Virus record (IMG/VR): IMGVR_UViG_3300025120_000044 | Coordinates: 1 to 62,901 of that record | Strand: one strand, 5' to 3' | Source: a virus | Taxonomy: Duplodnaviria; Caudoviricetes | Length of the DNA stretch: 62,901 nt | Shown: piece after piece, positions 1-62,901 of the stretch | Position numbering within the stretch: the first letter of the stretch is position 1 | How the letters are laid out: every line of letters begins with the position of its first letter | The notes under the pieces: model-generated | Databases searched by the model: none | The model's input: only the letters and a program-made list of their open reading frames with translations | What the model was told of the DNA's origin: nothing | Made by a program: the position numbers and the translations under genes

Positions 1-144
1 AAATATCCTGACCTACGGTATGCAGGTGGTGAATTTATATACAGCACTCAGAAAGGAATAGTTCGTACGTACGGACCGCGCCTGGCAGAAAATGTTATTC
101 AAGCGTTAGCAAGAATAGTTATTACTGACCAAATATTAGAAGTA
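1..144. repeat. Terminal direct repeat (assembly circularisation overlap), copy 1
   Basis: 1-144 matches 62758-62901 except position 18 (g) vs 62775 (a), a synonymous CGG/CGA change inside the polymerase ORF. Confidence 0.95.
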
Positions 145-327
145 CATAGACTGCCTGAAGTCGACGTAGTTCTACAGGTACACGATGAAATAATAGCATT
201 AGGCTCCGAAGTAAATTCAGATGTTACAATGGAGAAGATTATGAATATTATGAAAACCCCACCATCATGGTGTAGTGATTTACCACTTGATGCCGAAGGA
301 GGCGTTAGCCAGGTATATGACAAATAA
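1..327 (+). CDS. polA: C-terminal part of family A DNA polymerase (continues from 61288 across the junction)
   Basis: Frame 1 reads KYPDLRY...ENVIQALAR...VLQVHDEII (motif C)...LPLDAEGGVSQVYDK*. Not in the ORF track because it has no start codon in this segment. Confidence 0.92.
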   Translation, partial: KYPDLRYAGGEFIYSTQKGIVRTYGPRLAENVIQALARIVITDQILEVHRLPEVDVVLQVHDEIIALGSEVNSDVTMEKIMNIMKTPPSWCSDLPLDAEGGVSQVYDK

Positions 328-511
328 AAAATCTAACTTAATCCTGACAAGAAAAGTCGGCGACCGAATCGTACTGCACACTGGATCTGGAAATCCGGTG
401 TGCACGATTACGGTTACAAACGTTTCACATAAAGCATGCAAACTAGCTTTTGAAGCGGACAGTTCTGTACGTATAGACAGGGAAGAAGTTTACAAAAAGA
501 AGGAGAAATAA
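317..511 (+). CDS. csrA: CsrA/RsmA-family RNA-binding translational regulator
   Basis: From ATG 317: LILTRKVGDRIVL...ITVT...KLAFEADSSVRIDREEVY, matching the CsrA pattern MLILTRRVGE...V.V.REEIY. Confidence 0.8.
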   Translation: MTNKKSNLILTRKVGDRIVLHTGSGNPVCTITVTNVSHKACKLAFEADSSVRIDREEVYKKKEK

Positions 512-2998
512 ATGAATATAGTATTTTTACAAGCTAAAAAACCGCTTGTCAAAGAAATAACTAAGAATGGTACAAAACCGTACCCTCTTGTTAAAAACTT
601 TACATCAACAGAAGAAACAATAACAGTAGATAAAAAAGGACTTACTAAACTGTTTCGTGCACTTTGCAGTGCAGCTGCAAACGGCATGTGTATGTTAAAG
701 GGCCCTTTAAAACGTCCGCTCGTAGATGAGCCCAGGGCTTTTATGACCGACCGAGCAACAGCTACAGAAATTTTAGTTTTAGATATTGATGGATTACGTG
801 CAACACCCGGCGATGACTTACAAGCTATGGCCGATCGTATCGTGCTTCAGTTACCTGATCTCTTTCACGACTGTTCTTATATAGTCCAAGCTAGTGCTTC
901 TTTAGGTATTAAAAAAGATACTGTTTCATTACACCTATTCTTTTTGCTAGACATGCCAGTACACCCGAAAACTTTAAAAGACTTTCTTCGTAGTTTAAAT
1001 TACGAGTCAGAATTTCTTGCAGAACAAATTACTTTATCGGCCAACGGCCAAAGTCTTTCGTGCGTGTTAGATCCGTCGGTTGCAGATAACAGTAAGTTAA
1101 TTTACATAGCAACACCTAAATTTACTGGCGTTGAAGATCCGTACCCAGAAGCTAGATTCATCAAGGTTGACCGTGGCTCAGCTGTTCTTAAAATCTCCTC
1201 ATCTTTAGTCGGCGTTAACCCTGAAAAGGTACACGCCCTTGGTTTGCAGATTAAAGATAATTTAAGGAAGAAAAATAATCTTCCTAAAAGAACAGGTAAG
1301 TTATCTACGGTCAACGTTGCTGGAGAAACGCACGAAGTATTACAGAACCCAGATAAAATGACTATAGAAATTACTCGTGTCGCAGAACCTTACGTAAACT
1401 GTAACGTAAACGGAGGCGACAGTGGAGGTTATTACTTTTTATTATCTAACCCACACCACATGTATAACTTCAAAGGTGAACCTATTTGGGAAATAGAAAA
1501 AGCAGACCCTGACTTTTATAGAAGTATATTTGATATTTTTGCAGATAAAATAAATGCAGAAACTAAACAAAAACCAATTGTCTTACGTGATTTTTACACA
1601 GACACATTTTATAACGGAGTATATGATGAAACAAAACAACAATTTAGTGAAGACTACCCACTCACGCCTACCAACAAAAACAGTCTTAATGATTTCCTTA
1701 AAAGTCATGCTCGCGGTGCCTTGGATTATGTCCCTGATGCTCGTGTCGTATTTGATCCGAGCAGTGACGAAGGTATTAACCTGGACACAATCCCGTACAG
1801 CGTAAATTTATTTCGTCGTACTAAATATATGATGGAGCCTAATGAAAATGTAAAAGAACTTTCGTACGGCACTGCTATAGAGATCCAGGACGTTGCACCG
1901 AACTTTTATAAATTAGTTATGCACATCCTAGGAGATGGTAAACCTGAGTTTGAACATTTTGTTAACTGGCTTGCGTACATATACCAAAACAAACGCAAAG
2001 CAATGACCGCGTGGATATTTACGGGCGTACCAGGCACTGGTAAAGGTTTGTTTGTACACAAAGTATTAAAACCTTTATTCGGTGAACAACAAACACCAAT
2101 GCGTTCGTTAGAAAACATAGAGGAACAGTTCAATTTATATATGCGTACTGCAATGTTTTTAGTTGTAGATGAGTTTCGTATGGCTGACTCAGGCTCGGTA
2201 GGTAAAATGGCTGATAAGTTAAAACATCAGATTACAGAACCTACTCTGACTATTAGAGCAATGCGTACAAATCAAATTGAGCTGCCATCTTTCACGAACT
2301 TTATTTTTCTTACCAACAGAGCAGATGCAGTTAAAATAGAAGAAAGCGACAGAAGATACAATGTTGCACCACGACAAGAAACTAAATTAGAAATAGCTAA
2401 TAAACAAGTTATAGAAAATATAGATTTGTTAGAACAAGAATTGTATATCGTGTCAGGCATACTGCAGCGCTTCCAGGTAGATGCACGTATGGCTCATACA
2501 GCATTAGAAAACGATGCGAAGAAAGAAATGAAAGAAATATCTATGTCTATTATAGAAGAGTACGCAAACGCAATACGCATACGAAATTTAGAATATTTTA
2601 CAGAAGTATTAGATATACCACTTACAAACACATTTGACGCAGGCGGCATCAGCACGGCACAAAGATATGTTAAAGAGTGGTTAGCACAGGCAGATAAAGA
2701 ACAAGTCATACCATTAGCTCACTTTAAAGTTGTGTACGATGCTATGACTGACAGCCGAAATACTATTTCACAGCGTGAATTTGCAAAGCGTATGTCTAGG
2801 TTAAATATAACAACAGCACGTAAACGTGTAAGTCGAGATCGCCAGGCAGGTATCCCGCGTGGAGTTGTATTAGTTTGGAAAATAGACAATAATGTAAGAA
2901 AGGATTTAATCGAAGAACACTTCGACGAAAGGGACTTAGGACTAATAGATGAAGAATCTAACACAATCCAAGCGTCCAGACCTAATCTCAACGGTTAG
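512..2998 (+). CDS. Primase-helicase (N-terminal prim-pol-like region, C-terminal D5/SF3-like P-loop NTPase)
   Basis: LDID and LHLFF primase-like motifs, Walker A GVPGTGKG, Walker B LVVDE, motif C FIFLTN; GGAG RBS. Confidence 0.8.
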   Translation: MNIVFLQAKKPLVKEITKNGTKPYPLVKNFTSTEETITVDKKGLTKLFRALCSAAANGMCMLKGPLKRPLVDEPRAFMTDRATATEILVLDIDGLRATPGDDLQAMADRIVLQLPDLFHDCSYIVQASASLGIKKDTVSLHLFFLLDMPVHPKTLKDFLRSLNYESEFLAEQITLSANGQSLSCVLDPSVADNSKLIYIATPKFTGVEDPYPEARFIKVDRGSAVLKISSSLVGVNPEKVHALGLQIKDNLRKKNNLPKRTGKLSTVNVAGETHEVLQNPDKMTIEITRVAEPYVNCNVNGGDSGGYYFLLSNPHHMYNFKGEPIWEIEKADPDFYRSIFDIFADKINAETKQKPIVLRDFYTDTFYNGVYDETKQQFSEDYPLTPTNKNSLNDFLKSHARGALDYVPDARVVFDPSSDEGINLDTIPYSVNLFRRTKYMMEPNENVKELSYGTAIEIQDVAPNFYKLVMHILGDGKPEFEHFVNWLAYIYQNKRKAMTAWIFTGVPGTGKGLFVHKVLKPLFGEQQTPMRSLENIEEQFNLYMRTAMFLVVDEFRMADSGSVGKMADKLKHQITEPTLTIRAMRTNQIELPSFTNFIFLTNRADAVKIEESDRRYNVAPRQETKLEIANKQVIENIDLLEQELYIVSGILQRFQVDARMAHTALENDAKKEMKEISMSIIEEYANAIRIRNLEYFTEVLDIPLTNTFDAGGISTAQRYVKEWLAQADKEQVIPLAHFKVVYDAMTDSRNTISQREFAKRMSRLNITTARKRVSRDRQAGIPRGVVLVWKIDNNVRKDLIEEHFDERDLGLIDEESNTIQASRPNLNG

Positions 2999-3704
2999 TG
3001 TCAAGGAGGACATTCAGTTAGGCTACATTCCAGCCTGGTCTTACTCGACTTTAAAAACATTTGAGTCTTGCGCTTACCGCTCTTACATAGCTAAAGTAAA
3101 AAAAGTACAAGAGGACTTCGGTCCCGCAGCTGCACGTGGCACGGAAATACACAAACAAGCTGAAGATTATGTAGGCGGATTACTAGCTGAATTACCTGAC
3201 ACTCTCAAAAAGTTTACTTCAGAGTTTAAAAAACTACGCGAAATGTTTGCAGAAGCACAAGTAGAACTAGAAGGTGATTGGGGTTTCACACGCGAATGGG
3301 GAACAACTGGCTGGCTAGCAAAAGACGTGTGGGGTCGGATCAAACTAGATGCGTTCGTACACGAATCAGAAACATCAGCAAGAGTTATAGATTACAAAAC
3401 AGGTAAAGCTTACGGCAATGAAATTGCTCACAGTCAACAAGCACTTGTTTACGCAATCGGTAGCTTCTTTAGATATCCAGAATTACAAATTGCTAAAACC
3501 GAGATATGGTATCTCGATCACGGCACTATGTTAGAACAGGTGTATACGCGGGATGAAGCTATGGTCTTCATGCCCAAGTTACACGATAGAGCAATAGCTA
3601 TGACTACTGCAACCAAGTTTCCGCCAAACCCTAGCAATTACAATTGCAAGTGGTGCTCGTATGGCAAGGGTGAATACCCTGTTTGCGAGTGGGCAGAAAC
3701 GTGA
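2949..3704 (+). CDS. PD-(D/E)XK exonuclease (RecB/Cas4-like)
   Basis: WSYS...C, RGTEIH, KLD...IDYKTG, Q...Y and C-terminal CKWC...C. Confidence 0.8.
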   Translation: MKNLTQSKRPDLISTVSVKEDIQLGYIPAWSYSTLKTFESCAYRSYIAKVKKVQEDFGPAAARGTEIHKQAEDYVGGLLAELPDTLKKFTSEFKKLREMFAEAQVELEGDWGFTREWGTTGWLAKDVWGRIKLDAFVHESETSARVIDYKTGKAYGNEIAHSQQALVYAIGSFFRYPELQIAKTEIWYLDHGTMLEQVYTRDEAMVFMPKLHDRAIAMTTATKFPPNPSNYNCKWCSYGKGEYPVCEWAET

Positions 3705-3749
3705 TACAATAATATTAACGAATAACGAAAGAACGATTAAGGAGTAACG

Positions 3750-5111
3750 ATGAACGATATACCTGTGGCCTACGACCACCAAAAATCCACTACTGATTTC
3801 ATAGTAGCAAACCCACAATGTTTAATAACCTCAGATCCTGGTACTGGCAAGACTCGTGCAGTTTTAGATGCACATGCTATACTCGGAGGCAAGACATTAG
3901 TCTTAGCGCCACTTTCAATATTGGAAGCAGCGTGGGGGGAGGACATTGACAAGTTTCAACCCAATATAAAATATGGAGTAGCTTATGCAAAAAACAGAGA
4001 AAAAGTCTTTAAAGACATTGATAACCTCGACATGGTCATCACTAATTTCGAGGCTGTTAACTTTCTACGTAAAAACTCACGATTCTGTAAGCAGTTCGAT
4101 ACAATCGTTATTGACGAGTTTACCGCTTTTAAAAATCGCACAGCCAAACGTAGTAAAAATCTCAAAGATATTATCTACCATTTTACTAATAGGATTGCCA
4201 TGTCTGGTACTCCTAATAGTAATACTATTCTAGATATATGGCACCCAGCATACCTAGTCGACGACGGCGAGCGACTAGGTGCTAGGTTCTTTCAATTCAG
4301 AAACCAAGTTTGTACACCAAAGTTTAATGGCTTTGCAAACGAATGGATTGACAAACCCGATGCAGAAGACGCAGTTGCTATAAGACTGCGAGACATCACA
4401 ATACGTTACGCGCTGTCAGAGTGTATGGATCTACCTGACAACATAACACGAACAATCAACACTAACTTGTCTAAACAGATACAGCAAAAATATAATCTCC
4501 TTGCTAAAGATTCTGTGTTGTATACAAAGACTGGCACAGTCAACGCGGTTCACGCGGGAGCTCGTGTCAAGAAGCTACTGCAGCTAGTTACAGGCGCAGT
4601 ATACGACGAAGATAAGTTAGTGCAGTTTGTACATCAAGAACGTTATGACATAGTCATGACACTTGTAGACCAACGTGCACACTCCCTGGTAGCATTCAAC
4701 TGGCGACACGAACGCGATGCTTTAGTTGAGCTAGCAGAAAAACAAGGGGTGTCATACGAAATCATTGACGGTACGGTTAAACCCGAGAAGAGAAAAGATA
4801 TCGTAGCACGATACCAAGCAGGCCAAATTAAAATGCTATTGTGTCATCCACAATCAGCATCTCATGGTCTTACTCTTACAAAAGCTAACACAGTTATATG
4901 GTGTTCGCCTACGTACAACGCTGAACACTTTCAGCAATTTAACCAACGTATTCATAGAGCAGGTCAAACACAAAAGACTGAAACTATATTAATACAAGCT
5001 AGAAACACTTGGGAGCCCGAAGTGTATAACAAGCTTAATACTAAACTAGGGCGAATGGAAAATCTATTACACATTCTACAGGAGGTAGGACATGGCAAAG
5101 AAACTAAATGA
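3750..5111 (+). CDS. SNF2-like SF2 helicase
   Basis: DPGTGKT, IVIDE, MSGTP, HGLTL and QRIHRAGQ motifs; AAGGAG RBS. Confidence 0.88.
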   Translation: MNDIPVAYDHQKSTTDFIVANPQCLITSDPGTGKTRAVLDAHAILGGKTLVLAPLSILEAAWGEDIDKFQPNIKYGVAYAKNREKVFKDIDNLDMVITNFEAVNFLRKNSRFCKQFDTIVIDEFTAFKNRTAKRSKNLKDIIYHFTNRIAMSGTPNSNTILDIWHPAYLVDDGERLGARFFQFRNQVCTPKFNGFANEWIDKPDAEDAVAIRLRDITIRYALSECMDLPDNITRTINTNLSKQIQQKYNLLAKDSVLYTKTGTVNAVHAGARVKKLLQLVTGAVYDEDKLVQFVHQERYDIVMTLVDQRAHSLVAFNWRHERDALVELAEKQGVSYEIIDGTVKPEKRKDIVARYQAGQIKMLLCHPQSASHGLTLTKANTVIWCSPTYNAEHFQQFNQRIHRAGQTQKTETILIQARNTWEPEVYNKLNTKLGRMENLLHILQEVGHGKETK

Positions 5112-5463
5112 CTTATTAGCCGAGTACGGCAAAACGCGTGACGAGATAAAATCTCTACAAGCACAAGAAAAAGAACTAAATGTTATCAAGCGCGAGCTTG
5201 AATACCAAATTACTATTAGGATGCAAGAGGAAGGCCTCGATAAAATCTCTAATAGTGGTAGGACAGTCTCTATTAAACAAGAGATTGTGCCGACCGTAGA
5301 GGACTGGGATGCACTTCAGGACCACGTAATTAAAACTAAACAGTTTGAATTACTCCAGAAGCGTATGTCAGCCACTGCGTATAGAGAGTTGATTTCATTA
5401 GGTGCAGACGTACCTGGAGTGATCAGCACAGAGTTGACCCGTATTAATTACAGGTCAACATAA
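5092..5463 (+). CDS. Conserved phage replication-module protein (N-terminal coiled coil)
   Basis: GGAGG RBS. Coiled-coil N-terminus and VEDWD...VPGV pattern common between phage helicase and SSB genes. Confidence 0.55.
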   Translation: MAKKLNDLLAEYGKTRDEIKSLQAQEKELNVIKRELEYQITIRMQEEGLDKISNSGRTVSIKQEIVPTVEDWDALQDHVIKTKQFELLQKRMSATAYRELISLGADVPGVISTELTRINYRST

Positions 5464-5500
5464 TAATAACCAATAACGAATGACGAAAGGAGGAATAACG

Positions 5501-6169
5501 ATGTCAAACGATATTAGCGTAGTAACGAGCAAGGTTCCAGCTCATGTAAAAGAGGGATCAAAACTAGGTAATGAGAATGTTCAAACTGAACACATATCAG
5601 TGCCAAGGGTAAAGCTACTTCAAAAAATGAATAACGAAGTTGACCCAAATCATAGTGAACATATAGAGGGCTGTAAAGAAGGCGACTTTATAAACACTGT
5701 GACTGGCGAAAACTACGGTTCATCTATGTATGTAGTCAACACTCACTTCAAAGAAGAGTTTGTTGTGTGGAGAAAACGTGAAGAAGGTGGCGGACTTGTA
5801 GGGAACTTCCCAACAAGAGGTGATGCTGAAGACTATCTAAGTGAAAACAACTTAGAAATGACTAAGCATGACATCACGCAAACGCATATCCATACTTTAC
5901 TTCGTCTGGATGATAAGACGCAGGAAATATCTGATATACCTTTTCTATTTGATTGTGCTTCATCAAAGCTCAAAGTATCTAGAGAATGGAATACTAAGAT
6001 AATAAAACAAGCTGGAGATAGGTTCTCTTACTTGTGGAAGATGTCTTCAGTCCCGCAAAGTAATGCAAAGGGCTCTTGGGTCAACATAGACATTTCAGGT
6101 GTCGATTGGCTAAAAGACGATATTTACAAACAACTAAAATCTTTCTACGAAAGAACATTTGTTAAGTAA
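5501..6169 (+). CDS. Putative ssDNA-binding/annealing protein
   Basis: AGGAGG RBS before ATG 5501; PRVKLLQ...GDF motif; position in the replication module. Confidence 0.5.
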   Translation: MSNDISVVTSKVPAHVKEGSKLGNENVQTEHISVPRVKLLQKMNNEVDPNHSEHIEGCKEGDFINTVTGENYGSSMYVVNTHFKEEFVVWRKREEGGGLVGNFPTRGDAEDYLSENNLEMTKHDITQTHIHTLLRLDDKTQEISDIPFLFDCASSKLKVSREWNTKIIKQAGDRFSYLWKMSSVPQSNAKGSWVNIDISGVDWLKDDIYKQLKSFYERTFVK

Positions 6170-6233
6170 ATAATTACGTGCAATCAGGGTGCGACATTAT
6201 AGGTCGCATCCACGATTGTGTTACACTTAATAT

Positions 6234-6635
6234 GTGCGTGAAAAGGAGTTCATCAACAAAGTGCATCGACACTTATCTAAATCAATCTATCGTTGGAAAA
6301 TTAACGACGCTTATCACGGCGGCGTACCAGACACATTTTACTCAGGTCGCAATGGCCATTGTTTTATCGAGTACAAATATAAAGAAAAATTACCTAAAAG
6401 AGATTCGTCTCAAATTATTTTGAACTTATCTCCCCAACAAAGAGTATGGCTAACCCTTCAACATTCTAATAATGTTATATGTTATGCCGTGCTTGCCTCG
6501 AAAAATAAAGTTTTTGTAACCCAAGAATTTAATATGCCTGGCTTAACGCTAAAAGATTTTAATGAACAAAGTATTCCTTTTAAAGAATATATACAATTAA
6601 TAGAAAATATAACTATAGGAGAAACAAATGACTGA
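6234..6635 (+). CDS. VRR-NUC-like endonuclease / resolvase
   Basis: E..F...GVPD...FIEYK...LSPQQ..W pattern. Confidence 0.7.
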   Translation: MREKEFINKVHRHLSKSIYRWKINDAYHGGVPDTFYSGRNGHCFIEYKYKEKLPKRDSSQIILNLSPQQRVWLTLQHSNNVICYAVLASKNKVFVTQEFNMPGLTLKDFNEQSIPFKEYIQLIENITIGETND

Positions 6636-6888
6636 TTATGTAAACTCGCCACCTCATTATAATACCGGAAACGTGGAGTGCATCGTGGCAATAGAAGAAA
6701 GTATGACCCCAGAATCTTTTAAAGGATATCTAAAAGGAAACATTCAGAAGTATATGTGGAGGTATGAGGCCAAAAAAGGACTACAAGACGTCCTTAAAGC
6801 TCAATGGTACTTAAATAGGTTGATAAAAACACTAGAAAAAGAGCAATCAGTGTCTGACGCACAGGAAAGCCCGCCAGATAAATATTGA
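6628..6888 (+). CDS. DUF3310 (SaV-like / T7 gp1.7-like) protein
   Basis: VNSPPHY...ECI.AI...GN..KY.WR...K.G..D..KA.WYL signature. Confidence 0.85.
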   Translation: MTDYVNSPPHYNTGNVECIVAIEESMTPESFKGYLKGNIQKYMWRYEAKKGLQDVLKAQWYLNRLIKTLEKEQSVSDAQESPPDKY

Positions 6889-6924
6889 TTTAGTTGGACC
6901 TACGGCCTTAGTTACCCTAACAAA

Positions 6925-6950
6925 ACCTCATACAGAGCATTGTGTGAGGT
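6925..6950. terminator. Probable bidirectional terminator where the two genome arms converge
   Basis: acctcataca-gagcat-tgtgtgaggt 10-bp stem, flanked by an A-run on the left and a T-run on the right. Confidence 0.6.
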
Positions 6951-7195
6951 CATTTTTTGCCAGCTTTCTTATTTCTGGCGAAAGAACGGTTTTTTGCTCG
7001 TCTTACTACTTTTAAGTTAGATTTCTTATTGTTTTTAGGATTTCCGTCTTTATGGTGAACATCATTCCCATCTCCCTTCTTAATTAACCCTAACTTTTTT
7101 GCCATTCTATTAGCTGCATTACGCATTGCTCGCTTTTTTATTTGAGCAGGTTTGCCTTGGTAGTTCTTATATTCTTTTTTGTAGTCTCTTGCCAT
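6950..7195 (-). CDS. Small basic HNH-endonuclease-like protein
   Basis: DVHHKDGNPKNN..SNL......NR HNH motif; very K/R-rich. Confidence 0.7.
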   Translation of the reverse strand: MARDYKKEYKNYQGKPAQIKKRAMRNAANRMAKKLGLIKKGDGNDVHHKDGNPKNNKKSNLKVVRRAKNRSFARNKKAGKK

Positions 7196-8950
7196 CTAAA
7201 CAGTATACACCTTTAACTGTTCTTCTTTACCCTTTACACTTATAGTTCCAACATAAGTCATTTGGTCTAATACTTTATCGGCTGTAGTCTCTCCAATTAA
7301 TATATCTACTCCTGCATCCTTAGTAGCTGATTCTAACCGAGCAGCTACATTTACTGCGTCACCTATTGCTGAATAATCAAACCTAGAGTCCGAGCCCATG
7401 TTTCCTATAATTGCATCACCAGTATTTAATCCTATACCTATTGCTATTGGTTCGGGCAATTCTTTTTGCAACGTGCGTATAGCCGTACGCATATCTCGGG
7501 CACAGGCGACGGCACGTGATTCATGTTCATCTAAATTGAGGGGGGCATTAAAGATGGCCATACATGCGTCGCCTATGAATTTGTCCACCATACCACCGTG
7601 TGCCTGTATACATTCTACTTGTACGGTAAGGACCTTGTTCATTATTTCAGTTACTTGTTCTGGTTCTAGTTTTTCAGATAGGTTTGTAAACCCACGTACA
7701 TCAGTAAAAAGAAATGTACATGTCCTTCTTTCTCCCCCGAGCATTAACAAGTCAGGGTCTTTTTGTAGTCGTGCAACCTGGCGTGGATCCAGGTAATGCT
7801 CGAACTGTTTTTTAATTTGTTGTCTTAGTTTGTATTGTTCTCCAAAGCGTAACCAAAACTCTTGTACAGATATAAGTGTCATTGATATTACACTATAACT
7901 AAAATCTATAAGTATATTATTGCGTGCAAAATAGAATGCTAGAGCAATTGCACATACATACATAAACCCGACCCCCGCCATAGAACCTGCAACGGGTGCA
8001 TTACGTATTATAAGTATTAGTAATAATAGCGACCCTATTAATATAAGTAATTCGTATAGTAAAGCAGCCCCAGGTATCTGCGGTACATCCACAGTCATGC
8101 TTTCTGCTAAAGCCGCTTGTACTTGATGTGGGTACTTTAGTCCTGCGGGTGTTGCTATTTGAGGCATGATACCCTTAGCAGTTACGCCAACAAACACAAA
8201 TTTATCTGCAACATCCATTTCATCTAAAGTAGTCCTAGGCGTATCGACCCACGACACCCAACGTCTGCCTAAACCATCTACAGGTATCTGTGCATAATTA
8301 GGTACAGTAAGCTCTGCTATTTGTCCTTGGTCGGTTTTAATTATATAAGTATCTGCTCCCCCCATCATCTTCATAACTTCTATACCAAAAGAAGGTGTCC
8401 ACCCTCCTTCTGTTTGTACTAACAAAGGCAACCTACGTACTAAATTATCTACATCTGTTCGTGCAACTGCGATCCCTTGGTATGCAGAGTCTGCTAGCAC
8501 AGGAACATTACCTAACACTCCCTCACTTTTATAAGCCTCTACAGGTATGCCATCACCTAATACAACTGTGCCTGTAGTAGGCGGATAGTTACCATTTGGA
8601 TTTTCAAACATAGCAAGAACACTAGGGCTTTGTATAAGTACGTCTGCAAAAACTTGGTCGCCCCCAAATCTATCTTCTTGCGGAAAAGCAATAACCCAAC
8701 CTACACCTATGGCTCCTGCTTCTATAATATCTAGATGTATTCGTGCAAGGTCTTGTCGTGGGTAGGGCCACCCGCCCGAAACTGCTAAGTCTTCTTCTGT
8801 TATATCTAACGTGGTAAACCAACCAGATGGATCTGGCGTTTGCACGAGTGCATCAAATGTTTTTAGTTTTACTATTTCTAATGCTTGCCAATTAAATATT
8901 AAAGGTATTGCCAACAGTGGCACGGTTATTAAAGAAATCCATTTCTTCAT
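7196..8950 (-). CDS. Membrane CHASE2-domain class III adenylate cyclase
   Basis: N-terminal TM; CHASE2 motifs (GGWPYPR..LA, D..F...L, DVDNLVRRLPL, KFVFVG.TA, TPAG..YPHQVQA); three TMs; cyclase FTDVRGFT, DKFIGDA, GIGLNTG, GNMGS..RFDYSAIGDAVNVAARLE, VKGK. Confidence 0.93.
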   Translation of the reverse strand: MKKWISLITVPLLAIPLIFNWQALEIVKLKTFDALVQTPDPSGWFTTLDITEEDLAVSGGWPYPRQDLARIHLDIIEAGAIGVGWVIAFPQEDRFGGDQVFADVLIQSPSVLAMFENPNGNYPPTTGTVVLGDGIPVEAYKSEGVLGNVPVLADSAYQGIAVARTDVDNLVRRLPLLVQTEGGWTPSFGIEVMKMMGGADTYIIKTDQGQIAELTVPNYAQIPVDGLGRRWVSWVDTPRTTLDEMDVADKFVFVGVTAKGIMPQIATPAGLKYPHQVQAALAESMTVDVPQIPGAALLYELLILIGSLLLLILIIRNAPVAGSMAGVGFMYVCAIALAFYFARNNILIDFSYSVISMTLISVQEFWLRFGEQYKLRQQIKKQFEHYLDPRQVARLQKDPDLLMLGGERRTCTFLFTDVRGFTNLSEKLEPEQVTEIMNKVLTVQVECIQAHGGMVDKFIGDACMAIFNAPLNLDEHESRAVACARDMRTAIRTLQKELPEPIAIGIGLNTGDAIIGNMGSDSRFDYSAIGDAVNVAARLESATKDAGVDILIGETTADKVLDQMTYVGTISVKGKEEQLKVYTV

Positions 8951-9327
8951 TTTCTACTCCTTAGTTCTGTTGTCGAAAAAGAATGCTTACGGCTTGTATA
9001 AAAAACTTCGTGCATGCCTTTACCAGTAAAGTGTTTATCTGTGTAGTCTTCTCCTATAAATCTAATATCTATATGAGTACTGTTTAGTAAGTCTAGTAAA
9101 CTTTTTTCTGTGTCGTAAGGTATAACTTTATCTATATACTTAACTGCTTTTAGTTGAACATATCTTTCATAGATAGATTGAATAGGTTTATTTTTTTCTT
9201 GTCTGTCTAAAGAAGGGTCGGTTTGTAATCCGACTATAAGATATTTACAGTTTGCTTTAGCCTCTTTAAACATAACTACATGTCCTGCATGTAATAAATC
9301 AAAAGCTCCGCATGTAAATCCGATCAT
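8947..9327 (-). CDS. tagD: Glycerol-3-phosphate cytidylyltransferase-like (TagD family)
   Basis: GAFDLLHAGH (HxGH), VGLQTD, K.KP, ER, R..SFSTTELR. ATGA overlaps with both neighbours. Confidence 0.85.
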   Translation of the reverse strand: MIGFTCGAFDLLHAGHVVMFKEAKANCKYLIVGLQTDPSLDRQEKNKPIQSIYERYVQLKAVKYIDKVIPYDTEKSLLDLLNSTHIDIRFIGEDYTDKHFTGKGMHEVFYTSRKHSFSTTELRSRK

Positions 9328-10433
9328 CCTGATCCTTGTGTAATCGTTATAGTAGAGTCGCCCCCACCGTTTACTAACACTTGTTGTGTCTTACCATCCT
9401 GTAATAATATTATAGTATAGCCCTGCGATATGTTTAAGGTCAACTTAGTAGCCTGTGTCACTGCCCGTTCTAAAATAAGAGTATCGTCTTGTGTAAAAGT
9501 TGTTATCTGGGTAGTTAAGTCTTGGCCAAAGTTTGTACCCTGGACTAAAGAACCTGTAGCAAGAGCTTGATCCCCTAACGTGTCTAACTCTTGTATAACT
9601 GCAAGCAAGTCTTCAAAGAAGTTTACATCTAAGTAGTTTATATCGAGCTCACTAAATTCAAGAGAGTCTTCTGCTAAGTAATCAAACTTTAAGTCTTCAA
9701 ACTCCAGGTAGTCTATATCTAATATTGCACCACTATTTGCGGACGTTGTGGATATCTCTGTGGATAACTTTGATTTGTCCGGAGGACTTACAATCAGCAT
9801 GTTATCTATTATGTCTAACGTTAAATCTAAAATAACAGGTTTGCTTGGCGTAGACTCAAACACATTAACAGTCGTAGCTTCATAAGGCTTGTTTAGTGTT
9901 ACTGTACCCATTGCGGTAGTAACAAGTATCTCACCACTAGATACCCCGTTAGCATCTGGTAATAATATAATAAGGGACCGGCCTAGCTCATCTACTGTAC
10001 AAGTAAAATCTGTACCTCTTATCGCTATATCTGCCGTAGGTGTGGATAACGAGATGTTCTTTTTATCTATTTTTCCTAGCTTACTACTAACAAAACGTGC
10101 TGTGCCGTTAGCAAAACGCAAAGCCATCTTACCTTTAGATGGGTCAGGGTCATATACATACTCAGTAATTACAAGTTTTGAATGTTCTGTTAATCGGACA
10201 ATAGAGTCGTCCAGGAAGGTAATGCCTACACGTCCGTTAGTTGTACGAACGTCATCCATTTGTTGAATGTCGAAGTCTAACCTAGCACCATAAGGTTGAT
10301 CCCTTAGTACGCTAGCGTCTCCTTTTAGTTCTGATATACCACCAATATTAACAGCCGGTACTTGTTCCGCCGTCGTTTTGTATGACACAGACAGTACCAG
10401 AAGAACCAGTAGAAATAATTTTAAGCCAGTCAT
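9324..10433 (-). CDS. Secreted FecR-domain protein
   Basis: Signal peptide; D.VRT..GRVGITFLDDSIVRLTEHSKLVI...G..RF...TPTADIAIRGTDF FecR signature; acidic C-terminal region. Confidence 0.85.
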   Translation of the reverse strand: MTGLKLFLLVLLVLSVSYKTTAEQVPAVNIGGISELKGDASVLRDQPYGARLDFDIQQMDDVRTTNGRVGITFLDDSIVRLTEHSKLVITEYVYDPDPSKGKMALRFANGTARFVSSKLGKIDKKNISLSTPTADIAIRGTDFTCTVDELGRSLIILLPDANGVSSGEILVTTAMGTVTLNKPYEATTVNVFESTPSKPVILDLTLDIIDNMLIVSPPDKSKLSTEISTTSANSGAILDIDYLEFEDLKFDYLAEDSLEFSELDINYLDVNFFEDLLAVIQELDTLGDQALATGSLVQGTNFGQDLTTQITTFTQDDTLILERAVTQATKLTLNISQGYTIILLQDGKTQQVLVNGGGDSTITITQGSG

Positions 10434-11058
10434 TATCTAGTGTACTCTGTTGTTGTATGTTAAATGTTCTTGAACTTCCTGTTTGATCTAGGTAAAAATA
10501 CCCGCCGGCATATCCTGAGCCGTCAAATGTAACATTGTTAGAGTCACCGTCTACATCTACGTAAGATGTACCGCCATCATAGTTAATATCAAAATCAAAT
10601 GTATTACTAGAACCATTGATAATCCAGTCTAGGTCTAAAGTAGCAGCAAGTGCTGATGTGCCTACATTTAAAGTAAAGTCGTTGCTGTCACCTGTAACAT
10701 CTACATTGAAGTCACCATTGTCAGCTCCGTAGGTATTAGTAGGGTCTACTTGGATAGTGAAGTCATTACTGTCTCCATCAAACTCAAAAAAACCTGTAAA
10801 GTTATCAGCTAAGATGTCTCCTAAAAAGGTATTAGAACTACCTATTTGGTTTATATCTAAAGTCATAGTGCCTCCGTCGAGGTCAAGAAAAGTCATCGAA
10901 CCAGCGGTAGCGTTTAGCCCACCTATGATATTTCCAGAGCCTAATTGTTCTAGGTCTAAGTTTAGTGTGGCACCAGCCTGGTCTACATATATCTCGTTAT
11001 CAGCCGCGTATAGCGGTAACACAAGCATCATCGCAATCAATATTTTTAAATTTTTCAT
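10348..11058 (-). CDS. Secreted curlin-like (CsgA/CsgB-like) repeat protein
   Basis: Signal peptide ending LYA-ADNEIYVDQAG; about 8 imperfect repeats of (Q/D/N/T)-x-G-(S/D)-S-N-x-F-x-h; directly downstream of csgG. Confidence 0.7.
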   Translation of the reverse strand: MKNLKILIAMMLVLPLYAADNEIYVDQAGATLNLDLEQLGSGNIIGGLNATAGSMTFLDLDGGTMTLDINQIGSSNTFLGDILADNFTGFFEFDGDSNDFTIQVDPTNTYGADNGDFNVDVTGDSNDFTLNVGTSALAATLDLDWIINGSSNTFDFDINYDGGTSYVDVDGDSNNVTFDGSGYAGGYFYLDQTGSSRTFNIQQQSTLDNDWLKIISTGSSGTVCVIQNDGGTSTGC

Positions 11059-11860
11059 CTATACTCCAATAGCCTGCTTTTGTACCTTCCTTGATTATCT
11101 GCAGAACTGCTGTTTCTATGGCGGCTCTTAAAGCCAATCCTCCGGACTCGTTTCTTACAACACCACTCTCTATCTCGACTAGTTCTGTATTATCAGAAAT
11201 AAATCGAAAAACATCGTTACTTAATGAGGCACTTAGTATTGTCTTTGTTACTAATGTCTCTAGTAAAACTTTTCCTGATGTAACAGACACTAATCTAAGT
11301 TGTACTGTTACCGAATCTCTTCTGTAAGCTTTGGTTGCGCCAAGGCCTAAGTAACGTGCTCCGGCACCTCCAGATGTAACGTTACCCTCATATCCTATCA
11401 CACCTCCCTCTATAATTAAACCAGCGAACAAAAGGGCCCCTAGTTCTGCGCCCTCATCTTTTTGTTCTCTAGTGCTTCGTATGATCTGACGTTCCTTAGT
11501 TAAGTTATCGAGGCCTACTCTCTCTACTACCGTGAAAAATCCACCGTTATCAGAACCAGCCTTATGCAAAGCTCTTATAAGATAAGCACTTGGGAGTTGT
11601 GTTATAGCAGTAGAGAAAGAAGCATAGCTTGAATTACTTAGTCTTTGTCCGGTTTGGTCTGTAAAACCTGTAGGGTATACAGCTACTACGGGTTGTCGTT
11701 TTGGTATGCCAACAGAAGCAAGATTAGATACTGCTAGTGTTTCTATTTGTGCATTTTCTATTCTTTGAATTGGACCTAGGTTGTTTTCTATGGGGTCAAA
11801 AATTAAAGAAGCGCAGCTAGAAAGTAAAGCTACCGATAGGAATTTGGATAATTGTTTCAT
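11000..11860 (-). CDS. csgG: Curli secretion channel lipoprotein CsgG
   Basis: Lipobox LLSSC; VAVY..F.DQTGQR, FSTAITQ, F.VVERVGLDNLTKERQIIRSTR, IIEGGVIGYE.N..SGGAGARYLGLG...YR.D.VTVQLRLVSV.SG.VL. Confidence 0.93.
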   Translation of the reverse strand: MKQLSKFLSVALLSSCASLIFDPIENNLGPIQRIENAQIETLAVSNLASVGIPKRQPVVAVYPTGFTDQTGQRLSNSSYASFSTAITQLPSAYLIRALHKAGSDNGGFFTVVERVGLDNLTKERQIIRSTREQKDEGAELGALLFAGLIIEGGVIGYEGNVTSGGAGARYLGLGATKAYRRDSVTVQLRLVSVTSGKVLLETLVTKTILSASLSNDVFRFISDNTELVEIESGVVRNESGGLALRAAIETAVLQIIKEGTKAGYWSIDEKFKNIDCDDACVTAIRG

Positions 11861-12359
11861 TTCCTTCTGCGTCCACTATGGTTAAAGTTATTATGCCGTC
11901 CAATACACTATAGGTAATAGTATTACCCTCTAACTCAATTGTACCATTGTCACTTGGTGTTTCTCCAAACAAAGCTTCTACTAACTGCCTAGACAACTGA
12001 GCATATATCCTCGATTCTAAATTACGGATAAACCTAGCTAGTGTTGTGTTTTCCTTATCTCTTTCTATTTGATCTTGTAAAGCTTTAATCTCTGCTTTAA
12101 TAGACATTTTTCTTGTGTACTCAACGTTGTCTATAGTCAGATAGTGGCTAGAAGTATTTTCTCCGCTAAAAGAGGGTGACTTAAATTTATGAGTCATTTG
12201 GTCTGCTCGTAAGTTCTGTGTCAGTATGCCTATAATTAAAGCAACTCCTACAGCCATAACAAACCATATAAGTTTATCTTTTTCAGCTTCTTCTTTTGCT
12301 CTTTGTATATCAAGCTTGCTTGGTCTACCTACTTTTCTTTTAATCTTTTCTTTGGTCAT
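11817..12359 (-). CDS. csgF: Curli assembly protein CsgF-like
   Basis: Hydrophobic signal then A-DQMTHKFKSPSFSG, F..NLESRIYAQLSRQL, and a beta-rich C-terminus ending I.IP; adjacent to csgG. Confidence 0.85.
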   Translation of the reverse strand: MTKEKIKRKVGRPSKLDIQRAKEEAEKDKLIWFVMAVGVALIIGILTQNLRADQMTHKFKSPSFSGENTSSHYLTIDNVEYTRKMSIKAEIKALQDQIERDKENTTLARFIRNLESRIYAQLSRQLVEALFGETPSDNGTIELEGNTITYSVLDGIITLTIVDAEGNETIIQIPIGSFTF

Positions 12360-12690
12360 TTCTATCTGCTTTAGCTATCTTGTTGCTATCAATAAGCTGC
12401 GGCACTCCTAAAATAGTTTTAATTAACGTGTCTTGTCTAATGATTTCATTGTCTAAACTACGTATTCTATCTATTAATGCTACTAGTATTCCGTGCTGTG
12501 AGTCAAGTTTTGTACCTAGTCTAAGTTCCATAGCGGTTATTTGTTCTGCTACTTTTTCATCGACTACGTCTAATTTAGTCTCCATACCGTCGACTATTCG
12601 CATTATTAATTGATATATAAACCAACCTAGACCTAACGCTGCTGCTATAGGAAAACCAACCTGCTGGATAACAGTTACGATATCACTCAT
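12340..12690 (-). CDS. Single-TM coiled-coil membrane protein (holin/YvrJ-like N-terminus)
   Basis: IQQVGFPIAAALGLGWFI TM segment followed by a coiled coil; overlaps the csgF start. Confidence 0.5.
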   Translation of the reverse strand: MSDIVTVIQQVGFPIAAALGLGWFIYQLIMRIVDGMETKLDVVDEKVAEQITAMELRLGTKLDSQHGILVALIDRIRSLDNEIIRQDTLIKTILGVPQLIDSNKIAKADRNDQRKD

Positions 12691-13172
12691 TCTTTGTCGC
12701 TAGTATTGGAGGCCCCAAAATAAAAGGATATGACTGCGGATGCTAAACCACCTAAATAGCCTAGCACTAAATTAATTAGGGCCTCGCTGTTTTGTTCGGG
12801 TGGTTGTAGGGTAACTAAAAATATATAACCCATAAACCCACCTACGACTGCTATACCCATAATACGGGCGGTCCAGTCTTTAGAAAAATGCTTACGTGCG
12901 TCTTGTTTTTCTTCTGCCTCAAGTTTGTAGATATCTACATCAAGCTGTTTCATCTTTGCTTCAAAGTCTGCTTCAGCTTTTTTAATTTCTAATAATTGTT
13001 CTGGGGTTGCTGCAGCTATGCCTTTTTCTAAAGCTGCTGGAGTATTTTCTACGCCTAAAACTTTTGATATAACATCACCCGCCATACCACCCAATGGGCC
13101 ACCTAGTGCAGTTCCTAATGTTGGAGCTACGCTCCCTACTATGTTAGCTAATAACTTCTTCATATTTTCCAA
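12687..13172 (-). CDS. Putative holin (3TM family)
   Basis: APTLGTALGGPLGG glycine zipper, D..ARK, two TMs and the SFYFGAS terminal motif. Confidence 0.65.
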   Translation of the reverse strand: MENMKKLLANIVGSVAPTLGTALGGPLGGMAGDVISKVLGVENTPAALEKGIAAATPEQLLEIKKAEADFEAKMKQLDVDIYKLEAEEKQDARKHFSKDWTARIMGIAVVGGFMGYIFLVTLQPPEQNSEALINLVLGYLGGLASAVISFYFGASNTSDKE

Positions 13173-13566
13173 GCTTTAACAGCTCCTCCTTGTTTGCTAA
13201 GTGCTCCGCTTCAATATCATCTTTGCTTTGGCCTGTGTAAGCAACAGCAAGATAATTATTAATAAGCGCTTGGTTTAGATCTACGTCATCTGCAACGATA
13301 ACGCCTAGAACTCTGCCGAACTTCCCTTTCTTGTCTAGTTTTGTTTGTATGACTAAATTGTCAGCGTGTAAAATACTTGTAGATAAAAATTGAGAAGCCA
13401 ATTTTCCTCTAGCTTTTTCGTCTAGGTCACGTGTTCGTGATTCTGGTGTGTCGATCCCATATAAACGTACACGAGATTTATAAACTATATCAAAGCCCAA
13501 ATCTATTTCAGCATCTACGGTATCACCGTCTACAACTCTGGTTATATTACATCTATACTCGTACAT
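13144..13566 (-). CDS. Thermonuclease (SNase-like)
   Basis: RVVDGDTVD, RVRLYGIDTPE, GKFGRVLG, LN..L.....A..Y. Confidence 0.88.
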   Translation of the reverse strand: MYEYRCNITRVVDGDTVDAEIDLGFDIVYKSRVRLYGIDTPESRTRDLDEKARGKLASQFLSTSILHADNLVIQTKLDKKGKFGRVLGVIVADDVDLNQALINNYLAVAYTGQSKDDIEAEHLANKEELLKLGKYEEVIS

Positions 13567-13757
13567 TACTTACCCACTTTAGATTGTGCTTTTTTATGAG
13601 CTTGTCTCATAGTGTCGCCCGAAAGCATACGCCTTTTCATAAACTTCATATGCCCAGCAGTATGGTGCTTGGAATGCCTTTTAAGAGATGCCTCTTGTCT
13701 TTTAGTAAGAGCTTTTTTCTTTATAGGTTTTTTTGCTGTTTTTCGTTTATATGCCAT
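13566..13757 (-). CDS. Small basic protein
   Basis: 63 aa, K/R/H-rich; stop overlaps the next start (TAATG). Confidence 0.6.
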   Translation of the reverse strand: MAYKRKTAKKPIKKKALTKRQEASLKRHSKHHTAGHMKFMKRRMLSGDTMRQAHKKAQSKVGK

Positions 13758-13768
13758 GTCTTATATTA

Positions 13769-14098
13769 TCACGTTCCGTCCATTTCTGCATAGCCATAAA
13801 GCTGCCAGGTATAAAAGCCATCTAGGTCTGCAGTGGTTGTACCTGCTTTAAACCAATCTATTTGTTGTTGTTCTGTAACATCTCTACAAGCAACAAAAGA
13901 ATCTGGCAACGCACCTTTCAAAAGTGAATGATGAGCTAGTGCACGTTCTTCTCTTGTTGTTATAGTTTTAGTGTTGTCAGCCTGATCTATAGCTGTGATA
14001 TCTACAACTACTGAATCAACCACAGGTACTCCTGTTTCTGTTACAGCTACAGTTCTACTTACAAAAGCATAAGTATAATTAAAATTATGCAGTGCCAT
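13769..14098 (-). CDS. Hypothetical tail-fibre-associated protein
   Basis: ORF in the contiguous late operon downstream of the tail fibre. Confidence 0.5.
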   Translation of the reverse strand: MALHNFNYTYAFVSRTVAVTETGVPVVDSVVVDITAIDQADNTKTITTREERALAHHSLLKGALPDSFVACRDVTEQQQIDWFKAGTTTADLDGFYTWQLYGYAEMDGT

Positions 14099-14618
14099 CT
14101 AATACTCCAGCTAAAGCTCTTCGGCTGTTTGGGTATACACCTTTGCAATACATATCTCTCCAGTAGTTATAAGAACTAGGTGCTTCGTTGTATTGTACTT
14201 TGTACAACCCTGAAATAATTTGTTGGCTTGTAACGGTTTCATCTAGTGTTACGACACTGTTTTCTGTTTTTCTATAACTTTGCCAAGTTCTTAATTTATA
14301 AAAAGATTCAAAGCCGCCTTGGTATGTAAAAGTGTTGTTTACATAAAAAATATCTACGAGTTGTTTGTGTTCAAACCCTAAGCGAATACCTTCTCTTAAT
14401 AGATTTTTTAATTCTGTGTTAGTTGTAATCGAACCTGTTACTATTATATCTGCGTCCCAAGTCTCAGTATTAAATAACGCATCCCCTGCTAAATAATTAT
14501 AACTGTCAAAACCTGCTACCTTTTTAAAGTCATCATACCAAGCATTTAGCTTAGTCTTATCTGGCCTTTCCCAAGGCGTAGTTGTTGTTATATCGCCTAT
14601 TGTAAATGAAAAACTCAT
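14085..14618 (-). CDS. Hypothetical protein, possible Pol-beta-superfamily nucleotidyltransferase fold
   Basis: YLAG...TWDADIIV (G-x8-DxD) and a later VDIF; weak resemblance. Confidence 0.4.
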   Translation of the reverse strand: MSFSFTIGDITTTTPWERPDKTKLNAWYDDFKKVAGFDSYNYLAGDALFNTETWDADIIVTGSITTNTELKNLLREGIRLGFEHKQLVDIFYVNNTFTYQGGFESFYKLRTWQSYRKTENSVVTLDETVTSQQIISGLYKVQYNEAPSSYNYWRDMYCKGVYPNSRRALAGVLDGTA

Positions 14619-17600
14619 TAGCTTGGGCCTCCTCCGCCACCGCCACCGCCGCCGCCGGTAGATGTAGTAGTAACTTTAAAGTCATCTGTTATATCTGTAA
14701 TAGTTAGTGTAGCAGTTCTAGCAAGACCCGCACTACTTGCGCTTGTTACTCGTAGAGAAATAGTGTCACCTGATTGAACAGTAGCTGAGCCTGTTACATA
14801 AGTGCCGCTGTTTATACTCATCTTAGCAGTGCTGTCACCAGTAAGTACAGCTGTACCACCAGAAAATCCATTCCCTGAAAGCGTTATGGTATTAGATGTA
14901 AACACTGTATTTTGTGCAACACTACTTTGATTACTAAATGTAAATTGAGAAGGTTGGTTAAGTGCAAGTCTCTGGAATGCATATTCTACTTTTGTTAAAA
15001 ACCTAGTTCCGCCGTCGCCTTGGGCATGTATATATACATGAGCAGGGGCACTAGTACCACTTCTTTTTATAAAGGTAACTGGTATCTGGGCTATAGCAGT
15101 AGTAGTTTGGAACCTAGCTATACCAGCCCAAAACTCTGCTCTATTAGAATGATATTGTAATCCTCCAATATCGGTCATAGGCAGAGCGCTGCCGTATACA
15201 CCTAAATCAATACTGTTCGGGTTATTATCGTATGCATCAGCTGCTCCCGACAGTTGTGTACCTGAACCAGTTGCTGAATAAGTACCGTCTCCACAACAAA
15301 TACTTAAAGATTTAACTTGGCCAGTACCACCAAAGACTCTTACATAGCCCATATAAATACCACGTTCTGTTCCTATTTCTCCTACCTGAGCTAGTCTCAT
15401 GTCGTTGTTAGCGAAGCCACCAATAGTACTACCTGATACAACTCTATTTATAGTAGGTAGTACAAGATCAGTAACATTAATACGGTCAGCATTAATTAAA
15501 CCAGTCGTGATACGCGAACCGTCGATCGTGGTTGATCCACTCGAACCTAGGTCCGAAGACACTATGAGGTCTGAATCTAAAAATGCGGCATCAATATTGC
15601 CTGTGGTTATATTACCCCCGTGTATTACTGTGCTGGTATTAGCAGATAGGTCCGTAGATTTTATAAACTGAGCATCGATACGTGCAGCATTTATAGTACC
15701 TGCTGTTATACGTGCAGCATCCATACCGCCAGTTGTAATCTTGTCCGCTGATAACGTCCCAACCTTTGCATTGGTTATAGTACCGTCCTTAATTCTAGCT
15801 GTGTCTATATATACAACACCCGAGTCCACAATAAATGGAGCTACAGAGTTAGTAGAAGAAGCACCCGACCCATCCCATATAGCAAACTTGTCTGCCTGGA
15901 ACTGTACGGCTGTACCCGTACCAGAGTCAGAAGCATTAGCTTCAATAACCATACCAGCAACAGCACCGTTAGCATTTACTTGCAGTACATACGCTGCAGC
16001 TGCATTGCCTTCTATGTCCGTAACAGCTGAAGATAGAGCAGTAACACTGGCGTTTGTAGTTACATCACGTATAAGCACCCAGTTGCTGCCATCCCACCTA
16101 TATTGTTTATTACTGTCGTTTGTATCAAACCAAATATCACCTGTGTTTATGGCCGTTGGTGGGTCGTTTTGTGTAAATACTCTTGGGTAATTATCATTAG
16201 CTGTATCTCTGACCGCGACCCAGTTGCTACTTCCTGTGCCAGTAGCTCTGTACAATTTATTAGCATCATCACTATCTATCCATAGATCACCTGCTGCTAA
16301 CGCATTAGGAGCACTTGTTCCTATAAAGGTTTTGTTTTTTGTAGCAATAGAAGCATTGACTCCGGTTATTGCCGCAGCTCTTGCACTTGTTTCATCAGAG
16401 ATAGCTGTCTGATTAATAGTTATATCTGCAGCGTTGCCATCTACATCTGTTCGCAGATTTGATATAAGAGTGGCATGAGCCGAGGTTAAACTGTCTCTTA
16501 TACTTTGCCAGTTACTGCCATCCCATCTGTATAATTGTTTGTCATCTGTATCTACCCACAAGTCCCCTATTGTAAGACCCGAAGCACCAGGTGCAGTTGC
16601 TTGACTAAAGTTCACAGGTATAGCAGTTACAGTAGTTTCTAATTGGCTAACAGCATTAGCAGTTGCAGCTACACCAGTTGTGCTATGGTCTACAGTAGTC
16701 TCTAAAGCATCTATTTTAGTAGAAGTAGAGCCACTTAAGCCTACGGCTGTAGATAAATTAGATACAGCAGTGGCATTTGCAGCTACTCTTGTATCTACAA
16801 CGGCTACCCAAGCGCTACCACTCCATCTATATTGTTTATTAGCATCATCTGTATCAAACCAAAGGTCGCCTTCTTGTGATCCAGTAGGCTGTGATGTTTG
16901 AGCGTGGACCGTGATCCCTGAAGTATCGTTCACGGCCACCCAGTTGCTATTACCAGCTGCAGTTGCACGATACAGTTTATTACTGTCGTCTGTATCTATC
17001 CATAAATCACCAATAGAGATGGCAGTCGGTGCTGAAGTAGATACAAAGGTTTGTGTTTTAGTATTTACTGTACCTGATAAAGAAGTAATAGAGCTATTTG
17101 TAGCAACTATATCATCTTCGTTATCTTCTACCCTTGAAGTTAAAAGACCTACTGCAGTGTTTATAGCACCTACTCCAGTTGTGCCATTATTAACTGTAGT
17201 TTCTAAGTTAGTTATTTTAGTAGAACTTGAACCAGACAAACCTACAGCTGTAGATAGACTAGATATAGCGGTTGCGTTAGAAGTTAAACGTGTGTCATCA
17301 ACAGCTACCCAGGCACTGCCGTTATAGCGATATTGTTTATTGTTATCATTAGTGTCAAACCACAAGTCACCTGCATTTACTCCTGTAGGTTCATTGTCTT
17401 GTGAATGTATAGCTATACCAGAAGTATCGTTTACGGCTACCCAGTTACTACTACCGACCGCAGTTGCACGATACAACTTATTGTTATCGTCTGTATCTAT
17501 CCAAAGGTCGCCAATAGCTGTAGCAGTTGGTGCTGAAGTTCCTACAAAGGTTGTTACTTTACCGTCTGCTTTTGCATCTGCAGTAGCTGCGTTTGACAAT

Positions 17601-19360
17601 GCTGTTGCAATTGCTGAGTCTTGTGTTGCAACCCAAGAACCTGAACGTCGAGTATAAACTTTGTTACCATCGTTAGTGTCAAACCAAATGTCGCCTTCAC
17701 TTGCAGAACCTGGAGCATCATCTTGATAAAAACTGTCAATCTTACCGTCTGCTGTTGATTGCGCTGTAGCTGCGTTTGTTATTGCTGTGCCGATAGAACC
17801 ATCTTGAATAGTCACCCATGCGCTTCCGTTCCAGCGGTAAAGTTTATTGCCATCATTACTGTCGACCCAAAGATCACCAGTAGCTACAGCAGTTGGAGCA
17901 TTATCTTGTACAAAAGTTTGGTTCTTCGCGTTTACTGTAGAAGTTAGAGCAGTAACAGAGGAGGTACTTGCTTTAGTTGCTATGTCATCATCATTAGATG
18001 TTATCTGTGTTTGTAATCCACTAATAGCATTAGCTACCCCATTCGTACCACCAAAACCATTTAATGCACTGTTTAAAGATGTAATAGAAGAAGTTTGACT
18101 AGTTATAGTACCTTCAGCAGATGTAAGCCTAGTGTTTAAACCACTGACTGCACTAGCTACAGTAGAGGTTCCAGAGTAACCAGACAAAGTACTTTCTAGT
18201 TCTGTAATATCGCCTGTGTGTGAGGTTATAGTCCCTTCGGCACTTGTTACCCTAGTTGTTAAAGCAGCAACAGCAGAAGCATTTGCACCTATATTTGTAT
18301 TAGCATTAGTTATAGAAGAGTTTAAAGAAGTAATATTTATTGAAGTTGATATATCTCCATTGTCACTAACACCCGCAACTAATAATAAATCAGATGCGTT
18401 TTGAGATATAGCATTACCATTAGCGTTAATTTGTGTTTGTAAAGTTGTATCAGAGGAACTAGTAGACCCGGCCGTACTTGCTGCCCAGGTACTACCGGTG
18501 TACACGAATATCTCATTACCGTTGTCGGTGTCCATCCATATATCACCAGCTTGCAAACTACTGCTGTCATCTCTAGTTGTAGGTGCAGAGGTTGCCCTTA
18601 TAACCCTAGGTGTACTTGTTGTTAAACTATTAACTGAAGCTTGGGCGGCAGCAGCTGCAGAGTTTACAGTAGCTATAGTAGTCTGTAAGTTAGCAGTAGT
18701 AGAACCTAAAGTAATAGGTATAGTTGTGTTTAATGTAGAGAAACCAGGTAGAGCACTTAACTCTTCTGAAAGAGCTTGCATTACTGCGCCTATGTCTACT
18801 TCTGTATTAGCAACCGTGCCTTCAGTAGCATTGTAAGGGCTTACTACGTCTGCAATACTTACAAACCTAACCCAATAATAATAAGTAGCTCCGTAACCTA
18901 CTTCATCAGAATATACAAAGGCATTAGTAGTAGATATAAGAGTAGCGCCACCAAGAGCATTTGCTTGCGATCTCCATATTTCTGTGTATGCGTGATTGCC
19001 GTAACTAGCTTTGTCCCAAGTTAAAAGTATGCCAGTAAAAGCTCCACTTGCTTCTAGGTTAGTAGGTGCGGGTGGGGTGGTAAGATCTCCAGGCCCACCG
19101 TCATCTGGAGGAGATATGCCATTTTCTACACCAACAGCTTTGTTTCTTACCTTTACGATACCAGAATCAGATAATTCTCTAAGAGTTACAGCTCTATCTA
19201 AAGGATCGCCACGTCTGCCTAATCTAACTTCTAATGCTTCTTTAATAGCATCGAGTGCTATCTTTAGTTCTCTGTCAGTTTTAGGAGGTATGTTTTTTAA
19301 GCCTGGAAGTTTTGTAGTCATTACACTTCCTTCAGCTCTACGATTGACTCTCCTAGACAA
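14618..19360 (-). CDS. Large tail fibre / host-specificity protein (FN3-like domain, 10 GDLWxD repeats, gpJ/DUF1983-like region)
   Basis: PPAPTNL...W...EIWRS...YYYWVRFV FN3-like domain; coiled coils; ADKFAI...PFIV..GVVYI.TARIKDGTITNAK. Probable start is ATG 19321. Confidence 0.8.
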   Translation of the reverse strand: MSRRVNRRAEGSVMTTKLPGLKNIPPKTDRELKIALDAIKEALEVRLGRRGDPLDRAVTLRELSDSGIVKVRNKAVGVENGISPPDDGGPGDLTTPPAPTNLEASGAFTGILLTWDKASYGNHAYTEIWRSQANALGGATLISTTNAFVYSDEVGYGATYYYWVRFVSIADVVSPYNATEGTVANTEVDIGAVMQALSEELSALPGFSTLNTTIPITLGSTTANLQTTIATVNSAAAAAQASVNSLTTSTPRVIRATSAPTTRDDSSSLQAGDIWMDTDNGNEIFVYTGSTWAASTAGSTSSSDTTLQTQINANGNAISQNASDLLLVAGVSDNGDISTSINITSLNSSITNANTNIGANASAVAALTTRVTSAEGTITSHTGDITELESTLSGYSGTSTVASAVSGLNTRLTSAEGTITSQTSSITSLNSALNGFGGTNGVANAISGLQTQITSNDDDIATKASTSSVTALTSTVNAKNQTFVQDNAPTAVATGDLWVDSNDGNKLYRWNGSAWVTIQDGSIGTAITNAATAQSTADGKIDSFYQDDAPGSASEGDIWFDTNDGNKVYTRRSGSWVATQDSAIATALSNAATADAKADGKVTTFVGTSAPTATAIGDLWIDTDDNNKLYRATAVGSSNWVAVNDTSGIAIHSQDNEPTGVNAGDLWFDTNDNNKQYRYNGSAWVAVDDTRLTSNATAISSLSTAVGLSGSSSTKITNLETTVNNGTTGVGAINTAVGLLTSRVEDNEDDIVATNSSITSLSGTVNTKTQTFVSTSAPTAISIGDLWIDTDDSNKLYRATAAGNSNWVAVNDTSGITVHAQTSQPTGSQEGDLWFDTDDANKQYRWSGSAWVAVVDTRVAANATAVSNLSTAVGLSGSTSTKIDALETTVDHSTTGVAATANAVSQLETTVTAIPVNFSQATAPGASGLTIGDLWVDTDDKQLYRWDGSNWQSIRDSLTSAHATLISNLRTDVDGNAADITINQTAISDETSARAAAITGVNASIATKNKTFIGTSAPNALAAGDLWIDSDDANKLYRATGTGSSNWVAVRDTANDNYPRVFTQNDPPTAINTGDIWFDTNDSNKQYRWDGSNWVLIRDVTTNASVTALSSAVTDIEGNAAAAYVLQVNANGAVAGMVIEANASDSGTGTAVQFQADKFAIWDGSGASSTNSVAPFIVDSGVVYIDTARIKDGTITNAKVGTLSADKITTGGMDAARITAGTINAARIDAQFIKSTDLSANTSTVIHGGNITTGNIDAAFLDSDLIVSSDLGSSGSTTIDGSRITTGLINADRINVTDLVLPTINRVVSGSTIGGFANNDMRLAQVGEIGTERGIYMGYVRVFGGTGQVKSLSICCGDGTYSATGSGTQLSGAADAYDNNPNSIDLGVYGSALPMTDIGGLQYHSNRAEFWAGIARFQTTTAIAQIPVTFIKRSGTSAPAHVYIHAQGDGGTRFLTKVEYAFQRLALNQPSQFTFSNQSSVAQNTVFTSNTITLSGNGFSGGTAVLTGDSTAKMSINSGTYVTGSATVQSGDTISLRVTSASSAGLARTATLTITDITDDFKVTTTSTGGGGGGGGGGPS

Positions 19361-21303
19361 ACCTCGTTTACTACTTTTGCAGTTTCTATTTCAAATGCAA
19401 AAGTTTTATGTACACTTGCAGGCAAACGTACTACGGGTTCAGTTATAGATGTAGCATTAAAACTAGGAGTAGTACCTGTGACACTAAAAACACTACCGCT
19501 TGTAGAAATTGTAGCGTTATATATTACCGAACCATCTCCGTACACTTTTAAAGTTACCGGATATGCTTCTGCATCTACTTTTGCAAACCCCATACTAGTA
19601 TGTCGGGCCATTGGAAACTCTTTACTCTTCCAATTGTACGTAAGGTTAGTAGAACTACCTTGGAATTTTTTAATTTTATTACCTATTATTAAGTACAACT
19701 CGTTATCGTCGGGGTCAGTAAACCCGCCTCGAATTAATGCGGCTGCATCTAAATTTACAAGAGCATTTGTACCTTGTCGAGGGTCAAATATAAATCCACC
19801 AAAACCCGAACCGGTATTGTAAAACCCTACATATCTACCCTGCCAGTAAAAACCAGTTATAGTAGAAGGGTAGTAATCACTTTGCCATTGTTCTGGAGTT
19901 ATTAAACCTTCTGTTATATTAGACGCTTGGGCACCAGAAGCTGCAATCAAGCCATCGGGCCCTGCATATATTACTGTTTCACCCATATCTACCATAGACC
20001 TTTTACTCAAACACGCTTCTGCTGTTTCTATTTTTATAGCAATCATGGCTGAAGGGTCGCTGCCCGTTACTAAGTAAGGAGTGCTTTCTGTACCTACAAT
20101 AAGCCCATTAGAAGTAGCTTTTATACCTACTATTTTTTCTTCTATACCTAATCTATATGCGGCAGGCCAAGCGTGTGGCTGATAAGCTTCACTAAAACAT
20201 ATTCTATTACCTGTAAAACCAGCAAAAGTACCATTGCCTAAAGCTAACAACCCTTTCATAGGACCATCTGGATATAAAGCGCTGTCATCTGGCGGTGCAA
20301 TCCAAGTGCTAGAGGGTAAAACTTCGGCTAATTCACTATTTTTAGAAACGTCCGTGTAGGTCGTAGCTGACAAAGCAAGTTCTGCTACAAACTGAAACTG
20401 TGTAGAGTTAGAACCAGTATTAGATCTATATATTCTTTTCTTTGATAGGTTAGTATTAGTGATACTAGTGGAAGTTTCTAACGCGGATAAAGCTACAGTC
20501 ATATTATCATCTGTAGTTATAACAGTAGAAGCAGGCGAAGGCGGGCCTTCTTCTCCGTATGCAGATACAAAAGTGTATACGTAGGAAGTTTCATAATCTA
20601 ACTCTGCGTCTGAATTACCACCAAGTGCTACACCGTTTGCTACAGAGGCACTATTACCCGTACCCGTTGCAGCAGCAGATAATTCTACTGTTAGAGTAGA
20701 AACACTAGGCACTGTCTTTATTTTATAATTACCATTTATATCTGCAGCAGCTACTCCCTGCGTTGTAGCAAAACCTGTAAGTGTTATGTATTCACCTACA
20801 GAAGCACTATGGGCGGTAGCTGAGCCACTTGTAGAAGTAGTAATAGTGATTGTGGAACTCTCATTTACAAATGCAATAATGCCATCAAACTGTGTTTGTC
20901 CTACTGGAGCTACTGTTGGAGCGGCTGTTGGGGCAGGTATACCCAATCTGTAAGCAGCATTAGGGTACACAGAACCACCAATTATGTCTGAAGATCTACC
21001 CATTTTAGGGAAAGTTTGACCTGACCAATATAACGTGTCGTTAGTGTCTCCAGGAATAGCACTACGCACGACGTTAACATCTTCGTCAAATTGTAGCCAA
21101 CGTTCTGGGCTATCTGTGTATTTAAAAATGCTTTGTCTAGAAGAATTAGAAAGGGTAAGAGTATCAGAATTATCTCTTATAGGTACTAAACGCCCACTTT
21201 CAAGATTTACGTCGGTAGCAGTTGTAGCTAACTCATCTTTTAATAGACGGGGAGAAGCTTTAGGAGCAAGTCCTCCAAAGGTGTTAAGTTTAATATATGC
21301 CAT
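19321..21303 (-). CDS. Tail tubular / nozzle (stabilisation) protein
   Basis: F.GLAP..SPRLL, YVYTFVSAYGEEGPPSP, FSE...PHAWP motifs typical of podovirus tail proteins. Confidence 0.65.
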   Translation of the reverse strand: MAYIKLNTFGGLAPKASPRLLKDELATTATDVNLESGRLVPIRDNSDTLTLSNSSRQSIFKYTDSPERWLQFDEDVNVVRSAIPGDTNDTLYWSGQTFPKMGRSSDIIGGSVYPNAAYRLGIPAPTAAPTVAPVGQTQFDGIIAFVNESSTITITTSTSGSATAHSASVGEYITLTGFATTQGVAAADINGNYKIKTVPSVSTLTVELSAAATGTGNSASVANGVALGGNSDAELDYETSYVYTFVSAYGEEGPPSPASTVITTDDNMTVALSALETSTSITNTNLSKKRIYRSNTGSNSTQFQFVAELALSATTYTDVSKNSELAEVLPSSTWIAPPDDSALYPDGPMKGLLALGNGTFAGFTGNRICFSEAYQPHAWPAAYRLGIEEKIVGIKATSNGLIVGTESTPYLVTGSDPSAMIAIKIETAEACLSKRSMVDMGETVIYAGPDGLIAASGAQASNITEGLITPEQWQSDYYPSTITGFYWQGRYVGFYNTGSGFGGFIFDPRQGTNALVNLDAAALIRGGFTDPDDNELYLIIGNKIKKFQGSSTNLTYNWKSKEFPMARHTSMGFAKVDAEAYPVTLKVYGDGSVIYNATISTSGSVFSVTGTTPSFNATSITEPVVRLPASVHKTFAFEIETAKVVNEVCLGESIVELKEV

Positions 21304-21310
21304 TTTTTCA

Positions 21311-21763
21311 TTATACAGTATTCAGAACTGATTCTTGCAGTTCTCGACTCCTTCTTCCTACTTGGTTAAACCATCTGCTGTCTTCCATTTCAGCTGCCAT
21401 TTGTTTCCAATCATGTGATCTACATGCTTTTAACATGTTACGGAACTTAGAAAGTCTAGTCCCTCCTAGATTAAAGCACATATTAACTATGACGTGTTGG
21501 ATATTTTCGGGTAACTTGTAAAAATCTTCTTCTGTACCAAACACGTGTATGGCTTCATCTACGTGCTTAGCAAAATCATCTTCATAATACAGATCAACAA
21601 CTTCTTGTGACACTTTAGTACCAACTTCCCAATCGTATTCAGGATCATTAGGTTGGCATAGATGCCCGACACCTAATGTTTTGTAGCCTAGGCTATCTTT
21701 ATAAATTTCTAAAACTTCGCCTTCGTGTCTTTTAATCTCTTCTTTTAGTTGTTCTACATTCAT
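21311..21763 (-). CDS. T4-like lysozyme (GH24) endolysin
   Basis: HEG....YKDSLGYKTLGVGHL (E/D/T triad), NMCFNLG, FRNML, DSRW..QVGRR. Confidence 0.9.
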   Translation of the reverse strand: MNVEQLKEEIKRHEGEVLEIYKDSLGYKTLGVGHLCQPNDPEYDWEVGTKVSQEVVDLYYEDDFAKHVDEAIHVFGTEEDFYKLPENIQHVIVNMCFNLGGTRLSKFRNMLKACRSHDWKQMAAEMEDSRWFNQVGRRSRELQESVLNTV

Positions 21764-22038
21764 GGTGTTATTATCCTGTCGTCTACTGACTTAATCTTGT
21801 CTTCTTTTAAAAAGACTTGCAGTTCCGTTACGGTTGTTTTTTGTGCTGCTTCTACCTTTCGTAAGTTAAAATCAGCGTCTTGCCATTCACTTTGTAATCT
21901 AACTAACATGTTAAATTGCTGAGCTACTCGGTCAGTCATCTGGGTTATATCGTATTGTTTACCATCAAAGTTGATTAACTGTGGTAATTTGCTTTCGGCT
22001 TTAGCCATAGGTACCTCCTTATAAAAAGCTAGACCCAA
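21760..22038 (-). CDS. Hypothetical protein (probable start ATG 22008)
   Basis: AGGAGG RBS before MAKAESK; INFDGKQYD followed by a coiled coil. Confidence 0.55.
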   Translation of the reverse strand: MGLAFYKEVPMAKAESKLPQLINFDGKQYDITQMTDRVAQQFNMLVRLQSEWQDADFNLRKVEAAQKTTVTELQVFLKEDKIKSVDDRIITP

Positions 22039-22201
22039 TGATAAGGACGTATACGCCTATAATCATTGTTGTGAACTTAGTGTCCATACGGTCAAACTTA
22101 GCATCTCCTTTGTCTAAGCGCTTTTCTATAGCAGTGTATCGAATATTACACTCTCTTTCGTGTGATTCGATTTTTGCCAATGTTTCTTTAACCGTAGCCA
22201 T
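22019..22201 (-). CDS. Coiled-coil plus C-terminal TM protein (XhlA-like / holin-like)
   Basis: MATVKE...HERECNIRY..IEKRL...MIIGVYVLIIGSSFL; located next to the endolysin. Confidence 0.55.
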   Translation of the reverse strand: MATVKETLAKIESHERECNIRYTAIEKRLDKGDAKFDRMDTKFTTMIIGVYVLIIGSSFL

Positions 22202-22208
22202 AAAAGGA

Positions 22209-22367
22209 TTATAGGCCAAAAAGCGCTGTAACACCAAATGATACCCCCATAAACATAAGTAGTATCTTTACAGGGAACAAGAATATAAAGAATACTCTAG
22301 CTACTTTACGTTTTTTAGATATTTCTGACCAAGGAGGTAGCCCTGGTGGGTTTTTTAAATTAATCAT
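22209..22367 (-). CDS. 52-aa membrane protein (not in ORF track)
   Basis: MINLKNPPGLPPWSEISKKRKVARVFFIFLFPVKILLMFMGVSFGVTALFGL*; ATGA overlap with the upstream gene. Confidence 0.6.
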   Translation of the reverse strand: MINLKNPPGLPPWSEISKKRKVARVFFIFLFPVKILLMFMGVSFGVTALFGL

Positions 22368-23092
22368 ACGAACTCCACTGTGAAAGGCCTATTTAATAAT
22401 ATGCTAAATCCCGTAAGTGTCATGTTGCCACCAATACCTGTATAAACGCTCCATTGTCTTTTGCCGGAGGTATAAGTGTACGTAAAGTCACTCCTGGGAT
22501 ATGTAAAAGTAAAGTTATAAAACGTACTGCTTCCTGATGTAGTACTACCACCTGGGTATAAGCTTCTTAGATACATAGTAGTCCACCCAGAATTAGAATT
22601 ACTAGCCGAAACTTCAATGTAGCTTGTGCCGCCAAATCCACTAGCTGCCATATATAGAGCATGAAGAGTACTACCACTAGGGAAACTAGCTACGCCAGTC
22701 AGGCTGATTCCACTAGTACCACCACTAGAACCTAAACCAAAATTACCAAAACCTCCTCCACTGTTTGCGTTCAAAAAAGCTGCGCCGGACCCGGTAGGAG
22801 AGCTAACTCCAGTATATGTAACTGTTGATGCACCTTTACTAGTACCTGTGGTTACTGCCTGATTATGGCTTATCATGCCGGCTGTCCCACCAAAATCTCG
22901 GGCTTGTAAAGTTTGTGAACCAGCTGTAGTAATAGCGTTAACGGCCTGGTTAGCCCTAGGCGTCATTTTTCTATATTCGTTCCAGGTAACATTACTGTTA
23001 GATTTAGCACTAACACCTTGATCTGGTGTACGGTATTCTGCTGCTATTTCAGCTGCATCAATATTGCTTGTTTTATCTATAAAACCAGACAT
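22364..23092 (-). CDS. G/S/T-rich putative virion or fibre-tip protein
   Basis: Low-complexity beta-rich composition; last gene of the collagen-fibre cluster. Confidence 0.45.
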   Translation of the reverse strand: MSGFIDKTSNIDAAEIAAEYRTPDQGVSAKSNSNVTWNEYRKMTPRANQAVNAITTAGSQTLQARDFGGTAGMISHNQAVTTGTSKGASTVTYTGVSSPTGSGAAFLNANSGGGFGNFGLGSSGGTSGISLTGVASFPSGSTLHALYMAASGFGGTSYIEVSASNSNSGWTTMYLRSLYPGGSTTSGSSTFYNFTFTYPRSDFTYTYTSGKRQWSVYTGIGGNMTLTGFSILLNRPFTVEFV

Positions 23093-23724
23093 TAATAATA
23101 CTCCATAGAATATTTTTCAAACACTACATTATATTCAGATTTTACCCCATCCCAATCCTGTCCACTAGTGCTGTAGTTTTGTGTGACCTGACCTAAATGT
23201 TTTAAAGTATCCCAGTTTCTTATATTACATTCTTCTATAGGACCAAAATGGTTTTTATAAGCCATAAAAGTATCGTTCATAGGAGATCCTACATCGCAAT
23301 AGCTATAAGCAATAGTTGCGCCTAAACTTTTTTCATTCGTAGCTCTATTATTATGATATTCAGGATTACGCATAAAACCCCTAGTGCCGTCTTTGTCGGG
23401 TCTAATTAAAGTATTACACAAATGATATGCGCCATCTTGTATGTACCCTAAAGTAATATTTACAAGATAACCGTTTACGTGCATAGAGAATACAACACCA
23501 CCGTTTTGTCCTGAAGCGTAATACATACAAAGATTTGTCCAGTACATTGCGTGGAGGTTAGGATCTGCAGCTTGTACTTCTTCTTTTGTAAAGTCTGCGC
23601 CTGGATAGTTATAGGTACCTTTATTAAAAAAACCTACTGAGTTTAAGTATAAATCTTCTATAACCCCAGTAATATACAGTTCGGTTATATCATCTGTAGT
23701 AAGTATTTTATCTTCAAATTCCAT
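23092..23724 (-). CDS. Hypothetical protein
   Basis: 210-aa ORF in an operon; no confident family. Confidence 0.5.
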   Translation of the reverse strand: MEFEDKILTTDDITELYITGVIEDLYLNSVGFFNKGTYNYPGADFTKEEVQAADPNLHAMYWTNLCMYYASGQNGGVVFSMHVNGYLVNITLGYIQDGAYHLCNTLIRPDKDGTRGFMRNPEYHNNRATNEKSLGATIAYSYCDVGSPMNDTFMAYKNHFGPIEECNIRNWDTLKHLGQVTQNYSTSGQDWDGVKSEYNVVFEKYSMEYY

Positions 23725-23727
23725 ACT

Positions 23728-25575
23728 TTACAGTATATCGCCTTTGTACCTCTGTGACCATATAGTAAGACTGTACTTAGTGCCTTCAATAAGTTCTACA
23801 CATTCGTGTGGGTGTGTTACTTGTCCTGGGAATAAAAGCAGTTTACCTACAGGTATATCAGCGTTACTTATATTCTGCCTAGGGAAAATTAACTCGCCAC
23901 CTTTATAGTTTTTATTTAATTTTACTGAGCCCGTTACGTGCGAAGAGTCATGGTGTAGAGCTAATTTAGTTTGTGAATCTGTAGAATACTTAAGCATAAA
24001 AGCATCTCTTACACCGTCTACAACTAATGGGTTCCAGTATCTTTCTATAATAGGTTTAACTTTTGCTTGCCAATGTTCTTCTAGTTCTTCGTATAACCCT
24101 AATTGTTTTAGTCTTATCTCTTGTGCTGGGTAACTATCTAAAGGTAAACTTTGCCACTCTCCCCATTGTTCTGCTATTTCTATCATTCTTTGGCATTGAT
24201 GTTCTGACATAAAATCAACAATAAGCATATCTTTGTCTAATACTTCACACTCATCATTAGGTGTGTGAAATAAATTTTGAGGTGTTGAGTACATTTGATT
24301 GTAGATACGCTCAAAATTAACCTTAGCATTATCATCTCCATTGCCGTGATATACACAGGGGCAACAAGTAGTTTCTTGATTCCATAACTGGGTACCTAAC
24401 ATCGTTATATTAGGCTCGTGACACTGAAATATATAAGCTTCTATATCTAATCCTATGTCATAAATACCTTCTAGATATGCTTGTTGGTAGAAAAGTTGGT
24501 CATCTTGATGGTCTTCTATAGGCCCATGAGCTAATATTTTTTTTATTTCGCCCACTTCACCTATAAACGTACCAGAATTAAGATATCTATACCTGGTATG
24601 TGAGGATGGAAACTGGTTACCTATGCTAGGATCAGGCCAACACACTTCTTCTGCAGCAAAAAGTACTTTATGCCCCATGTCTAAGTACCTTTCTTTGATT
24701 GTTTCTAAGCTATCTGCATAAAAAACATCGTACGAATCTGTGAAGAGTAAAATATCCGTGTCCGCAAGTTCTCCTATGTTCTGTTTTAGTATGTTTACTT
24801 TCTGTCCACCACCTGGACCTGTCATATCTGTACCTTTCCACTCCACACCAAAACCCCAATTGGTAATTGTTATGTCATGTTTAGAAGCAGACTGGTATAG
24901 CCTCTTCATTTTATTGACGTCTGTGCCTATCGTTACTACGTGTATTGTCATATCTCTCCTATCGTTACGTATGTCAGAGGGTAGCACATCTGTAGTCGCT
25001 TGGTTGCAAGAGTCTTCCTGCAAGGCAAGAGCCATAAGACTACCCTCTCTGATTTGTTCAGGTATATACTCGTCTACTGGTATTATACCTTCTTCCATTA
25101 TATTAGTATTTAAAAGCTTTCGTGCACCTTTTGGTGAGATCACATACGCCGTTGTGTTGTATGGGTACCAAGGTCTTTCTAGTCTATCAGATACTTTTAT
25201 AGTGTTCTCTGGTTCGTTTTCATTGCGTTGTAGGTACAGTAGGTCCCAGTACCCTATTGTGTGGTCATAAAAAGGTTCGTCCCATCTATCTACATTTATA
25301 ATGGCATCGTCTTCTATTACATATATAGGTTCATTTAACTCTATACATTTTTGCCACATTTTTCTATGTGATAAGAAACAAGCTATTTCTGTAGGAACAA
25401 TACCTCTATTTTGAAATGGGTCTATCCACCCTGGTCTAGTTTTATAGTTAGATAAATCTTGTGCTAAACCGTCTACAGCTTCTACAAATGTGTAGTCTTT
25501 TAGTGTTGTATTTTTTGCTATAAAGTGCTGTCTGCGTTCAGGCCTACTCTTTAAATTAATTACAAATTTTTGCAT
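23728..25575 (-). CDS. Three-domain collagen-modifying enzyme: GT25 (COLGALT-like) + PLOD-type glycosyltransferase + lysyl-hydroxylase-like 2OG-Fe(II) dioxygenase
   Basis: GT25: INL..RPERR, EAVDG, EIACFLSH, EDDA, WDLLYL, AYVIS..GARKLL, PVDEYIP. PLOD-GT: GGGQKV, FTDSYD, FAAE..CWP, YLNSGTFIG, DDQLFY, HGNG. Hydroxylase: HHDSS, Y.GG...F, FPG..THPHE, GTKY. Confidence 0.88.
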   Translation of the reverse strand: MQKFVINLKSRPERRQHFIAKNTTLKDYTFVEAVDGLAQDLSNYKTRPGWIDPFQNRGIVPTEIACFLSHRKMWQKCIELNEPIYVIEDDAIINVDRWDEPFYDHTIGYWDLLYLQRNENEPENTIKVSDRLERPWYPYNTTAYVISPKGARKLLNTNIMEEGIIPVDEYIPEQIREGSLMALALQEDSCNQATTDVLPSDIRNDRRDMTIHVVTIGTDVNKMKRLYQSASKHDITITNWGFGVEWKGTDMTGPGGGQKVNILKQNIGELADTDILLFTDSYDVFYADSLETIKERYLDMGHKVLFAAEEVCWPDPSIGNQFPSSHTRYRYLNSGTFIGEVGEIKKILAHGPIEDHQDDQLFYQQAYLEGIYDIGLDIEAYIFQCHEPNITMLGTQLWNQETTCCPCVYHGNGDDNAKVNFERIYNQMYSTPQNLFHTPNDECEVLDKDMLIVDFMSEHQCQRMIEIAEQWGEWQSLPLDSYPAQEIRLKQLGLYEELEEHWQAKVKPIIERYWNPLVVDGVRDAFMLKYSTDSQTKLALHHDSSHVTGSVKLNKNYKGGELIFPRQNISNADIPVGKLLLFPGQVTHPHECVELIEGTKYSLTIWSQRYKGDIL

Positions 25576-26051
25576 TAGTTAAAATCTGTGGCTACCTCTA
25601 CGTCATAGTTCCAAGCATTTATGTTCATAGATACTCTTTCGCCGCTTTGTATAGGTGTTACTTTATGTTCTAACCCAGGACCAAACATGACAAGTCTATT
25701 TGACACTGGTGTTATACGCATATTGTTTTTAAATATAAGTTCGCCGCCTACTAAATCTTTTACATGTGGATAAAAAACTATAGAACATATAGGAAAATGG
25801 CTTTGTCCTGTCTTAAAAAAAGTCTGCTCATCTCTATCTTGGTGCCAATCTGGCATACCATTTCTATGAAACCATATGTCATAGCCTACTTGATTATCAA
25901 AGTTAAAATAATTACCAGCTGTCTGGGTTAAACGTCTAGCAACTATACCGTTGTCATGTTCTTCTTCTTTTTTAAAATAAGTGTGTTTGTTTTGACTGTT
26001 TACAGTCTCTAAAGTTTGAGGGTAAAAGACTTTATCTATTACTATAATCAT
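25575..26051 (-). CDS. 2OG-Fe(II) oxygenase
   Basis: WHQD (HxD), GGELIF, NRLVMF, HKVTP...GERVS. Confidence 0.85.
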   Translation of the reverse strand: MIIVIDKVFYPQTLETVNSQNKHTYFKKEEEHDNGIVARRLTQTAGNYFNFDNQVGYDIWFHRNGMPDWHQDRDEQTFFKTGQSHFPICSIVFYPHVKDLVGGELIFKNNMRITPVSNRLVMFGPGLEHKVTPIQSGERVSMNINAWNYDVEVATDFN

Positions 26052-26605
26052 TTAAACTTCGGTCCTTCTATCCAGGCTACTAAAGATTTACGTACGCCGC
26101 TAGTTACGGGCTCCACTGTATGTCGTATTGGAGAAGGAAAGCAAAATACTGTACCGCGTTGTACTAACGCAATAGGGTCGGGTTGTTCATACATAGGATC
26201 TAAAAGAAATCGTCCCCCTTTATATTCTGTAGGGTCGCTAAGTTGTATTGTTACGCTTATTTTTCTGTCAAAAGAAGTATGACCTGCCCAAAAAGTATCA
26301 TGGTGCCAATCATAGTAGCCTTCATCTGTACCTTTATATATAGTGTATTGAATATCTTCTAGATAAGAAATGTCAAAACCAAAAGCTTGTCTATTAGCTC
26401 TAGTAGCAAAGCTATAAACAAGTTTGTTTATCCACTCTACCTGTCCTGCCCATCTTACTTCAGATCTCCGTATGCTTGTATTTACATTAGAATCTGTAAG
26501 ACCTACATTAGCTTCCATAGGCTGTAGCTTTTCACATTCTTCTATTATTTTGTTGCAAGTAATAGGCGTTATGCCTCTTTCCCACATTTGCCAAAGTGAA
26601 TTCAT
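26048..26605 (-). CDS. 2OG-Fe(II) oxygenase (prolyl-hydroxylase/PKHD-like)
   Basis: RRSEV, YDWHHD, RKISVTIQLSDP.EY.GG, FPS...HTVEPVTSGVRKSLVAW. Confidence 0.9.
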   Translation of the reverse strand: MNSLWQMWERGITPITCNKIIEECEKLQPMEANVGLTDSNVNTSIRRSEVRWAGQVEWINKLVYSFATRANRQAFGFDISYLEDIQYTIYKGTDEGYYDWHHDTFWAGHTSFDRKISVTIQLSDPTEYKGGRFLLDPMYEQPDPIALVQRGTVFCFPSPIRHTVEPVTSGVRKSLVAWIEGPKFK

Positions 26606-26619
26606 AACACCTCCTGTGT

Positions 26620-30591
<3,972 letters not shown>

Positions 30592-30608
30592 CTTACATCT
30601 CCTTTATA

Positions 30609-31034
30609 TTATGAAACAGTTACCGTCCAGGTAATTGTCATAGCGTCGTTAGCCCCTTTGTTTACTACTGAGAAAACGGTTCTACATAACATAGTTCCAC
30701 CAGAAGAAGCATTTAAAATAGCTGCTTCTTTGACAGCACCAGTACCAGTACCAGCTGCGAAAGTGTCAACATAAACAATATCAGCACCTGATACAGTTGT
30801 TGATGTTAACGAAGTTCTAGCTAACTCAGTACCTAAAGCAGTTTGACCTGCTGCAGCCGCTGTATCACCAGAACCAATCGCCATGTGTGACATTGCAGTA
30901 GCTGAAGCATCCTTCATTCTACTAGCAACATAACCCTTTCCTGCAGTAACAACTAAGTTAGGAACTTCTTTAACGGTTTCGCCATTGATAGCAATGGTTA
31001 ATTTACCTGTTAGTTTTAAGTCATCATTTAACAT
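30609..31034 (-). CDS. Virion structural protein (fibre-attachment-like)
   Basis: NLVVTAGK...HMAIGSG......TAL..E..R...EAAILNA.SGGTML.R pattern of phage tail proteins. Confidence 0.6.
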   Translation of the reverse strand: MLNDDLKLTGKLTIAINGETVKEVPNLVVTAGKGYVASRMKDASATAMSHMAIGSGDTAAAAGQTALGTELARTSLTSTTVSGADIVYVDTFAAGTGTGAVKEAAILNASSGGTMLCRTVFSVVNKGANDAMTITWTVTVS

Positions 31035-31042
31035 AATTTCTC

Positions 31043-32125
31043 CTAGTTAAGTGTATTACTATTTAAAGCCGAGGCATTTAATGCACTTTGTCTATTTGCA
31101 TTTAGAATACTGATCGACTCAGTTATTGTAGCACTATCTTGTGCTGATTTACCAAAACTATATATATGAGTTTCGGAAATAGTTGCGGTATCTGATTTAC
31201 CTAAACTTGTAGCTAAAATCTCTACATCACTAGTAGAGATACTATCGGTCTTACTCAAACTGCTAGAAAGCGTTTGGTTGTCTGTAAAACCTATGGTTTC
31301 TTCTTTACCTAAACTTGTATTTATAAACTCGCTATCACTAAACGCAAAGGTATCAGACTTACCTAAACTAGTAGCTAGTGTTTCGCTATCTGCAAAAGCG
31401 AATGAGTCGGTAAACCCTCCTGGAGTAAAGTCTATAGCATGACTTTCTACCATACCAAACGTGTCAATTCTAGTTTTAGCCCAATCGTACGTAAGCACAT
31501 CTGCCATAGATATTACATTTGTTTTATTACCTGATACGTCTGTAGCAAGCGGGTCAGCTAAAGACGTTCTATCGTCTAAAGATATAGTATCAGCAAAAGA
31601 ACGTTCAAACGTTACTACCCTAGAAAGTACTTCTGACATGCTAACACTGTCTGTTTTGCCTAAATTAGGTTCTAAAACTTGGCTATCTGACATATTAGTT
31701 GTATCAGATAAAGCTTTACCCATAGCGTAATTTAATATTTCTGCTACGGACACGGTATCGTTATGTGCCCCAGAGAATGACACGACAGCCGCATCAGACA
31801 TAGTAGGTGTATCTGCAAAACTTAGACCCAGAGTTCTTAATATATCTACGTTTTCAGTAAAACCTATAGAATCTGTAAAAGGTTTAGATAAATCAAATAC
31901 GTGGAACTCTGATATGTATGCAGCGTCGTCTGCACGTTTATCTATGTCATAGCTAAGTACATCTGTATGGCTAAAGGTATCGCTAAATATTCTATCTATG
32001 CTATCTGGATTTAGGTATAGATCAGTAAGTTGTAGATTAACGTGAGTTACTTGTCCTCTTAGGTCAACGTGAGCAATGCTACCTTTTAGGTCTACAAAAG
32101 AAGTAACACTTTTAAGCTTGGACAT
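31043..32125 (-). CDS. Repetitive S/T/D-rich structural protein
   Basis: Repeats of about 17 aa such as LATSLGKSDTFAFSDSE. Confidence 0.55.
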   Translation of the reverse strand: MSKLKSVTSFVDLKGSIAHVDLRGQVTHVNLQLTDLYLNPDSIDRIFSDTFSHTDVLSYDIDKRADDAAYISEFHVFDLSKPFTDSIGFTENVDILRTLGLSFADTPTMSDAAVVSFSGAHNDTVSVAEILNYAMGKALSDTTNMSDSQVLEPNLGKTDSVSMSEVLSRVVTFERSFADTISLDDRTSLADPLATDVSGNKTNVISMADVLTYDWAKTRIDTFGMVESHAIDFTPGGFTDSFAFADSETLATSLGKSDTFAFSDSEFINTSLGKEETIGFTDNQTLSSSLSKTDSISTSDVEILATSLGKSDTATISETHIYSFGKSAQDSATITESISILNANRQSALNASALNSNTLN

Positions 32126-32499
32126 TAGTCAAAGTCATTACGGACTTTAAACTTAATTAAGTCCTGAACAGTATGTATTCCTCCTCCTGAAGAAGTAAAT
32201 TCTATTTCGCCCTCAAACGTTCCTGCTGTGGTCCAAGTTCCACTTGGTATAGTAAAGTTTACTCTGCCATTAGCAGCGTCTGCTATCGCACCAGTAATTG
32301 TTTGTGTCAATGTTGTTTGTCCGACTTCTCTTATTCTTAGTTTTACAGAGCCACTAGATAAACTTAGAGCTGCCCAAGTATCTGAGTTTTCTGTATCTAA
32401 CGTCTTCCCACTTGCAGCGGTATTACTGTCTTTTAATGTTGTTTCTAAAACCGGTAGTGTGTCTCCCACTACAAATTTTATTGTGTCTGAATATGCCAT
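32125..32499 (-). CDS. BppU-N-like Ig-fold fibre-anchoring protein
   Basis: GDTLP.L..TL.D...L....V...G.V......GTFEGEIEFT...TV. Confidence 0.55.
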   Translation of the reverse strand: MAYSDTIKFVVGDTLPVLETTLKDSNTAASGKTLDTENSDTWAALSLSSGSVKLRIREVGQTTLTQTITGAIADAANGRVNFTIPSGTWTTAGTFEGEIEFTSSGGGIHTVQDLIKFKVRNDFD

Positions 32500-32507
32500 A
32501 ATTAATT

Positions 32508-35500
32508 TTACCTTCCTAAATTCCTAGTGTCTAGCTGACTATACCCAGGTATGTAATCAGCCGTTCTCCAATCCCAAGTTACTCCATCATATATTTTCTC
32601 TGCCGCTGGTCCTAAAGGTGGTACCCAGAAAGGCTGACCATACCTATGTCTTGCAGAAAATATAGGTAACGCTAAAGCAAGCGGCCCTAACATACCACTT
32701 CTGTCTATTATTTCTGTCATATATTGACCAGTGCTCATACTGTTAGTTTTAAAATAATTTACTCCAGGGTCGTCTCCGTCTATACCTGGCAATGCTTCTG
32801 CAAGTAAATACTTAGTAAGTTCTCTAATCTCTAGGCCTAACATAGTTATAGGCAATAGTATTCCAGCCATCATTAACAAAGGCATAACTCCTGCACCGGC
32901 GCCTTGGCTTACAAAATTTCTATGAGATTCTTTTAATGTAGGATAGACAATTGTTTTTCCGTAAGCATAAAAGAAAGATTTAAGCTGCCATATAAGTGCA
33001 TACCTAGGGTTATTAGCATACGTAGGTCTTTGTGCTGGATTAGGTCTAACAATAGATTCATCTACAAACTGAGCTAAAGCTTCATTAACCTTTTCTCTAG
33101 TAGCGTCATTTGCTTTGCCTCCTTCCCAAGCTAACACTTCGTCTGCTGTTACGTTTAACTCGTTTAGATACAGTTGAGCTTCAGCGTCACCTTCTTTGGC
33201 TTTTCGTGCGCTGTCTTGTAAAAATCTAACGCCCATGCCCGTAGCAAAAACTCTAGTAAACTTAGTGTAGGCTTCTAGCAAAGTTACTCTAAACCAAGTG
33301 TCGGAAACACCTTTAGCTGTTTGGTTCATAAAGTTTTGTTCGCCTGCAAAAATAAAGAAGCTAGACATAGCATCTACGCCTATAACTCCTACTTCTCTTG
33401 CTAATTCAGCAGCCTCTTGCGGGTCTTTAATCATAGTTTTTATTACGCTAGTTATATCACTTATTTTAGCTGTACCCCTAGATCTGAGTACTGGCCCTGC
33501 TGTGTCTTGTAAAGAAGCTAATACAGTAAAAGCTAATAAAGTAACAACGTTTACAGGTAGTAATATGTTGTTTGCTGTTTTTAACCAGCCTTTATCTATA
33601 GGTGGTGTTTTACCAAACATAGAGTCAATTATATTTCTAGCATCTACTTGTTGCTCAGGGGTTAGTTGAGCTATTAGCCCATTTAACTGTTCAGCTCCGC
33701 CCGATCGTTCAAACTCAAACTTTAAAGCTACTTTATCTAAGTACTGTTGTAGACCTACTTCTGCAGGTAAAGCTAGTCCAGAATCAATTAACTGTTTATT
33801 CGTTACGCTAGACCATAGCTCTTTTCTTATTTTCATCATACCTATGTCTATTTCATCTTGCGGATTAAAGTCTAATTCTCCGTTTCCTTTTTTTACAACC
33901 CCATTAACTGCGTTATTTACATCAGCTTCTGATGCTTGTGGGTTAGCTTCTTTTAAAAGCTGTCTAGCTATCATTTGTAAACTATCATTGCCTGCTATTT
34001 CTGCAACTGCAATTACACGAGGGAAGAAGTTATTTCTTTCGTCTACTCCATAGGACTTTAAGTTTAAGTCTACATAAACTTCTTGTAGGAATTTTCGTAG
34101 TTCTTGTGCTTTTGGAGATAAGGTATTAGTATCTTTTGTATCGTCTGCGGCTTCATTAACTATGGCCCTTTGTTCAGTTGATAAGCTAGAGTAAATCCAA
34201 CCATCTTCTACTCCTAGTATTTTAGCGGCTTTGTTGTGTAAAGCATTTGCTCTTCTAGTTTTTAAAGTAAATATACCTGCTCTGCCAGATTCGGATACAG
34301 TCCTAGGGTCTAGGTTAAAGAAATCCGCTATCTGAACTCCTACAGGCCCGTAGTTTCTAAGTCTAGTATCTGAAGTTAAAAGTACTTTTTGTAACCAAGT
34401 AGGTAGTTTTTTACTTTTAAATAGCTTGTCTGACTGCTCTAATAGTTTTCTAAGTTGTTTGTCTGTGGCTGTTTCTGGCCCTAACACGCTTTCTATCATA
34501 GTTTCTATGCCAGCTTTTGTTGTATAAGGTACTTGTTGGTTTTCTGCATTGAGCAATTTTTCTTGTAGCTCAGCCGAATATTCTTGGAATGACTCATCTA
34601 CTTCTGTTCTTTTTCTATAGGTTTTTGATTGGTCATACATTTTCTTTTGGTTTTTAACTAAGCGTTTAAACCATGCTTGGGTGGGGGCATTCATTTGATC
34701 AAATACTGTGCCATCTACATCTATGCCTAATTCTTTTCTTATAGCTACGCCAAACTGGTCTGCAACAAAATTCTCAAACCCAGTTTCATCATTAGTATAA
34801 CTAGGAGGTACATTTTTACCTTTTAGTATTTTCTCGTAAGCTTGTAGTAATTTTTTTCTTATCGCTGGTACTTTTAGACTTTTTTCTAACTCTTGGAAAG
34901 TTAAAGAGTTACCTAGTTCTTTTAAGAAAGCACTGTAGTATTGTCCTTCTGCTACAGTTGCATTTGTTTTCATTAATATGATATCAAAATCAGCATACTG
35001 TAATGTAGTAGCTAATTTGTCTTTTTTGTCCATAAAGTCTTTTCGTATCTTTTCAAACTGTTTTTGGTCGATACTATTTTTTATTCTTGTTTTTAAATTA
35101 GAATCACTAAAATCTGCCTCTGCGGCTATGACATGTAAATTAGTAGTTAGTCCTACACGCCTAGCTCCAGCTATCAGACTGCTTACTATTTGTTTTCTGA
35201 AGGGTAAATTTTGTCTTCTTTTATTTGGTGGTTTGTATTCTTTACCTCTTAGTTTCTGTGATTTTTCTAACATTTTTTCTTCGAAAGCTACTGTGGTTAC
35301 ATTTTGATATTTTGTATTATCTTTAAATTTAGGAGCTATACCTCTAGACATATCAGCATATCTATCTCGGCCTCTAGTTTCTTTACCCTGTTGTACTTGA
35401 TAATTTTCAAATACATTAGCGTCTTGTGTATCACCTTTAGTGTTCGTGTTATCTATTGGCTGGCCCATAACACCGTCGTCCGTCATATACAACCCTGTTT

Positions 35501-38500
35501 CATCTAAAGAAGGTGTTTGGTTTTCCATATCAATAGCTGCAATATCATTTATATAAGTGCCAATCTCTGCGTCTCTATTTATAGTACCGCCCATGGTGCC
35601 AGGTATAGTTGTCATACCAGAATCATCCCTTTGCCCAGGGTTATTTTTTCTATCTTGTTTATTTATAGCATTTACAACTTTTCCTACTTCACTTATAAAC
35701 TGTAAAATTGTTTTGTCTTGCGCTCTTATATCTCCATAAATAGCTTTGAGTTCACCTGGAGCTTTAGATTTAAAACCCGTATCTACTGCAGCAAACCTAA
35801 CCGATATAGCATCTTCTGCCCTTTCTAATAATGTTTCTAATTCATTTACACTCATATCTTCTATGCTTTTAGGTTTACCGTCAGCGGTTAGCTCTAGGTC
35901 CTGTAACAAAGGAGCGAGGTATTTTTTATCCATTCCGGGGGATATATAACTGCCATCCTTGTTGTACACTAAATCTATAAGAGGGACATTTATTTTTGCA
36001 AACTTATCATTACTAAAAAAGCTACGGGATAGTTGAGGAAGGCCAAATTGTTGGTTAAGGTACTGCACTTGTTTTTGAAAATCGTCTTCTATTTTCTTAG
36101 GAAATCTTATTTTTAAAATACCAGCGCCGGGGCCATCTGGCGTACTTGTTATGTGATCTAAAGCAACCCCTAGTGCTACATCCGGTTTTCCTCGGCCTAC
36201 TTTCATATCCGTCATTACAAGGGCATTTTCAGAAGTTACACCCTCTGGGTAATAAACTAATTTAAAATTATTTTCTTGTAAAATATCTACTGCGTCTATC
36301 AAAGCCGCTAATCTTTGCCCCGCTTGGTTTGTATATTCTTCTGGCTGTCTTCTTTGTTGTACTTTAGATAACGTTGTTATACCTTCTAAAAGAACGGCCA
36401 TGTCCACATTTATAGGAGTCTGGCTTTTTGCTTCCGTGTTTAAATTTTGAAGTTTGAAATGTATTGGTGTGTTATAGCCTTTGCCCTGGGTTCTTTTATT
36501 AGCCTGGGTTAATCTAGTCTGTAAGTCTGCACGTATGTTTCTAAAAATTTCTACATTTTCTCTAGTAAGTTCCCTAAATTGTTCTGGGTCGGGTTTCATT
36601 CTTACTATCACGTATCTTCTTTTTAGATCTGGTCTTCGGGGGCCTGTTGGACCTACGGGGCCAGTTGGTCTTTCTGGAGCTACAAACGATTTGTTAGCTG
36701 CAGTTGCTGTACGAAAAGCTCGTAAATCTCTTACTTCTACGAACCTCAAAAAGCCAATACCTTGTGTGTTTTCTCTTTCTATTTTAGCCTTGTCTCTAAA
36801 AGTTTTTACAGCGCTTTGCGATAGAAAAGATTTTTGTTCGTTGAACTCTTGTTTTAAAGTCGTGTGTATATAAGTGTTCAAACCGTTAATAGAACGACCG
36901 TCTGCTTTTTTATCATCTTTGCTTATTTGAAAGCCCTTATCCGTTTTTGGATTTACAAAAGGGTTTTGCGCAGTACCAGAACCTTTTTTTGCCATAACAA
37001 TAGGGTCTTGTTCTTTTATAGGGGCTTTGGCTTGCCTTGTTTCTGCTTGGTAAGCCGAAAGAGCTTTTCTATAAGCAGGGTCTTTTTTACCAGACTTAAA
37101 ATCTTCTGGGTTAGGTTTTTCTATAGTTAGGTTAGTCCTATTTAAAACTTCGCTAACACCTACAAGAGGAACATTATCTAAACTTCTACTACCGAACTCA
37201 TCTCTAGCAATACTGCTAGAAATAGAATCTGTTTCTTCACGGCGCTCGGAGAATAGTTGCGTGCCTTCTTCGGCTATTTCATCTAGCAGCCCTTTCATTT
37301 CTTCGCCTAGACTTATAATGCCATCTTTATTTATTCTTTGTAGGTAAGCTCTTTGGGTCCCTGTAGGAGTACCAAGCTTTTCTGCATTTTTTAAGTCGTT
37401 TAGTATTTGTGCATATCTAGTTCTTTTAGTGCCTTCGCCTTTTTTTCCTAGTGCTTTAAAATTCCCTCTTAGAACATTAGGGGTTTCGTTTACAAAAAGT
37501 ACAAGATCATTAAAATCTATAGGCAGTCCATACTCTTCTCGAATATACGCATCGAATTGTTGTCTTTGGTTAGGAGTAACATTGCCTTTTCCAATGTCCA
37601 TATTAGCTGAAGATACATTTAAGTTTGTTTGTCCTCTATCTCCTTCTACTGCAGTGTCATCATCACTAGTACCTAATTCAGACTGGTCTTCTGTCTGGAA
37701 GGCTTGTTTTTGTGCTTTTAGTACATCTGCATCTTTAGGCAATCCTTCTTGTCTAAATCTTCTGTGTTGGGCTAAACTTTGGACTTCTATAGTGTATCGT
37801 TTAGGATCCATAGAAGCTCTTATCATCTTCATAGCGTTTTCAGCTGCTTCAAAATCCCCTTCTATATTTTCACTAGCAGATTGATATTTAACAAATTCGT
37901 TTTTTTCGTTATCAAAAACTCCAACTACTATGTCATCTTTAGCATCTCTAGTTCTACTATACCCAAGAGCTTGTGATAAAAAGCCATCTATTACTCCGGT
38001 ATCATACTTATAGCCACTATCCATTATGTTAGCTAGCCTTCCAGCAACACGCTGGTCTGTAGTAAACAAAGCTCCTATAGGTGTTGAAACAGTAAATAAT
38101 TCTTCTGGGCCAAACATGCTTTCTATCTTTGATTGGGCTTTTGCAAATTCTGCTTTTGCTTCTATAGGTACAAATACACTGTTAGTCCCAGAGTTTTCAT
38201 TACTCATAAAATCAAACTGTGTTTCTAAAGCTCCTGCACGTTCGCCCATCACTACGCCTAGCGCCGCTGCATTTTCCTTGCTTCCAAAAATACGTGCCAT
38301 GTTTTTTTCAGCTACATTTCTTTGTGAAAGGTTTCTAACTTTGTTCATTACAGCTGTACCAGAACCTAAACCTCCACCTACACCTAGGCCTCCCATAAGT
38401 CCTGCAAATAAAGCATTTACCCTATCTGTTTTTGCCTGTGCTTTCGTGTAATCTGCGTCTATTCTAAATTTTTGTTGTACGGACAGTTCTTCTTGTAAAG

Positions 38501-39590
38501 ATTCGGCTATTCCTTCTGATAAAGAACTAACAGCAGCTATAGAAGTAAAGTCTTTAAACATACTTCCTTTAGGTATAGGATCAAACTTAAATGGGTCTGC
38601 AACTCCACTTTTTTTAACTCTGCCTGGTCTTTTAAAGGCTCTCATAGTTACGCCTAGGGTTGCTACTTCTGATCCAACTCCTATTGCACCAAATGCAGTA
38701 CCTTGTAGTAAAGAGTCTATAGCACTTTGTTTATTGTCCATGTCTTGGTCAGCATAGTCACTAAAAGCTATACCAGTTCCCATTCTTTGTTCTTGCGTAA
38801 ACGCACCTAACACCGCACCTTGGGCAAAACTTTTACCACGCATATTTGATTTAAGAACTCCATATATGTCAGATAAATCATCTAACTCGGCGGGTGTAAA
38901 TTTATGTAAAGGTCTTTTACTGGCATTTACTCTTATTTGGTTTTGGTACGCCCTATGCAGTAGATCTTCTACTTCCATTTTGTCTATGCCGGGCCTTCTT
39001 CCGCTACTAAGAATCCTCGAATTATTTAGTGACTTTACTCCGCCTTCTACTGCTTTTCTTCTTGCAGCTGTTCCAACACCAGCTGCCGCTACTAGCCCGG
39101 GGGTTGCAGTACCTCCAGATAAAACAGTACCCCCAGCAACAAGTCCACCTACTACAGCAGCTTCAGCTAAACTAGCTGCTAAAGAAGGTATAAATTGTCC
39201 CGTGGCGGATGCAAAATTTAAAAAGAAACCATGTACGTCTTTTTGTTCTAAAGAAGAAGCAAAGTCTGTTTCTAAGCCTGCCAAAGGTATACCAGCTTGG
39301 TTTTCTAAAAAATCACCTTCTCTTAGCCTGTTTGCTGCGGATGTATCTTTTCCTCTTAGCGTATCTATTGCAGCTAGAAAGTTTTGGTTTTGTGCTTGTA
39401 TGTTTTTAAAACCAGATTCTATACCAGCACCAAAGGCCTCGCCAAAAGTATCTATGGGTTCTTCTCTGTAAACAGTAGGTCTAGCAAGAGAACCTTGCTC
39501 TGGGTTTACAAAAGTGCCAGTGTCGGTGGTGGGTCTAGCTAATTTACCGCCATTTTTTATTGTTAGGATTGCATTTGTATCAATAGCCAC
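32508..39590 (-). CDS. Very large internal virion / DNA ejection protein (2360 aa)
   Basis: Size and position after the tail genes; glycine-rich hydrophobic N-terminal segments; C-terminal RP......P...LIWQLKSFFYAYG typical of podovirus ejection proteins. Confidence 0.6.
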   Translation of the reverse strand: MAIDTNAILTIKNGGKLARPTTDTGTFVNPEQGSLARPTVYREEPIDTFGEAFGAGIESGFKNIQAQNQNFLAAIDTLRGKDTSAANRLREGDFLENQAGIPLAGLETDFASSLEQKDVHGFFLNFASATGQFIPSLAASLAEAAVVGGLVAGGTVLSGGTATPGLVAAAGVGTAARRKAVEGGVKSLNNSRILSSGRRPGIDKMEVEDLLHRAYQNQIRVNASKRPLHKFTPAELDDLSDIYGVLKSNMRGKSFAQGAVLGAFTQEQRMGTGIAFSDYADQDMDNKQSAIDSLLQGTAFGAIGVGSEVATLGVTMRAFKRPGRVKKSGVADPFKFDPIPKGSMFKDFTSIAAVSSLSEGIAESLQEELSVQQKFRIDADYTKAQAKTDRVNALFAGLMGGLGVGGGLGSGTAVMNKVRNLSQRNVAEKNMARIFGSKENAAALGVVMGERAGALETQFDFMSNENSGTNSVFVPIEAKAEFAKAQSKIESMFGPEELFTVSTPIGALFTTDQRVAGRLANIMDSGYKYDTGVIDGFLSQALGYSRTRDAKDDIVVGVFDNEKNEFVKYQSASENIEGDFEAAENAMKMIRASMDPKRYTIEVQSLAQHRRFRQEGLPKDADVLKAQKQAFQTEDQSELGTSDDDTAVEGDRGQTNLNVSSANMDIGKGNVTPNQRQQFDAYIREEYGLPIDFNDLVLFVNETPNVLRGNFKALGKKGEGTKRTRYAQILNDLKNAEKLGTPTGTQRAYLQRINKDGIISLGEEMKGLLDEIAEEGTQLFSERREETDSISSSIARDEFGSRSLDNVPLVGVSEVLNRTNLTIEKPNPEDFKSGKKDPAYRKALSAYQAETRQAKAPIKEQDPIVMAKKGSGTAQNPFVNPKTDKGFQISKDDKKADGRSINGLNTYIHTTLKQEFNEQKSFLSQSAVKTFRDKAKIERENTQGIGFLRFVEVRDLRAFRTATAANKSFVAPERPTGPVGPTGPRRPDLKRRYVIVRMKPDPEQFRELTRENVEIFRNIRADLQTRLTQANKRTQGKGYNTPIHFKLQNLNTEAKSQTPINVDMAVLLEGITTLSKVQQRRQPEEYTNQAGQRLAALIDAVDILQENNFKLVYYPEGVTSENALVMTDMKVGRGKPDVALGVALDHITSTPDGPGAGILKIRFPKKIEDDFQKQVQYLNQQFGLPQLSRSFFSNDKFAKINVPLIDLVYNKDGSYISPGMDKKYLAPLLQDLELTADGKPKSIEDMSVNELETLLERAEDAISVRFAAVDTGFKSKAPGELKAIYGDIRAQDKTILQFISEVGKVVNAINKQDRKNNPGQRDDSGMTTIPGTMGGTINRDAEIGTYINDIAAIDMENQTPSLDETGLYMTDDGVMGQPIDNTNTKGDTQDANVFENYQVQQGKETRGRDRYADMSRGIAPKFKDNTKYQNVTTVAFEEKMLEKSQKLRGKEYKPPNKRRQNLPFRKQIVSSLIAGARRVGLTTNLHVIAAEADFSDSNLKTRIKNSIDQKQFEKIRKDFMDKKDKLATTLQYADFDIILMKTNATVAEGQYYSAFLKELGNSLTFQELEKSLKVPAIRKKLLQAYEKILKGKNVPPSYTNDETGFENFVADQFGVAIRKELGIDVDGTVFDQMNAPTQAWFKRLVKNQKKMYDQSKTYRKRTEVDESFQEYSAELQEKLLNAENQQVPYTTKAGIETMIESVLGPETATDKQLRKLLEQSDKLFKSKKLPTWLQKVLLTSDTRLRNYGPVGVQIADFFNLDPRTVSESGRAGIFTLKTRRANALHNKAAKILGVEDGWIYSSLSTEQRAIVNEAADDTKDTNTLSPKAQELRKFLQEVYVDLNLKSYGVDERNNFFPRVIAVAEIAGNDSLQMIARQLLKEANPQASEADVNNAVNGVVKKGNGELDFNPQDEIDIGMMKIRKELWSSVTNKQLIDSGLALPAEVGLQQYLDKVALKFEFERSGGAEQLNGLIAQLTPEQQVDARNIIDSMFGKTPPIDKGWLKTANNILLPVNVVTLLAFTVLASLQDTAGPVLRSRGTAKISDITSVIKTMIKDPQEAAELAREVGVIGVDAMSSFFIFAGEQNFMNQTAKGVSDTWFRVTLLEAYTKFTRVFATGMGVRFLQDSARKAKEGDAEAQLYLNELNVTADEVLAWEGGKANDATREKVNEALAQFVDESIVRPNPAQRPTYANNPRYALIWQLKSFFYAYGKTIVYPTLKESHRNFVSQGAGAGVMPLLMMAGILLPITMLGLEIRELTKYLLAEALPGIDGDDPGVNYFKTNSMSTGQYMTEIIDRSGMLGPLALALPIFSARHRYGQPFWVPPLGPAAEKIYDGVTWDWRTADYIPGYSQLDTRNLGR

Positions 39591-39593
39591 ACT

Positions 39594-41435
39594 TTAATTC
39601 CCTGGTATCTGTTCAATATATCTACTTATCATAGATGCAGTTGCTGTGTCATTGAATATGTCACTATATTTCTTACCGGTTATTGAATTGCCTATTTGAC
39701 GTCCTTGACTGTCTACCATAATTATTTCTTTCAATACCTGTTTGCCACTTGTTGTTTCTTGATACTTAGCTCTAAGACTAGAAGTTATATCACCAAGGGG
39801 CATAGCAGCGTCCGGTGATCCACCAATATTACCAAGAAACGGTATGTCTATACCGGTTTTTTGGCCGTCAGCTAACATAATATTATATAAAGTTGTACCC
39901 AAAAAGTTTCTAAAATAACCATCTATCTCTAAGCCTTCTGGTCCATTTAACAAGCCAAATTGATTTGCTTCAAGGTACGCATTAGCTCCATTTCTAAAAT
40001 TAACACTAGCTTTACCTTTATAGTTTTCTGGTATAAATTTACCAGTTTCAGAATCGGTCATATTATCTGTAAACTCTTTTAGTTCTTTATTAATTCTAGT
40101 AGCAATCTCTTGGCCTTTTTTGTTTGATAGATTTGCAATCCTAGACTCAGACTCTCTCAAGTATTGATTTAGTCGCATGTTCATATCTTGAGAAGTTCTG
40201 TTAAAGCTCTGCTCTTGCATAGGGGAAGTCGCTGCGTCGCCAGTGCTTAGTAATCTATAACTATCTTGAAATTCGGAATTAAAATCTCCTCCAGTTGCTA
40301 CTGCTAAAGCTGCGGCTATTTCAGCTTTGCTTATATCAATAGAATCATCGTAGTCTGGTATTTTTTGTAAGTCTTCGGGGCTTGCTACTTTATATTTGTT
40401 AAAAGCAGCACGAGCTTTATCTAATATATTCTGGTCACTACCTGCTTCTATCATAAACTGCTCGTTGTCTTTTACGAATTTAAGTTGAGCCTCCGGGCCT
40501 CCGAATATAGGAAATACTAAATTACCCGTGTCTCCTATTCTACCCCTTAGTCTTTCTGCTTCTGCTTGTGCCGCTTTGTATTGTTTTTGTTCTTCTGGGT
40601 TTCTACCAGTAGACACGTCTCCTACAGGAGGATTGCCTAGCCTACCTGCAGACCCATCTCCCATAGAACCACTAATACCTGTACCAAACACTGTTTTGTT
40701 ACCAGGCGCTCCTATTTTTTCTAACCTTGTTCTTTCTTCTTTATTCTTTTTTAAATCTCCTTGCAGTTTTACTCTCAGGGCGTCTAAGCTATCATTGTAC
40801 CCACTACCCATTTCTATCATGCTTTCAAAACCAGCTGCGGGATCTATTTCTCCGCTTTCAACAGCCTCTTCAATAATAGCAGTTGCTTCTGGCACACTTT
40901 GTGCTTTTTCTAGTCTGTCATTTAGTTTTACGCCTTGTAAGTTTGCTATTCCAATTGCTCTACTACCATATCCTTTTCTAGAAGAAGTTAGCCTGTTACT
41001 TTGACCTTGTAAAATAGTATTAGCCATAGTACGTAAGCCTTCTTGGTCGGTGAACATAACCATGTCTTGCGGATCATTACTAAACCCTAATGTTTTGGGC
41101 ACTACACCCTGTTCGCCCTGTATCGTGAAAGAAATTCTTCCATTATCATCAATTATGTCTAGAATCTTTCCTTTTTTTGTTTCTTGGGTAGTTATGTCTT
41201 TATAAGAAGTAGCAACGGGGCTAGAGTTTAACAACTGTATTAGTTTATCTTTATCGTTGGTATACAACTCATTAAATTTCTCTTTGCCCATGTTCATATA
41301 GTCTGGGTTTTCAATGTCTAAAAAATCTACATAAGGTGATAACGTTTCTATAGAAGAGCTAGCACTACTATCATTTCGGTCTTTAACCTGTTGCTGGATA
41401 GCACCGGCTGTTCGTAAATCTGCTAAACTTGCCAT
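39594..41435 (-). CDS. Putative internal virion protein
   Basis: 613 aa; position in the ejectosome cluster. Confidence 0.5.
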   Translation of the reverse strand: MASLADLRTAGAIQQQVKDRNDSSASSSIETLSPYVDFLDIENPDYMNMGKEKFNELYTNDKDKLIQLLNSSPVATSYKDITTQETKKGKILDIIDDNGRISFTIQGEQGVVPKTLGFSNDPQDMVMFTDQEGLRTMANTILQGQSNRLTSSRKGYGSRAIGIANLQGVKLNDRLEKAQSVPEATAIIEEAVESGEIDPAAGFESMIEMGSGYNDSLDALRVKLQGDLKKNKEERTRLEKIGAPGNKTVFGTGISGSMGDGSAGRLGNPPVGDVSTGRNPEEQKQYKAAQAEAERLRGRIGDTGNLVFPIFGGPEAQLKFVKDNEQFMIEAGSDQNILDKARAAFNKYKVASPEDLQKIPDYDDSIDISKAEIAAALAVATGGDFNSEFQDSYRLLSTGDAATSPMQEQSFNRTSQDMNMRLNQYLRESESRIANLSNKKGQEIATRINKELKEFTDNMTDSETGKFIPENYKGKASVNFRNGANAYLEANQFGLLNGPEGLEIDGYFRNFLGTTLYNIMLADGQKTGIDIPFLGNIGGSPDAAMPLGDITSSLRAKYQETTSGKQVLKEIIMVDSQGRQIGNSITGKKYSDIFNDTATASMISRYIEQIPGN

Positions 41436-41436
41436 A

Positions 41437-41991
41437 TTAAATTAAAAATGCTGCTAATATGGAAGCTCCCATATTAGTCATTTGAGAAGAATAGTTTGCT
41501 TTTGCTTGCTTATATGCTCCTCTTCTTGCTACTGCACCCTGGGCCGCAGTGCCTAACCCTTCTAAAGCCCTAGCGTTTACGCCCTGGCCAACTCCTATTA
41601 GTTCTTGTAATAAAGCTTGGTTCATTTCCCTTTGTTGTACTCTTGCATTATTTACCGTGCCTGCTAAAGATAACTGATTACCTCTTTGTGCGGACCTTTG
41701 TTGTTCTTGGAGTTGTGCGCCAGATAACCCGCCGCCACCATATCTTTCTAAGTTTCTTGATTGTACGCCCGCTGCTATTTCTGCTTGTTTCTCAGCGTTT
41801 TCTCTAGACCTATCAATAAGTGTAGTATCGTCAGTCATACCAAGTAGTTGGTTTTCATATTGTCTAAAATTAGCTATGTAGTCGTTATAGTCTTGGCGCA
41901 GCATTCCTGCAAAAGCTTTATCTGGGTCTTGTACATTCTGTAACCCGCCAGCATAGTCTTGTCTAGATCTCATGTTATTGTATAAGCTCAT
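41437..41991 (-). CDS. Putative internal virion protein (Q/A/G-rich)
   Basis: Helical Q/A/G-rich composition with hydrophobic C-terminus. Confidence 0.5.
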   Translation of the reverse strand: MSLYNNMRSRQDYAGGLQNVQDPDKAFAGMLRQDYNDYIANFRQYENQLLGMTDDTTLIDRSRENAEKQAEIAAGVQSRNLERYGGGGLSGAQLQEQQRSAQRGNQLSLAGTVNNARVQQREMNQALLQELIGVGQGVNARALEGLGTAAQGAVARRGAYKQAKANYSSQMTNMGASILAAFLI

Positions 41992-42617
41992 TACCCTAGT
42001 CCTCTTCCTGTAACAATTTTAAATAGCCCGGCATTTTCAGTCATGGGTATTAGATTTTGTTCCGCTTCTGGTTTGTCAACTTCTTGCGTGTTTACACTTT
42101 CAGCTGCTCTATATTGACTGTAGTTTCTACCTGCTTGTACACCTAGTTTTGTAGCTGCCCCTATTAAAGCTGAGTTTCTTGTTTGTTTTGCTTTTGCTTT
42201 ATTAAGAGTATCAGTAGTAGCAATTTTAGAAGCTTGCGATAAACCGGCTGCTGTTTGAGACGCCATTTGGTTTGCGCTTTTTATTCCTGCAATTTGGTCA
42301 CTTCTTGCACCTACAAGACCTTGGGCTGTACCTTGTAGTTGTTGAGCAGAAGCAGCTGAAGCTAAATCAGCTTGTGCATCTACAGCACCTACTGCTCTTC
42401 GGTTTGGGTTTTGAGTAAGAGCTTGCATGGTATCAGCCTGGGCCCTACCTTCGCCCATACTCATTAATCCAGATTCTTGGTTAAAAGACCTTTCTAGAAA
42501 TTCTCTTTGTTTTGGTAGATAGTTTTCTCTAAAGTATTTTTTATCCGCCATTGCTACAGCAGCATTGACTTTATCTACTTCACTCTCTTTGTAATCTGAG
42601 CTTTTTGGTTTACTCAT
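41991..42617 (-). CDS. Putative internal virion protein (A/Q-rich)
   Basis: Composition and position. Confidence 0.5.
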   Translation of the reverse strand: MSKPKSSDYKESEVDKVNAAVAMADKKYFRENYLPKQREFLERSFNQESGLMSMGEGRAQADTMQALTQNPNRRAVGAVDAQADLASAASAQQLQGTAQGLVGARSDQIAGIKSANQMASQTAAGLSQASKIATTDTLNKAKAKQTRNSALIGAATKLGVQAGRNYSQYRAAESVNTQEVDKPEAEQNLIPMTENAGLFKIVTGRGLG

Positions 42618-43057
42618 TCTACTTTTCTCCTATAAACTCTTGTATCTAAATTCCAACCCTTACTTATCGCGTAAGGTTCCAACTCTGGTACGTGTGACTG
42701 AGCTTCTATATACTTACACTCAGACCCTTTAGCTAGTTTATTAATCCAGTTCTTGTGGTCTAGCCATTGTCCACTACCTTTACTGTAAGTATACGCTATC
42801 CACATATACAATGTCTTGTCTTTTGTGTACCTATCAATTTCGGTAGTAAGTACTAAAAACCCTACTGGAGAGGTAAATAAAAACGCTCTTTCATTTACGC
42901 ACTCACTATAAACATCTTCTGGGATAAAGGTTAGACTGGGATTGTCTGCTAATATACTTTCTAAACCTGGTTTTACAATGTTCCACGTGGAACGTATGTC
43001 AGTAAGCACCGGTTCAACAAAGACATTAGTAGTCGATCTCCTTTCCGTATCTTCCAT
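42614..43057 (-). CDS. GNAT-like assembly protein (T7 gp13-like position)
   Basis: GFLVL...LYMWIAY...GW....VY pattern; sits between adaptor and ejection genes. Confidence 0.45.
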   Translation of the reverse strand: MEDTERRSTTNVFVEPVLTDIRSTWNIVKPGLESILADNPSLTFIPEDVYSECVNERAFLFTSPVGFLVLTTEIDRYTKDKTLYMWIAYTYSKGSGQWLDHKNWINKLAKGSECKYIEAQSHVPELEPYAISKGWNLDTRVYRRKVE

Positions 43058-43700
43058 AGCGCCTCCTTGGCTTACCTATTCCTTTGTATTTTACTGTTCG
43101 TTTTACGCCCAGATCTCCGCCTCTTGCACGTAGCTCTGCTTGCATAATTTCCATATTAAACTGTGCTAAATACTCTCTAGCTGCACTTACATCGGTCCAT
43201 TCTCTGTTTGGCATACGAAGTAGCCTGTATAAAGTGCCATATACTAAAGCATCTCTATATTGATTAGATACTGCAGTATCAATGTTATTTGAAGTTCTAG
43301 ATGGTTTTAAAGCTACACTAGCTAAAACTGGTTCAGAACTGCTTGGAACTGGCACAAGCCAAAATGTGCTTGCTGTTTTTTGTAAGTATACGTGCGGTTG
43401 TCCAGTGCGCTCTCTCCAATCCGGGTAATTTAATTCTAAACTACGCGGGCTTATTGGATCCATGTCTCTACCGTTATACGTCATTAACAGTACTTGATGT
43501 ACTTCTGTACCAGTAGGGATGTCAAAATCGTATTCGTAAACACCTGAAATGGTGTTAAAAGCGTCCATGTCTAATACATACGCTTTAGAACGTTCGCAGA
43601 ATTCTATAGTAGCCGAACGTAAATTAGCCTCAACTAAACTGTCGGGGCAAAAAGGAACGTAAGGTAAAACTTCTTTTACTAAAGAAGAGTAACTTGCCAT
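43026..43700 (-). CDS. Head-tail adaptor / tail tubular protein
   Basis: PYVP.CP......LR.A.IEFC, G.LYRL..MP..W pattern. Confidence 0.6.
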   Translation of the reverse strand: MASYSSLVKEVLPYVPFCPDSLVEANLRSATIEFCERSKAYVLDMDAFNTISGVYEYDFDIPTGTEVHQVLLMTYNGRDMDPISPRSLELNYPDWRERTGQPHVYLQKTASTFWLVPVPSSSEPVLASVALKPSRTSNNIDTAVSNQYRDALVYGTLYRLLRMPNREWTDVSAAREYLAQFNMEIMQAELRARGGDLGVKRTVKYKGIGKPRRRYGRYGKEIDY

Positions 43701-43701
43701 T

Positions 43702-44439
43702 CTAGCCTCCTTGTCTTGGTGCTGCTACGGGCGGTAAGTTTGGAGCTGCTCCTATATTACTAGTTCTGTCGTTGTTCGGGCTTAGTAGCTCCTGGGCTTG
43801 TGAACCCTGTCCGACACAATTTAAAAACAGTTGGTAATGAGACTGAGCTCTTTGTGCATTACCTGCGTATTCAGAATCTTTTTGGTAAGCCCTAAATAGA
43901 ACATAATCTATTATGCCGTTTGCATAAATATCATCTACTGAAATAGTTGCACTACCGTTAGCTAGGTCTGTTGGGGAAGCTGAAAATACAACTTCTACAA
44001 ACGCGTTACCTGCTACGCCTGGATAGACATAATAGTTTCTTGGGTCGTCTTCATCAAAGATATAGTGTTTAACTATTGTAGTATGAGCTGCATCCCCACT
44101 AACAGTTGGATCATGCCAATCAGGTTCTTGTGTATTTAATATATCAACGTTTACAATTCTAATTGCTCTTTTACCTGTAGCACTGCCGCTTGCTGCGGAC
44201 ATGTTTCTTACTACTTTAATTAGCCTAAGACCTGCACTAGGTAGTGTTTGTTTTGTACCCGCTACAAGTTGTACGCTAGATGTAGTAGCAGAAGACTCGG
44301 GCCTAAAGTTTACAATCTCTCTTTGTCCGTCGTTTAAATACCTGAGTAATTCAGCTTCAGGCCACCTAACGCTGGTGGTGTCTTGTAGGATATCTTTAAT
44401 CCTGCTTAATATATTACTACCTGTAAGTGTCCCTGCCAT
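43702..44439 (-). CDS. Head-tail adaptor protein
   Basis: LQD....RW...ELLRYLNDGQREI...RP, L.AGTKQ.LP, YVYP, DYVLFRAY.KD.EYA. Confidence 0.65.
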   Translation of the reverse strand: MAGTLTGSNILSRIKDILQDTTSVRWPEAELLRYLNDGQREIVNFRPESSATTSSVQLVAGTKQTLPSAGLRLIKVVRNMSAASGSATGKRAIRIVNVDILNTQEPDWHDPTVSGDAAHTTIVKHYIFDEDDPRNYYVYPGVAGNAFVEVVFSASPTDLANGSATISVDDIYANGIIDYVLFRAYQKDSEYAGNAQRAQSHYQLFLNCVGQGSQAQELLSPNNDRTSNIGAAPNLPPVAAPRQGG

Positions 44440-44449
44440 AATTCATCCT

Positions 44450-44785
44450 CTATTGTGCAGCTTCTAGTTCTGCAATTAAATCTGTTTTTTTCTTGCGTCT
44501 ATCAAGTTCGATCCCAATTGTACGACCGTATTCTTCTAGTTGCACTTTAGTCATTGCTTCTAAATCTATAGAAACTTCTTCTACTACTTCTACAACTTCT
44601 ACAACTTCTTCTATGACGGGTTCTGCCTTAGCAGGTTTACCTCCGTCTTTTACTTCTGTGCATCCTGCTTGTAAACATAACAACCCTAAGTCGTTTCCTA
44701 CTTGTTTTGGTTCGCCAGCTTTTAAATATACACTTGCGCCCCAAGTAGAGGCTACGGCTTTATCTTCGTTTGATACTATCCACAT
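44450..44785 (-). CDS. Hypothetical protein with C-terminal HeH/Rho-N-like motif
   Basis: LEAMTKVQLEEYGRTIGIEL...KK.DLIAEL. Confidence 0.55.
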   Translation of the reverse strand: MWIVSNEDKAVASTWGASVYLKAGEPKQVGNDLGLLCLQAGCTEVKDGGKPAKAEPVIEEVVEVVEVVEEVSIDLEAMTKVQLEEYGRTIGIELDRRKKKTDLIAELEAAQ

Positions 44786-44806
44786 AATTTTTACTCCTTA
44801 AATATA

Positions 44807-44825
44807 GGTGGCCATAACAGCCACC
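44807..44825 (-). terminator. Hairpin downstream of the capsid gene (terminator or RNA stabiliser)
   Basis: ggtggc-cataaca-gccacc stem with a weak U-tract. Confidence 0.45.
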
Positions 44826-44842
44826 CATAAAATATACCACAA

Positions 44843-45988
44843 TTAATAAGCTACATCTAATCTTATTACACCGAAGTCTTCAGACTGACCTGTATGGTCT
44901 GAATGATACTTAGGCTTTTTAAGACCGAATATTTTACCAATTGAAATACCGTTTTGGTTTCCATAGTCAAATGTGTCTTCGACTATTTCTGGGATACCAA
45001 TATCAGCCATTGCTAGTGCTTGTGCACCCGCAAAGATACATGCAGAACCGTTAACGTCAGCGTTAGCGCCCCATTTGTATCCAGCTGCTCCGGCATTAGA
45101 TGATGCTCCACTTGTAGCAGAGTTTGTGTTAAACACATGTCTGAACTCATGGATCATAACTCCGTCAACCATTAGGCTTGAAGAACCTGAGAATAAGCTT
45201 GAACCCGGTCCTCTTACTCCAGCCTGTCTTACGTTAGCAAGGAAGTCTGAATCAAGTTTTAGGTCAGCCATTACCTGTGGAGTAACAAACAGATGGAACA
45301 TCTCTTCGTTTCCTGCACCTCTTAGGCCTCTGATGTATTGGTCTTTAGCATAAGCTTTTAGATCAACAATAGCGCCATAGCTTAGTTTGTCAGCTGCAAC
45401 AGTTGCAGTAACATCACCAGCCACGATACCATTAGTAGCATCAAATCTTCTATGTCTATTAGAAGTTGGTGCTGTTACATCGCTAGAGAACTCTAAGTCG
45501 TTTAGATTTTGGCCTGAATTCATTGAAGGTCTTAATGCTCCATTGTTTTTCAGGTTATATCCGATACCACTTAAAGTAAGGAATGCTAATTGGTCCATTC
45601 TGTCAGCCATTGCGTAAGCAAGTGCATCTCTTGAATGTTCCCTAAAGTTTACAACAGATTTCTGGTCGTTCATTCTACCAGATAGTCTGTTAGCAAATCT
45701 TAGTTGGTCAATCGTTACGACTATGTCGAACGCTCTTAAAGCCTCTTCATTACCTTCTAAAGTATTGTCACCAACGATACCATCACCAGTCATGTCAGCT
45801 AAAAGTGTTAAAACAGCTCTTGCTCCCTTTTCTGATTGAGTAAGCTCAGATATTCTCTGAACCATAGCATTGGATCCGCTACCTGCGAATTGGTTAATGA
45901 AGGACATATTTCTAGCTACTCGCCAGAAGTCTCTTGACCAGATCGTTAATTGTTCACTGGTTAGAGAAGCAAAGTTTGTATTTGCCAT
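44843..45988 (-). CDS. Major capsid protein (N4-gp56/DUF4043-like)
   Basis: GDNTLEGNEEAL..FD....IDQLR, L..W/M...DQ, P.....L..D..F, GLKK..Y...DFGVI; AAGGAG RBS; follows the scaffold gene. Confidence 0.85.
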   Translation of the reverse strand: MANTNFASLTSEQLTIWSRDFWRVARNMSFINQFAGSGSNAMVQRISELTQSEKGARAVLTLLADMTGDGIVGDNTLEGNEEALRAFDIVVTIDQLRFANRLSGRMNDQKSVVNFREHSRDALAYAMADRMDQLAFLTLSGIGYNLKNNGALRPSMNSGQNLNDLEFSSDVTAPTSNRHRRFDATNGIVAGDVTATVAADKLSYGAIVDLKAYAKDQYIRGLRGAGNEEMFHLFVTPQVMADLKLDSDFLANVRQAGVRGPGSSLFSGSSSLMVDGVMIHEFRHVFNTNSATSGASSNAGAAGYKWGANADVNGSACIFAGAQALAMADIGIPEIVEDTFDYGNQNGISIGKIFGLKKPKYHSDHTGQSEDFGVIRLDVAY

Positions 45989-46200
45989 GATAATTTCTCC
46001 TTATCATTAAAGTTTAATAACCAGTCGACTTATTGGAGCGACTTTTATCCGTGTACCCTTTGTCGTTGGGGCAACGCTCTCGTAAGTTACGGGTACGAAT
46101 CCGGCCAGTTTAACGCCCTGCGCTGGCGAAAACGTATGTTTTACAGGAACGACCCTGGTAAGATATCGCTCTTACGTGCGAACTTATTTTTAAGATAACA
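45989..46200 (-). promoter_or_regulatory. Structured 5' leader of the capsid gene with an extended -10-like element
   Basis: TGtTATCTT at 46200-46192 followed by several short hairpins before the RBS. Confidence 0.5.
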
Positions 46201-46204
46201 CAAT

Positions 46205-47224
46205 TTATCCGAAATCTCCACGCATTCTGCGCAAAGTTTCAGCAGGCAAAGCATCAAACTCATCTATAGATAAATTATCTATATCTACTTTTTTGTCTGT
46301 TTTGTTTTTGCCTTTCATAGCAGGTGGTTGTTTTTCAGCTGCTTCTACTTTTTTATTAGTGTTAGCTATTTTTTTCTTTTCTACAATTTTTTTATTAGTA
46401 GCAGTATTCTGTACGGGTTTTTCTACTGTTTGGTTGCCCATAAGAATTTTAACTGACTTTTCTAAAGCATCTGCTCCTGTAAAACCTTGTACCATATAAG
46501 CATCTCTTAGCTCTAAAACTTCATTAGTTTTATCTTGGTTAAACTCTGGGTTAGCCTGGTTTAATTCTGGGTATGCAGCTTCTAGCTCTAACGCTTTTGT
46601 TTGTAGTTGTTGTTGTTCAGTAGATTGAGCCACTGTTTGTCCCATCTTAGCTTGCATCTCAAACATCATTTGTTGTTTCTCTGCTTGTCTAATTTGGCTT
46701 CGTAATTGAGTAGCTTTTTCAGTCTCACCTTCCATAACTAAAGTTTGGTATTCTATTTCTTTAGTATCAAAATCAAACTCTGGAGCTTCTTTTACGTCTT
46801 CTACTTTAGGCGCTAACGCTTCATCTAGTTTTTTCTGTAAAGCTTTTTGTTTTGCTAATACTTCATCAAACCTAGACTTAGGAATCATTGGTTCTTTTTG
46901 AGCAAGTCCTGCCTCATCTGGTCCCTCAGATTGCTGTGTATCTCCCTCATTTTCTGCCAGTAATTCTTCTTCTCCTGAATCTTCTTCGTCTCCGTCTGTA
47001 ACTTCAGAGTCTTCCTCTTCTGTTTCCTCTTCAGGCTCTTCAGGTGATTCTTCTTCAACTTCGACATCTTCATCGCTTTCCTCCTCCTGAGTTTCTTCGT
47101 CGTCTGGGGTTTCAAAATTCATATCGACTTCAAAGACTTCATTGTCTTCTTCGGTCTTTGGGTCTGCTCCGGGCATGCCCTCTAACACGACATCTAATTC
47201 TGCTTCTTGGTTGTTCTTAGCCAT
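46205..47224 (-). CDS. Capsid scaffolding protein
   Basis: Highly acidic N-terminus, IPKSRFDEV, coiled coil, basic C-terminus; between portal and capsid genes. Confidence 0.75.
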   Translation of the reverse strand: MAKNNQEAELDVVLEGMPGADPKTEEDNEVFEVDMNFETPDDEETQEEESDEDVEVEEESPEEPEEETEEEDSEVTDGDEEDSGEEELLAENEGDTQQSEGPDEAGLAQKEPMIPKSRFDEVLAKQKALQKKLDEALAPKVEDVKEAPEFDFDTKEIEYQTLVMEGETEKATQLRSQIRQAEKQQMMFEMQAKMGQTVAQSTEQQQLQTKALELEAAYPELNQANPEFNQDKTNEVLELRDAYMVQGFTGADALEKSVKILMGNQTVEKPVQNTATNKKIVEKKKIANTNKKVEAAEKQPPAMKGKNKTDKKVDIDNLSIDEFDALPAETLRRMRGDFG

Positions 47225-49349
47225 TATCGGTACCTCCTGTTTTGTCTAAGTTTTTCATTGCTTCGGTAGCCATCTTAGCTGCCGCTGCTGTATCACTCTG
47301 TTCCTTACGCATATCGTTTGTCAATTGCGACAATCTCTCACGTAAATCGAGCTCTTCACGTTTACCTTGAATTTTACTTTGTAATTCAGCAATCTTCAAC
47401 TGTGGTTCATTTTCTATCTGGTCTACTTTAGCAACATTTACTGCCGCTTGTGTCTGTAGGTTAGTTACTTCTGCTTCTAGTTTAGCAATTTCAAGCTGCG
47501 TACTTCTGATCTGTGACTCCATTTGGAATTGTTGTAGCTGTATTTGCTCTTCTGTTGGCGGTGCAGTACCTTGCATTTTTCTAATCCTATCTGCAACATC
47601 TGCTTTACGTGATAAATGCGAGTACTCTACTATCATATCATCTGGTATTGGCACTCCAACCTGTCGTAAAGAAATAGCTTCAGCAAACTGCATCTCATCA
47701 AAGTTATCTCTAGCAGGTGCGCTTGATACAATTACGTCGTATTCGCCTAGCTGTAAATCATTTATAACTTCTCCTTCTGGAGTCATTTCATTAACACGTA
47801 GAGCTGTTCTAGGTTTATAAGGGTCTGTCTCATCGGTTATCTGTATAATTCTTTCTTCTGTATAGTAACTTTGTACTAGTTGTAAAATAGACTCTGCTAA
47901 ATACTGTCTAGTTTTTGCTAGATTAGTTAGAGGCACTTGTAACATAGTAGAGCCTCTATTTTGTTTTGCTTGTATTGCAACACCAGAAACTTCTGCGCTA
48001 TCCATACCTAACATTGCATCTGTAATACCACTAATCTGTTTAATATTAGCTGCTGCTTTTTGTCCTAGTCTATCTAGTCCAGTAGGTATTTGGTTAGGTG
48101 GTATCTTTGCTGGTGGGGTAGAGCCTCTATTAAACTCTAACACTAAACCAGTTTCTGCTCCGTGTTCTTCTAGATCGTCTGCAGTCATGCCCGCAAGTGA
48201 ACCGTTCTCTACAATCCAACCACTGTTTGCAGTTGTATTTACTATGTGCAGTTCTTGTGATGTTATTTTGTTTAGCTGTTCTTGCGGTGACAACAAGTTG
48301 CGCACCATGCCGAACGGTTTTCCTCTACGAAAGTATGGAAAGTATGGAACGATTGTAAAGTTTTTGTATGGGGACCAATCATCAAAAAGAACTACAGTGT
48401 CTGCAGTTACAGTCCATCTTACTTTTCTAACTGTTTTAGTCATTATATCTAAGCCAAACTGGTCTGCGAATTGTTCTCTTTTTTTCTTAGTCCAATTATA
48501 TGGGACGTCGCGCATGTCACCAGTAACGGGATCTAGATAAAACATACATTCTTTTAATCTATAATACTGTCGTTCTATTACTCTTATAGCCCTAAGCATT
48601 CGTGCGTTCTCTGGATCCCCAGGGAACTGTTGTCCGTAATTGTGTTCGTCTGTATCTCCATATCTTTCTTCTTCGTATTCCATGGAGTCAGCGCCTAAAG
48701 TAGTACCCGTCTCAGCTAGCATTCTTAATTTATCTGCTTTGTCTTGGCCATACACTTCTTCTACTTCATCTATACTCATCCACTTGCTTTCAAATATTTC
48801 GTTCCAGGTTCTTGGGTCATAATGTTTTGCGTCTGGGTCGATAAGAATGTCTAAAGGATCTTTAGCTTCTACTTTTACTTCCCCCATGATGTGGTCAGAA
48901 AAATCTATACGTACATCAAAATATCCCCTGTCCTGTATTAACCCATCAGAAAACACCTGGTTTTCTATCCACTCTAGTTTATTATTGTCAGCAATTTGTT
49001 GATAAACTTTAGTAAGTACGTCTGCAACATCTTGGTTGCCGCCGCCCCTGGGTTTAAATTGTATGTCTGCTTTTTTCGTGCTTTGTTCTCCTAGCACGGC
49101 ATTAATTGTAGGAAGTATTGTATTTATAGTTAGTGCGGGTCTACCCTGGTCATCGAGTTGTTGCATGTCAAACTCATCCCACTGATCCCCTCTATAATAC
49201 ATGTCACATTTTTTAGCCATGTCTATGTATTCTTCATGGCCGCTGTCGCGGGCTCTGGTATAGCAATCCCATTGGCTTTTTGCTAGAGACAACTCTTCCG
49301 CTTTGTTAAGATTTTTCTTTATTTTTTTCTTATACGCCATGTTATGCAC
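47217..49349 (-). CDS. Portal protein (P22-like)
   Basis: YY.GDQW...GRPALTIN.I, FGMVRNL..PQ..LNK, SG.AI...Q..G, G.YDV.V and C-terminal coiled-coil barrel. Probable start is 49340. Confidence 0.88.
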   Translation of the reverse strand: MHNMAYKKKIKKNLNKAEELSLAKSQWDCYTRARDSGHEEYIDMAKKCDMYYRGDQWDEFDMQQLDDQGRPALTINTILPTINAVLGEQSTKKADIQFKPRGGGNQDVADVLTKVYQQIADNNKLEWIENQVFSDGLIQDRGYFDVRIDFSDHIMGEVKVEAKDPLDILIDPDAKHYDPRTWNEIFESKWMSIDEVEEVYGQDKADKLRMLAETGTTLGADSMEYEEERYGDTDEHNYGQQFPGDPENARMLRAIRVIERQYYRLKECMFYLDPVTGDMRDVPYNWTKKKREQFADQFGLDIMTKTVRKVRWTVTADTVVLFDDWSPYKNFTIVPYFPYFRRGKPFGMVRNLLSPQEQLNKITSQELHIVNTTANSGWIVENGSLAGMTADDLEEHGAETGLVLEFNRGSTPPAKIPPNQIPTGLDRLGQKAAANIKQISGITDAMLGMDSAEVSGVAIQAKQNRGSTMLQVPLTNLAKTRQYLAESILQLVQSYYTEERIIQITDETDPYKPRTALRVNEMTPEGEVINDLQLGEYDVIVSSAPARDNFDEMQFAEAISLRQVGVPIPDDMIVEYSHLSRKADVADRIRKMQGTAPPTEEQIQLQQFQMESQIRSTQLEIAKLEAEVTNLQTQAAVNVAKVDQIENEPQLKIAELQSKIQGKREELDLRERLSQLTNDMRKEQSDTAAAAKMATEAMKNLDKTGGTDNG

Positions 49350-50985
49350 TCATTGCCGATTTCTTTTTCGGTCCTTTCGCTATTAAGTTTAACCTATCTC
49401 GCCACGAAGGTATATGTTCGGGAGCCTCATAAAAAGTCGCATACTCTGTCATCATTAAACCAACCCAGGCCAAAGCATCAACCTGGTCATCATGTACGCC
49501 GTTAGGAAAACGCAAAAGCTCAGCAACCATTGGCCCCGTCCAAGCTGCATCTTCTGGAAAAAATACTTTACCTTGTTGCATCCTACCCTGGATCGCCCTA
49601 GCTCTAGCTTCTTTGTCACGTCGCCCTACTTTTAAATCTTTAAAATATGCAGAATGTAATTGTCTTTCTGCTACACGTTTTTGTAGAAAAGGCCCAATAG
49701 CCATTTCTATGTGTCCTTTTTCTATACCAACTATACTAGGCCTCCACTGTTCATAGAAGTCTAATATTTTTTCTACCAGTTCGAAACCGTCGTATCTACC
49801 GCGGATAACATCTACGACAAACATATTGTCGTACTCATCAATGCCTATAGTTATACCAACAGAAAAATCGTTTCTGTCTCGTTGCCCTATAGCTAAATCC
49901 CACGCAGTATAATAGCGAAGTCTATCATATTCTATTTCATCTGGTTGAAAATACTGAATCATCTCTCTAGTAAAATAATCACCATCATCTGATACAGGGT
50001 TTTGTTGATACAGCGCACTCCAGTCTCTAGGCCCGATAGCTTTTTGTATTTTTTCTAAAGACTCTACATTATATCTTTCTGGATGTAGTGAATCGCCTAA
50101 GTTTCTAAACTCCTCATCCTCTTCGGCTATCGCTGGGTATTTAACTACTTCCCAATCATCTGCACCATTTTCACTAGCCATTAACAACCTACCGGCTAAA
50201 TCATCATCGTGCCATCTCGTTAAAATAACTAAAATACCGCCACCTGGCGCTAAACGAGTATACGCGGTCGAGGTATACCAATCCCAGGTCGCTTCGCGGC
50301 TGTTTTCAGATTCTGCATCCTCTCTGTTTTTTACCGGGTCATCGATTAACAATATATGTGCACCTTTACCTGTGATACCACCACCAACACCGGCTGCGAC
50401 ATATCCTCCGCCCTGTGTTGTTTGCCAAGATTCTACTGACTGTGAATCTTTGTCCAGTTTTGTCTCTTCAAATACTGTTTTATAACTAGGTTCTCTTAAA
50501 ACCTGTCTAACTTTTCTAGAAAAAGACATGGCTAAGGATCCAGAGTACGAACAACTGATAAATTCGTGCCCCGGGTTACGCCCGAGATGCCAAGCAGGGA
50601 AAGCAATACTAGCCAAGGTCGATTTGCCGTGACGAGGAGGCATAAACAGCATAAGCCTTGGGGATTTCTTATCTGCTACGTCTTGACTAAATTTTTCTAG
50701 CCTTTTACAGATGTCTTTGTGTACCCAACCTGCTTGGTAATCAGGATTGAACTTTTCTACGAACGGAATCATGCGTTTTCTAGACAAAATACGCCTTGCA
50801 AGCTCTTGTTCGGCCTTAACTTGCGCTTTTTGTTGTTTTTTTGCCTCTTTTTCTTGTTTTTTAGGCATAGGCAGCTGTTCTGCTTCGTCTGCAGCACAGT
50901 AAACGCACAAACCTTTAGGTAAAACGAGATTATCTGCTAAAAGTTTCTTACATTTGTAGCATTCTACTTTCTGAAGGTCTGTCAC
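49342..50985 (-). CDS. terL: Terminase large subunit
   Basis: MPPRHGKS (Walker A), LLIDDP (Walker B), TRWH.DDL.GRL, LYQQ.P, WDLA, HDDQVDA; N-terminal CxxC...CxxC. Confidence 0.93.
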   Translation of the reverse strand: MTDLQKVECYKCKKLLADNLVLPKGLCVYCAADEAEQLPMPKKQEKEAKKQQKAQVKAEQELARRILSRKRMIPFVEKFNPDYQAGWVHKDICKRLEKFSQDVADKKSPRLMLFMPPRHGKSTLASIAFPAWHLGRNPGHEFISCSYSGSLAMSFSRKVRQVLREPSYKTVFEETKLDKDSQSVESWQTTQGGGYVAAGVGGGITGKGAHILLIDDPVKNREDAESENSREATWDWYTSTAYTRLAPGGGILVILTRWHDDDLAGRLLMASENGADDWEVVKYPAIAEEDEEFRNLGDSLHPERYNVESLEKIQKAIGPRDWSALYQQNPVSDDGDYFTREMIQYFQPDEIEYDRLRYYTAWDLAIGQRDRNDFSVGITIGIDEYDNMFVVDVIRGRYDGFELVEKILDFYEQWRPSIVGIEKGHIEMAIGPFLQKRVAERQLHSAYFKDLKVGRRDKEARARAIQGRMQQGKVFFPEDAAWTGPMVAELLRFPNGVHDDQVDALAWVGLMMTEYATFYEAPEHIPSWRDRLNLIAKGPKKKSAMSA

Positions 50986-51059
50986 TACTTTTTCTTTTTC
51001 TTAGCTGCTTTCTTTTTCTTTTTAACTGGCCCTCTAGGGTAGCCTTTTCCATAGCCCAT
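50985..51059 (-). CDS. 24-aa lysine-rich peptide (not in ORF track)
   Basis: MGYGKGYPRGPVKKKKKAAKKKKK*; AAGGAG RBS; stop overlaps the terL GTG start. Confidence 0.6.
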   Translation of the reverse strand: MGYGKGYPRGPVKKKKKAAKKKKK

Positions 51060-51074
51060 GCTTTTTCTCCTTTA

Positions 51075-51371
51075 TTAACACTTCCAGCGCCTGCGCGCTT
51101 GCCTAATTCTTGAATTTGGGTCGTTTCTTGTCTTAGCAGAGCTTCTTTTTAACTGTCCTGCACTTCTAGCGCAATAAGATTTACGTCTTTTTGCTGCTTT
51201 TGAGCCTTTTTTGACTTTTCCGGTAACTGCTGTCTTTAATTTAGAGCCTGGGTTCGCTTTTCTATACGCAGCGACCCCTTTTTTGGTCATTCCTGCTCCA
51301 GATTTGGTTTTTCGGTAGTTTCCACCCTTACCAGTAGTCTTTCTTATAGGTTTTGCTCTTTTTCTAGGCAT
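51075..51371 (-). CDS. Small basic phage protein
   Basis: GAGMTKKG...Y...NPGSKL...RRKSYCARS.G...DPNSR.......WKC. Confidence 0.7.
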   Translation of the reverse strand: MPRKRAKPIRKTTGKGGNYRKTKSGAGMTKKGVAAYRKANPGSKLKTAVTGKVKKGSKAAKRRKSYCARSAGQLKRSSAKTRNDPNSRIRQARRRWKC

Positions 51372-51553
51372 TATTTTCTCTTACTCTGTGATCTTTTTAT
51401 TGCTTTTGCCGTAGGAGCTCCTTTTGCGCCTTTTTTACGCATAGGTTTACCTTTTTTTCTTTTCTGGGCTATGTTGTACCACAAACCTTTTTTAGCTTTT
51501 CTGCCATCTTTAGTAGTGTGATACTTACTCTTAGCTTTTTTCGTAGCAGCCAT
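51371..51553 (-). CDS. Small basic phage protein
   Basis: KGLWYNI..KRK.G..MRKKG.KGAPT; TAATG overlaps; GGAGG RBS. Confidence 0.65.
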   Translation of the reverse strand: MAATKKAKSKYHTTKDGRKAKKGLWYNIAQKRKKGKPMRKKGAKGAPTAKAIKRSQSKRK

Positions 51554-51651
51554 TACTTCTTGCCTCCTTTGTACGACTTCTTAGTTGTACCTTTTTTCTT
51601 CCCTTTTTTCATCTTCATGCTTTTTGGTTTTGCGTTTATACAATGTGCCAT
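51553..51651 (-). CDS. 32-aa lysine-rich peptide (not in ORF track)
   Basis: MAHCINAKPKSMKMKKGKKKGTTKKSYKGGKK*; GAGG RBS; TAATG overlap with the next gene. Confidence 0.55.
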   Translation of the reverse strand: MAHCINAKPKSMKMKKGKKKGTTKKSYKGGKK

Positions 51652-51653
51652 AG

Positions 51654-52430
51654 TTATAACCTCACAATATCATTAATATTTTTAGTCGGAACTACAAACC
51701 GCGAAAGGAAGGGTACTTCCGATTTTTCATTATCACCCGACCGCCTTGGTCCGAGCTCTATATCAAATAGTTTACCATTAACTTGTAGGAAGGCGTCAAT
51801 ATATTGTTTAACTGTGTATGATTTACCCGAGCCGATTGGTTCGATATCTTTTGTGCCTGGTTGCCCGACTGCAGCTGCAAGTGCAGCGCACAGATCATCG
51901 ACGTGCACATAATCTCTGACACATGTACCATCGTCCGTATCATAATCATTTCCGAAAATAGTAAAAGTTCCGCGAATCGAAGCTTCTATAGTTGCCTTAT
52001 ATAATCCTTCTGGGTTTGTGGGTTCTCGACCACCGACATTGAAAAACCTAAATATCGTGTAATCCGGACAAAGCTCCTGGACTATTTGTTCTGCCGCTAA
52101 TTTAGATAGCGCATAAGGAGACGTCGGATCGTACGCCGCACCTGTAGATGCTAAAAGAAATTTTGCGTTGGGAAATTTTTCTATTACGTTTTTTGTACCG
52201 ACCAGGTTTGTATAAAAATATGCTGTAGGTCGTTTGACGCTTTCGCCTACTTTTACTAATGCTGCTAAATGTACTACAACATCTACATCAGGATCTATGT
52301 CCGTGGCCGGACGTCGTATATCCCAATCTTCTATATCAAAAGGTAATACAGTTATGCCTTTTTTAGCAGAAAGTAATTTAACTACTTCGGTGCCTATATA
52401 GCCATTGGCTCCAGTGACTGCAACAATCAC
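51654..52430 (-). CDS. galE: NAD-dependent epimerase, UDP-glucose 4-epimerase (GalE)-like
   Basis: TGANGYIG, HLAAL..VGES, SPYALSK (YxxxK), FRFFNV.G, IFGNDYDT.DGTCVRDYVHV.DL, RR.GD. Confidence 0.8.
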   Translation of the reverse strand: MIVAVTGANGYIGTEVVKLLSAKKGITVLPFDIEDWDIRRPATDIDPDVDVVVHLAALVKVGESVKRPTAYFYTNLVGTKNVIEKFPNAKFLLASTGAAYDPTSPYALSKLAAEQIVQELCPDYTIFRFFNVGGREPTNPEGLYKATIEASIRGTFTIFGNDYDTDDGTCVRDYVHVDDLCAALAAAVGQPGTKDIEPIGSGKSYTVKQYIDAFLQVNGKLFDIELGPRRSGDNEKSEVPFLSRFVVPTKNINDIVRL

Positions 52431-52822
52431 TTCTTCCGTGGTGTTTTTTTCTTTTTCTTCATACTGTCTAATACGAGTTTCCTCGCTCTTTCAGTGTCAC
52501 CTCTTTTTGCGTTATTCCTGCCGGGCTCTATAGGATATTTTTTCTTAGGCCTTGGGTTGCTGCTTACCACCCCATATTTTTTTGCTATGGGGTTTGAGTT
52601 TTCTTGCTTTTTTCTTTTCTCATTCATCATCGGGTTTGAATTACCTATAGCATTATCTGCCTCTATTCGCCCTGCGGTTCCTGGCTTAGATTTGTTTTTA
52701 TGAAAACCTGAGCCCCTTGGCTCATTTCTTGTAGTCCTTGGGGTAGGGCCATAGTTTGCTTTTGCTTTATAAACTTTACGTTTCTTTTTAGTAACTTTCG
52801 CCTGTTGTGCGTATTTAGTCAT
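52427..52822 (-). CDS. Basic low-complexity protein
   Basis: 131 aa, K/R/N/P-rich; GGAG RBS. Confidence 0.55.
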   Translation of the reverse strand: MTKYAQQAKVTKKKRKVYKAKANYGPTPRTTRNEPRGSGFHKNKSKPGTAGRIEADNAIGNSNPMMNEKRKKQENSNPIAKKYGVVSSNPRPKKKYPIEPGRNNAKRGDTERARKLVLDSMKKKKKTPRKK

Positions 52823-53333
52823 TGGTTTCTCCTTTAGGTTCTAAGTACTGTGTATCTACTCCGGCTAGTCTTAATAGCTCGGAATCCGGCAGTCGTTCTA
52901 GTTGCTGGATTTTATCTACATTAATATTAACTTGCGTTGCTTGTTCAGGAGCGAATAACCCATGTAGTTTACATAGAGAGTCGACGACGTTTTTTTCTTC
53001 TGTGGCGGTGGCCGATTTTCGGTGGGCTTCTAAATACATAGTAGTGGCTGTGTTTCTATCGAACTTCACTTCTTCGCGCATCTCCTCGCGTAAGTATTCT
53101 ATGGCTTGGTTGATTTTTGGTTTTTTAAAAACCTCGTACACATGATCCATGTTGCGGTACCCTGCGGCACGACCAGCAGCTGCTTTGTTCAATCCTCTTA
53201 GGTGAAACAATACTAATCTTTCTTCCTGGACCGAAAGCTCGGATAGTTTTACTCCTGCATAAGGGAAATGAGATTGAAGTTCGACTCTATCTTCGTCTGT
53301 AACTTCCATTGGTTGGTCTGCGACTAAGCTCAT
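52815..53333 (-). CDS. terS: Putative terminase small subunit
   Basis: LS.QE..........N...A.RAAGY......LK.P.I..AI HTH pattern, L.KLHGLF, L.D.EL; first gene of the late arm. Confidence 0.7.
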   Translation of the reverse strand: MSLVADQPMEVTDEDRVELQSHFPYAGVKLSELSVQEERLVLFHLRGLNKAAAGRAAGYRNMDHVYEVFKKPKINQAIEYLREEMREEVKFDRNTATTMYLEAHRKSATATEEKNVVDSLCKLHGLFAPEQATQVNINVDKIQQLERLPDSELLRLAGVDTQYLEPKGETND

Positions 53334-53610
53334 GTTTGTAAATATACCTTATAACGTTTTATAAGGGAAATTTATAATAAAAATTTTTTTTGAAAAAGTA
53401 GTTTTATATCGCTCTCTCATTCCCCTCCCCTGCTGCCAGCGACCCACACCCTCCCCGAATCCGAATTTCAAACACTAATCCAGTTTCAATCAATTGGAAC
53501 CTTGTCTCGAATAATACATGGTCACGGACAACACAAGGTTGTCTTTCCAAATAGTCTTGTAAGGTAGGTAAAAGGTTTATCTACTATAACTAGCTATATA
53601 GGAGATTATC

Positions 53611-53919
53611 ATGGCTAATACAATAACTAAGTCTTTCGACACTAACACTGTCAAAGCAAACAAAGGCAGAGCTTTATCTGTCTCCAAGAACGGCAACCTA
53701 AACATGGACGCTAAAGTAGCGAACCCAGCTTACGCAGAGAAAGCGAAGAAGGGCACACCTGAGTCATACAAAATGACATCTATCAGGGACTGCTTCGACT
53801 TCTTCTTACTCAAAGAAGACGGTTCTGTGTCGTTCAAACTTAAACCACATGTAAACCTAGCCGGCGGCACAGCAGTCACGGCGTTCGGTAGAGAGTGGAC
53901 ACCACAGGACGAGGAGTAA
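53611..53919 (+). CDS. Hypothetical early protein
   Basis: AGGAG RBS; first gene of the + arm. Confidence 0.6.
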   Translation: MANTITKSFDTNTVKANKGRALSVSKNGNLNMDAKVANPAYAEKAKKGTPESYKMTSIRDCFDFFLLKEDGSVSFKLKPHVNLAGGTAVTAFGREWTPQDEE

Positions 53920-53921
53920 TC

Positions 53922-54203
53922 ATGAGAATATCATATACTCTAGGTCGTATAACTAAGGGCGTTGCAAAAGCAGCGCTTCCAGTTGGCAAATGGGCAACCC
54001 AACAAGCAGCCAACATAACATCGGAATTTGTGCGAGGTATGTCAGAACAACCTACTATCATCGCTACAGACGAGAGTTATAAGAACGCAGTGCGTGACAA
54101 CAGCATTGACAACGAAATAAAGCAGGAACTTCATCAAGAGCCTGTTCAACCAGAACTACCAGGAATGGACACTGAACCACAAACAGTTCAGAACCAATCA
54201 TGA
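53922..54203 (+). CDS. Hypothetical early protein
   Basis: GAGGAG RBS before MRISYTLG. Confidence 0.6.
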   Translation: MRISYTLGRITKGVAKAALPVGKWATQQAANITSEFVRGMSEQPTIIATDESYKNAVRDNSIDNEIKQELHQEPVQPELPGMDTEPQTVQNQS

Positions 54204-54246
54204 GTAGTCATTACCTACCAGAGTCCATATGGGCTCTGGTTGAACA

Positions 54247-54462
54247 TTGGAGAACATAATGAATATATCATTAGTACTTATTGATTACGCAGCAATCGCA
54301 GTAATCGTTTACATATCGCTGACTATCTTATCTAGAGCAGCCATCATTGGGCTATACGCCTACTTCATTAGAGAATGGTTCAAGTCTGAATCATCCTCAA
54401 CATCATCGGTCAAATCTGACCAATTCAATCCTAATTACGAACAAGAAGACTTTCCATTCTAA
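54247..54462 (+). CDS. Small membrane protein
   Basis: Hydrophobic N-terminal half, C-terminal EDFPF; GGAG RBS before ATG 54259. Confidence 0.55.
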   Translation: MENIMNISLVLIDYAAIAVIVYISLTILSRAAIIGLYAYFIREWFKSESSSTSSVKSDQFNPNYEQEDFPF

Positions 54463-54474
54463 ATTAGCCATCTA

Positions 54475-54502
54475 GGAGCCCTTCGGGGCTTCTTCTTTTT
54501 TT
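54475..54502 (+). terminator. Rho-independent terminator
   Basis: agccc-TTCG-gggct stem with a cUUCGg loop, followed by tcttcttttttt. Confidence 0.85.
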
Positions 54503-54626
54503 AACTTTTTCTCCGCCCGCTACGCGCCCGGAATCCACCCGTTATAGGAGCTACTATCATGCCTGCCTACTACTATCATCACGAGCGAATGCGAGTGTGC
54601 CTTGTGCATACAACATGCTTGACTTT

Positions 54627-54908
54627 GGTTCCTTGTGTTCCACGGACCTGCCCCGATGTGGAACCAGTTCATGGAACCACGACAATGCCTGCCGCTATGC
54701 ACAAAGGGGGGCGAGTACTTGCCAGCGGTTCCACGGTTCCGCCAAGTTCAGCTACTGTGTTATTAGAGTCGACCACCGGCCTAGAATATATAACTTATAA
54801 TGAATGTTATTTTTACGTGGAACCACGGAACCATATCCTATATCCCGCATTCTTATCGCCTCGGTTGCGTTCCACATGTAGTGGAACCAAGTGGAACCAA
54901 ACGGAACC
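54627..54908. repeat. GGAACC/GGTTCC iteron-like array (candidate origin)
   Basis: GGAACC at 54660, 54673, 54819, 54827, 54883, 54893, 54903; GGTTCC at 54627, 54727, 54735. Confidence 0.75.
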
Positions 54909-55083
54909 GGCCCAGCAGCCTGCAGCATATAAAATGCTGCTTCCATATAGTTTATTGTAGGTCACATGTGGCTTACAGCGACAGCACGCAGTCGTACTAA
55001 AGTGCGTGTCGGTGTCTCCGAAACGACCACGGCCAGATGACAAGCTGGCCACTTAATTAATCCATAACCACAAGGAGGTAACT

Positions 55084-55515
55084 ATGGGACTTGACGCATA
55101 TGCTGGCTTTCAAGAGCCAACACAAAAACGCAACGACAATGTTGTAGAACTAAATGACAACATCGGTGCACGACAAGAGCAGGAATTCTACTGGCGTAAA
55201 CACGCTAGGCTTCAACAGTACATGATGGAGTTGTACGACAAGAAGCACGACGGCCCGGCTCGGGGTGAACGACAGGGAATGATGGACTCATTCAATGGCG
55301 GAAAACTACTCGTGTTAGATCGAATTGACATCGAAGAACTACAGCTGTTGATACAAGATGATAACTTACCCTTCTGTCCAGATGGTTTCTTTTGGGGACA
55401 TCAGTTCCAAGAAGAATCAATGAAAGAGTACAAACAGCAAGACTTACAGTTCTGCGAGAAAGCTCTGACTTGGATAGACGAAGGTAAAACAGTTTGGTAC
55501 GACTGTTCATGGTAA
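55084..55515 (+). CDS. Conserved hypothetical phage protein
   Basis: MGLD.Y...YWRKH..L...M...FN...GFF.G...Y...W pattern; AAGGAGG RBS. Confidence 0.7.
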   Translation: MGLDAYAGFQEPTQKRNDNVVELNDNIGARQEQEFYWRKHARLQQYMMELYDKKHDGPARGERQGMMDSFNGGKLLVLDRIDIEELQLLIQDDNLPFCPDGFFWGHQFQEESMKEYKQQDLQFCEKALTWIDEGKTVWYDCSW

Positions 55516-55525
55516 AGGAGGAACT

Positions 55526-55678
55526 ATGATTAAAGACTATTTTAGATCGGTATTGATGGGTACGGGCGTTCTGTTCGTACTCTTCGGTATCGCAACGAGT
55601 ATTCAATACTCACTCATACTACTCGGTGTCGGGGTCGGCATCGGTTCAATATTGTATTTACTATGGAGGTTACTATGA
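55526..55678 (+). CDS. 50-aa two-TM membrane protein (not in ORF track)
   Basis: MIKDYFRSVLMGTGVLFVLFGIATSIQYSLILLGVGVGIGSILYLLWRLL*; AGGAGG RBS. Confidence 0.65.
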   Translation: MIKDYFRSVLMGTGVLFVLFGIATSIQYSLILLGVGVGIGSILYLLWRLL

Positions 55679-55827
55679 ATGCAAATATAGTTAGTGCGCT
55701 GACAACAGCGCTCTGGATATTAATAGAACTTATACAGTTCGGTTACATGGCTTATCTAGCCTGGAGGAATAAAGATGTTACTAGTAGGAATACTGTCGGC
55801 GCTGGGTCTGTTAATCCTAGCACTTAA
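55675..55827 (+). CDS. 50-aa membrane protein (not in ORF track)
   Basis: MNANIVSALTTALWILIELIQFGYMAYLAWRNK...; GGAGG RBS; ATGA overlap. Confidence 0.55.
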   Translation: MNANIVSALTTALWILIELIQFGYMAYLAWRNKDVTSRNTVGAGSVNPST

Positions 55828-56107
55828 AGCAGGCGGCAAGAAGGCTATCGGTCACGATATCTTTGTTGACGTTTTGATCACAGTCACATTGATGGTGTGC
55901 TTTTACGGCACATTCAGCGGTATGACTGCAGCAATGATGGGCGGTTTGTGTGCGTCTGTTGTCTTGTTCATTATGAAAAAGACGATGGTGCACGAGAAAC
56001 TGACTATCGAAAAGAGCGAACGGGTTGTAATGACTACACCTGTTCAAATTAAAATACCTACAGTCAAAACTAAGTGGAAGACTGTAGAACCAGAATGGAG
56101 GAGTTAA
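55775..56107 (+). CDS. Membrane protein
   Basis: Three hydrophobic segments; GGAGG RBS. Confidence 0.65.
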   Translation: MLLVGILSALGLLILALKAGGKKAIGHDIFVDVLITVTLMVCFYGTFSGMTAAMMGGLCASVVLFIMKKTMVHEKLTIEKSERVVMTTPVQIKIPTVKTKWKTVEPEWRS

Positions 56108-56111
56108 TATC

Positions 56112-57128
56112 ATGCAAACCATTAATCCACAATCACTTATAAGCGAATTGAAAGACGCCGTTAAAGCTGGCTATCCAGCTATGGTCTGGGGTGGCCCAGG
56201 TATCGGTAAGTCTGACATACCCGCGCAAGTAGCCGCCGAAATGAATATGAACATTATTGATTTTCGTGCAAACTTATTTGACCCAGTAGATGTCAGAGGT
56301 ATACCGTATCTAGCGCAAGCTAATGCAGAATCTACCAAGTACACGTCATGGGCTGTACCCGATGTGTTTCCTATCGCAGAACGCGACGGCGACAGAGGTA
56401 TCTTGTTTATCGACGAGTTACCAACCGCACCACCAGCAACGCAGAATGCGTTCTTGCAATTATTGCTAAACCGTAGATTGGGTGATTATGAGCTCCCAGT
56501 AGGCTGGGCAATACTATGTGCCGGTAATAGACTAACTGACGCAGCAGCTGTATATCAGATGCCATCGCCAGTTAGAAACAGACTAGCTCATTACGAACTA
56601 GAACCAACGTTGGACGACTGGGTTCAGTGGGCTCACCAAAATGATATCGACACAGATCTCATTTCGTTTATCCAATACAGACCTGGACTTCTGTCCAATT
56701 TTGATGCGGATGAGTACGCTTTCCCAACACCACGTGCATGGTCTATGGTCAGCAAAAAGCTCAAGCGAGCAAATACTGACCCAACTAGATTGTTCTACGG
56801 TGTAGCTTCGTTAGTTGGCGACGGTGCAGCCGGCGAGTTTGTAGCCTTTAGAGATATCGCAAGCAAACTGCCTGATATTGATGTGCTTATCAAAGACCCA
56901 TCAAAGTACAAGCGTGACGATAACCCAGCGTTATTGTATGCCCTGGCTAATGCAGTTGCAGCTAGAGCTGCTAATGACACGATGGACAACATCATGAAAC
57001 TAGCCGACAAGTTAGTCGTAGAGTATCAAGTTGTTCTAGTAAAGGGCTGTCTTGCAAGAGACAAAGAGCTCAGACAGCATCCAGCTATTCGTAACTGGAT
57101 CACTAAAAATGCTAACGTTATACTATAG
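56112..57128 (+). CDS. MoxR-like AAA+ ATPase
   Basis: WGGPGIGKS, D.VDVRGIP, LFIDEL, CAGNR, NRL.H, TPRAW. Confidence 0.88.
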   Translation: MQTINPQSLISELKDAVKAGYPAMVWGGPGIGKSDIPAQVAAEMNMNIIDFRANLFDPVDVRGIPYLAQANAESTKYTSWAVPDVFPIAERDGDRGILFIDELPTAPPATQNAFLQLLLNRRLGDYELPVGWAILCAGNRLTDAAAVYQMPSPVRNRLAHYELEPTLDDWVQWAHQNDIDTDLISFIQYRPGLLSNFDADEYAFPTPRAWSMVSKKLKRANTDPTRLFYGVASLVGDGAAGEFVAFRDIASKLPDIDVLIKDPSKYKRDDNPALLYALANAVAARAANDTMDNIMKLADKLVVEYQVVLVKGCLARDKELRQHPAIRNWITKNANVIL

Positions 57129-57136
57129 GAGGATTT

Positions 57137-57790
57137 ATGAAAACAGTTAGATTATCGAGTAATTTAAAATACGACATTCAAAGGGTAGCAGAGAACAAAT
57201 TCAACAAAGCTAACCCTAAGAAAGACTATCCCAGCGACGGTATGCAGTTGTTTATAGACGAAGGCTATCAACTAAAGATAGACAAGACTGTTAAACACTT
57301 CAAAGACGTATGGGGTTTCGAAATGTCCACAACAAAGGCAAGAGAGTTAGTTATATCTAGTACTCATTACCTTGTGGATGAAGACGGCGACGAAGAAGAA
57401 CGTGATAAATCTTATACTTTGACATTACCTGATATACCTGTACCCAACACTCTGTTGCGGTACGGTGATTCAATGCGTGTGGAAGTCAAACCCGACAACG
57501 CAACGTTTTTGGCTTGTATTGAGATTGAAATGTACAACTCTAAGATATCTGACAACTTATACAGTTACAGAAATAACATTAGACAAGTATTAGATCGTTT
57601 TACTACCCTTAACCAGCTGATTAAAGCTGCACCTTATATGAAGGATCTTGTACCGCAAGAAAGACTGCAAAAAATGCACGAAGTAGATGACCGCTCTGGT
57701 CGTCGTGCACAACAAGCAGAGCTAGCGGATAACGAGTTATCTGAATTACGAGAAGTGCTGCTTGAAGACGCATTACTTGGAGACGACTAA
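57137..57790 (+). CDS. Hypothetical protein, paralogue of 58907-59788
   Basis: Shares N-terminal M.(T/S)VR(L/M) and C-terminal TTL......P....LVP.E.LQ.M...EV.LE..LLGD. Confidence 0.65.
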   Translation: MKTVRLSSNLKYDIQRVAENKFNKANPKKDYPSDGMQLFIDEGYQLKIDKTVKHFKDVWGFEMSTTKARELVISSTHYLVDEDGDEEERDKSYTLTLPDIPVPNTLLRYGDSMRVEVKPDNATFLACIEIEMYNSKISDNLYSYRNNIRQVLDRFTTLNQLIKAAPYMKDLVPQERLQKMHEVDDRSGRRAQQAELADNELSELREVLLEDALLGDD

Positions 57791-58893
57791 TGAATCCATT
57801 ATTCGTAAAAGCTAGATCAAGACTAATCCTTGACAATCCATTCTTTGGCACACTGTGTCTTCGACTCAAAGCTGTTGAGTTCGAAGAAGAAACAGGTGCA
57901 ACGGATGGTGTCCATTTGTTTTACAACCCTAAGTGGTTCGAGAAACTTACGGACATGGAAAGGATTGGCTTCTTGGCCCACGAAGTTATGCACGTTGTAT
58001 TTCTACATATTACACGTAGAGACAATCGACATGCTACCAAATGGAACGTAGCTTGTGACTATGCAATTAATAATTACTTAGTCGCAGAAGGTTTTATTTT
58101 GCCAAAAGGCGGTCTTGTGGATGCGCAGTACAATGATATGACTGCGGAAGCTATCTACAGTATGTTACCCGAACCCGACAAAGGTTGGGATAATATATCA
58201 GTAGATTTTGGTAAATGCGGTGGAGTTATGGACCACCCTGGCACAGATGGCACAGCCGGTAAAACCGGCGCCATCGAGGCTGGCCTGACTGTAGCAATAC
58301 ATCAGGCTGCCGAAGCGGCCAAAGCCCAAGGTAAGCTATCTGGTAACTTAGAGTCTATAGTATCTGATGTTACCGATCCCAAAGTGGATTGGAAACAGGT
58401 ACTAGCTAGGTTCTTACGTGCTAACAACAAGTCTGACTTTACATGGGTCAGACCTAACAGACGATTTATCGGTAGAGGCTTGTATCTACCTTCTTTACAC
58501 AATCCTTGTCTAGAAGAGATTGTTATTGCAGTAGATACATCTGGCTCTGTTAGCGAAGAAGAGCTCACGCAATTCACAACAGAAACATCGTATATCTTAC
58601 ACGAGCTCGCCCCAGAGCGAGTGCAGTTCTTGCAATGCGATGCGGAAATTAACGAGGCAACGGAGTACACCCGCGAATCGTTACCACTAAAAGTATCTTA
58701 CAAAGGCAGAGGTGGCACTAGGTTCTCACCGGTGATTGACTACGTCAACGAGCACCATCCTAATGCAGCTGCACTAGTATACTTAACCGATCTAGGTTCT
58801 GACGATTTTGGCGACAAACCCCAATATCCAGTTCTATGGGTCACAACAGATATGACTTCTGCTCCTTACGGCGAAGTCATTAAAATACAATAA
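57790..58893 (+). CDS. Metallopeptidase-like (HExxH) plus VWA domain protein (DUF2201-like)
   Basis: PFFG.L, ATDG, LAHEVMH...H, WNVACDYAIN, VDTSGS (MIDAS), GRGGT.F, YLTD. Confidence 0.88.
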   Translation: MNPLFVKARSRLILDNPFFGTLCLRLKAVEFEEETGATDGVHLFYNPKWFEKLTDMERIGFLAHEVMHVVFLHITRRDNRHATKWNVACDYAINNYLVAEGFILPKGGLVDAQYNDMTAEAIYSMLPEPDKGWDNISVDFGKCGGVMDHPGTDGTAGKTGAIEAGLTVAIHQAAEAAKAQGKLSGNLESIVSDVTDPKVDWKQVLARFLRANNKSDFTWVRPNRRFIGRGLYLPSLHNPCLEEIVIAVDTSGSVSEEELTQFTTETSYILHELAPERVQFLQCDAEINEATEYTRESLPLKVSYKGRGGTRFSPVIDYVNEHHPNAAALVYLTDLGSDDFGDKPQYPVLWVTTDMTSAPYGEVIKIQ

Positions 58894-58906
58894 CACGGAG
58901 GTTATT

Positions 58907-59788
58907 ATGGCATCAGTAAGAATGACTAAAGAGCTAAAAGCTCAACTAACGGACGCGTACCGTAAGCAGTGTCAAACTGCTTACAACACGCAGTTCAACG
59001 TAGAAGATACAGTAAATGAAATTGTAGAGTCTATTCAAGACTCAGACGCAATGGATTTTGCTATGTTGGTAGAAACAGCTGAAAACTTTGAAAAGCTCAT
59101 GAGAGCCCACTCTAATAAGTATCAGCATTTACAGAACAACTCTGGCTATAGGCACATAGATGGTTCTATTAACAATATGCAACAAGGCTATAACGAGAAG
59201 GTAGAAGAATGTAATCCTATCAAAAAGACTACTAAACTATATCTTGTTTGTAACAAAGGTCGAATGCTTTCAGACAACCTAAAACCAATACAAGATTGGC
59301 ATGCTACTTACACTGACAAGTGGGACAGCAGCCAAAAGAATGAGTCAGAGACTTATGTAGAAGGTGATGTCTTATTTATTCATGACTTTGGTGAAAACCC
59401 GGTGTATTTACCTTATTACACAAGCGGCGAAGAACAGAATTATCATTCAAAAGAAGATTATTCACCTTCGGCATCTTTGGCTGTTCTGATATCAGATCCA
59501 GCTATGTGTGATAAACTAGAATCTATACCTATGGCAAAGCAGAAAGTAAGCGACATGGTTAAAAAGTTTGAAGACTTTGTAGAACCACAAACAACTCTTA
59601 AAAAATTCTTAGAAGAATTTCCTGGCGGTAAATCATTAGTACCAAGCGAGAAGCTACAAGCTATGGCTGCACCTGCTAAGAAAAAAGAGGTAACAGCTAA
59701 AGTAACTGCTGATGACTTATTGACACCCGAGTTAAAACAAGAGTTTAATGAGGTTATGCTAGAATCTACACTATTGGGGGATAACTAA
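58907..59788 (+). CDS. Hypothetical protein, paralogue of 57137-57790
   Basis: See the paralogue entry; GGAGG RBS. Confidence 0.65.
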   Translation: MASVRMTKELKAQLTDAYRKQCQTAYNTQFNVEDTVNEIVESIQDSDAMDFAMLVETAENFEKLMRAHSNKYQHLQNNSGYRHIDGSINNMQQGYNEKVEECNPIKKTTKLYLVCNKGRMLSDNLKPIQDWHATYTDKWDSSQKNESETYVEGDVLFIHDFGENPVYLPYYTSGEEQNYHSKEDYSPSASLAVLISDPAMCDKLESIPMAKQKVSDMVKKFEDFVEPQTTLKKFLEEFPGGKSLVPSEKLQAMAAPAKKKEVTAKVTADDLLTPELKQEFNEVMLESTLLGDN

Positions 59789-59970
59789 TGCAAGCAGAAC
59801 AAACAATATGGCAATACAATTCAGAATATTCATATGAAGCTAATATGAATAGTTGGAGAGACGCGGCTAATTTCGAGCGTAAGCAATACCAAGAGGCGTT
59901 GCTTACCGAAGAACAAGCCGAAATGAAATTCCAAGAATATTATCCAAGGAGTGATTATGAGTGCAATTAA
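59788..59970 (+). CDS. Hypothetical protein
   Basis: TAATG overlap with the upstream gene. Confidence 0.5.
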   Translation: MQAEQTIWQYNSEYSYEANMNSWRDAANFERKQYQEALLTEEQAEMKFQEYYPRSDYECN

Positions 59971-60148
59971 GAATTATATGTTTGACGTTGGTGAATATGC
60001 TGCAACAAACGGCATAAAAGCTGCTATGAGCAAATTCATAGAAACAGAAGACAACGTTAAGTCATGTATTATATTTTCTTTTGCTTTTGACGGCAATTGG
60101 GAACAGTTTATTGCTGAAGGTAATTGGGAGCCGCCAGCAGTTCACTAA
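59957..60148 (+). CDS. Hypothetical protein
   Basis: AAGGAG RBS before MSAIKNY. Confidence 0.55.
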   Translation: MSAIKNYMFDVGEYAATNGIKAAMSKFIETEDNVKSCIIFSFAFDGNWEQFIAEGNWEPPAVH

Positions 60149-60170
60149 CATGCCAAGGAGTGGCATTAGT

Positions 60171-60204
60171 ATAGCCCAAGTTTCGGTGTCCCGTCTTGGG
60201 CTAT
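60171..60204. terminator. Hairpin between convergent genes
   Basis: atagcccaag...cttgggctat perfect 10-bp inverted repeat. Confidence 0.6.
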
Positions 60205-60215
60205 GCGCTTTTAGT

Positions 60216-60626
60216 TTACGATACGTAAACCCAAATTTCTAGCGTACCAGATACAACATCGCCTGCTGGAGCTACTTCACAGATGATATCAATTGTATCG
60301 TCTGCAGCGTAGTTCACAGGAGCTATGTCAGCGTCTTTTTGATCGCCACCACCAGCTTGTCCACATGTAGATGCAGCAATGTACTTATCAGTATCACTAC
60401 CATCTCCAACACCCCAGACAAGGCCTGTGCCAGTATCAAGATCACTAGAAACGATTTTTACATCATGTACTGTTTCACCAGCAAAAACGTCTACCATTTT
60501 AAAGACGTCAGCTGCGTTTGGTGCTGCAGTTAATGTAATTTTAGAATATCTAACACCTAAAGCTCCGCTTGGGAAAGGCTTAAATGATTGATTTCCAGCT
60601 ACCATGTCACTTGTAAAAGTTGCCAT
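60216..60626 (-). CDS. Capsid decoration/cement-like beta-sandwich protein in inverted orientation
   Basis: DVFKM.......V.DV.....DLD.GT.L...VGD..D.DKYIAA...AADDTIDI...G.L...VY pattern seen in proteins usually encoded beside capsid genes; GGAG RBS. Confidence 0.55.
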   Translation of the reverse strand: MATFTSDMVAGNQSFKPFPSGALGVRYSKITLTAAPNAADVFKMVDVFAGETVHDVKIVSSDLDTGTGLVWGVGDGSDTDKYIAASTCGQAGGGDQKDADIAPVNYAADDTIDIICEVAPAGDVVSGTLEIWVYVS

Positions 60627-60723
60627 AATATTTCTCCGTTTGTGTTATTACCCATTATTAGGTAATATCTATAGTCATAAAGACAAATAGGATGTTTGTC
60701 AAATTTAATTAAGGAGTAATTAG

Positions 60724-60936
60724 ATGCCCCCATCACATGTATATGTAAAACGTAACCCGTTGCACCCTTATACATACAATAACCCTGACGATTTACCATA
60801 TATCCAATGGAAATATGTCCGCATATCCGTTGCTTACACTATGTATACCAGTAAGCAAATAGGTTGGGAACGCGCAAAGCGTTCAGAATACGAAGAATGG
60901 TGTACAGCAATGATTAAGTTCAAGGAGGAACTATGA
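60724..60936 (+). CDS. Hypothetical protein
   Basis: AAGGAG RBS; ATGA overlap with the next gene. Confidence 0.55.
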   Translation: MPPSHVYVKRNPLHPYTYNNPDDLPYIQWKYVRISVAYTMYTSKQIGWERAKRSEYEEWCTAMIKFKEEL

Positions 60937-61109
60937 AACTAAATATAACAACTAAAAAAGCAAATACAGCTGGTGTCCAATTTAGGATTGACCCAGATAC
61001 TAAGAAAAAACTTACAGCCTTAAAAAAGTTCTATGGCGTAGGTACAGGCGAATTGATTAAACAAATGATTGTGCAATGCCATGAATCATTATCGGAGGTA
61101 GACAAATGA
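60933..61109 (+). CDS. Ribbon-helix-helix DNA-binding protein (not in ORF track)
   Basis: MKLNITTKKANTAGVQFRIDPDTKKKLTALKKFYGVGTGELIKQMIVQCHESLSEVDK*; AAGGAGG RBS. Confidence 0.6.
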   Translation: MKLNITTKKANTAGVQFRIDPDTKKKLTALKKFYGVGTGELIKQMIVQCHESLSEVDK

Positions 61110-61291
61110 AATATCCTACTAATCAAATAGACTTTGATAACTTACAAATTAACATCGTTGATCAGTTTTTAATTAGAACATGTAAAGACGAACTTGCAGT
61201 CGATCAGCTACAAGCTTGGGACAGAATAAAAGACCTTGCTCGCAAAGGTATGGTTGCAGAAAAATACACAAAAGAATGGGAACAAAAATGA
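61106..61291 (+). CDS. Hypothetical protein
   Basis: GGAGG RBS; ATGA overlaps on both sides. Confidence 0.55.
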   Translation: MKYPTNQIDFDNLQINIVDQFLIRTCKDELAVDQLQAWDRIKDLARKGMVAEKYTKEWEQK

Positions 61292-62901
61292 AAAAATTAT
61301 ATTTAGACTTTGAGACATATTATGACGTGCAATTTTCACTGACTAAAATGTCCACAGCACAATACATAAATCACAAAGATTTTAAGGTTTGGGGAGTAGG
61401 ACTGAAAGTAGACGACGAAGCTACGGAATGGTACAGCGCAGATGAAACAGACGATGTTTTAGCTGCAATAGATTGGAGCGATATCGCTTTGGTTTGCCAT
61501 AACACTTTGTTTGATGCCTTCATTCTTACAAGGCATTACGGTTATAACCCTGCGTATTATTATGATACGGCTGCTATGAGCAGAGGTTTATATCCTAACA
61601 TGTCGGCTAGGCTGAAAGACTGCGTTACACGTGAGTTTCCGTCTGACAATACTATGCGAAAGGGAGAGGAGTTAGCAAGTGCCAAAGGCATACGCGACCT
61701 TGACCCAGAGCTTGACGAACAAATAGGTTCGTACTGTATTCAGGACGTGGATCTAACACACGCACTCTTCCAGTCCTACATAGTTGGGTATCCAGAGTCT
61801 GAACTAGACTTGATTGACCTAACTACACGAATGTTCGTAGAACCAAAACTTCAATTGGACCAGCCTATGCTGTTGCAATATAAAGAAGATATGGCAAAAC
61901 GAGCAGTAAGTGCAATAGATGCGTCAGGTGTAACACGCGAAATTCTTGCTTCACAACAAAAGTTTCGTGCACACCTGGAGCAGCTAGGGATTAACATACC
62001 CACGAAGAAAAGCCCAACAACAGGTAAACAAATACCTGCGTTTGGAAAAAATGACCCTGCTTACTTACAAATGTGCAATATGTACCCAGAACATCGTGCG
62101 CTGTGGGAAGCCCGTGAAGTAGTCAAGTCACGTATTGATGAGACTAGAGCACAAAGGTTTATTGATTCGTGCAACCCTGACGGCAGCTTCGGCGTACCGC
62201 TCAGATATTATGCCGCACACACAGGCAGGTTTGGTGGTTCAGATAAAATTAACCTACAAAACCTACCTCGCGGATCGAAGCTCCGCACGGCAATTAAAGC
62301 ACCAATTGGTCAAAAACTATTTATAGCTGACTTGTCTAACATAGAAGTTCGTATGTTAGCTTGGTTAGCTAAAGAAGCTGATTTACTAGACGCTTTTAAA
62401 AACAATCGTGATGTTTATTGTGAGTTTGCTTCTCAAGTTTACAACAAGCCTGTAACAAAAGCTGACACACTAGAAAGATATGTAGGTAAAACTGCGGTGT
62501 TAGGTTTAGGATATGGTATGGGTCATGTTAAATTCAAAGACACTCTTAAAACTGGTGCAGTTTCTGTAGATGTTACAGATAGCACAGCCGTGCAAATTGT
62601 CCAGCAATACAGAGGGATGTACACGAACATACCTATTTTATGGTCACGTATGAAAGATTTGTTATTCAACATGATTTCGCCCAGAGACTACGGTGTTACG
62701 TATGGCCCAATTACGGTCGGACCACAGCAGCTAGTCTTGCCCAACGGCATGGCACTTAAATATCCTGACCTACGATATGCAGGTGGTGAATTTATATACA
62801 GCACTCAGAAAGGAATAGTTCGTACGTACGGACCGCGCCTGGCAGAAAATGTTATTCAAGCGTTAGCAAGAATAGTTATTACTGACCAAATATTAGAAGT
62901 A
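61288..62901 (+). CDS. polA: Family A DNA polymerase with 3'-5' exonuclease (runs through the junction and ends at 327)
   Basis: LDFETY (ExoI), HNTLFD (ExoII), YCIQD (ExoIII), HTGRFGG...NLQNLPR, DLSNIEVR (motif A), RYVGKTAVLGLGYG (motif B). Absent from the ORF track because it lacks a stop in the window. Confidence 0.93.
   Translation, partial: MKKLYLDFETYYDVQFSLTKMSTAQYINHKDFKVWGVGLKVDDEATEWYSADETDDVLAAIDWSDIALVCHNTLFDAFILTRHYGYNPAYYYDTAAMSRGLYPNMSARLKDCVTREFPSDNTMRKGEELASAKGIRDLDPELDEQIGSYCIQDVDLTHALFQSYIVGYPESELDLIDLTTRMFVEPKLQLDQPMLLQYKEDMAKRAVSAIDASGVTREILASQQKFRAHLEQLGINIPTKKSPTTGKQIPAFGKNDPAYLQMCNMYPEHRALWEAREVVKSRIDETRAQRFIDSCNPDGSFGVPLRYYAAHTGRFGGSDKINLQNLPRGSKLRTAIKAPIGQKLFIADLSNIEVRMLAWLAKEADLLDAFKNNRDVYCEFASQVYNKPVTKADTLERYVGKTAVLGLGYGMGHVKFKDTLKTGAVSVDVTDSTAVQIVQQYRGMYTNIPILWSRMKDLLFNMISPRDYGVTYGPITVGPQQLVLPNGMALKYPDLRYAGGEFIYSTQKGIVRTYGPRLAENVIQALARIVITDQILEV
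62758..62901. repeat. Terminal direct repeat (assembly overlap), copy 2
   Basis: Matches 1-144 with one mismatch. Confidence 0.95.

Follow-up and report, generated by a model that had tools for sequence, protein, structure and literature searches.

A probable further copy of the pelagiphage type VIII secretion cassette, with a FecR-fold protein and a CHASE2 adenylate cyclase, in a marine podovirus-type genome

Curli-type secretion genes of ocean phages have been described as a compact cassette. In its available text, Wittmers et al. 2022 (mSystems, PMC9599517) gives the order HK-CsgF-CsgG-CsgA/B-FecR-(second CsgA/B)-AC for podo- and myo-pelagiphages, with the AC and FecR genes sometimes absent, and reports the cassette at all 65 GOV2.0 stations with metatranscriptome matches. 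An annotated cassette is present in the phages HTVC008M (KC465899, 7562-13807) and Melnitz (MZ577097, gp98-104); for the latter its authors state, in the available text of PMC9004378, that no clumping was seen in cytograms or TEM. A cassette joining pore, substrate and cyclase was already known from ocean phages in 2022. The preliminary description of the present locus had regarded csgF and csgG alone as known from such phages, which does not hold, as the HTVC008M and Melnitz records annotate the whole set and the available text of PMC9599517 describes the cassette.

The window, by which we mean the whole 62,901-nt stretch analysed, is a complete 62.9-kb podovirus-type genome (CheckV completeness 100 in the virus record). 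Seven minus-strand ORFs span 7196-12690, each overlapping its neighbour, by 20, 44, 59, 86, 4 and 4 nt from 12690 down to 7196 (Table 1); coordinates, strand and domain matches agree with the seven overlapping genes first described. Genes for terminase, portal, major head, tail-fibre and internal virion proteins lie upstream on the same strand, which places the cassette at the distal end of the structural arm, in line with the late-arm position proposed earlier. This arm stops at the 6925-6950 hairpin, where it meets a convergent plus-strand arm; the region contains 6 terminator-like sites where 5.3 are expected, which is no enrichment of the class. In many close relatives the HNH-like gene (6950-7195) comes after the cyclase.

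Table 1. Features of the cassette and its borders (positions in the window)
Feature	Position	Strand	Evidence and remarks
Hairpin then T run	6925..6950	.	terminator-like, 11 pairs; junction of convergent arms
81-aa HNH-like protein	6950..7195	-	PF13392 HNH_3, E 1.1e-5; phrog_4590; last minus-arm gene
Core gene 6, CHASE2 + transmembrane block + class III adenylate cyclase, 584 aa	7196..8950	-	Pfam domains
Accessory insert, 126-aa cytidylyl/adenylyl-transferase-family protein ('TagD-like')	8947..9327	-	CTP_transf_like PF01467, E 4.6e-16; not core
Core gene 5, Sec-exported FecR-fold protein, 369 aa	9324..10433	-	PF04773, E 1.1e-10, residues 60-149; signal peptide
Core gene 4, secreted curlin-like beta-solenoid subunit, 236 aa	10348..11058	-	signal peptide in sequence
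Core gene 3, CsgG outer-membrane lipoprotein pore (by homology)	11000..11860	-	PF03783, E 7.5e-46
Core gene 2, CsgF homologue	11817..12359	-	PF10614, E 1.9e-16, residues 40-174; phrog_35372, E 1.4e-41
Core gene 1, 116-aa bitopic membrane protein, helical tail	12340..12690	-	one N-terminal hydrophobic segment; phrog_18771
161-aa membrane protein, holin-like by architecture	12687..13172	-	phrog_1544, E 8.8e-27; neighbour, not core

It is highly probable that the 'pelagiphage type VIII secretion' cassette of Wittmers et al. 2022 has another representative in this locus, and we are equally confident that the cassette is a six-gene horizontally mobile phage unit, here carried by a KPP25/phiA008/HTVC023P-like marine podovirus. 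Its gene order is that given in the available text of PMC9599517, with 'HK' first and an optional gene before the adenylate cyclase, and its genome is of a kind with the carriers treated there, which are marine podoviruses of ~59 kb and ~42% GC plus T4-like pelagimyophages. CsgE and CsgD are absent from both cassettes, as far as the available text describes the published one; our search of the window found no CsgE, as had been noted before. A TagD-like nucleotidyltransferase stands in the slot that the published cassette gives to a second curlin gene, and the CHASE2 domain identified here goes unnamed in the available text (0 occurrences). The window terminase is closer to those of Aeromonas phiA008 (54%) and KPP25 (41%) than to that of HTVC023P (37%), so membership in the clades that the available text of PMC9599517 delimits is not established. 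HTVC008M and Melnitz share with the window the small membrane protein, CsgF, CsgG, the curlin-like protein, FecR and the CHASE2 cyclase in the same order, at protein identities of 30-46%. Their backbones, unlike the podovirus type of the window, are those of T4-like myoviruses, their slot contains a second curlin gene whose product is a bona fide Curlin_rpt protein (also bearing a PA14 domain in HTVC008M), and DNA similarity of the window to their loci is limited to 98 nt.

The first core gene product is probably the 'HK' of the cassette in the available text of PMC9599517, where it is called a histidine kinase. We found no domain support for that label: no family of Pfam or NCBIfam matches the 116-aa protein at E<=0.01, a kinase domain is found in 0/23 members of its family even at E<=1, and its Atlas neighbours are all viral hypothetical proteins. 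Weak Atlas leads (scores <0.9) run from it to holin/releasin-type clusters. The protein heads the cassette in 30/30 loci with enough flank (among the best 80 of ~600 candidates), and its HTVC008M and Melnitz homologues are 30-31% identical to it. CsgF and CsgG were both correctly recognised at the outset. The CsgF match scores 60.9 bits against a cut-off of 25.8, and a hydrophobic segment at residues 27-52 fits an export signal. CsgG is related to that of the E. coli curli system (csgBAC/csgDEFG), matching E. coli CsgG structures over residues 46-272 with E 3.2e-38, and carries an LSSC lipobox ending at Cys16, a residue invariant in 15/15 aligned sequences; unlike the E. coli system, the phage cassette is without CsgE. 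Alignment to E. coli CsgG shows that the constriction-loop region retains the Phe and has Ser at two other positions, which we take to correspond to Y51 and N55 of the E. coli protein.

The repeat protein encoded after CsgG matches no Pfam family at E<=0.01 and reaches only 7.7 bits for Curlin_rpt, so its kinship with curlins rests on the family: Curlin_rpt (PF07012) is matched by 8/34 family members (best E 7.9e-8), and the sole PDB sequence match of the family profile is the curlin-repeat protein 8c50_A (E 2.2e-4). An AlphaFold2 model (pLDDT 86.9, pTM 0.83) predicts about eight strand-turn-strand repeats, and its top structural match among 48,161 chains is the same P. korlensis CsgA, 8c50_A (Z 18.8, 202 residues aligned, 24% identity). 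The rmsd of this match is high at 9.0 Å, and the next-ranking matches, from Z 16.3 downwards, are generic beta-helices. The earlier assignment as a curlin-like repeat protein is supported by family profile, family members and structure, but has to be softened for the window's own copy, which stays below the Pfam threshold.

The secreted FecR-domain protein was identified soundly from its domain and signal peptide (Table 1). Residues 57-218 of its model superimpose on the C-terminal cell-surface signalling domain of PupR (6ovk_R; Z 15.4, rmsd 2.5, 138 aligned; Foldseek E 9.4e-5), the BDI_1681 periplasmic domain is a further structural match, and the model continues with an acidic low-confidence stretch (214-294) and a small C-terminal beta domain. 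In FecIRA and PupIRB cell-surface signalling, a periplasmic FecR-type fold binds the signalling domain of an outer-membrane partner. The phage protein shares this fold; unlike the proteins of those systems, it has neither a cytoplasmic anti-sigma domain nor a membrane anchor or transmembrane part, judged from sequence and hydrophobicity. A parallel to its position is offered by the BiofilmReg operon of Burkholderia (PMC5192318) and the CHASE2 cyclase cluster of Campylobacterota (PMC9239204), in which, according to the available text of both papers, an exported FecR-domain protein adjoins a membrane sensor with periplasmic CHASE2; these FecR-domain proteins are described as secreted and not as anti-sigma factors, and the output of the Campylobacterota cluster is likewise a class III adenylate cyclase. 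Unlike the phage cassette, neither cluster as described contains CsgG or CsgF, and their partners differ (LysM, response regulator, phosphodiesterase, TPR protein). FecR next to CHASE2 is a recurrent bacterial pairing: a FecR-domain ORF was found near 9/30 of the closest alphaproteobacterial CHASE2 cyclases (5/30 within 1.5 kb, plus four in the 20 loci extended to 6 kb), divergent from the cyclase and not co-directional in the five closest cases. At alphaproteobacterial CsgG loci csgF precedes csgG in 7/7, with curlin-like repeat proteins nearby in 3/7 and a FecR or CHASE2-cyclase match in 0/7 (within ±10 kb or less). In this comparison FecR and the CHASE2 cyclase are joined to csgF-csgG only in the phage version, and the seven loci offer no example from cells in which the two halves are coupled.

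The cyclase itself combines CHASE2 (E 6.8e-26, residues 13-311) with a Guanylate_cyc domain (E 5.6e-22, residues 410-582), and its hydrophobic segments lie at the N terminus and at 291-343. All six catalytic residues (D417, D461, K457, D525, N534 and R538) are invariant in 33/33 cyclase sequences, in agreement with the membrane CHASE2 adenylate cyclase of the preliminary description. The Lys/Asp pair of class III cyclases, here K457/D525, specifies ATP; judged from its sequence, the enzyme appears catalytically competent and adenine-specific. The TagD-like gene between FecR and cyclase had been counted as a member of the module and should be removed from it, being present in only 5/80 cyclase-seeded loci (best 80 of ~600). 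In other loci this slot is either vacant or occupied by an FkbM methyltransferase, a C5 DNA methylase or a further curlin-repeat protein, and contigs of two DNA runs cover 8910-9200 at depths of 0 and 2.7. The gene is a strain-variable moron in a hot spot, and 'TagD' is a family-level call only, at 67.9 bits for g3p_cytidyltrns (cut-off 165.4) and 72.1 bits for rfaE_dom_II (cut-off 181.5), both NCBIfam equivalogs.

Conservation was followed in a cyclase-seeded and a CsgG-seeded viral survey, each taking the best 80 of ~600 candidates, so all counts are biased towards close relatives. Within these limits, the six core genes are in order in 30/30 cyclase-seeded loci with at least 5.6 kb of upstream flank, FecR lies upstream of the cyclase in 56/56, and CsgG is followed by the curlin-like protein and FecR in 58/58 CsgG-seeded loci. 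The cyclase is kept in 39/42 of the latter and FecR occurs without it in 3/42, which counts against a strict FecR-to-cyclase dependence and, together with the cyclase-less cassettes in the available text of PMC9599517, indicates that the cyclase is dispensable for the role of pore, subunit and FecR. As a unit the cassette is genuine and conserved, not a product of chimeric assembly. Nothing was found to favour a chimeric assembly or a host fragment within the viral contig, a reading with a negligible probability that is refuted as far as contig data go: the order recurs in 30/30 independent viral contigs with enough flank (best 80 of ~600), the cassette occurs in two cultured phage lineages, GC content is flat over the region, and a DNA run of a different study yields contigs that tile 6000-13605, crossing both borders into phage genes except at the TagD-like insert. 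RNA-library contigs fall on each of the six core genes; this support is weak because DNA carry-over is possible.

What the cassette does can be read in several ways. Buchholz et al. 2022 proposed a lysis role for the CsgG pore of Melnitz (available text of PMC9004378), and CsgG, perhaps with CsgF, could be a repurposed outer-membrane permeabilising or gated pore that times or completes lysis, the other genes modulating it. The cassette does lie at the extreme end of the late arm, a frequent site of podovirus lysis genes, the small bitopic protein has the Atlas leads mentioned above, and the phrog_1544 protein, with two C-terminal hydrophobic segments, adjoins the cassette directly upstream of the small membrane protein in 13/80 and directly downstream of the cyclase in 26/80 cyclase-seeded loci (best 80 of ~600). 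However, its holin call is a lead, drawn from one near Atlas cluster (score 0.96) with GTA_holin_3TM on 11% of members and with no Pfam match at E<=0.01; the only endolysin recognised (PF00959, 21311-21763) is ~8.6 kb away; and a bare pore would not need the curlin-like subunit and FecR that accompany CsgG in every locus of the survey. We consider this reading unlikely. An ungated CsgG pore might instead admit nutrients or cofactors to the periplasm, with the FecR-fold protein and cyclase reporting on them, an idea reportedly raised by Zaragoza-Solas in 2020. It is also discussed in the available text of PMC9599517 and PMC9004378, and the absence of CsgE from the window is in its favour; it leaves the strict retention of the secreted curlin-like subunit and CsgF unexplained, the cassette contains no transporter-like or small-molecule-binding protein, and we judge it improbable. 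Least credible of these functional readings is that the FecR protein is a ferric-citrate-type regulator linking the cassette to iron status. The PF04773 domain, the PupR and BDI_1681 matches and the FecR label in the available text of PMC9599517 point that way, but the periplasmic protein-binding fold is the only shared part, the signal peptide is of the cleavable type, the anti-sigma domain and anchor are missing, and CHASE2-adjacent FecR-domain proteins of bacteria are secreted (available text of PMC5192318 and PMC9239204). Neither a sigma factor nor a TonB-dependent transducer could be recognised in the scanned ORFs.

We tentatively favour a mechanism in which secretion state is relayed by a FecR adaptor to CHASE2 and on to cAMP, although our confidence in it falls somewhat short of even; identity and mechanism taken jointly stand at about an even balance. 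Judging by the shared strand and overlapping ORFs, the late structural arm and the cassette would be transcribed together. CsgG, a lipoprotein, and CsgF would reach the outer membrane by way of the host's Sec and Lol machineries; lipobox and signal sequences can be seen in the sequence, and the pore is predicted by homology. The curlin-like subunit would leave through that pore to the surface of the infected cell, where it may polymerise or coat the cell, and the FecR-fold protein would remain periplasmic, binding proteins as an adaptor linked to the secretion half. Where a cyclase is present the adaptor may also feed its periplasmic CHASE2, so that secretion or envelope state would set cytoplasmic cAMP synthesis. 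We infer such trans-envelope cAMP signalling, with a host cAMP receptor as the probable reader because the domain scan found no cNMP-binding domain encoded by the phage. What the phage gains may be aggregation, a hold on the timing of lysis, or a surface coat that guards against superinfection.

The locus consists of seven minus-strand ORFs at 7196-12690 with consecutive overlaps of 20, 44, 59, 86, 4 and 4 nt, together making up ~9% of the phage genome; the gene run named in the preliminary description, from a small membrane protein through CsgF, CsgG, a curlin-like repeat protein, a FecR-domain protein and TagD to a CHASE2 cyclase, is present there as ORFs and Pfam domains. The accompanying view that no such phage module had been described is wrong. 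The GenBank annotations of HTVC008M and Melnitz list CsgF, CsgG, a curlin-associated protein, a FecR-domain protein, a second curlin protein and an adenylate/guanylate cyclase, and the sections of Wittmers et al. 2022 (PMC9599517) used here report the cluster from pelagimyophages and from nine podovirus genomes of the HTVC023P type, with FecR following the curlin-like gene and often a further curlin gene plus an adenylate cyclase (AC) after it. The same sections place the cluster at all 65 GOV2.0 stations, record metatranscriptome hits for it, report a probable origin in Alphaproteobacteria and exchange between viral families, and say that bacterial T8SS operons do not include FecR, 'HK' or AC; CHASE2 is named nowhere in the paper. 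The window has the same content and order as that cassette ('HK', CsgF, CsgG, curlin-like, FecR, optional gene, AC), so far as those sections describe it, and the two are very probably one and the same. The cassette is thus already known and is not a discovery of the present analysis. The available main text of the Melnitz paper (Buchholz et al. 2022, PMC9004378) takes up CsgGF alone, as a pore that might serve lysis, with 0 occurrences of 'cyclase' or 'FecR'; 'cyclase' has 0 occurrences in Zaragoza-Solas 2020 (PMC7029224). Among the matches listed in a search of the literature from 2022 onward on pelagiphages and curli, only PMC9599517, PMC9004378 and an unrelated review appeared. What is added here is a sharper annotation: a CHASE2 sensor, an exported FecR adaptor rather than an iron regulator, an unsupported 'HK' label and a 'TagD' passenger.

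Domain assignments for the cassette genes with Pfam matches
Feature	Positions	Strand	Evidence
CsgF	11817-12359	-	Pfam PF10614, E 1.9e-16, 60.9 bits vs cut-off 25.8
CsgG	11000-11860	-	Pfam PF03783, E 7.5e-46, 156.5 bits vs cut-off 20.8
FecR-fold protein	9324-10433	-	Pfam PF04773, E 1.1e-10, 42.3 bits vs cut-off 24
TagD-like cytidylyltransferase-like fold	8947-9327	-	Pfam PF01467, E 4.6e-16
CHASE2 + class III cyclase domain	7196-8950	-	Pfam, E 6.8e-26 and 5.6e-22

The carrier is a virus record rated 100% complete, and a plus-strand DNA polymerase ORF extends beyond each end of the window (61216-62901 and 1-327), as expected if the genome is complete and circularly permuted. The same strand encodes, upstream of the cassette, the terminase, portal, major head, internal virion and tail-fibre proteins, so that the cassette forms the end of the structural arm, which meets the opposite arm at a hairpin (6925-6950). 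The nearest cultured capsid relatives are the Pseudomonas phages KPP25/phiR18 (54% identity), and the terminase is 54% identical to that of Aeromonas phiA008, 41% to that of KPP25 and 37% to that of Pelagibacter phage HTVC023P. Size and GC (62.9 kb, ~0.39-0.40) fit the range given for HTVC023P-type phages in the consulted sections of PMC9599517 (58.8 +/- 2.5 kb, 42 +/- 6%), with a TerL nearer phiA008 than HTVC023P. Elsewhere on the minus strand, a tail-fibre protein of 1323 aa with numerous matches to collagen-like repeats (e.g. phrog_1806, 'collagen like minor tail') is encoded at 26620-30591 (minus), where GC rises to 0.47-0.55 against ~0.39 in the remainder; three consecutive 2OG-Fe(II) oxygenase-type ORFs of 615 aa (phrog_61), 158 aa and 185 aa (PF13640) occupy 23728-26605 (minus), a type of enzyme counted among the 'partner AMGs' of its phage group in those sections of PMC9599517; and a 2360-aa ORF of the structural arm (32508-39590, minus) has weak C-terminal PHROG matches only, to virion structural proteins (E ~1e-9). 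No tRNA hinting at a host was found in the window, and promoter and terminator scans gave no enrichment over shuffles.

The curli secretion half is recognizable from its pore proteins. Solved E. coli CsgG matches the window CsgG at E 3.2e-38, and its lipobox is LSSC, with Cys16 invariant among the aligned sequences. The csgF gene lies directly upstream of csgG and shares 44 nt with it; its product has a hydrophobic segment at residues 27-52, as read from the sequence, and is detected by the Pfam profile only, no CsgF being found by phmmer among PDB sequences. Type VIII (curli) secretion is accordingly represented by a CsgG-family lipoprotein above the cut-off and an adjoining CsgF. The preliminary description had recognized no CsgE, and we agree: PF10627 gave no match at E<=0.1 within the window. 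Since Alphaproteobacteria likewise do without CsgE, according to the sections of PMC9599517 used, this component is not defining outside Gammaproteobacteria.

The putative subunit, a 236-aa repeat protein with a signal-peptide-like N-terminal segment, matches no Pfam family at E<=0.01 on its own (Curlin_rpt PF07012 7.7 bits, E 0.42) and, at 19.1 bits, does not reach the NCBIfam CsgB cut-off of 165. Of its 34 family members, however, eight reach PF07012 at E<=0.01 (best E 7.9e-8), and the sole PDB sequence match of the family profile at E<=10 is 8c50_A (E 2.2e-4), the CsgA fibril subunit of Pontibacter korlensis. The structural model (pLDDT 86.9, pTM 0.83) is composed of about eight strand-turn-strand repeats, and in an all-against-representatives structural search (VIA wide) the same 8c50_A came top of 48,161 chains (Z 18.8, rmsd 9.0, 202 aligned, 24% identity), followed by generic beta-helices at Z 16.3 and lower; Foldseek against the PDB returned assorted beta-helices only and no match at E<=0.001. 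At the family level, the protein is a secreted subunit that shares homology with curlin repeats and has a predicted beta-solenoid fold.

The FecR-fold protein begins with a 22-residue signal-peptide-like segment, its FecR domain starting at about residue 57, and in the model an N-terminal beta domain is followed by ~80 acidic residues of low confidence (214-294) and then by a small C-terminal beta domain. Residues 57-218 superimpose on the periplasmic cell-surface signalling domain of PupR (6ovk_R; Z 15.4, rmsd 2.5, 138 aligned), a match also made by Foldseek (E 9.4e-5). Sequence, hydropathy and structure comparison revealed no second hydrophobic segment, no cytoplasmic anti-sigma domain and no membrane anchor; the fold is therefore common to PupR, whereas the architecture of PupR-type anti-sigma regulators is not. 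Residues 27-121 of the model also weakly resemble a 76-residue 'cell surface anchoring domain' (5ix9; Z 7.5, rmsd 2.2, 72 aligned, 26% identity), which at that Z may reflect a common beta arrangement only. A curlin-like nature of the C-terminal domain was considered and dropped, as hhalign of the FecR and repeat-protein family alignments gave a probability of 0.5%.

In the cyclase, CHASE2 (PF05226) spans residues 13-311 at 91.8 bits against a cut-off of 26.3, lying between hydropathy peaks at 1-24 and at 291-343, the latter ahead of the catalytic domain; these membrane segments come from a hydropathy heuristic and not from a topology predictor. Six residues, D417, D461, K457, D525, N534 and R538, are invariant in 33/33 aligned sequences, and we take them to be the two metal-binding Asp, the adenine-specifying Lys/Asp pair and the transition-state Asn and Arg of class III cyclases. 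Because all six are conserved, the window enzyme is predicted to be an active adenylate cyclase. Complex prediction for CHASE2 residues 24-297 with the mature FecR protein (23-369) speaks neither for nor against binding (score 0.08, mark 0.32).

The small membrane protein (116 aa) spans the membrane once and has a helical tail, matches no Pfam or NCBIfam family at E<=0.01, and has viral hypothetical proteins as its Atlas neighbours. This is probably the gene labelled 'HK' by Wittmers et al., a label that the domain searches do not support: there is no HisKA or HATPase_c match, 116 aa is too short for a kinase core, and none of the 20 weak families listed for the 23 members of the family at E<=1 is a kinase.

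The conservation of the cassette was assessed in two IMG/VR sets, both of which consist of the closest relatives of the window proteins, so that the fractions describe the lineage of the window and not all phages. The cyclase-seeded scan confirmed at least 595 relatives among at least 599 pattern matches, and the best 80 loci were taken. Within these 80, all six core genes (small membrane protein, CsgF, CsgG, repeat protein, FecR protein, cyclase) are co-directional and in that order in 30/30 loci with at least 5.6 kb upstream, and the FecR gene is upstream of the cyclase in 56/56 loci with at least 1.3 kb upstream. The CsgG-seeded scan confirmed 577 of 598 matches; among its best 80 loci, the repeat and FecR proteins occur in 58/58 with at least 2.1 kb downstream and the cyclase in 39/42 with at least 4.6 kb downstream, so FecR is tied to the secretion half more faithfully than the cyclase is. 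In three of these viral loci (L219, L244 and L247) the cassette stops after FecR, with no cyclase within 5 kb; in L244 a gene for a holin-like protein (phrog_1544) directly follows FecR.

The TagD-like gene, which the preliminary description counted as part of the module, is a passenger and not part of the cassette core. It occurs in 5/80 cyclase-seeded loci (best 80 of at least 595), and its product belongs to the PF01467 superfamily only, staying below the equivalog cut-offs of both TIGR01518 (67.9 vs 165.4 bits) and the slightly higher-scoring rfaE_dom_II (72.1 vs 181.5). A gap of more than 150 bp separates FecR from the cyclase in 12/72 loci of the same best 80, and the slots examined hold, in some loci, a TagD-like nucleotidyltransferase, alone or with an FkbM-type methyltransferase, and in others a C5 DNA methylase; in myovirus-type loci, HTVC008M and Melnitz, the occupant is a second protein, one that has bona fide Pfam curlin repeats (E 1.9e-4 to 4e-17). 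The HTVC008M copy (6658-7983) also has a PA14 domain (E 2.7e-6), of a type that is commonly associated with the binding of carbohydrates. In the contigs of two DNA runs, depth over the TagD-like gene (8910-9200) is 0 and 2.7 with the flanks covered, consistent with the insert being missing from related strains in those samples; loose contig ends lie near the gene at 9269 and 9303, and one DNA run contains a low-support joint from 8867 to 14634 (side 21, depth 5).

An exported FecR-domain protein beside a CHASE2 sensor is a recurrent bacterial arrangement. In the portions of the two reports available, a LysM-FecR protein adjoins a CHASE2 histidine kinase in Burkholderiales (PMC5192318), and in Campylobacterota a CHASE2 adenylate cyclase is accompanied by a FecR-domain protein as well as a phosphodiesterase and a TPR protein (PMC9239204). 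The phage cyclase profile matched 210/401 sampled alphaproteobacterial genomes at E<=1e-40; a FecR-domain ORF lies within 1.5 kb of the cyclase in five of the 30 best loci and in 4/20 further loci extended to ~6 kb (20 of the remaining 25), and none of these 30 loci has a CsgG or CsgF match. Conversely, a close CsgG homologue is present in 7/401 genomes, with csgF directly upstream in all seven and curlin-like repeat proteins nearby in three, and none of the seven has a FecR or CHASE2-cyclase match in flanks of up to 10 kb. The full cassette was not found in this sample of 401 genomes, which is not proof of absence; within the genomes sampled, the secretion half and the FecR/cyclase half are joined only in phages.

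A search for a bacterial source operon, in which bacterial-genome contigs were scanned with two peptide patterns, yielded 26 loci. Nine (L084-L092) are phage-like contigs binned into MAGs and are therefore to be taken neither as bacterial homologues nor as evidence of the host; the remainder match the catalytic domain only, and the three bacterial loci scanned with Pfam (a TPS/CHAT/CHASE2 cluster and two MASE10 cyclases) have neither CsgG nor FecR. The cyclases of the nine contigs are 32-77% identical to the window copy, six of the nine also have other cassette genes or phrog_1544, and their bins are assigned to Neomarinimicrobiota, Pelagibacter, Parvibaculum, Vicingus, Flavobacteriaceae, Rhodobacteraceae and Rickettsiales. 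Two of them (L090 5862-8235, L091 9001-11374) show a variant order in which the small membrane protein, in two tandem copies, comes after the cyclase instead of before it, and L091 has a FecR-domain match ~7 kb upstream. The Rhizomicrobium MAG contig L095 (256-11296) offers another CHASE2 cyclase adjoining a secreted beta-helical protein: a two-partner-secretion exoprotein of 1304 aa and a CHAT/TPR protein precede the cyclase, and a cNMP-binding MscS-type channel, a candidate cAMP receptor, follows it.

It is proposed, tentatively and at somewhat less than an even chance, that the pore exports the subunit while a periplasmic FecR adaptor modulates CHASE2 and cAMP. The sequence itself shows export signals, a lipobox, pore homology, a curlin-type subunit, a FecR-type fold, an intact cyclase site and a sensor-type topology. 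The cassette would be expressed late, the CsgG/CsgF pore would be put together in the outer membrane of the infected cell, and the subunit would be exported and then assembled on the cell surface. The periplasmic FecR adaptor would act together with the secretion half and, in cassettes that have the cyclase, would modulate CHASE2 and hence cAMP. The window showed no cNMP-binding domain, so the cAMP is presumably read by a receptor of the host.

The main rival, a pore that sets the timing of lysis, is unlikely; in its favour, the holin-like phrog_1544 gene abuts one or other side of the cassette in 39/80 loci (best 80 of at least 595 cyclase-seeded), but CsgG is never without the curlin-like and FecR genes (58/58; best 80 of 577) and the endolysin is 8.6 kb away. 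That the pore would serve as an uptake channel is more doubtful still. A role as an iron regulator, for which the PupR-like fold might speak, is highly improbable; among the window ORFs covered by the general domain scans there is no ECF sigma factor or TonB-dependent transducer. There is next to no chance that the locus is an artefact: DNA-run contigs from a different study tile 6000-13605 across both cassette borders, with a sole break at 8898-9283 over the TagD-like gene, so the chimeric insert that the preliminary description had considered does not account for it. Contigs of RNA-library runs cover shares of 0.07-0.14 of the stretch and, being contigs only, show neither transcription nor strand nor ends.

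The interpretation in the preliminary description is partly supported; the coupling of pore and cyclase through FecR that it also put forward is hypothetical. In the strongest form of this coupling, the FecR-fold protein would be a physical bridge from the CsgG/CsgF pore or the emerging fibre to periplasmic CHASE2, so that pore occupancy or surface contact would turn directly into cytoplasmic cAMP; we regard this as rather improbable, slightly more so than the lysis pore. Such a bridge would make the cassette a phage-assembled trans-envelope sensor, a bacterial T8SS fused to a bacterial FecR/CHASE2 pair, that the phage would use for lysis timing or a superinfection block. Consistent with it are the modelled three-part organization of the FecR protein (FecR fold, acidic stretch, C-terminal beta domain), the weak 5ix9 likeness of the model and the two halves not being found joined in the bacterial loci sampled.

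Through the cassette, hosts without curli genes gain a full outer-membrane secretion pore along with a fibre-like subunit and a second-messenger enzyme, and the signalling hypothesis can be put to the test in HTVC008M and Melnitz, two carriers that are in culture. If that hypothesis is true, phages would remodel the surface and rewire the cAMP of certain bacteria that rank among the most abundant in the sea during infection, which would bear on aggregation, superinfection and carbon export.
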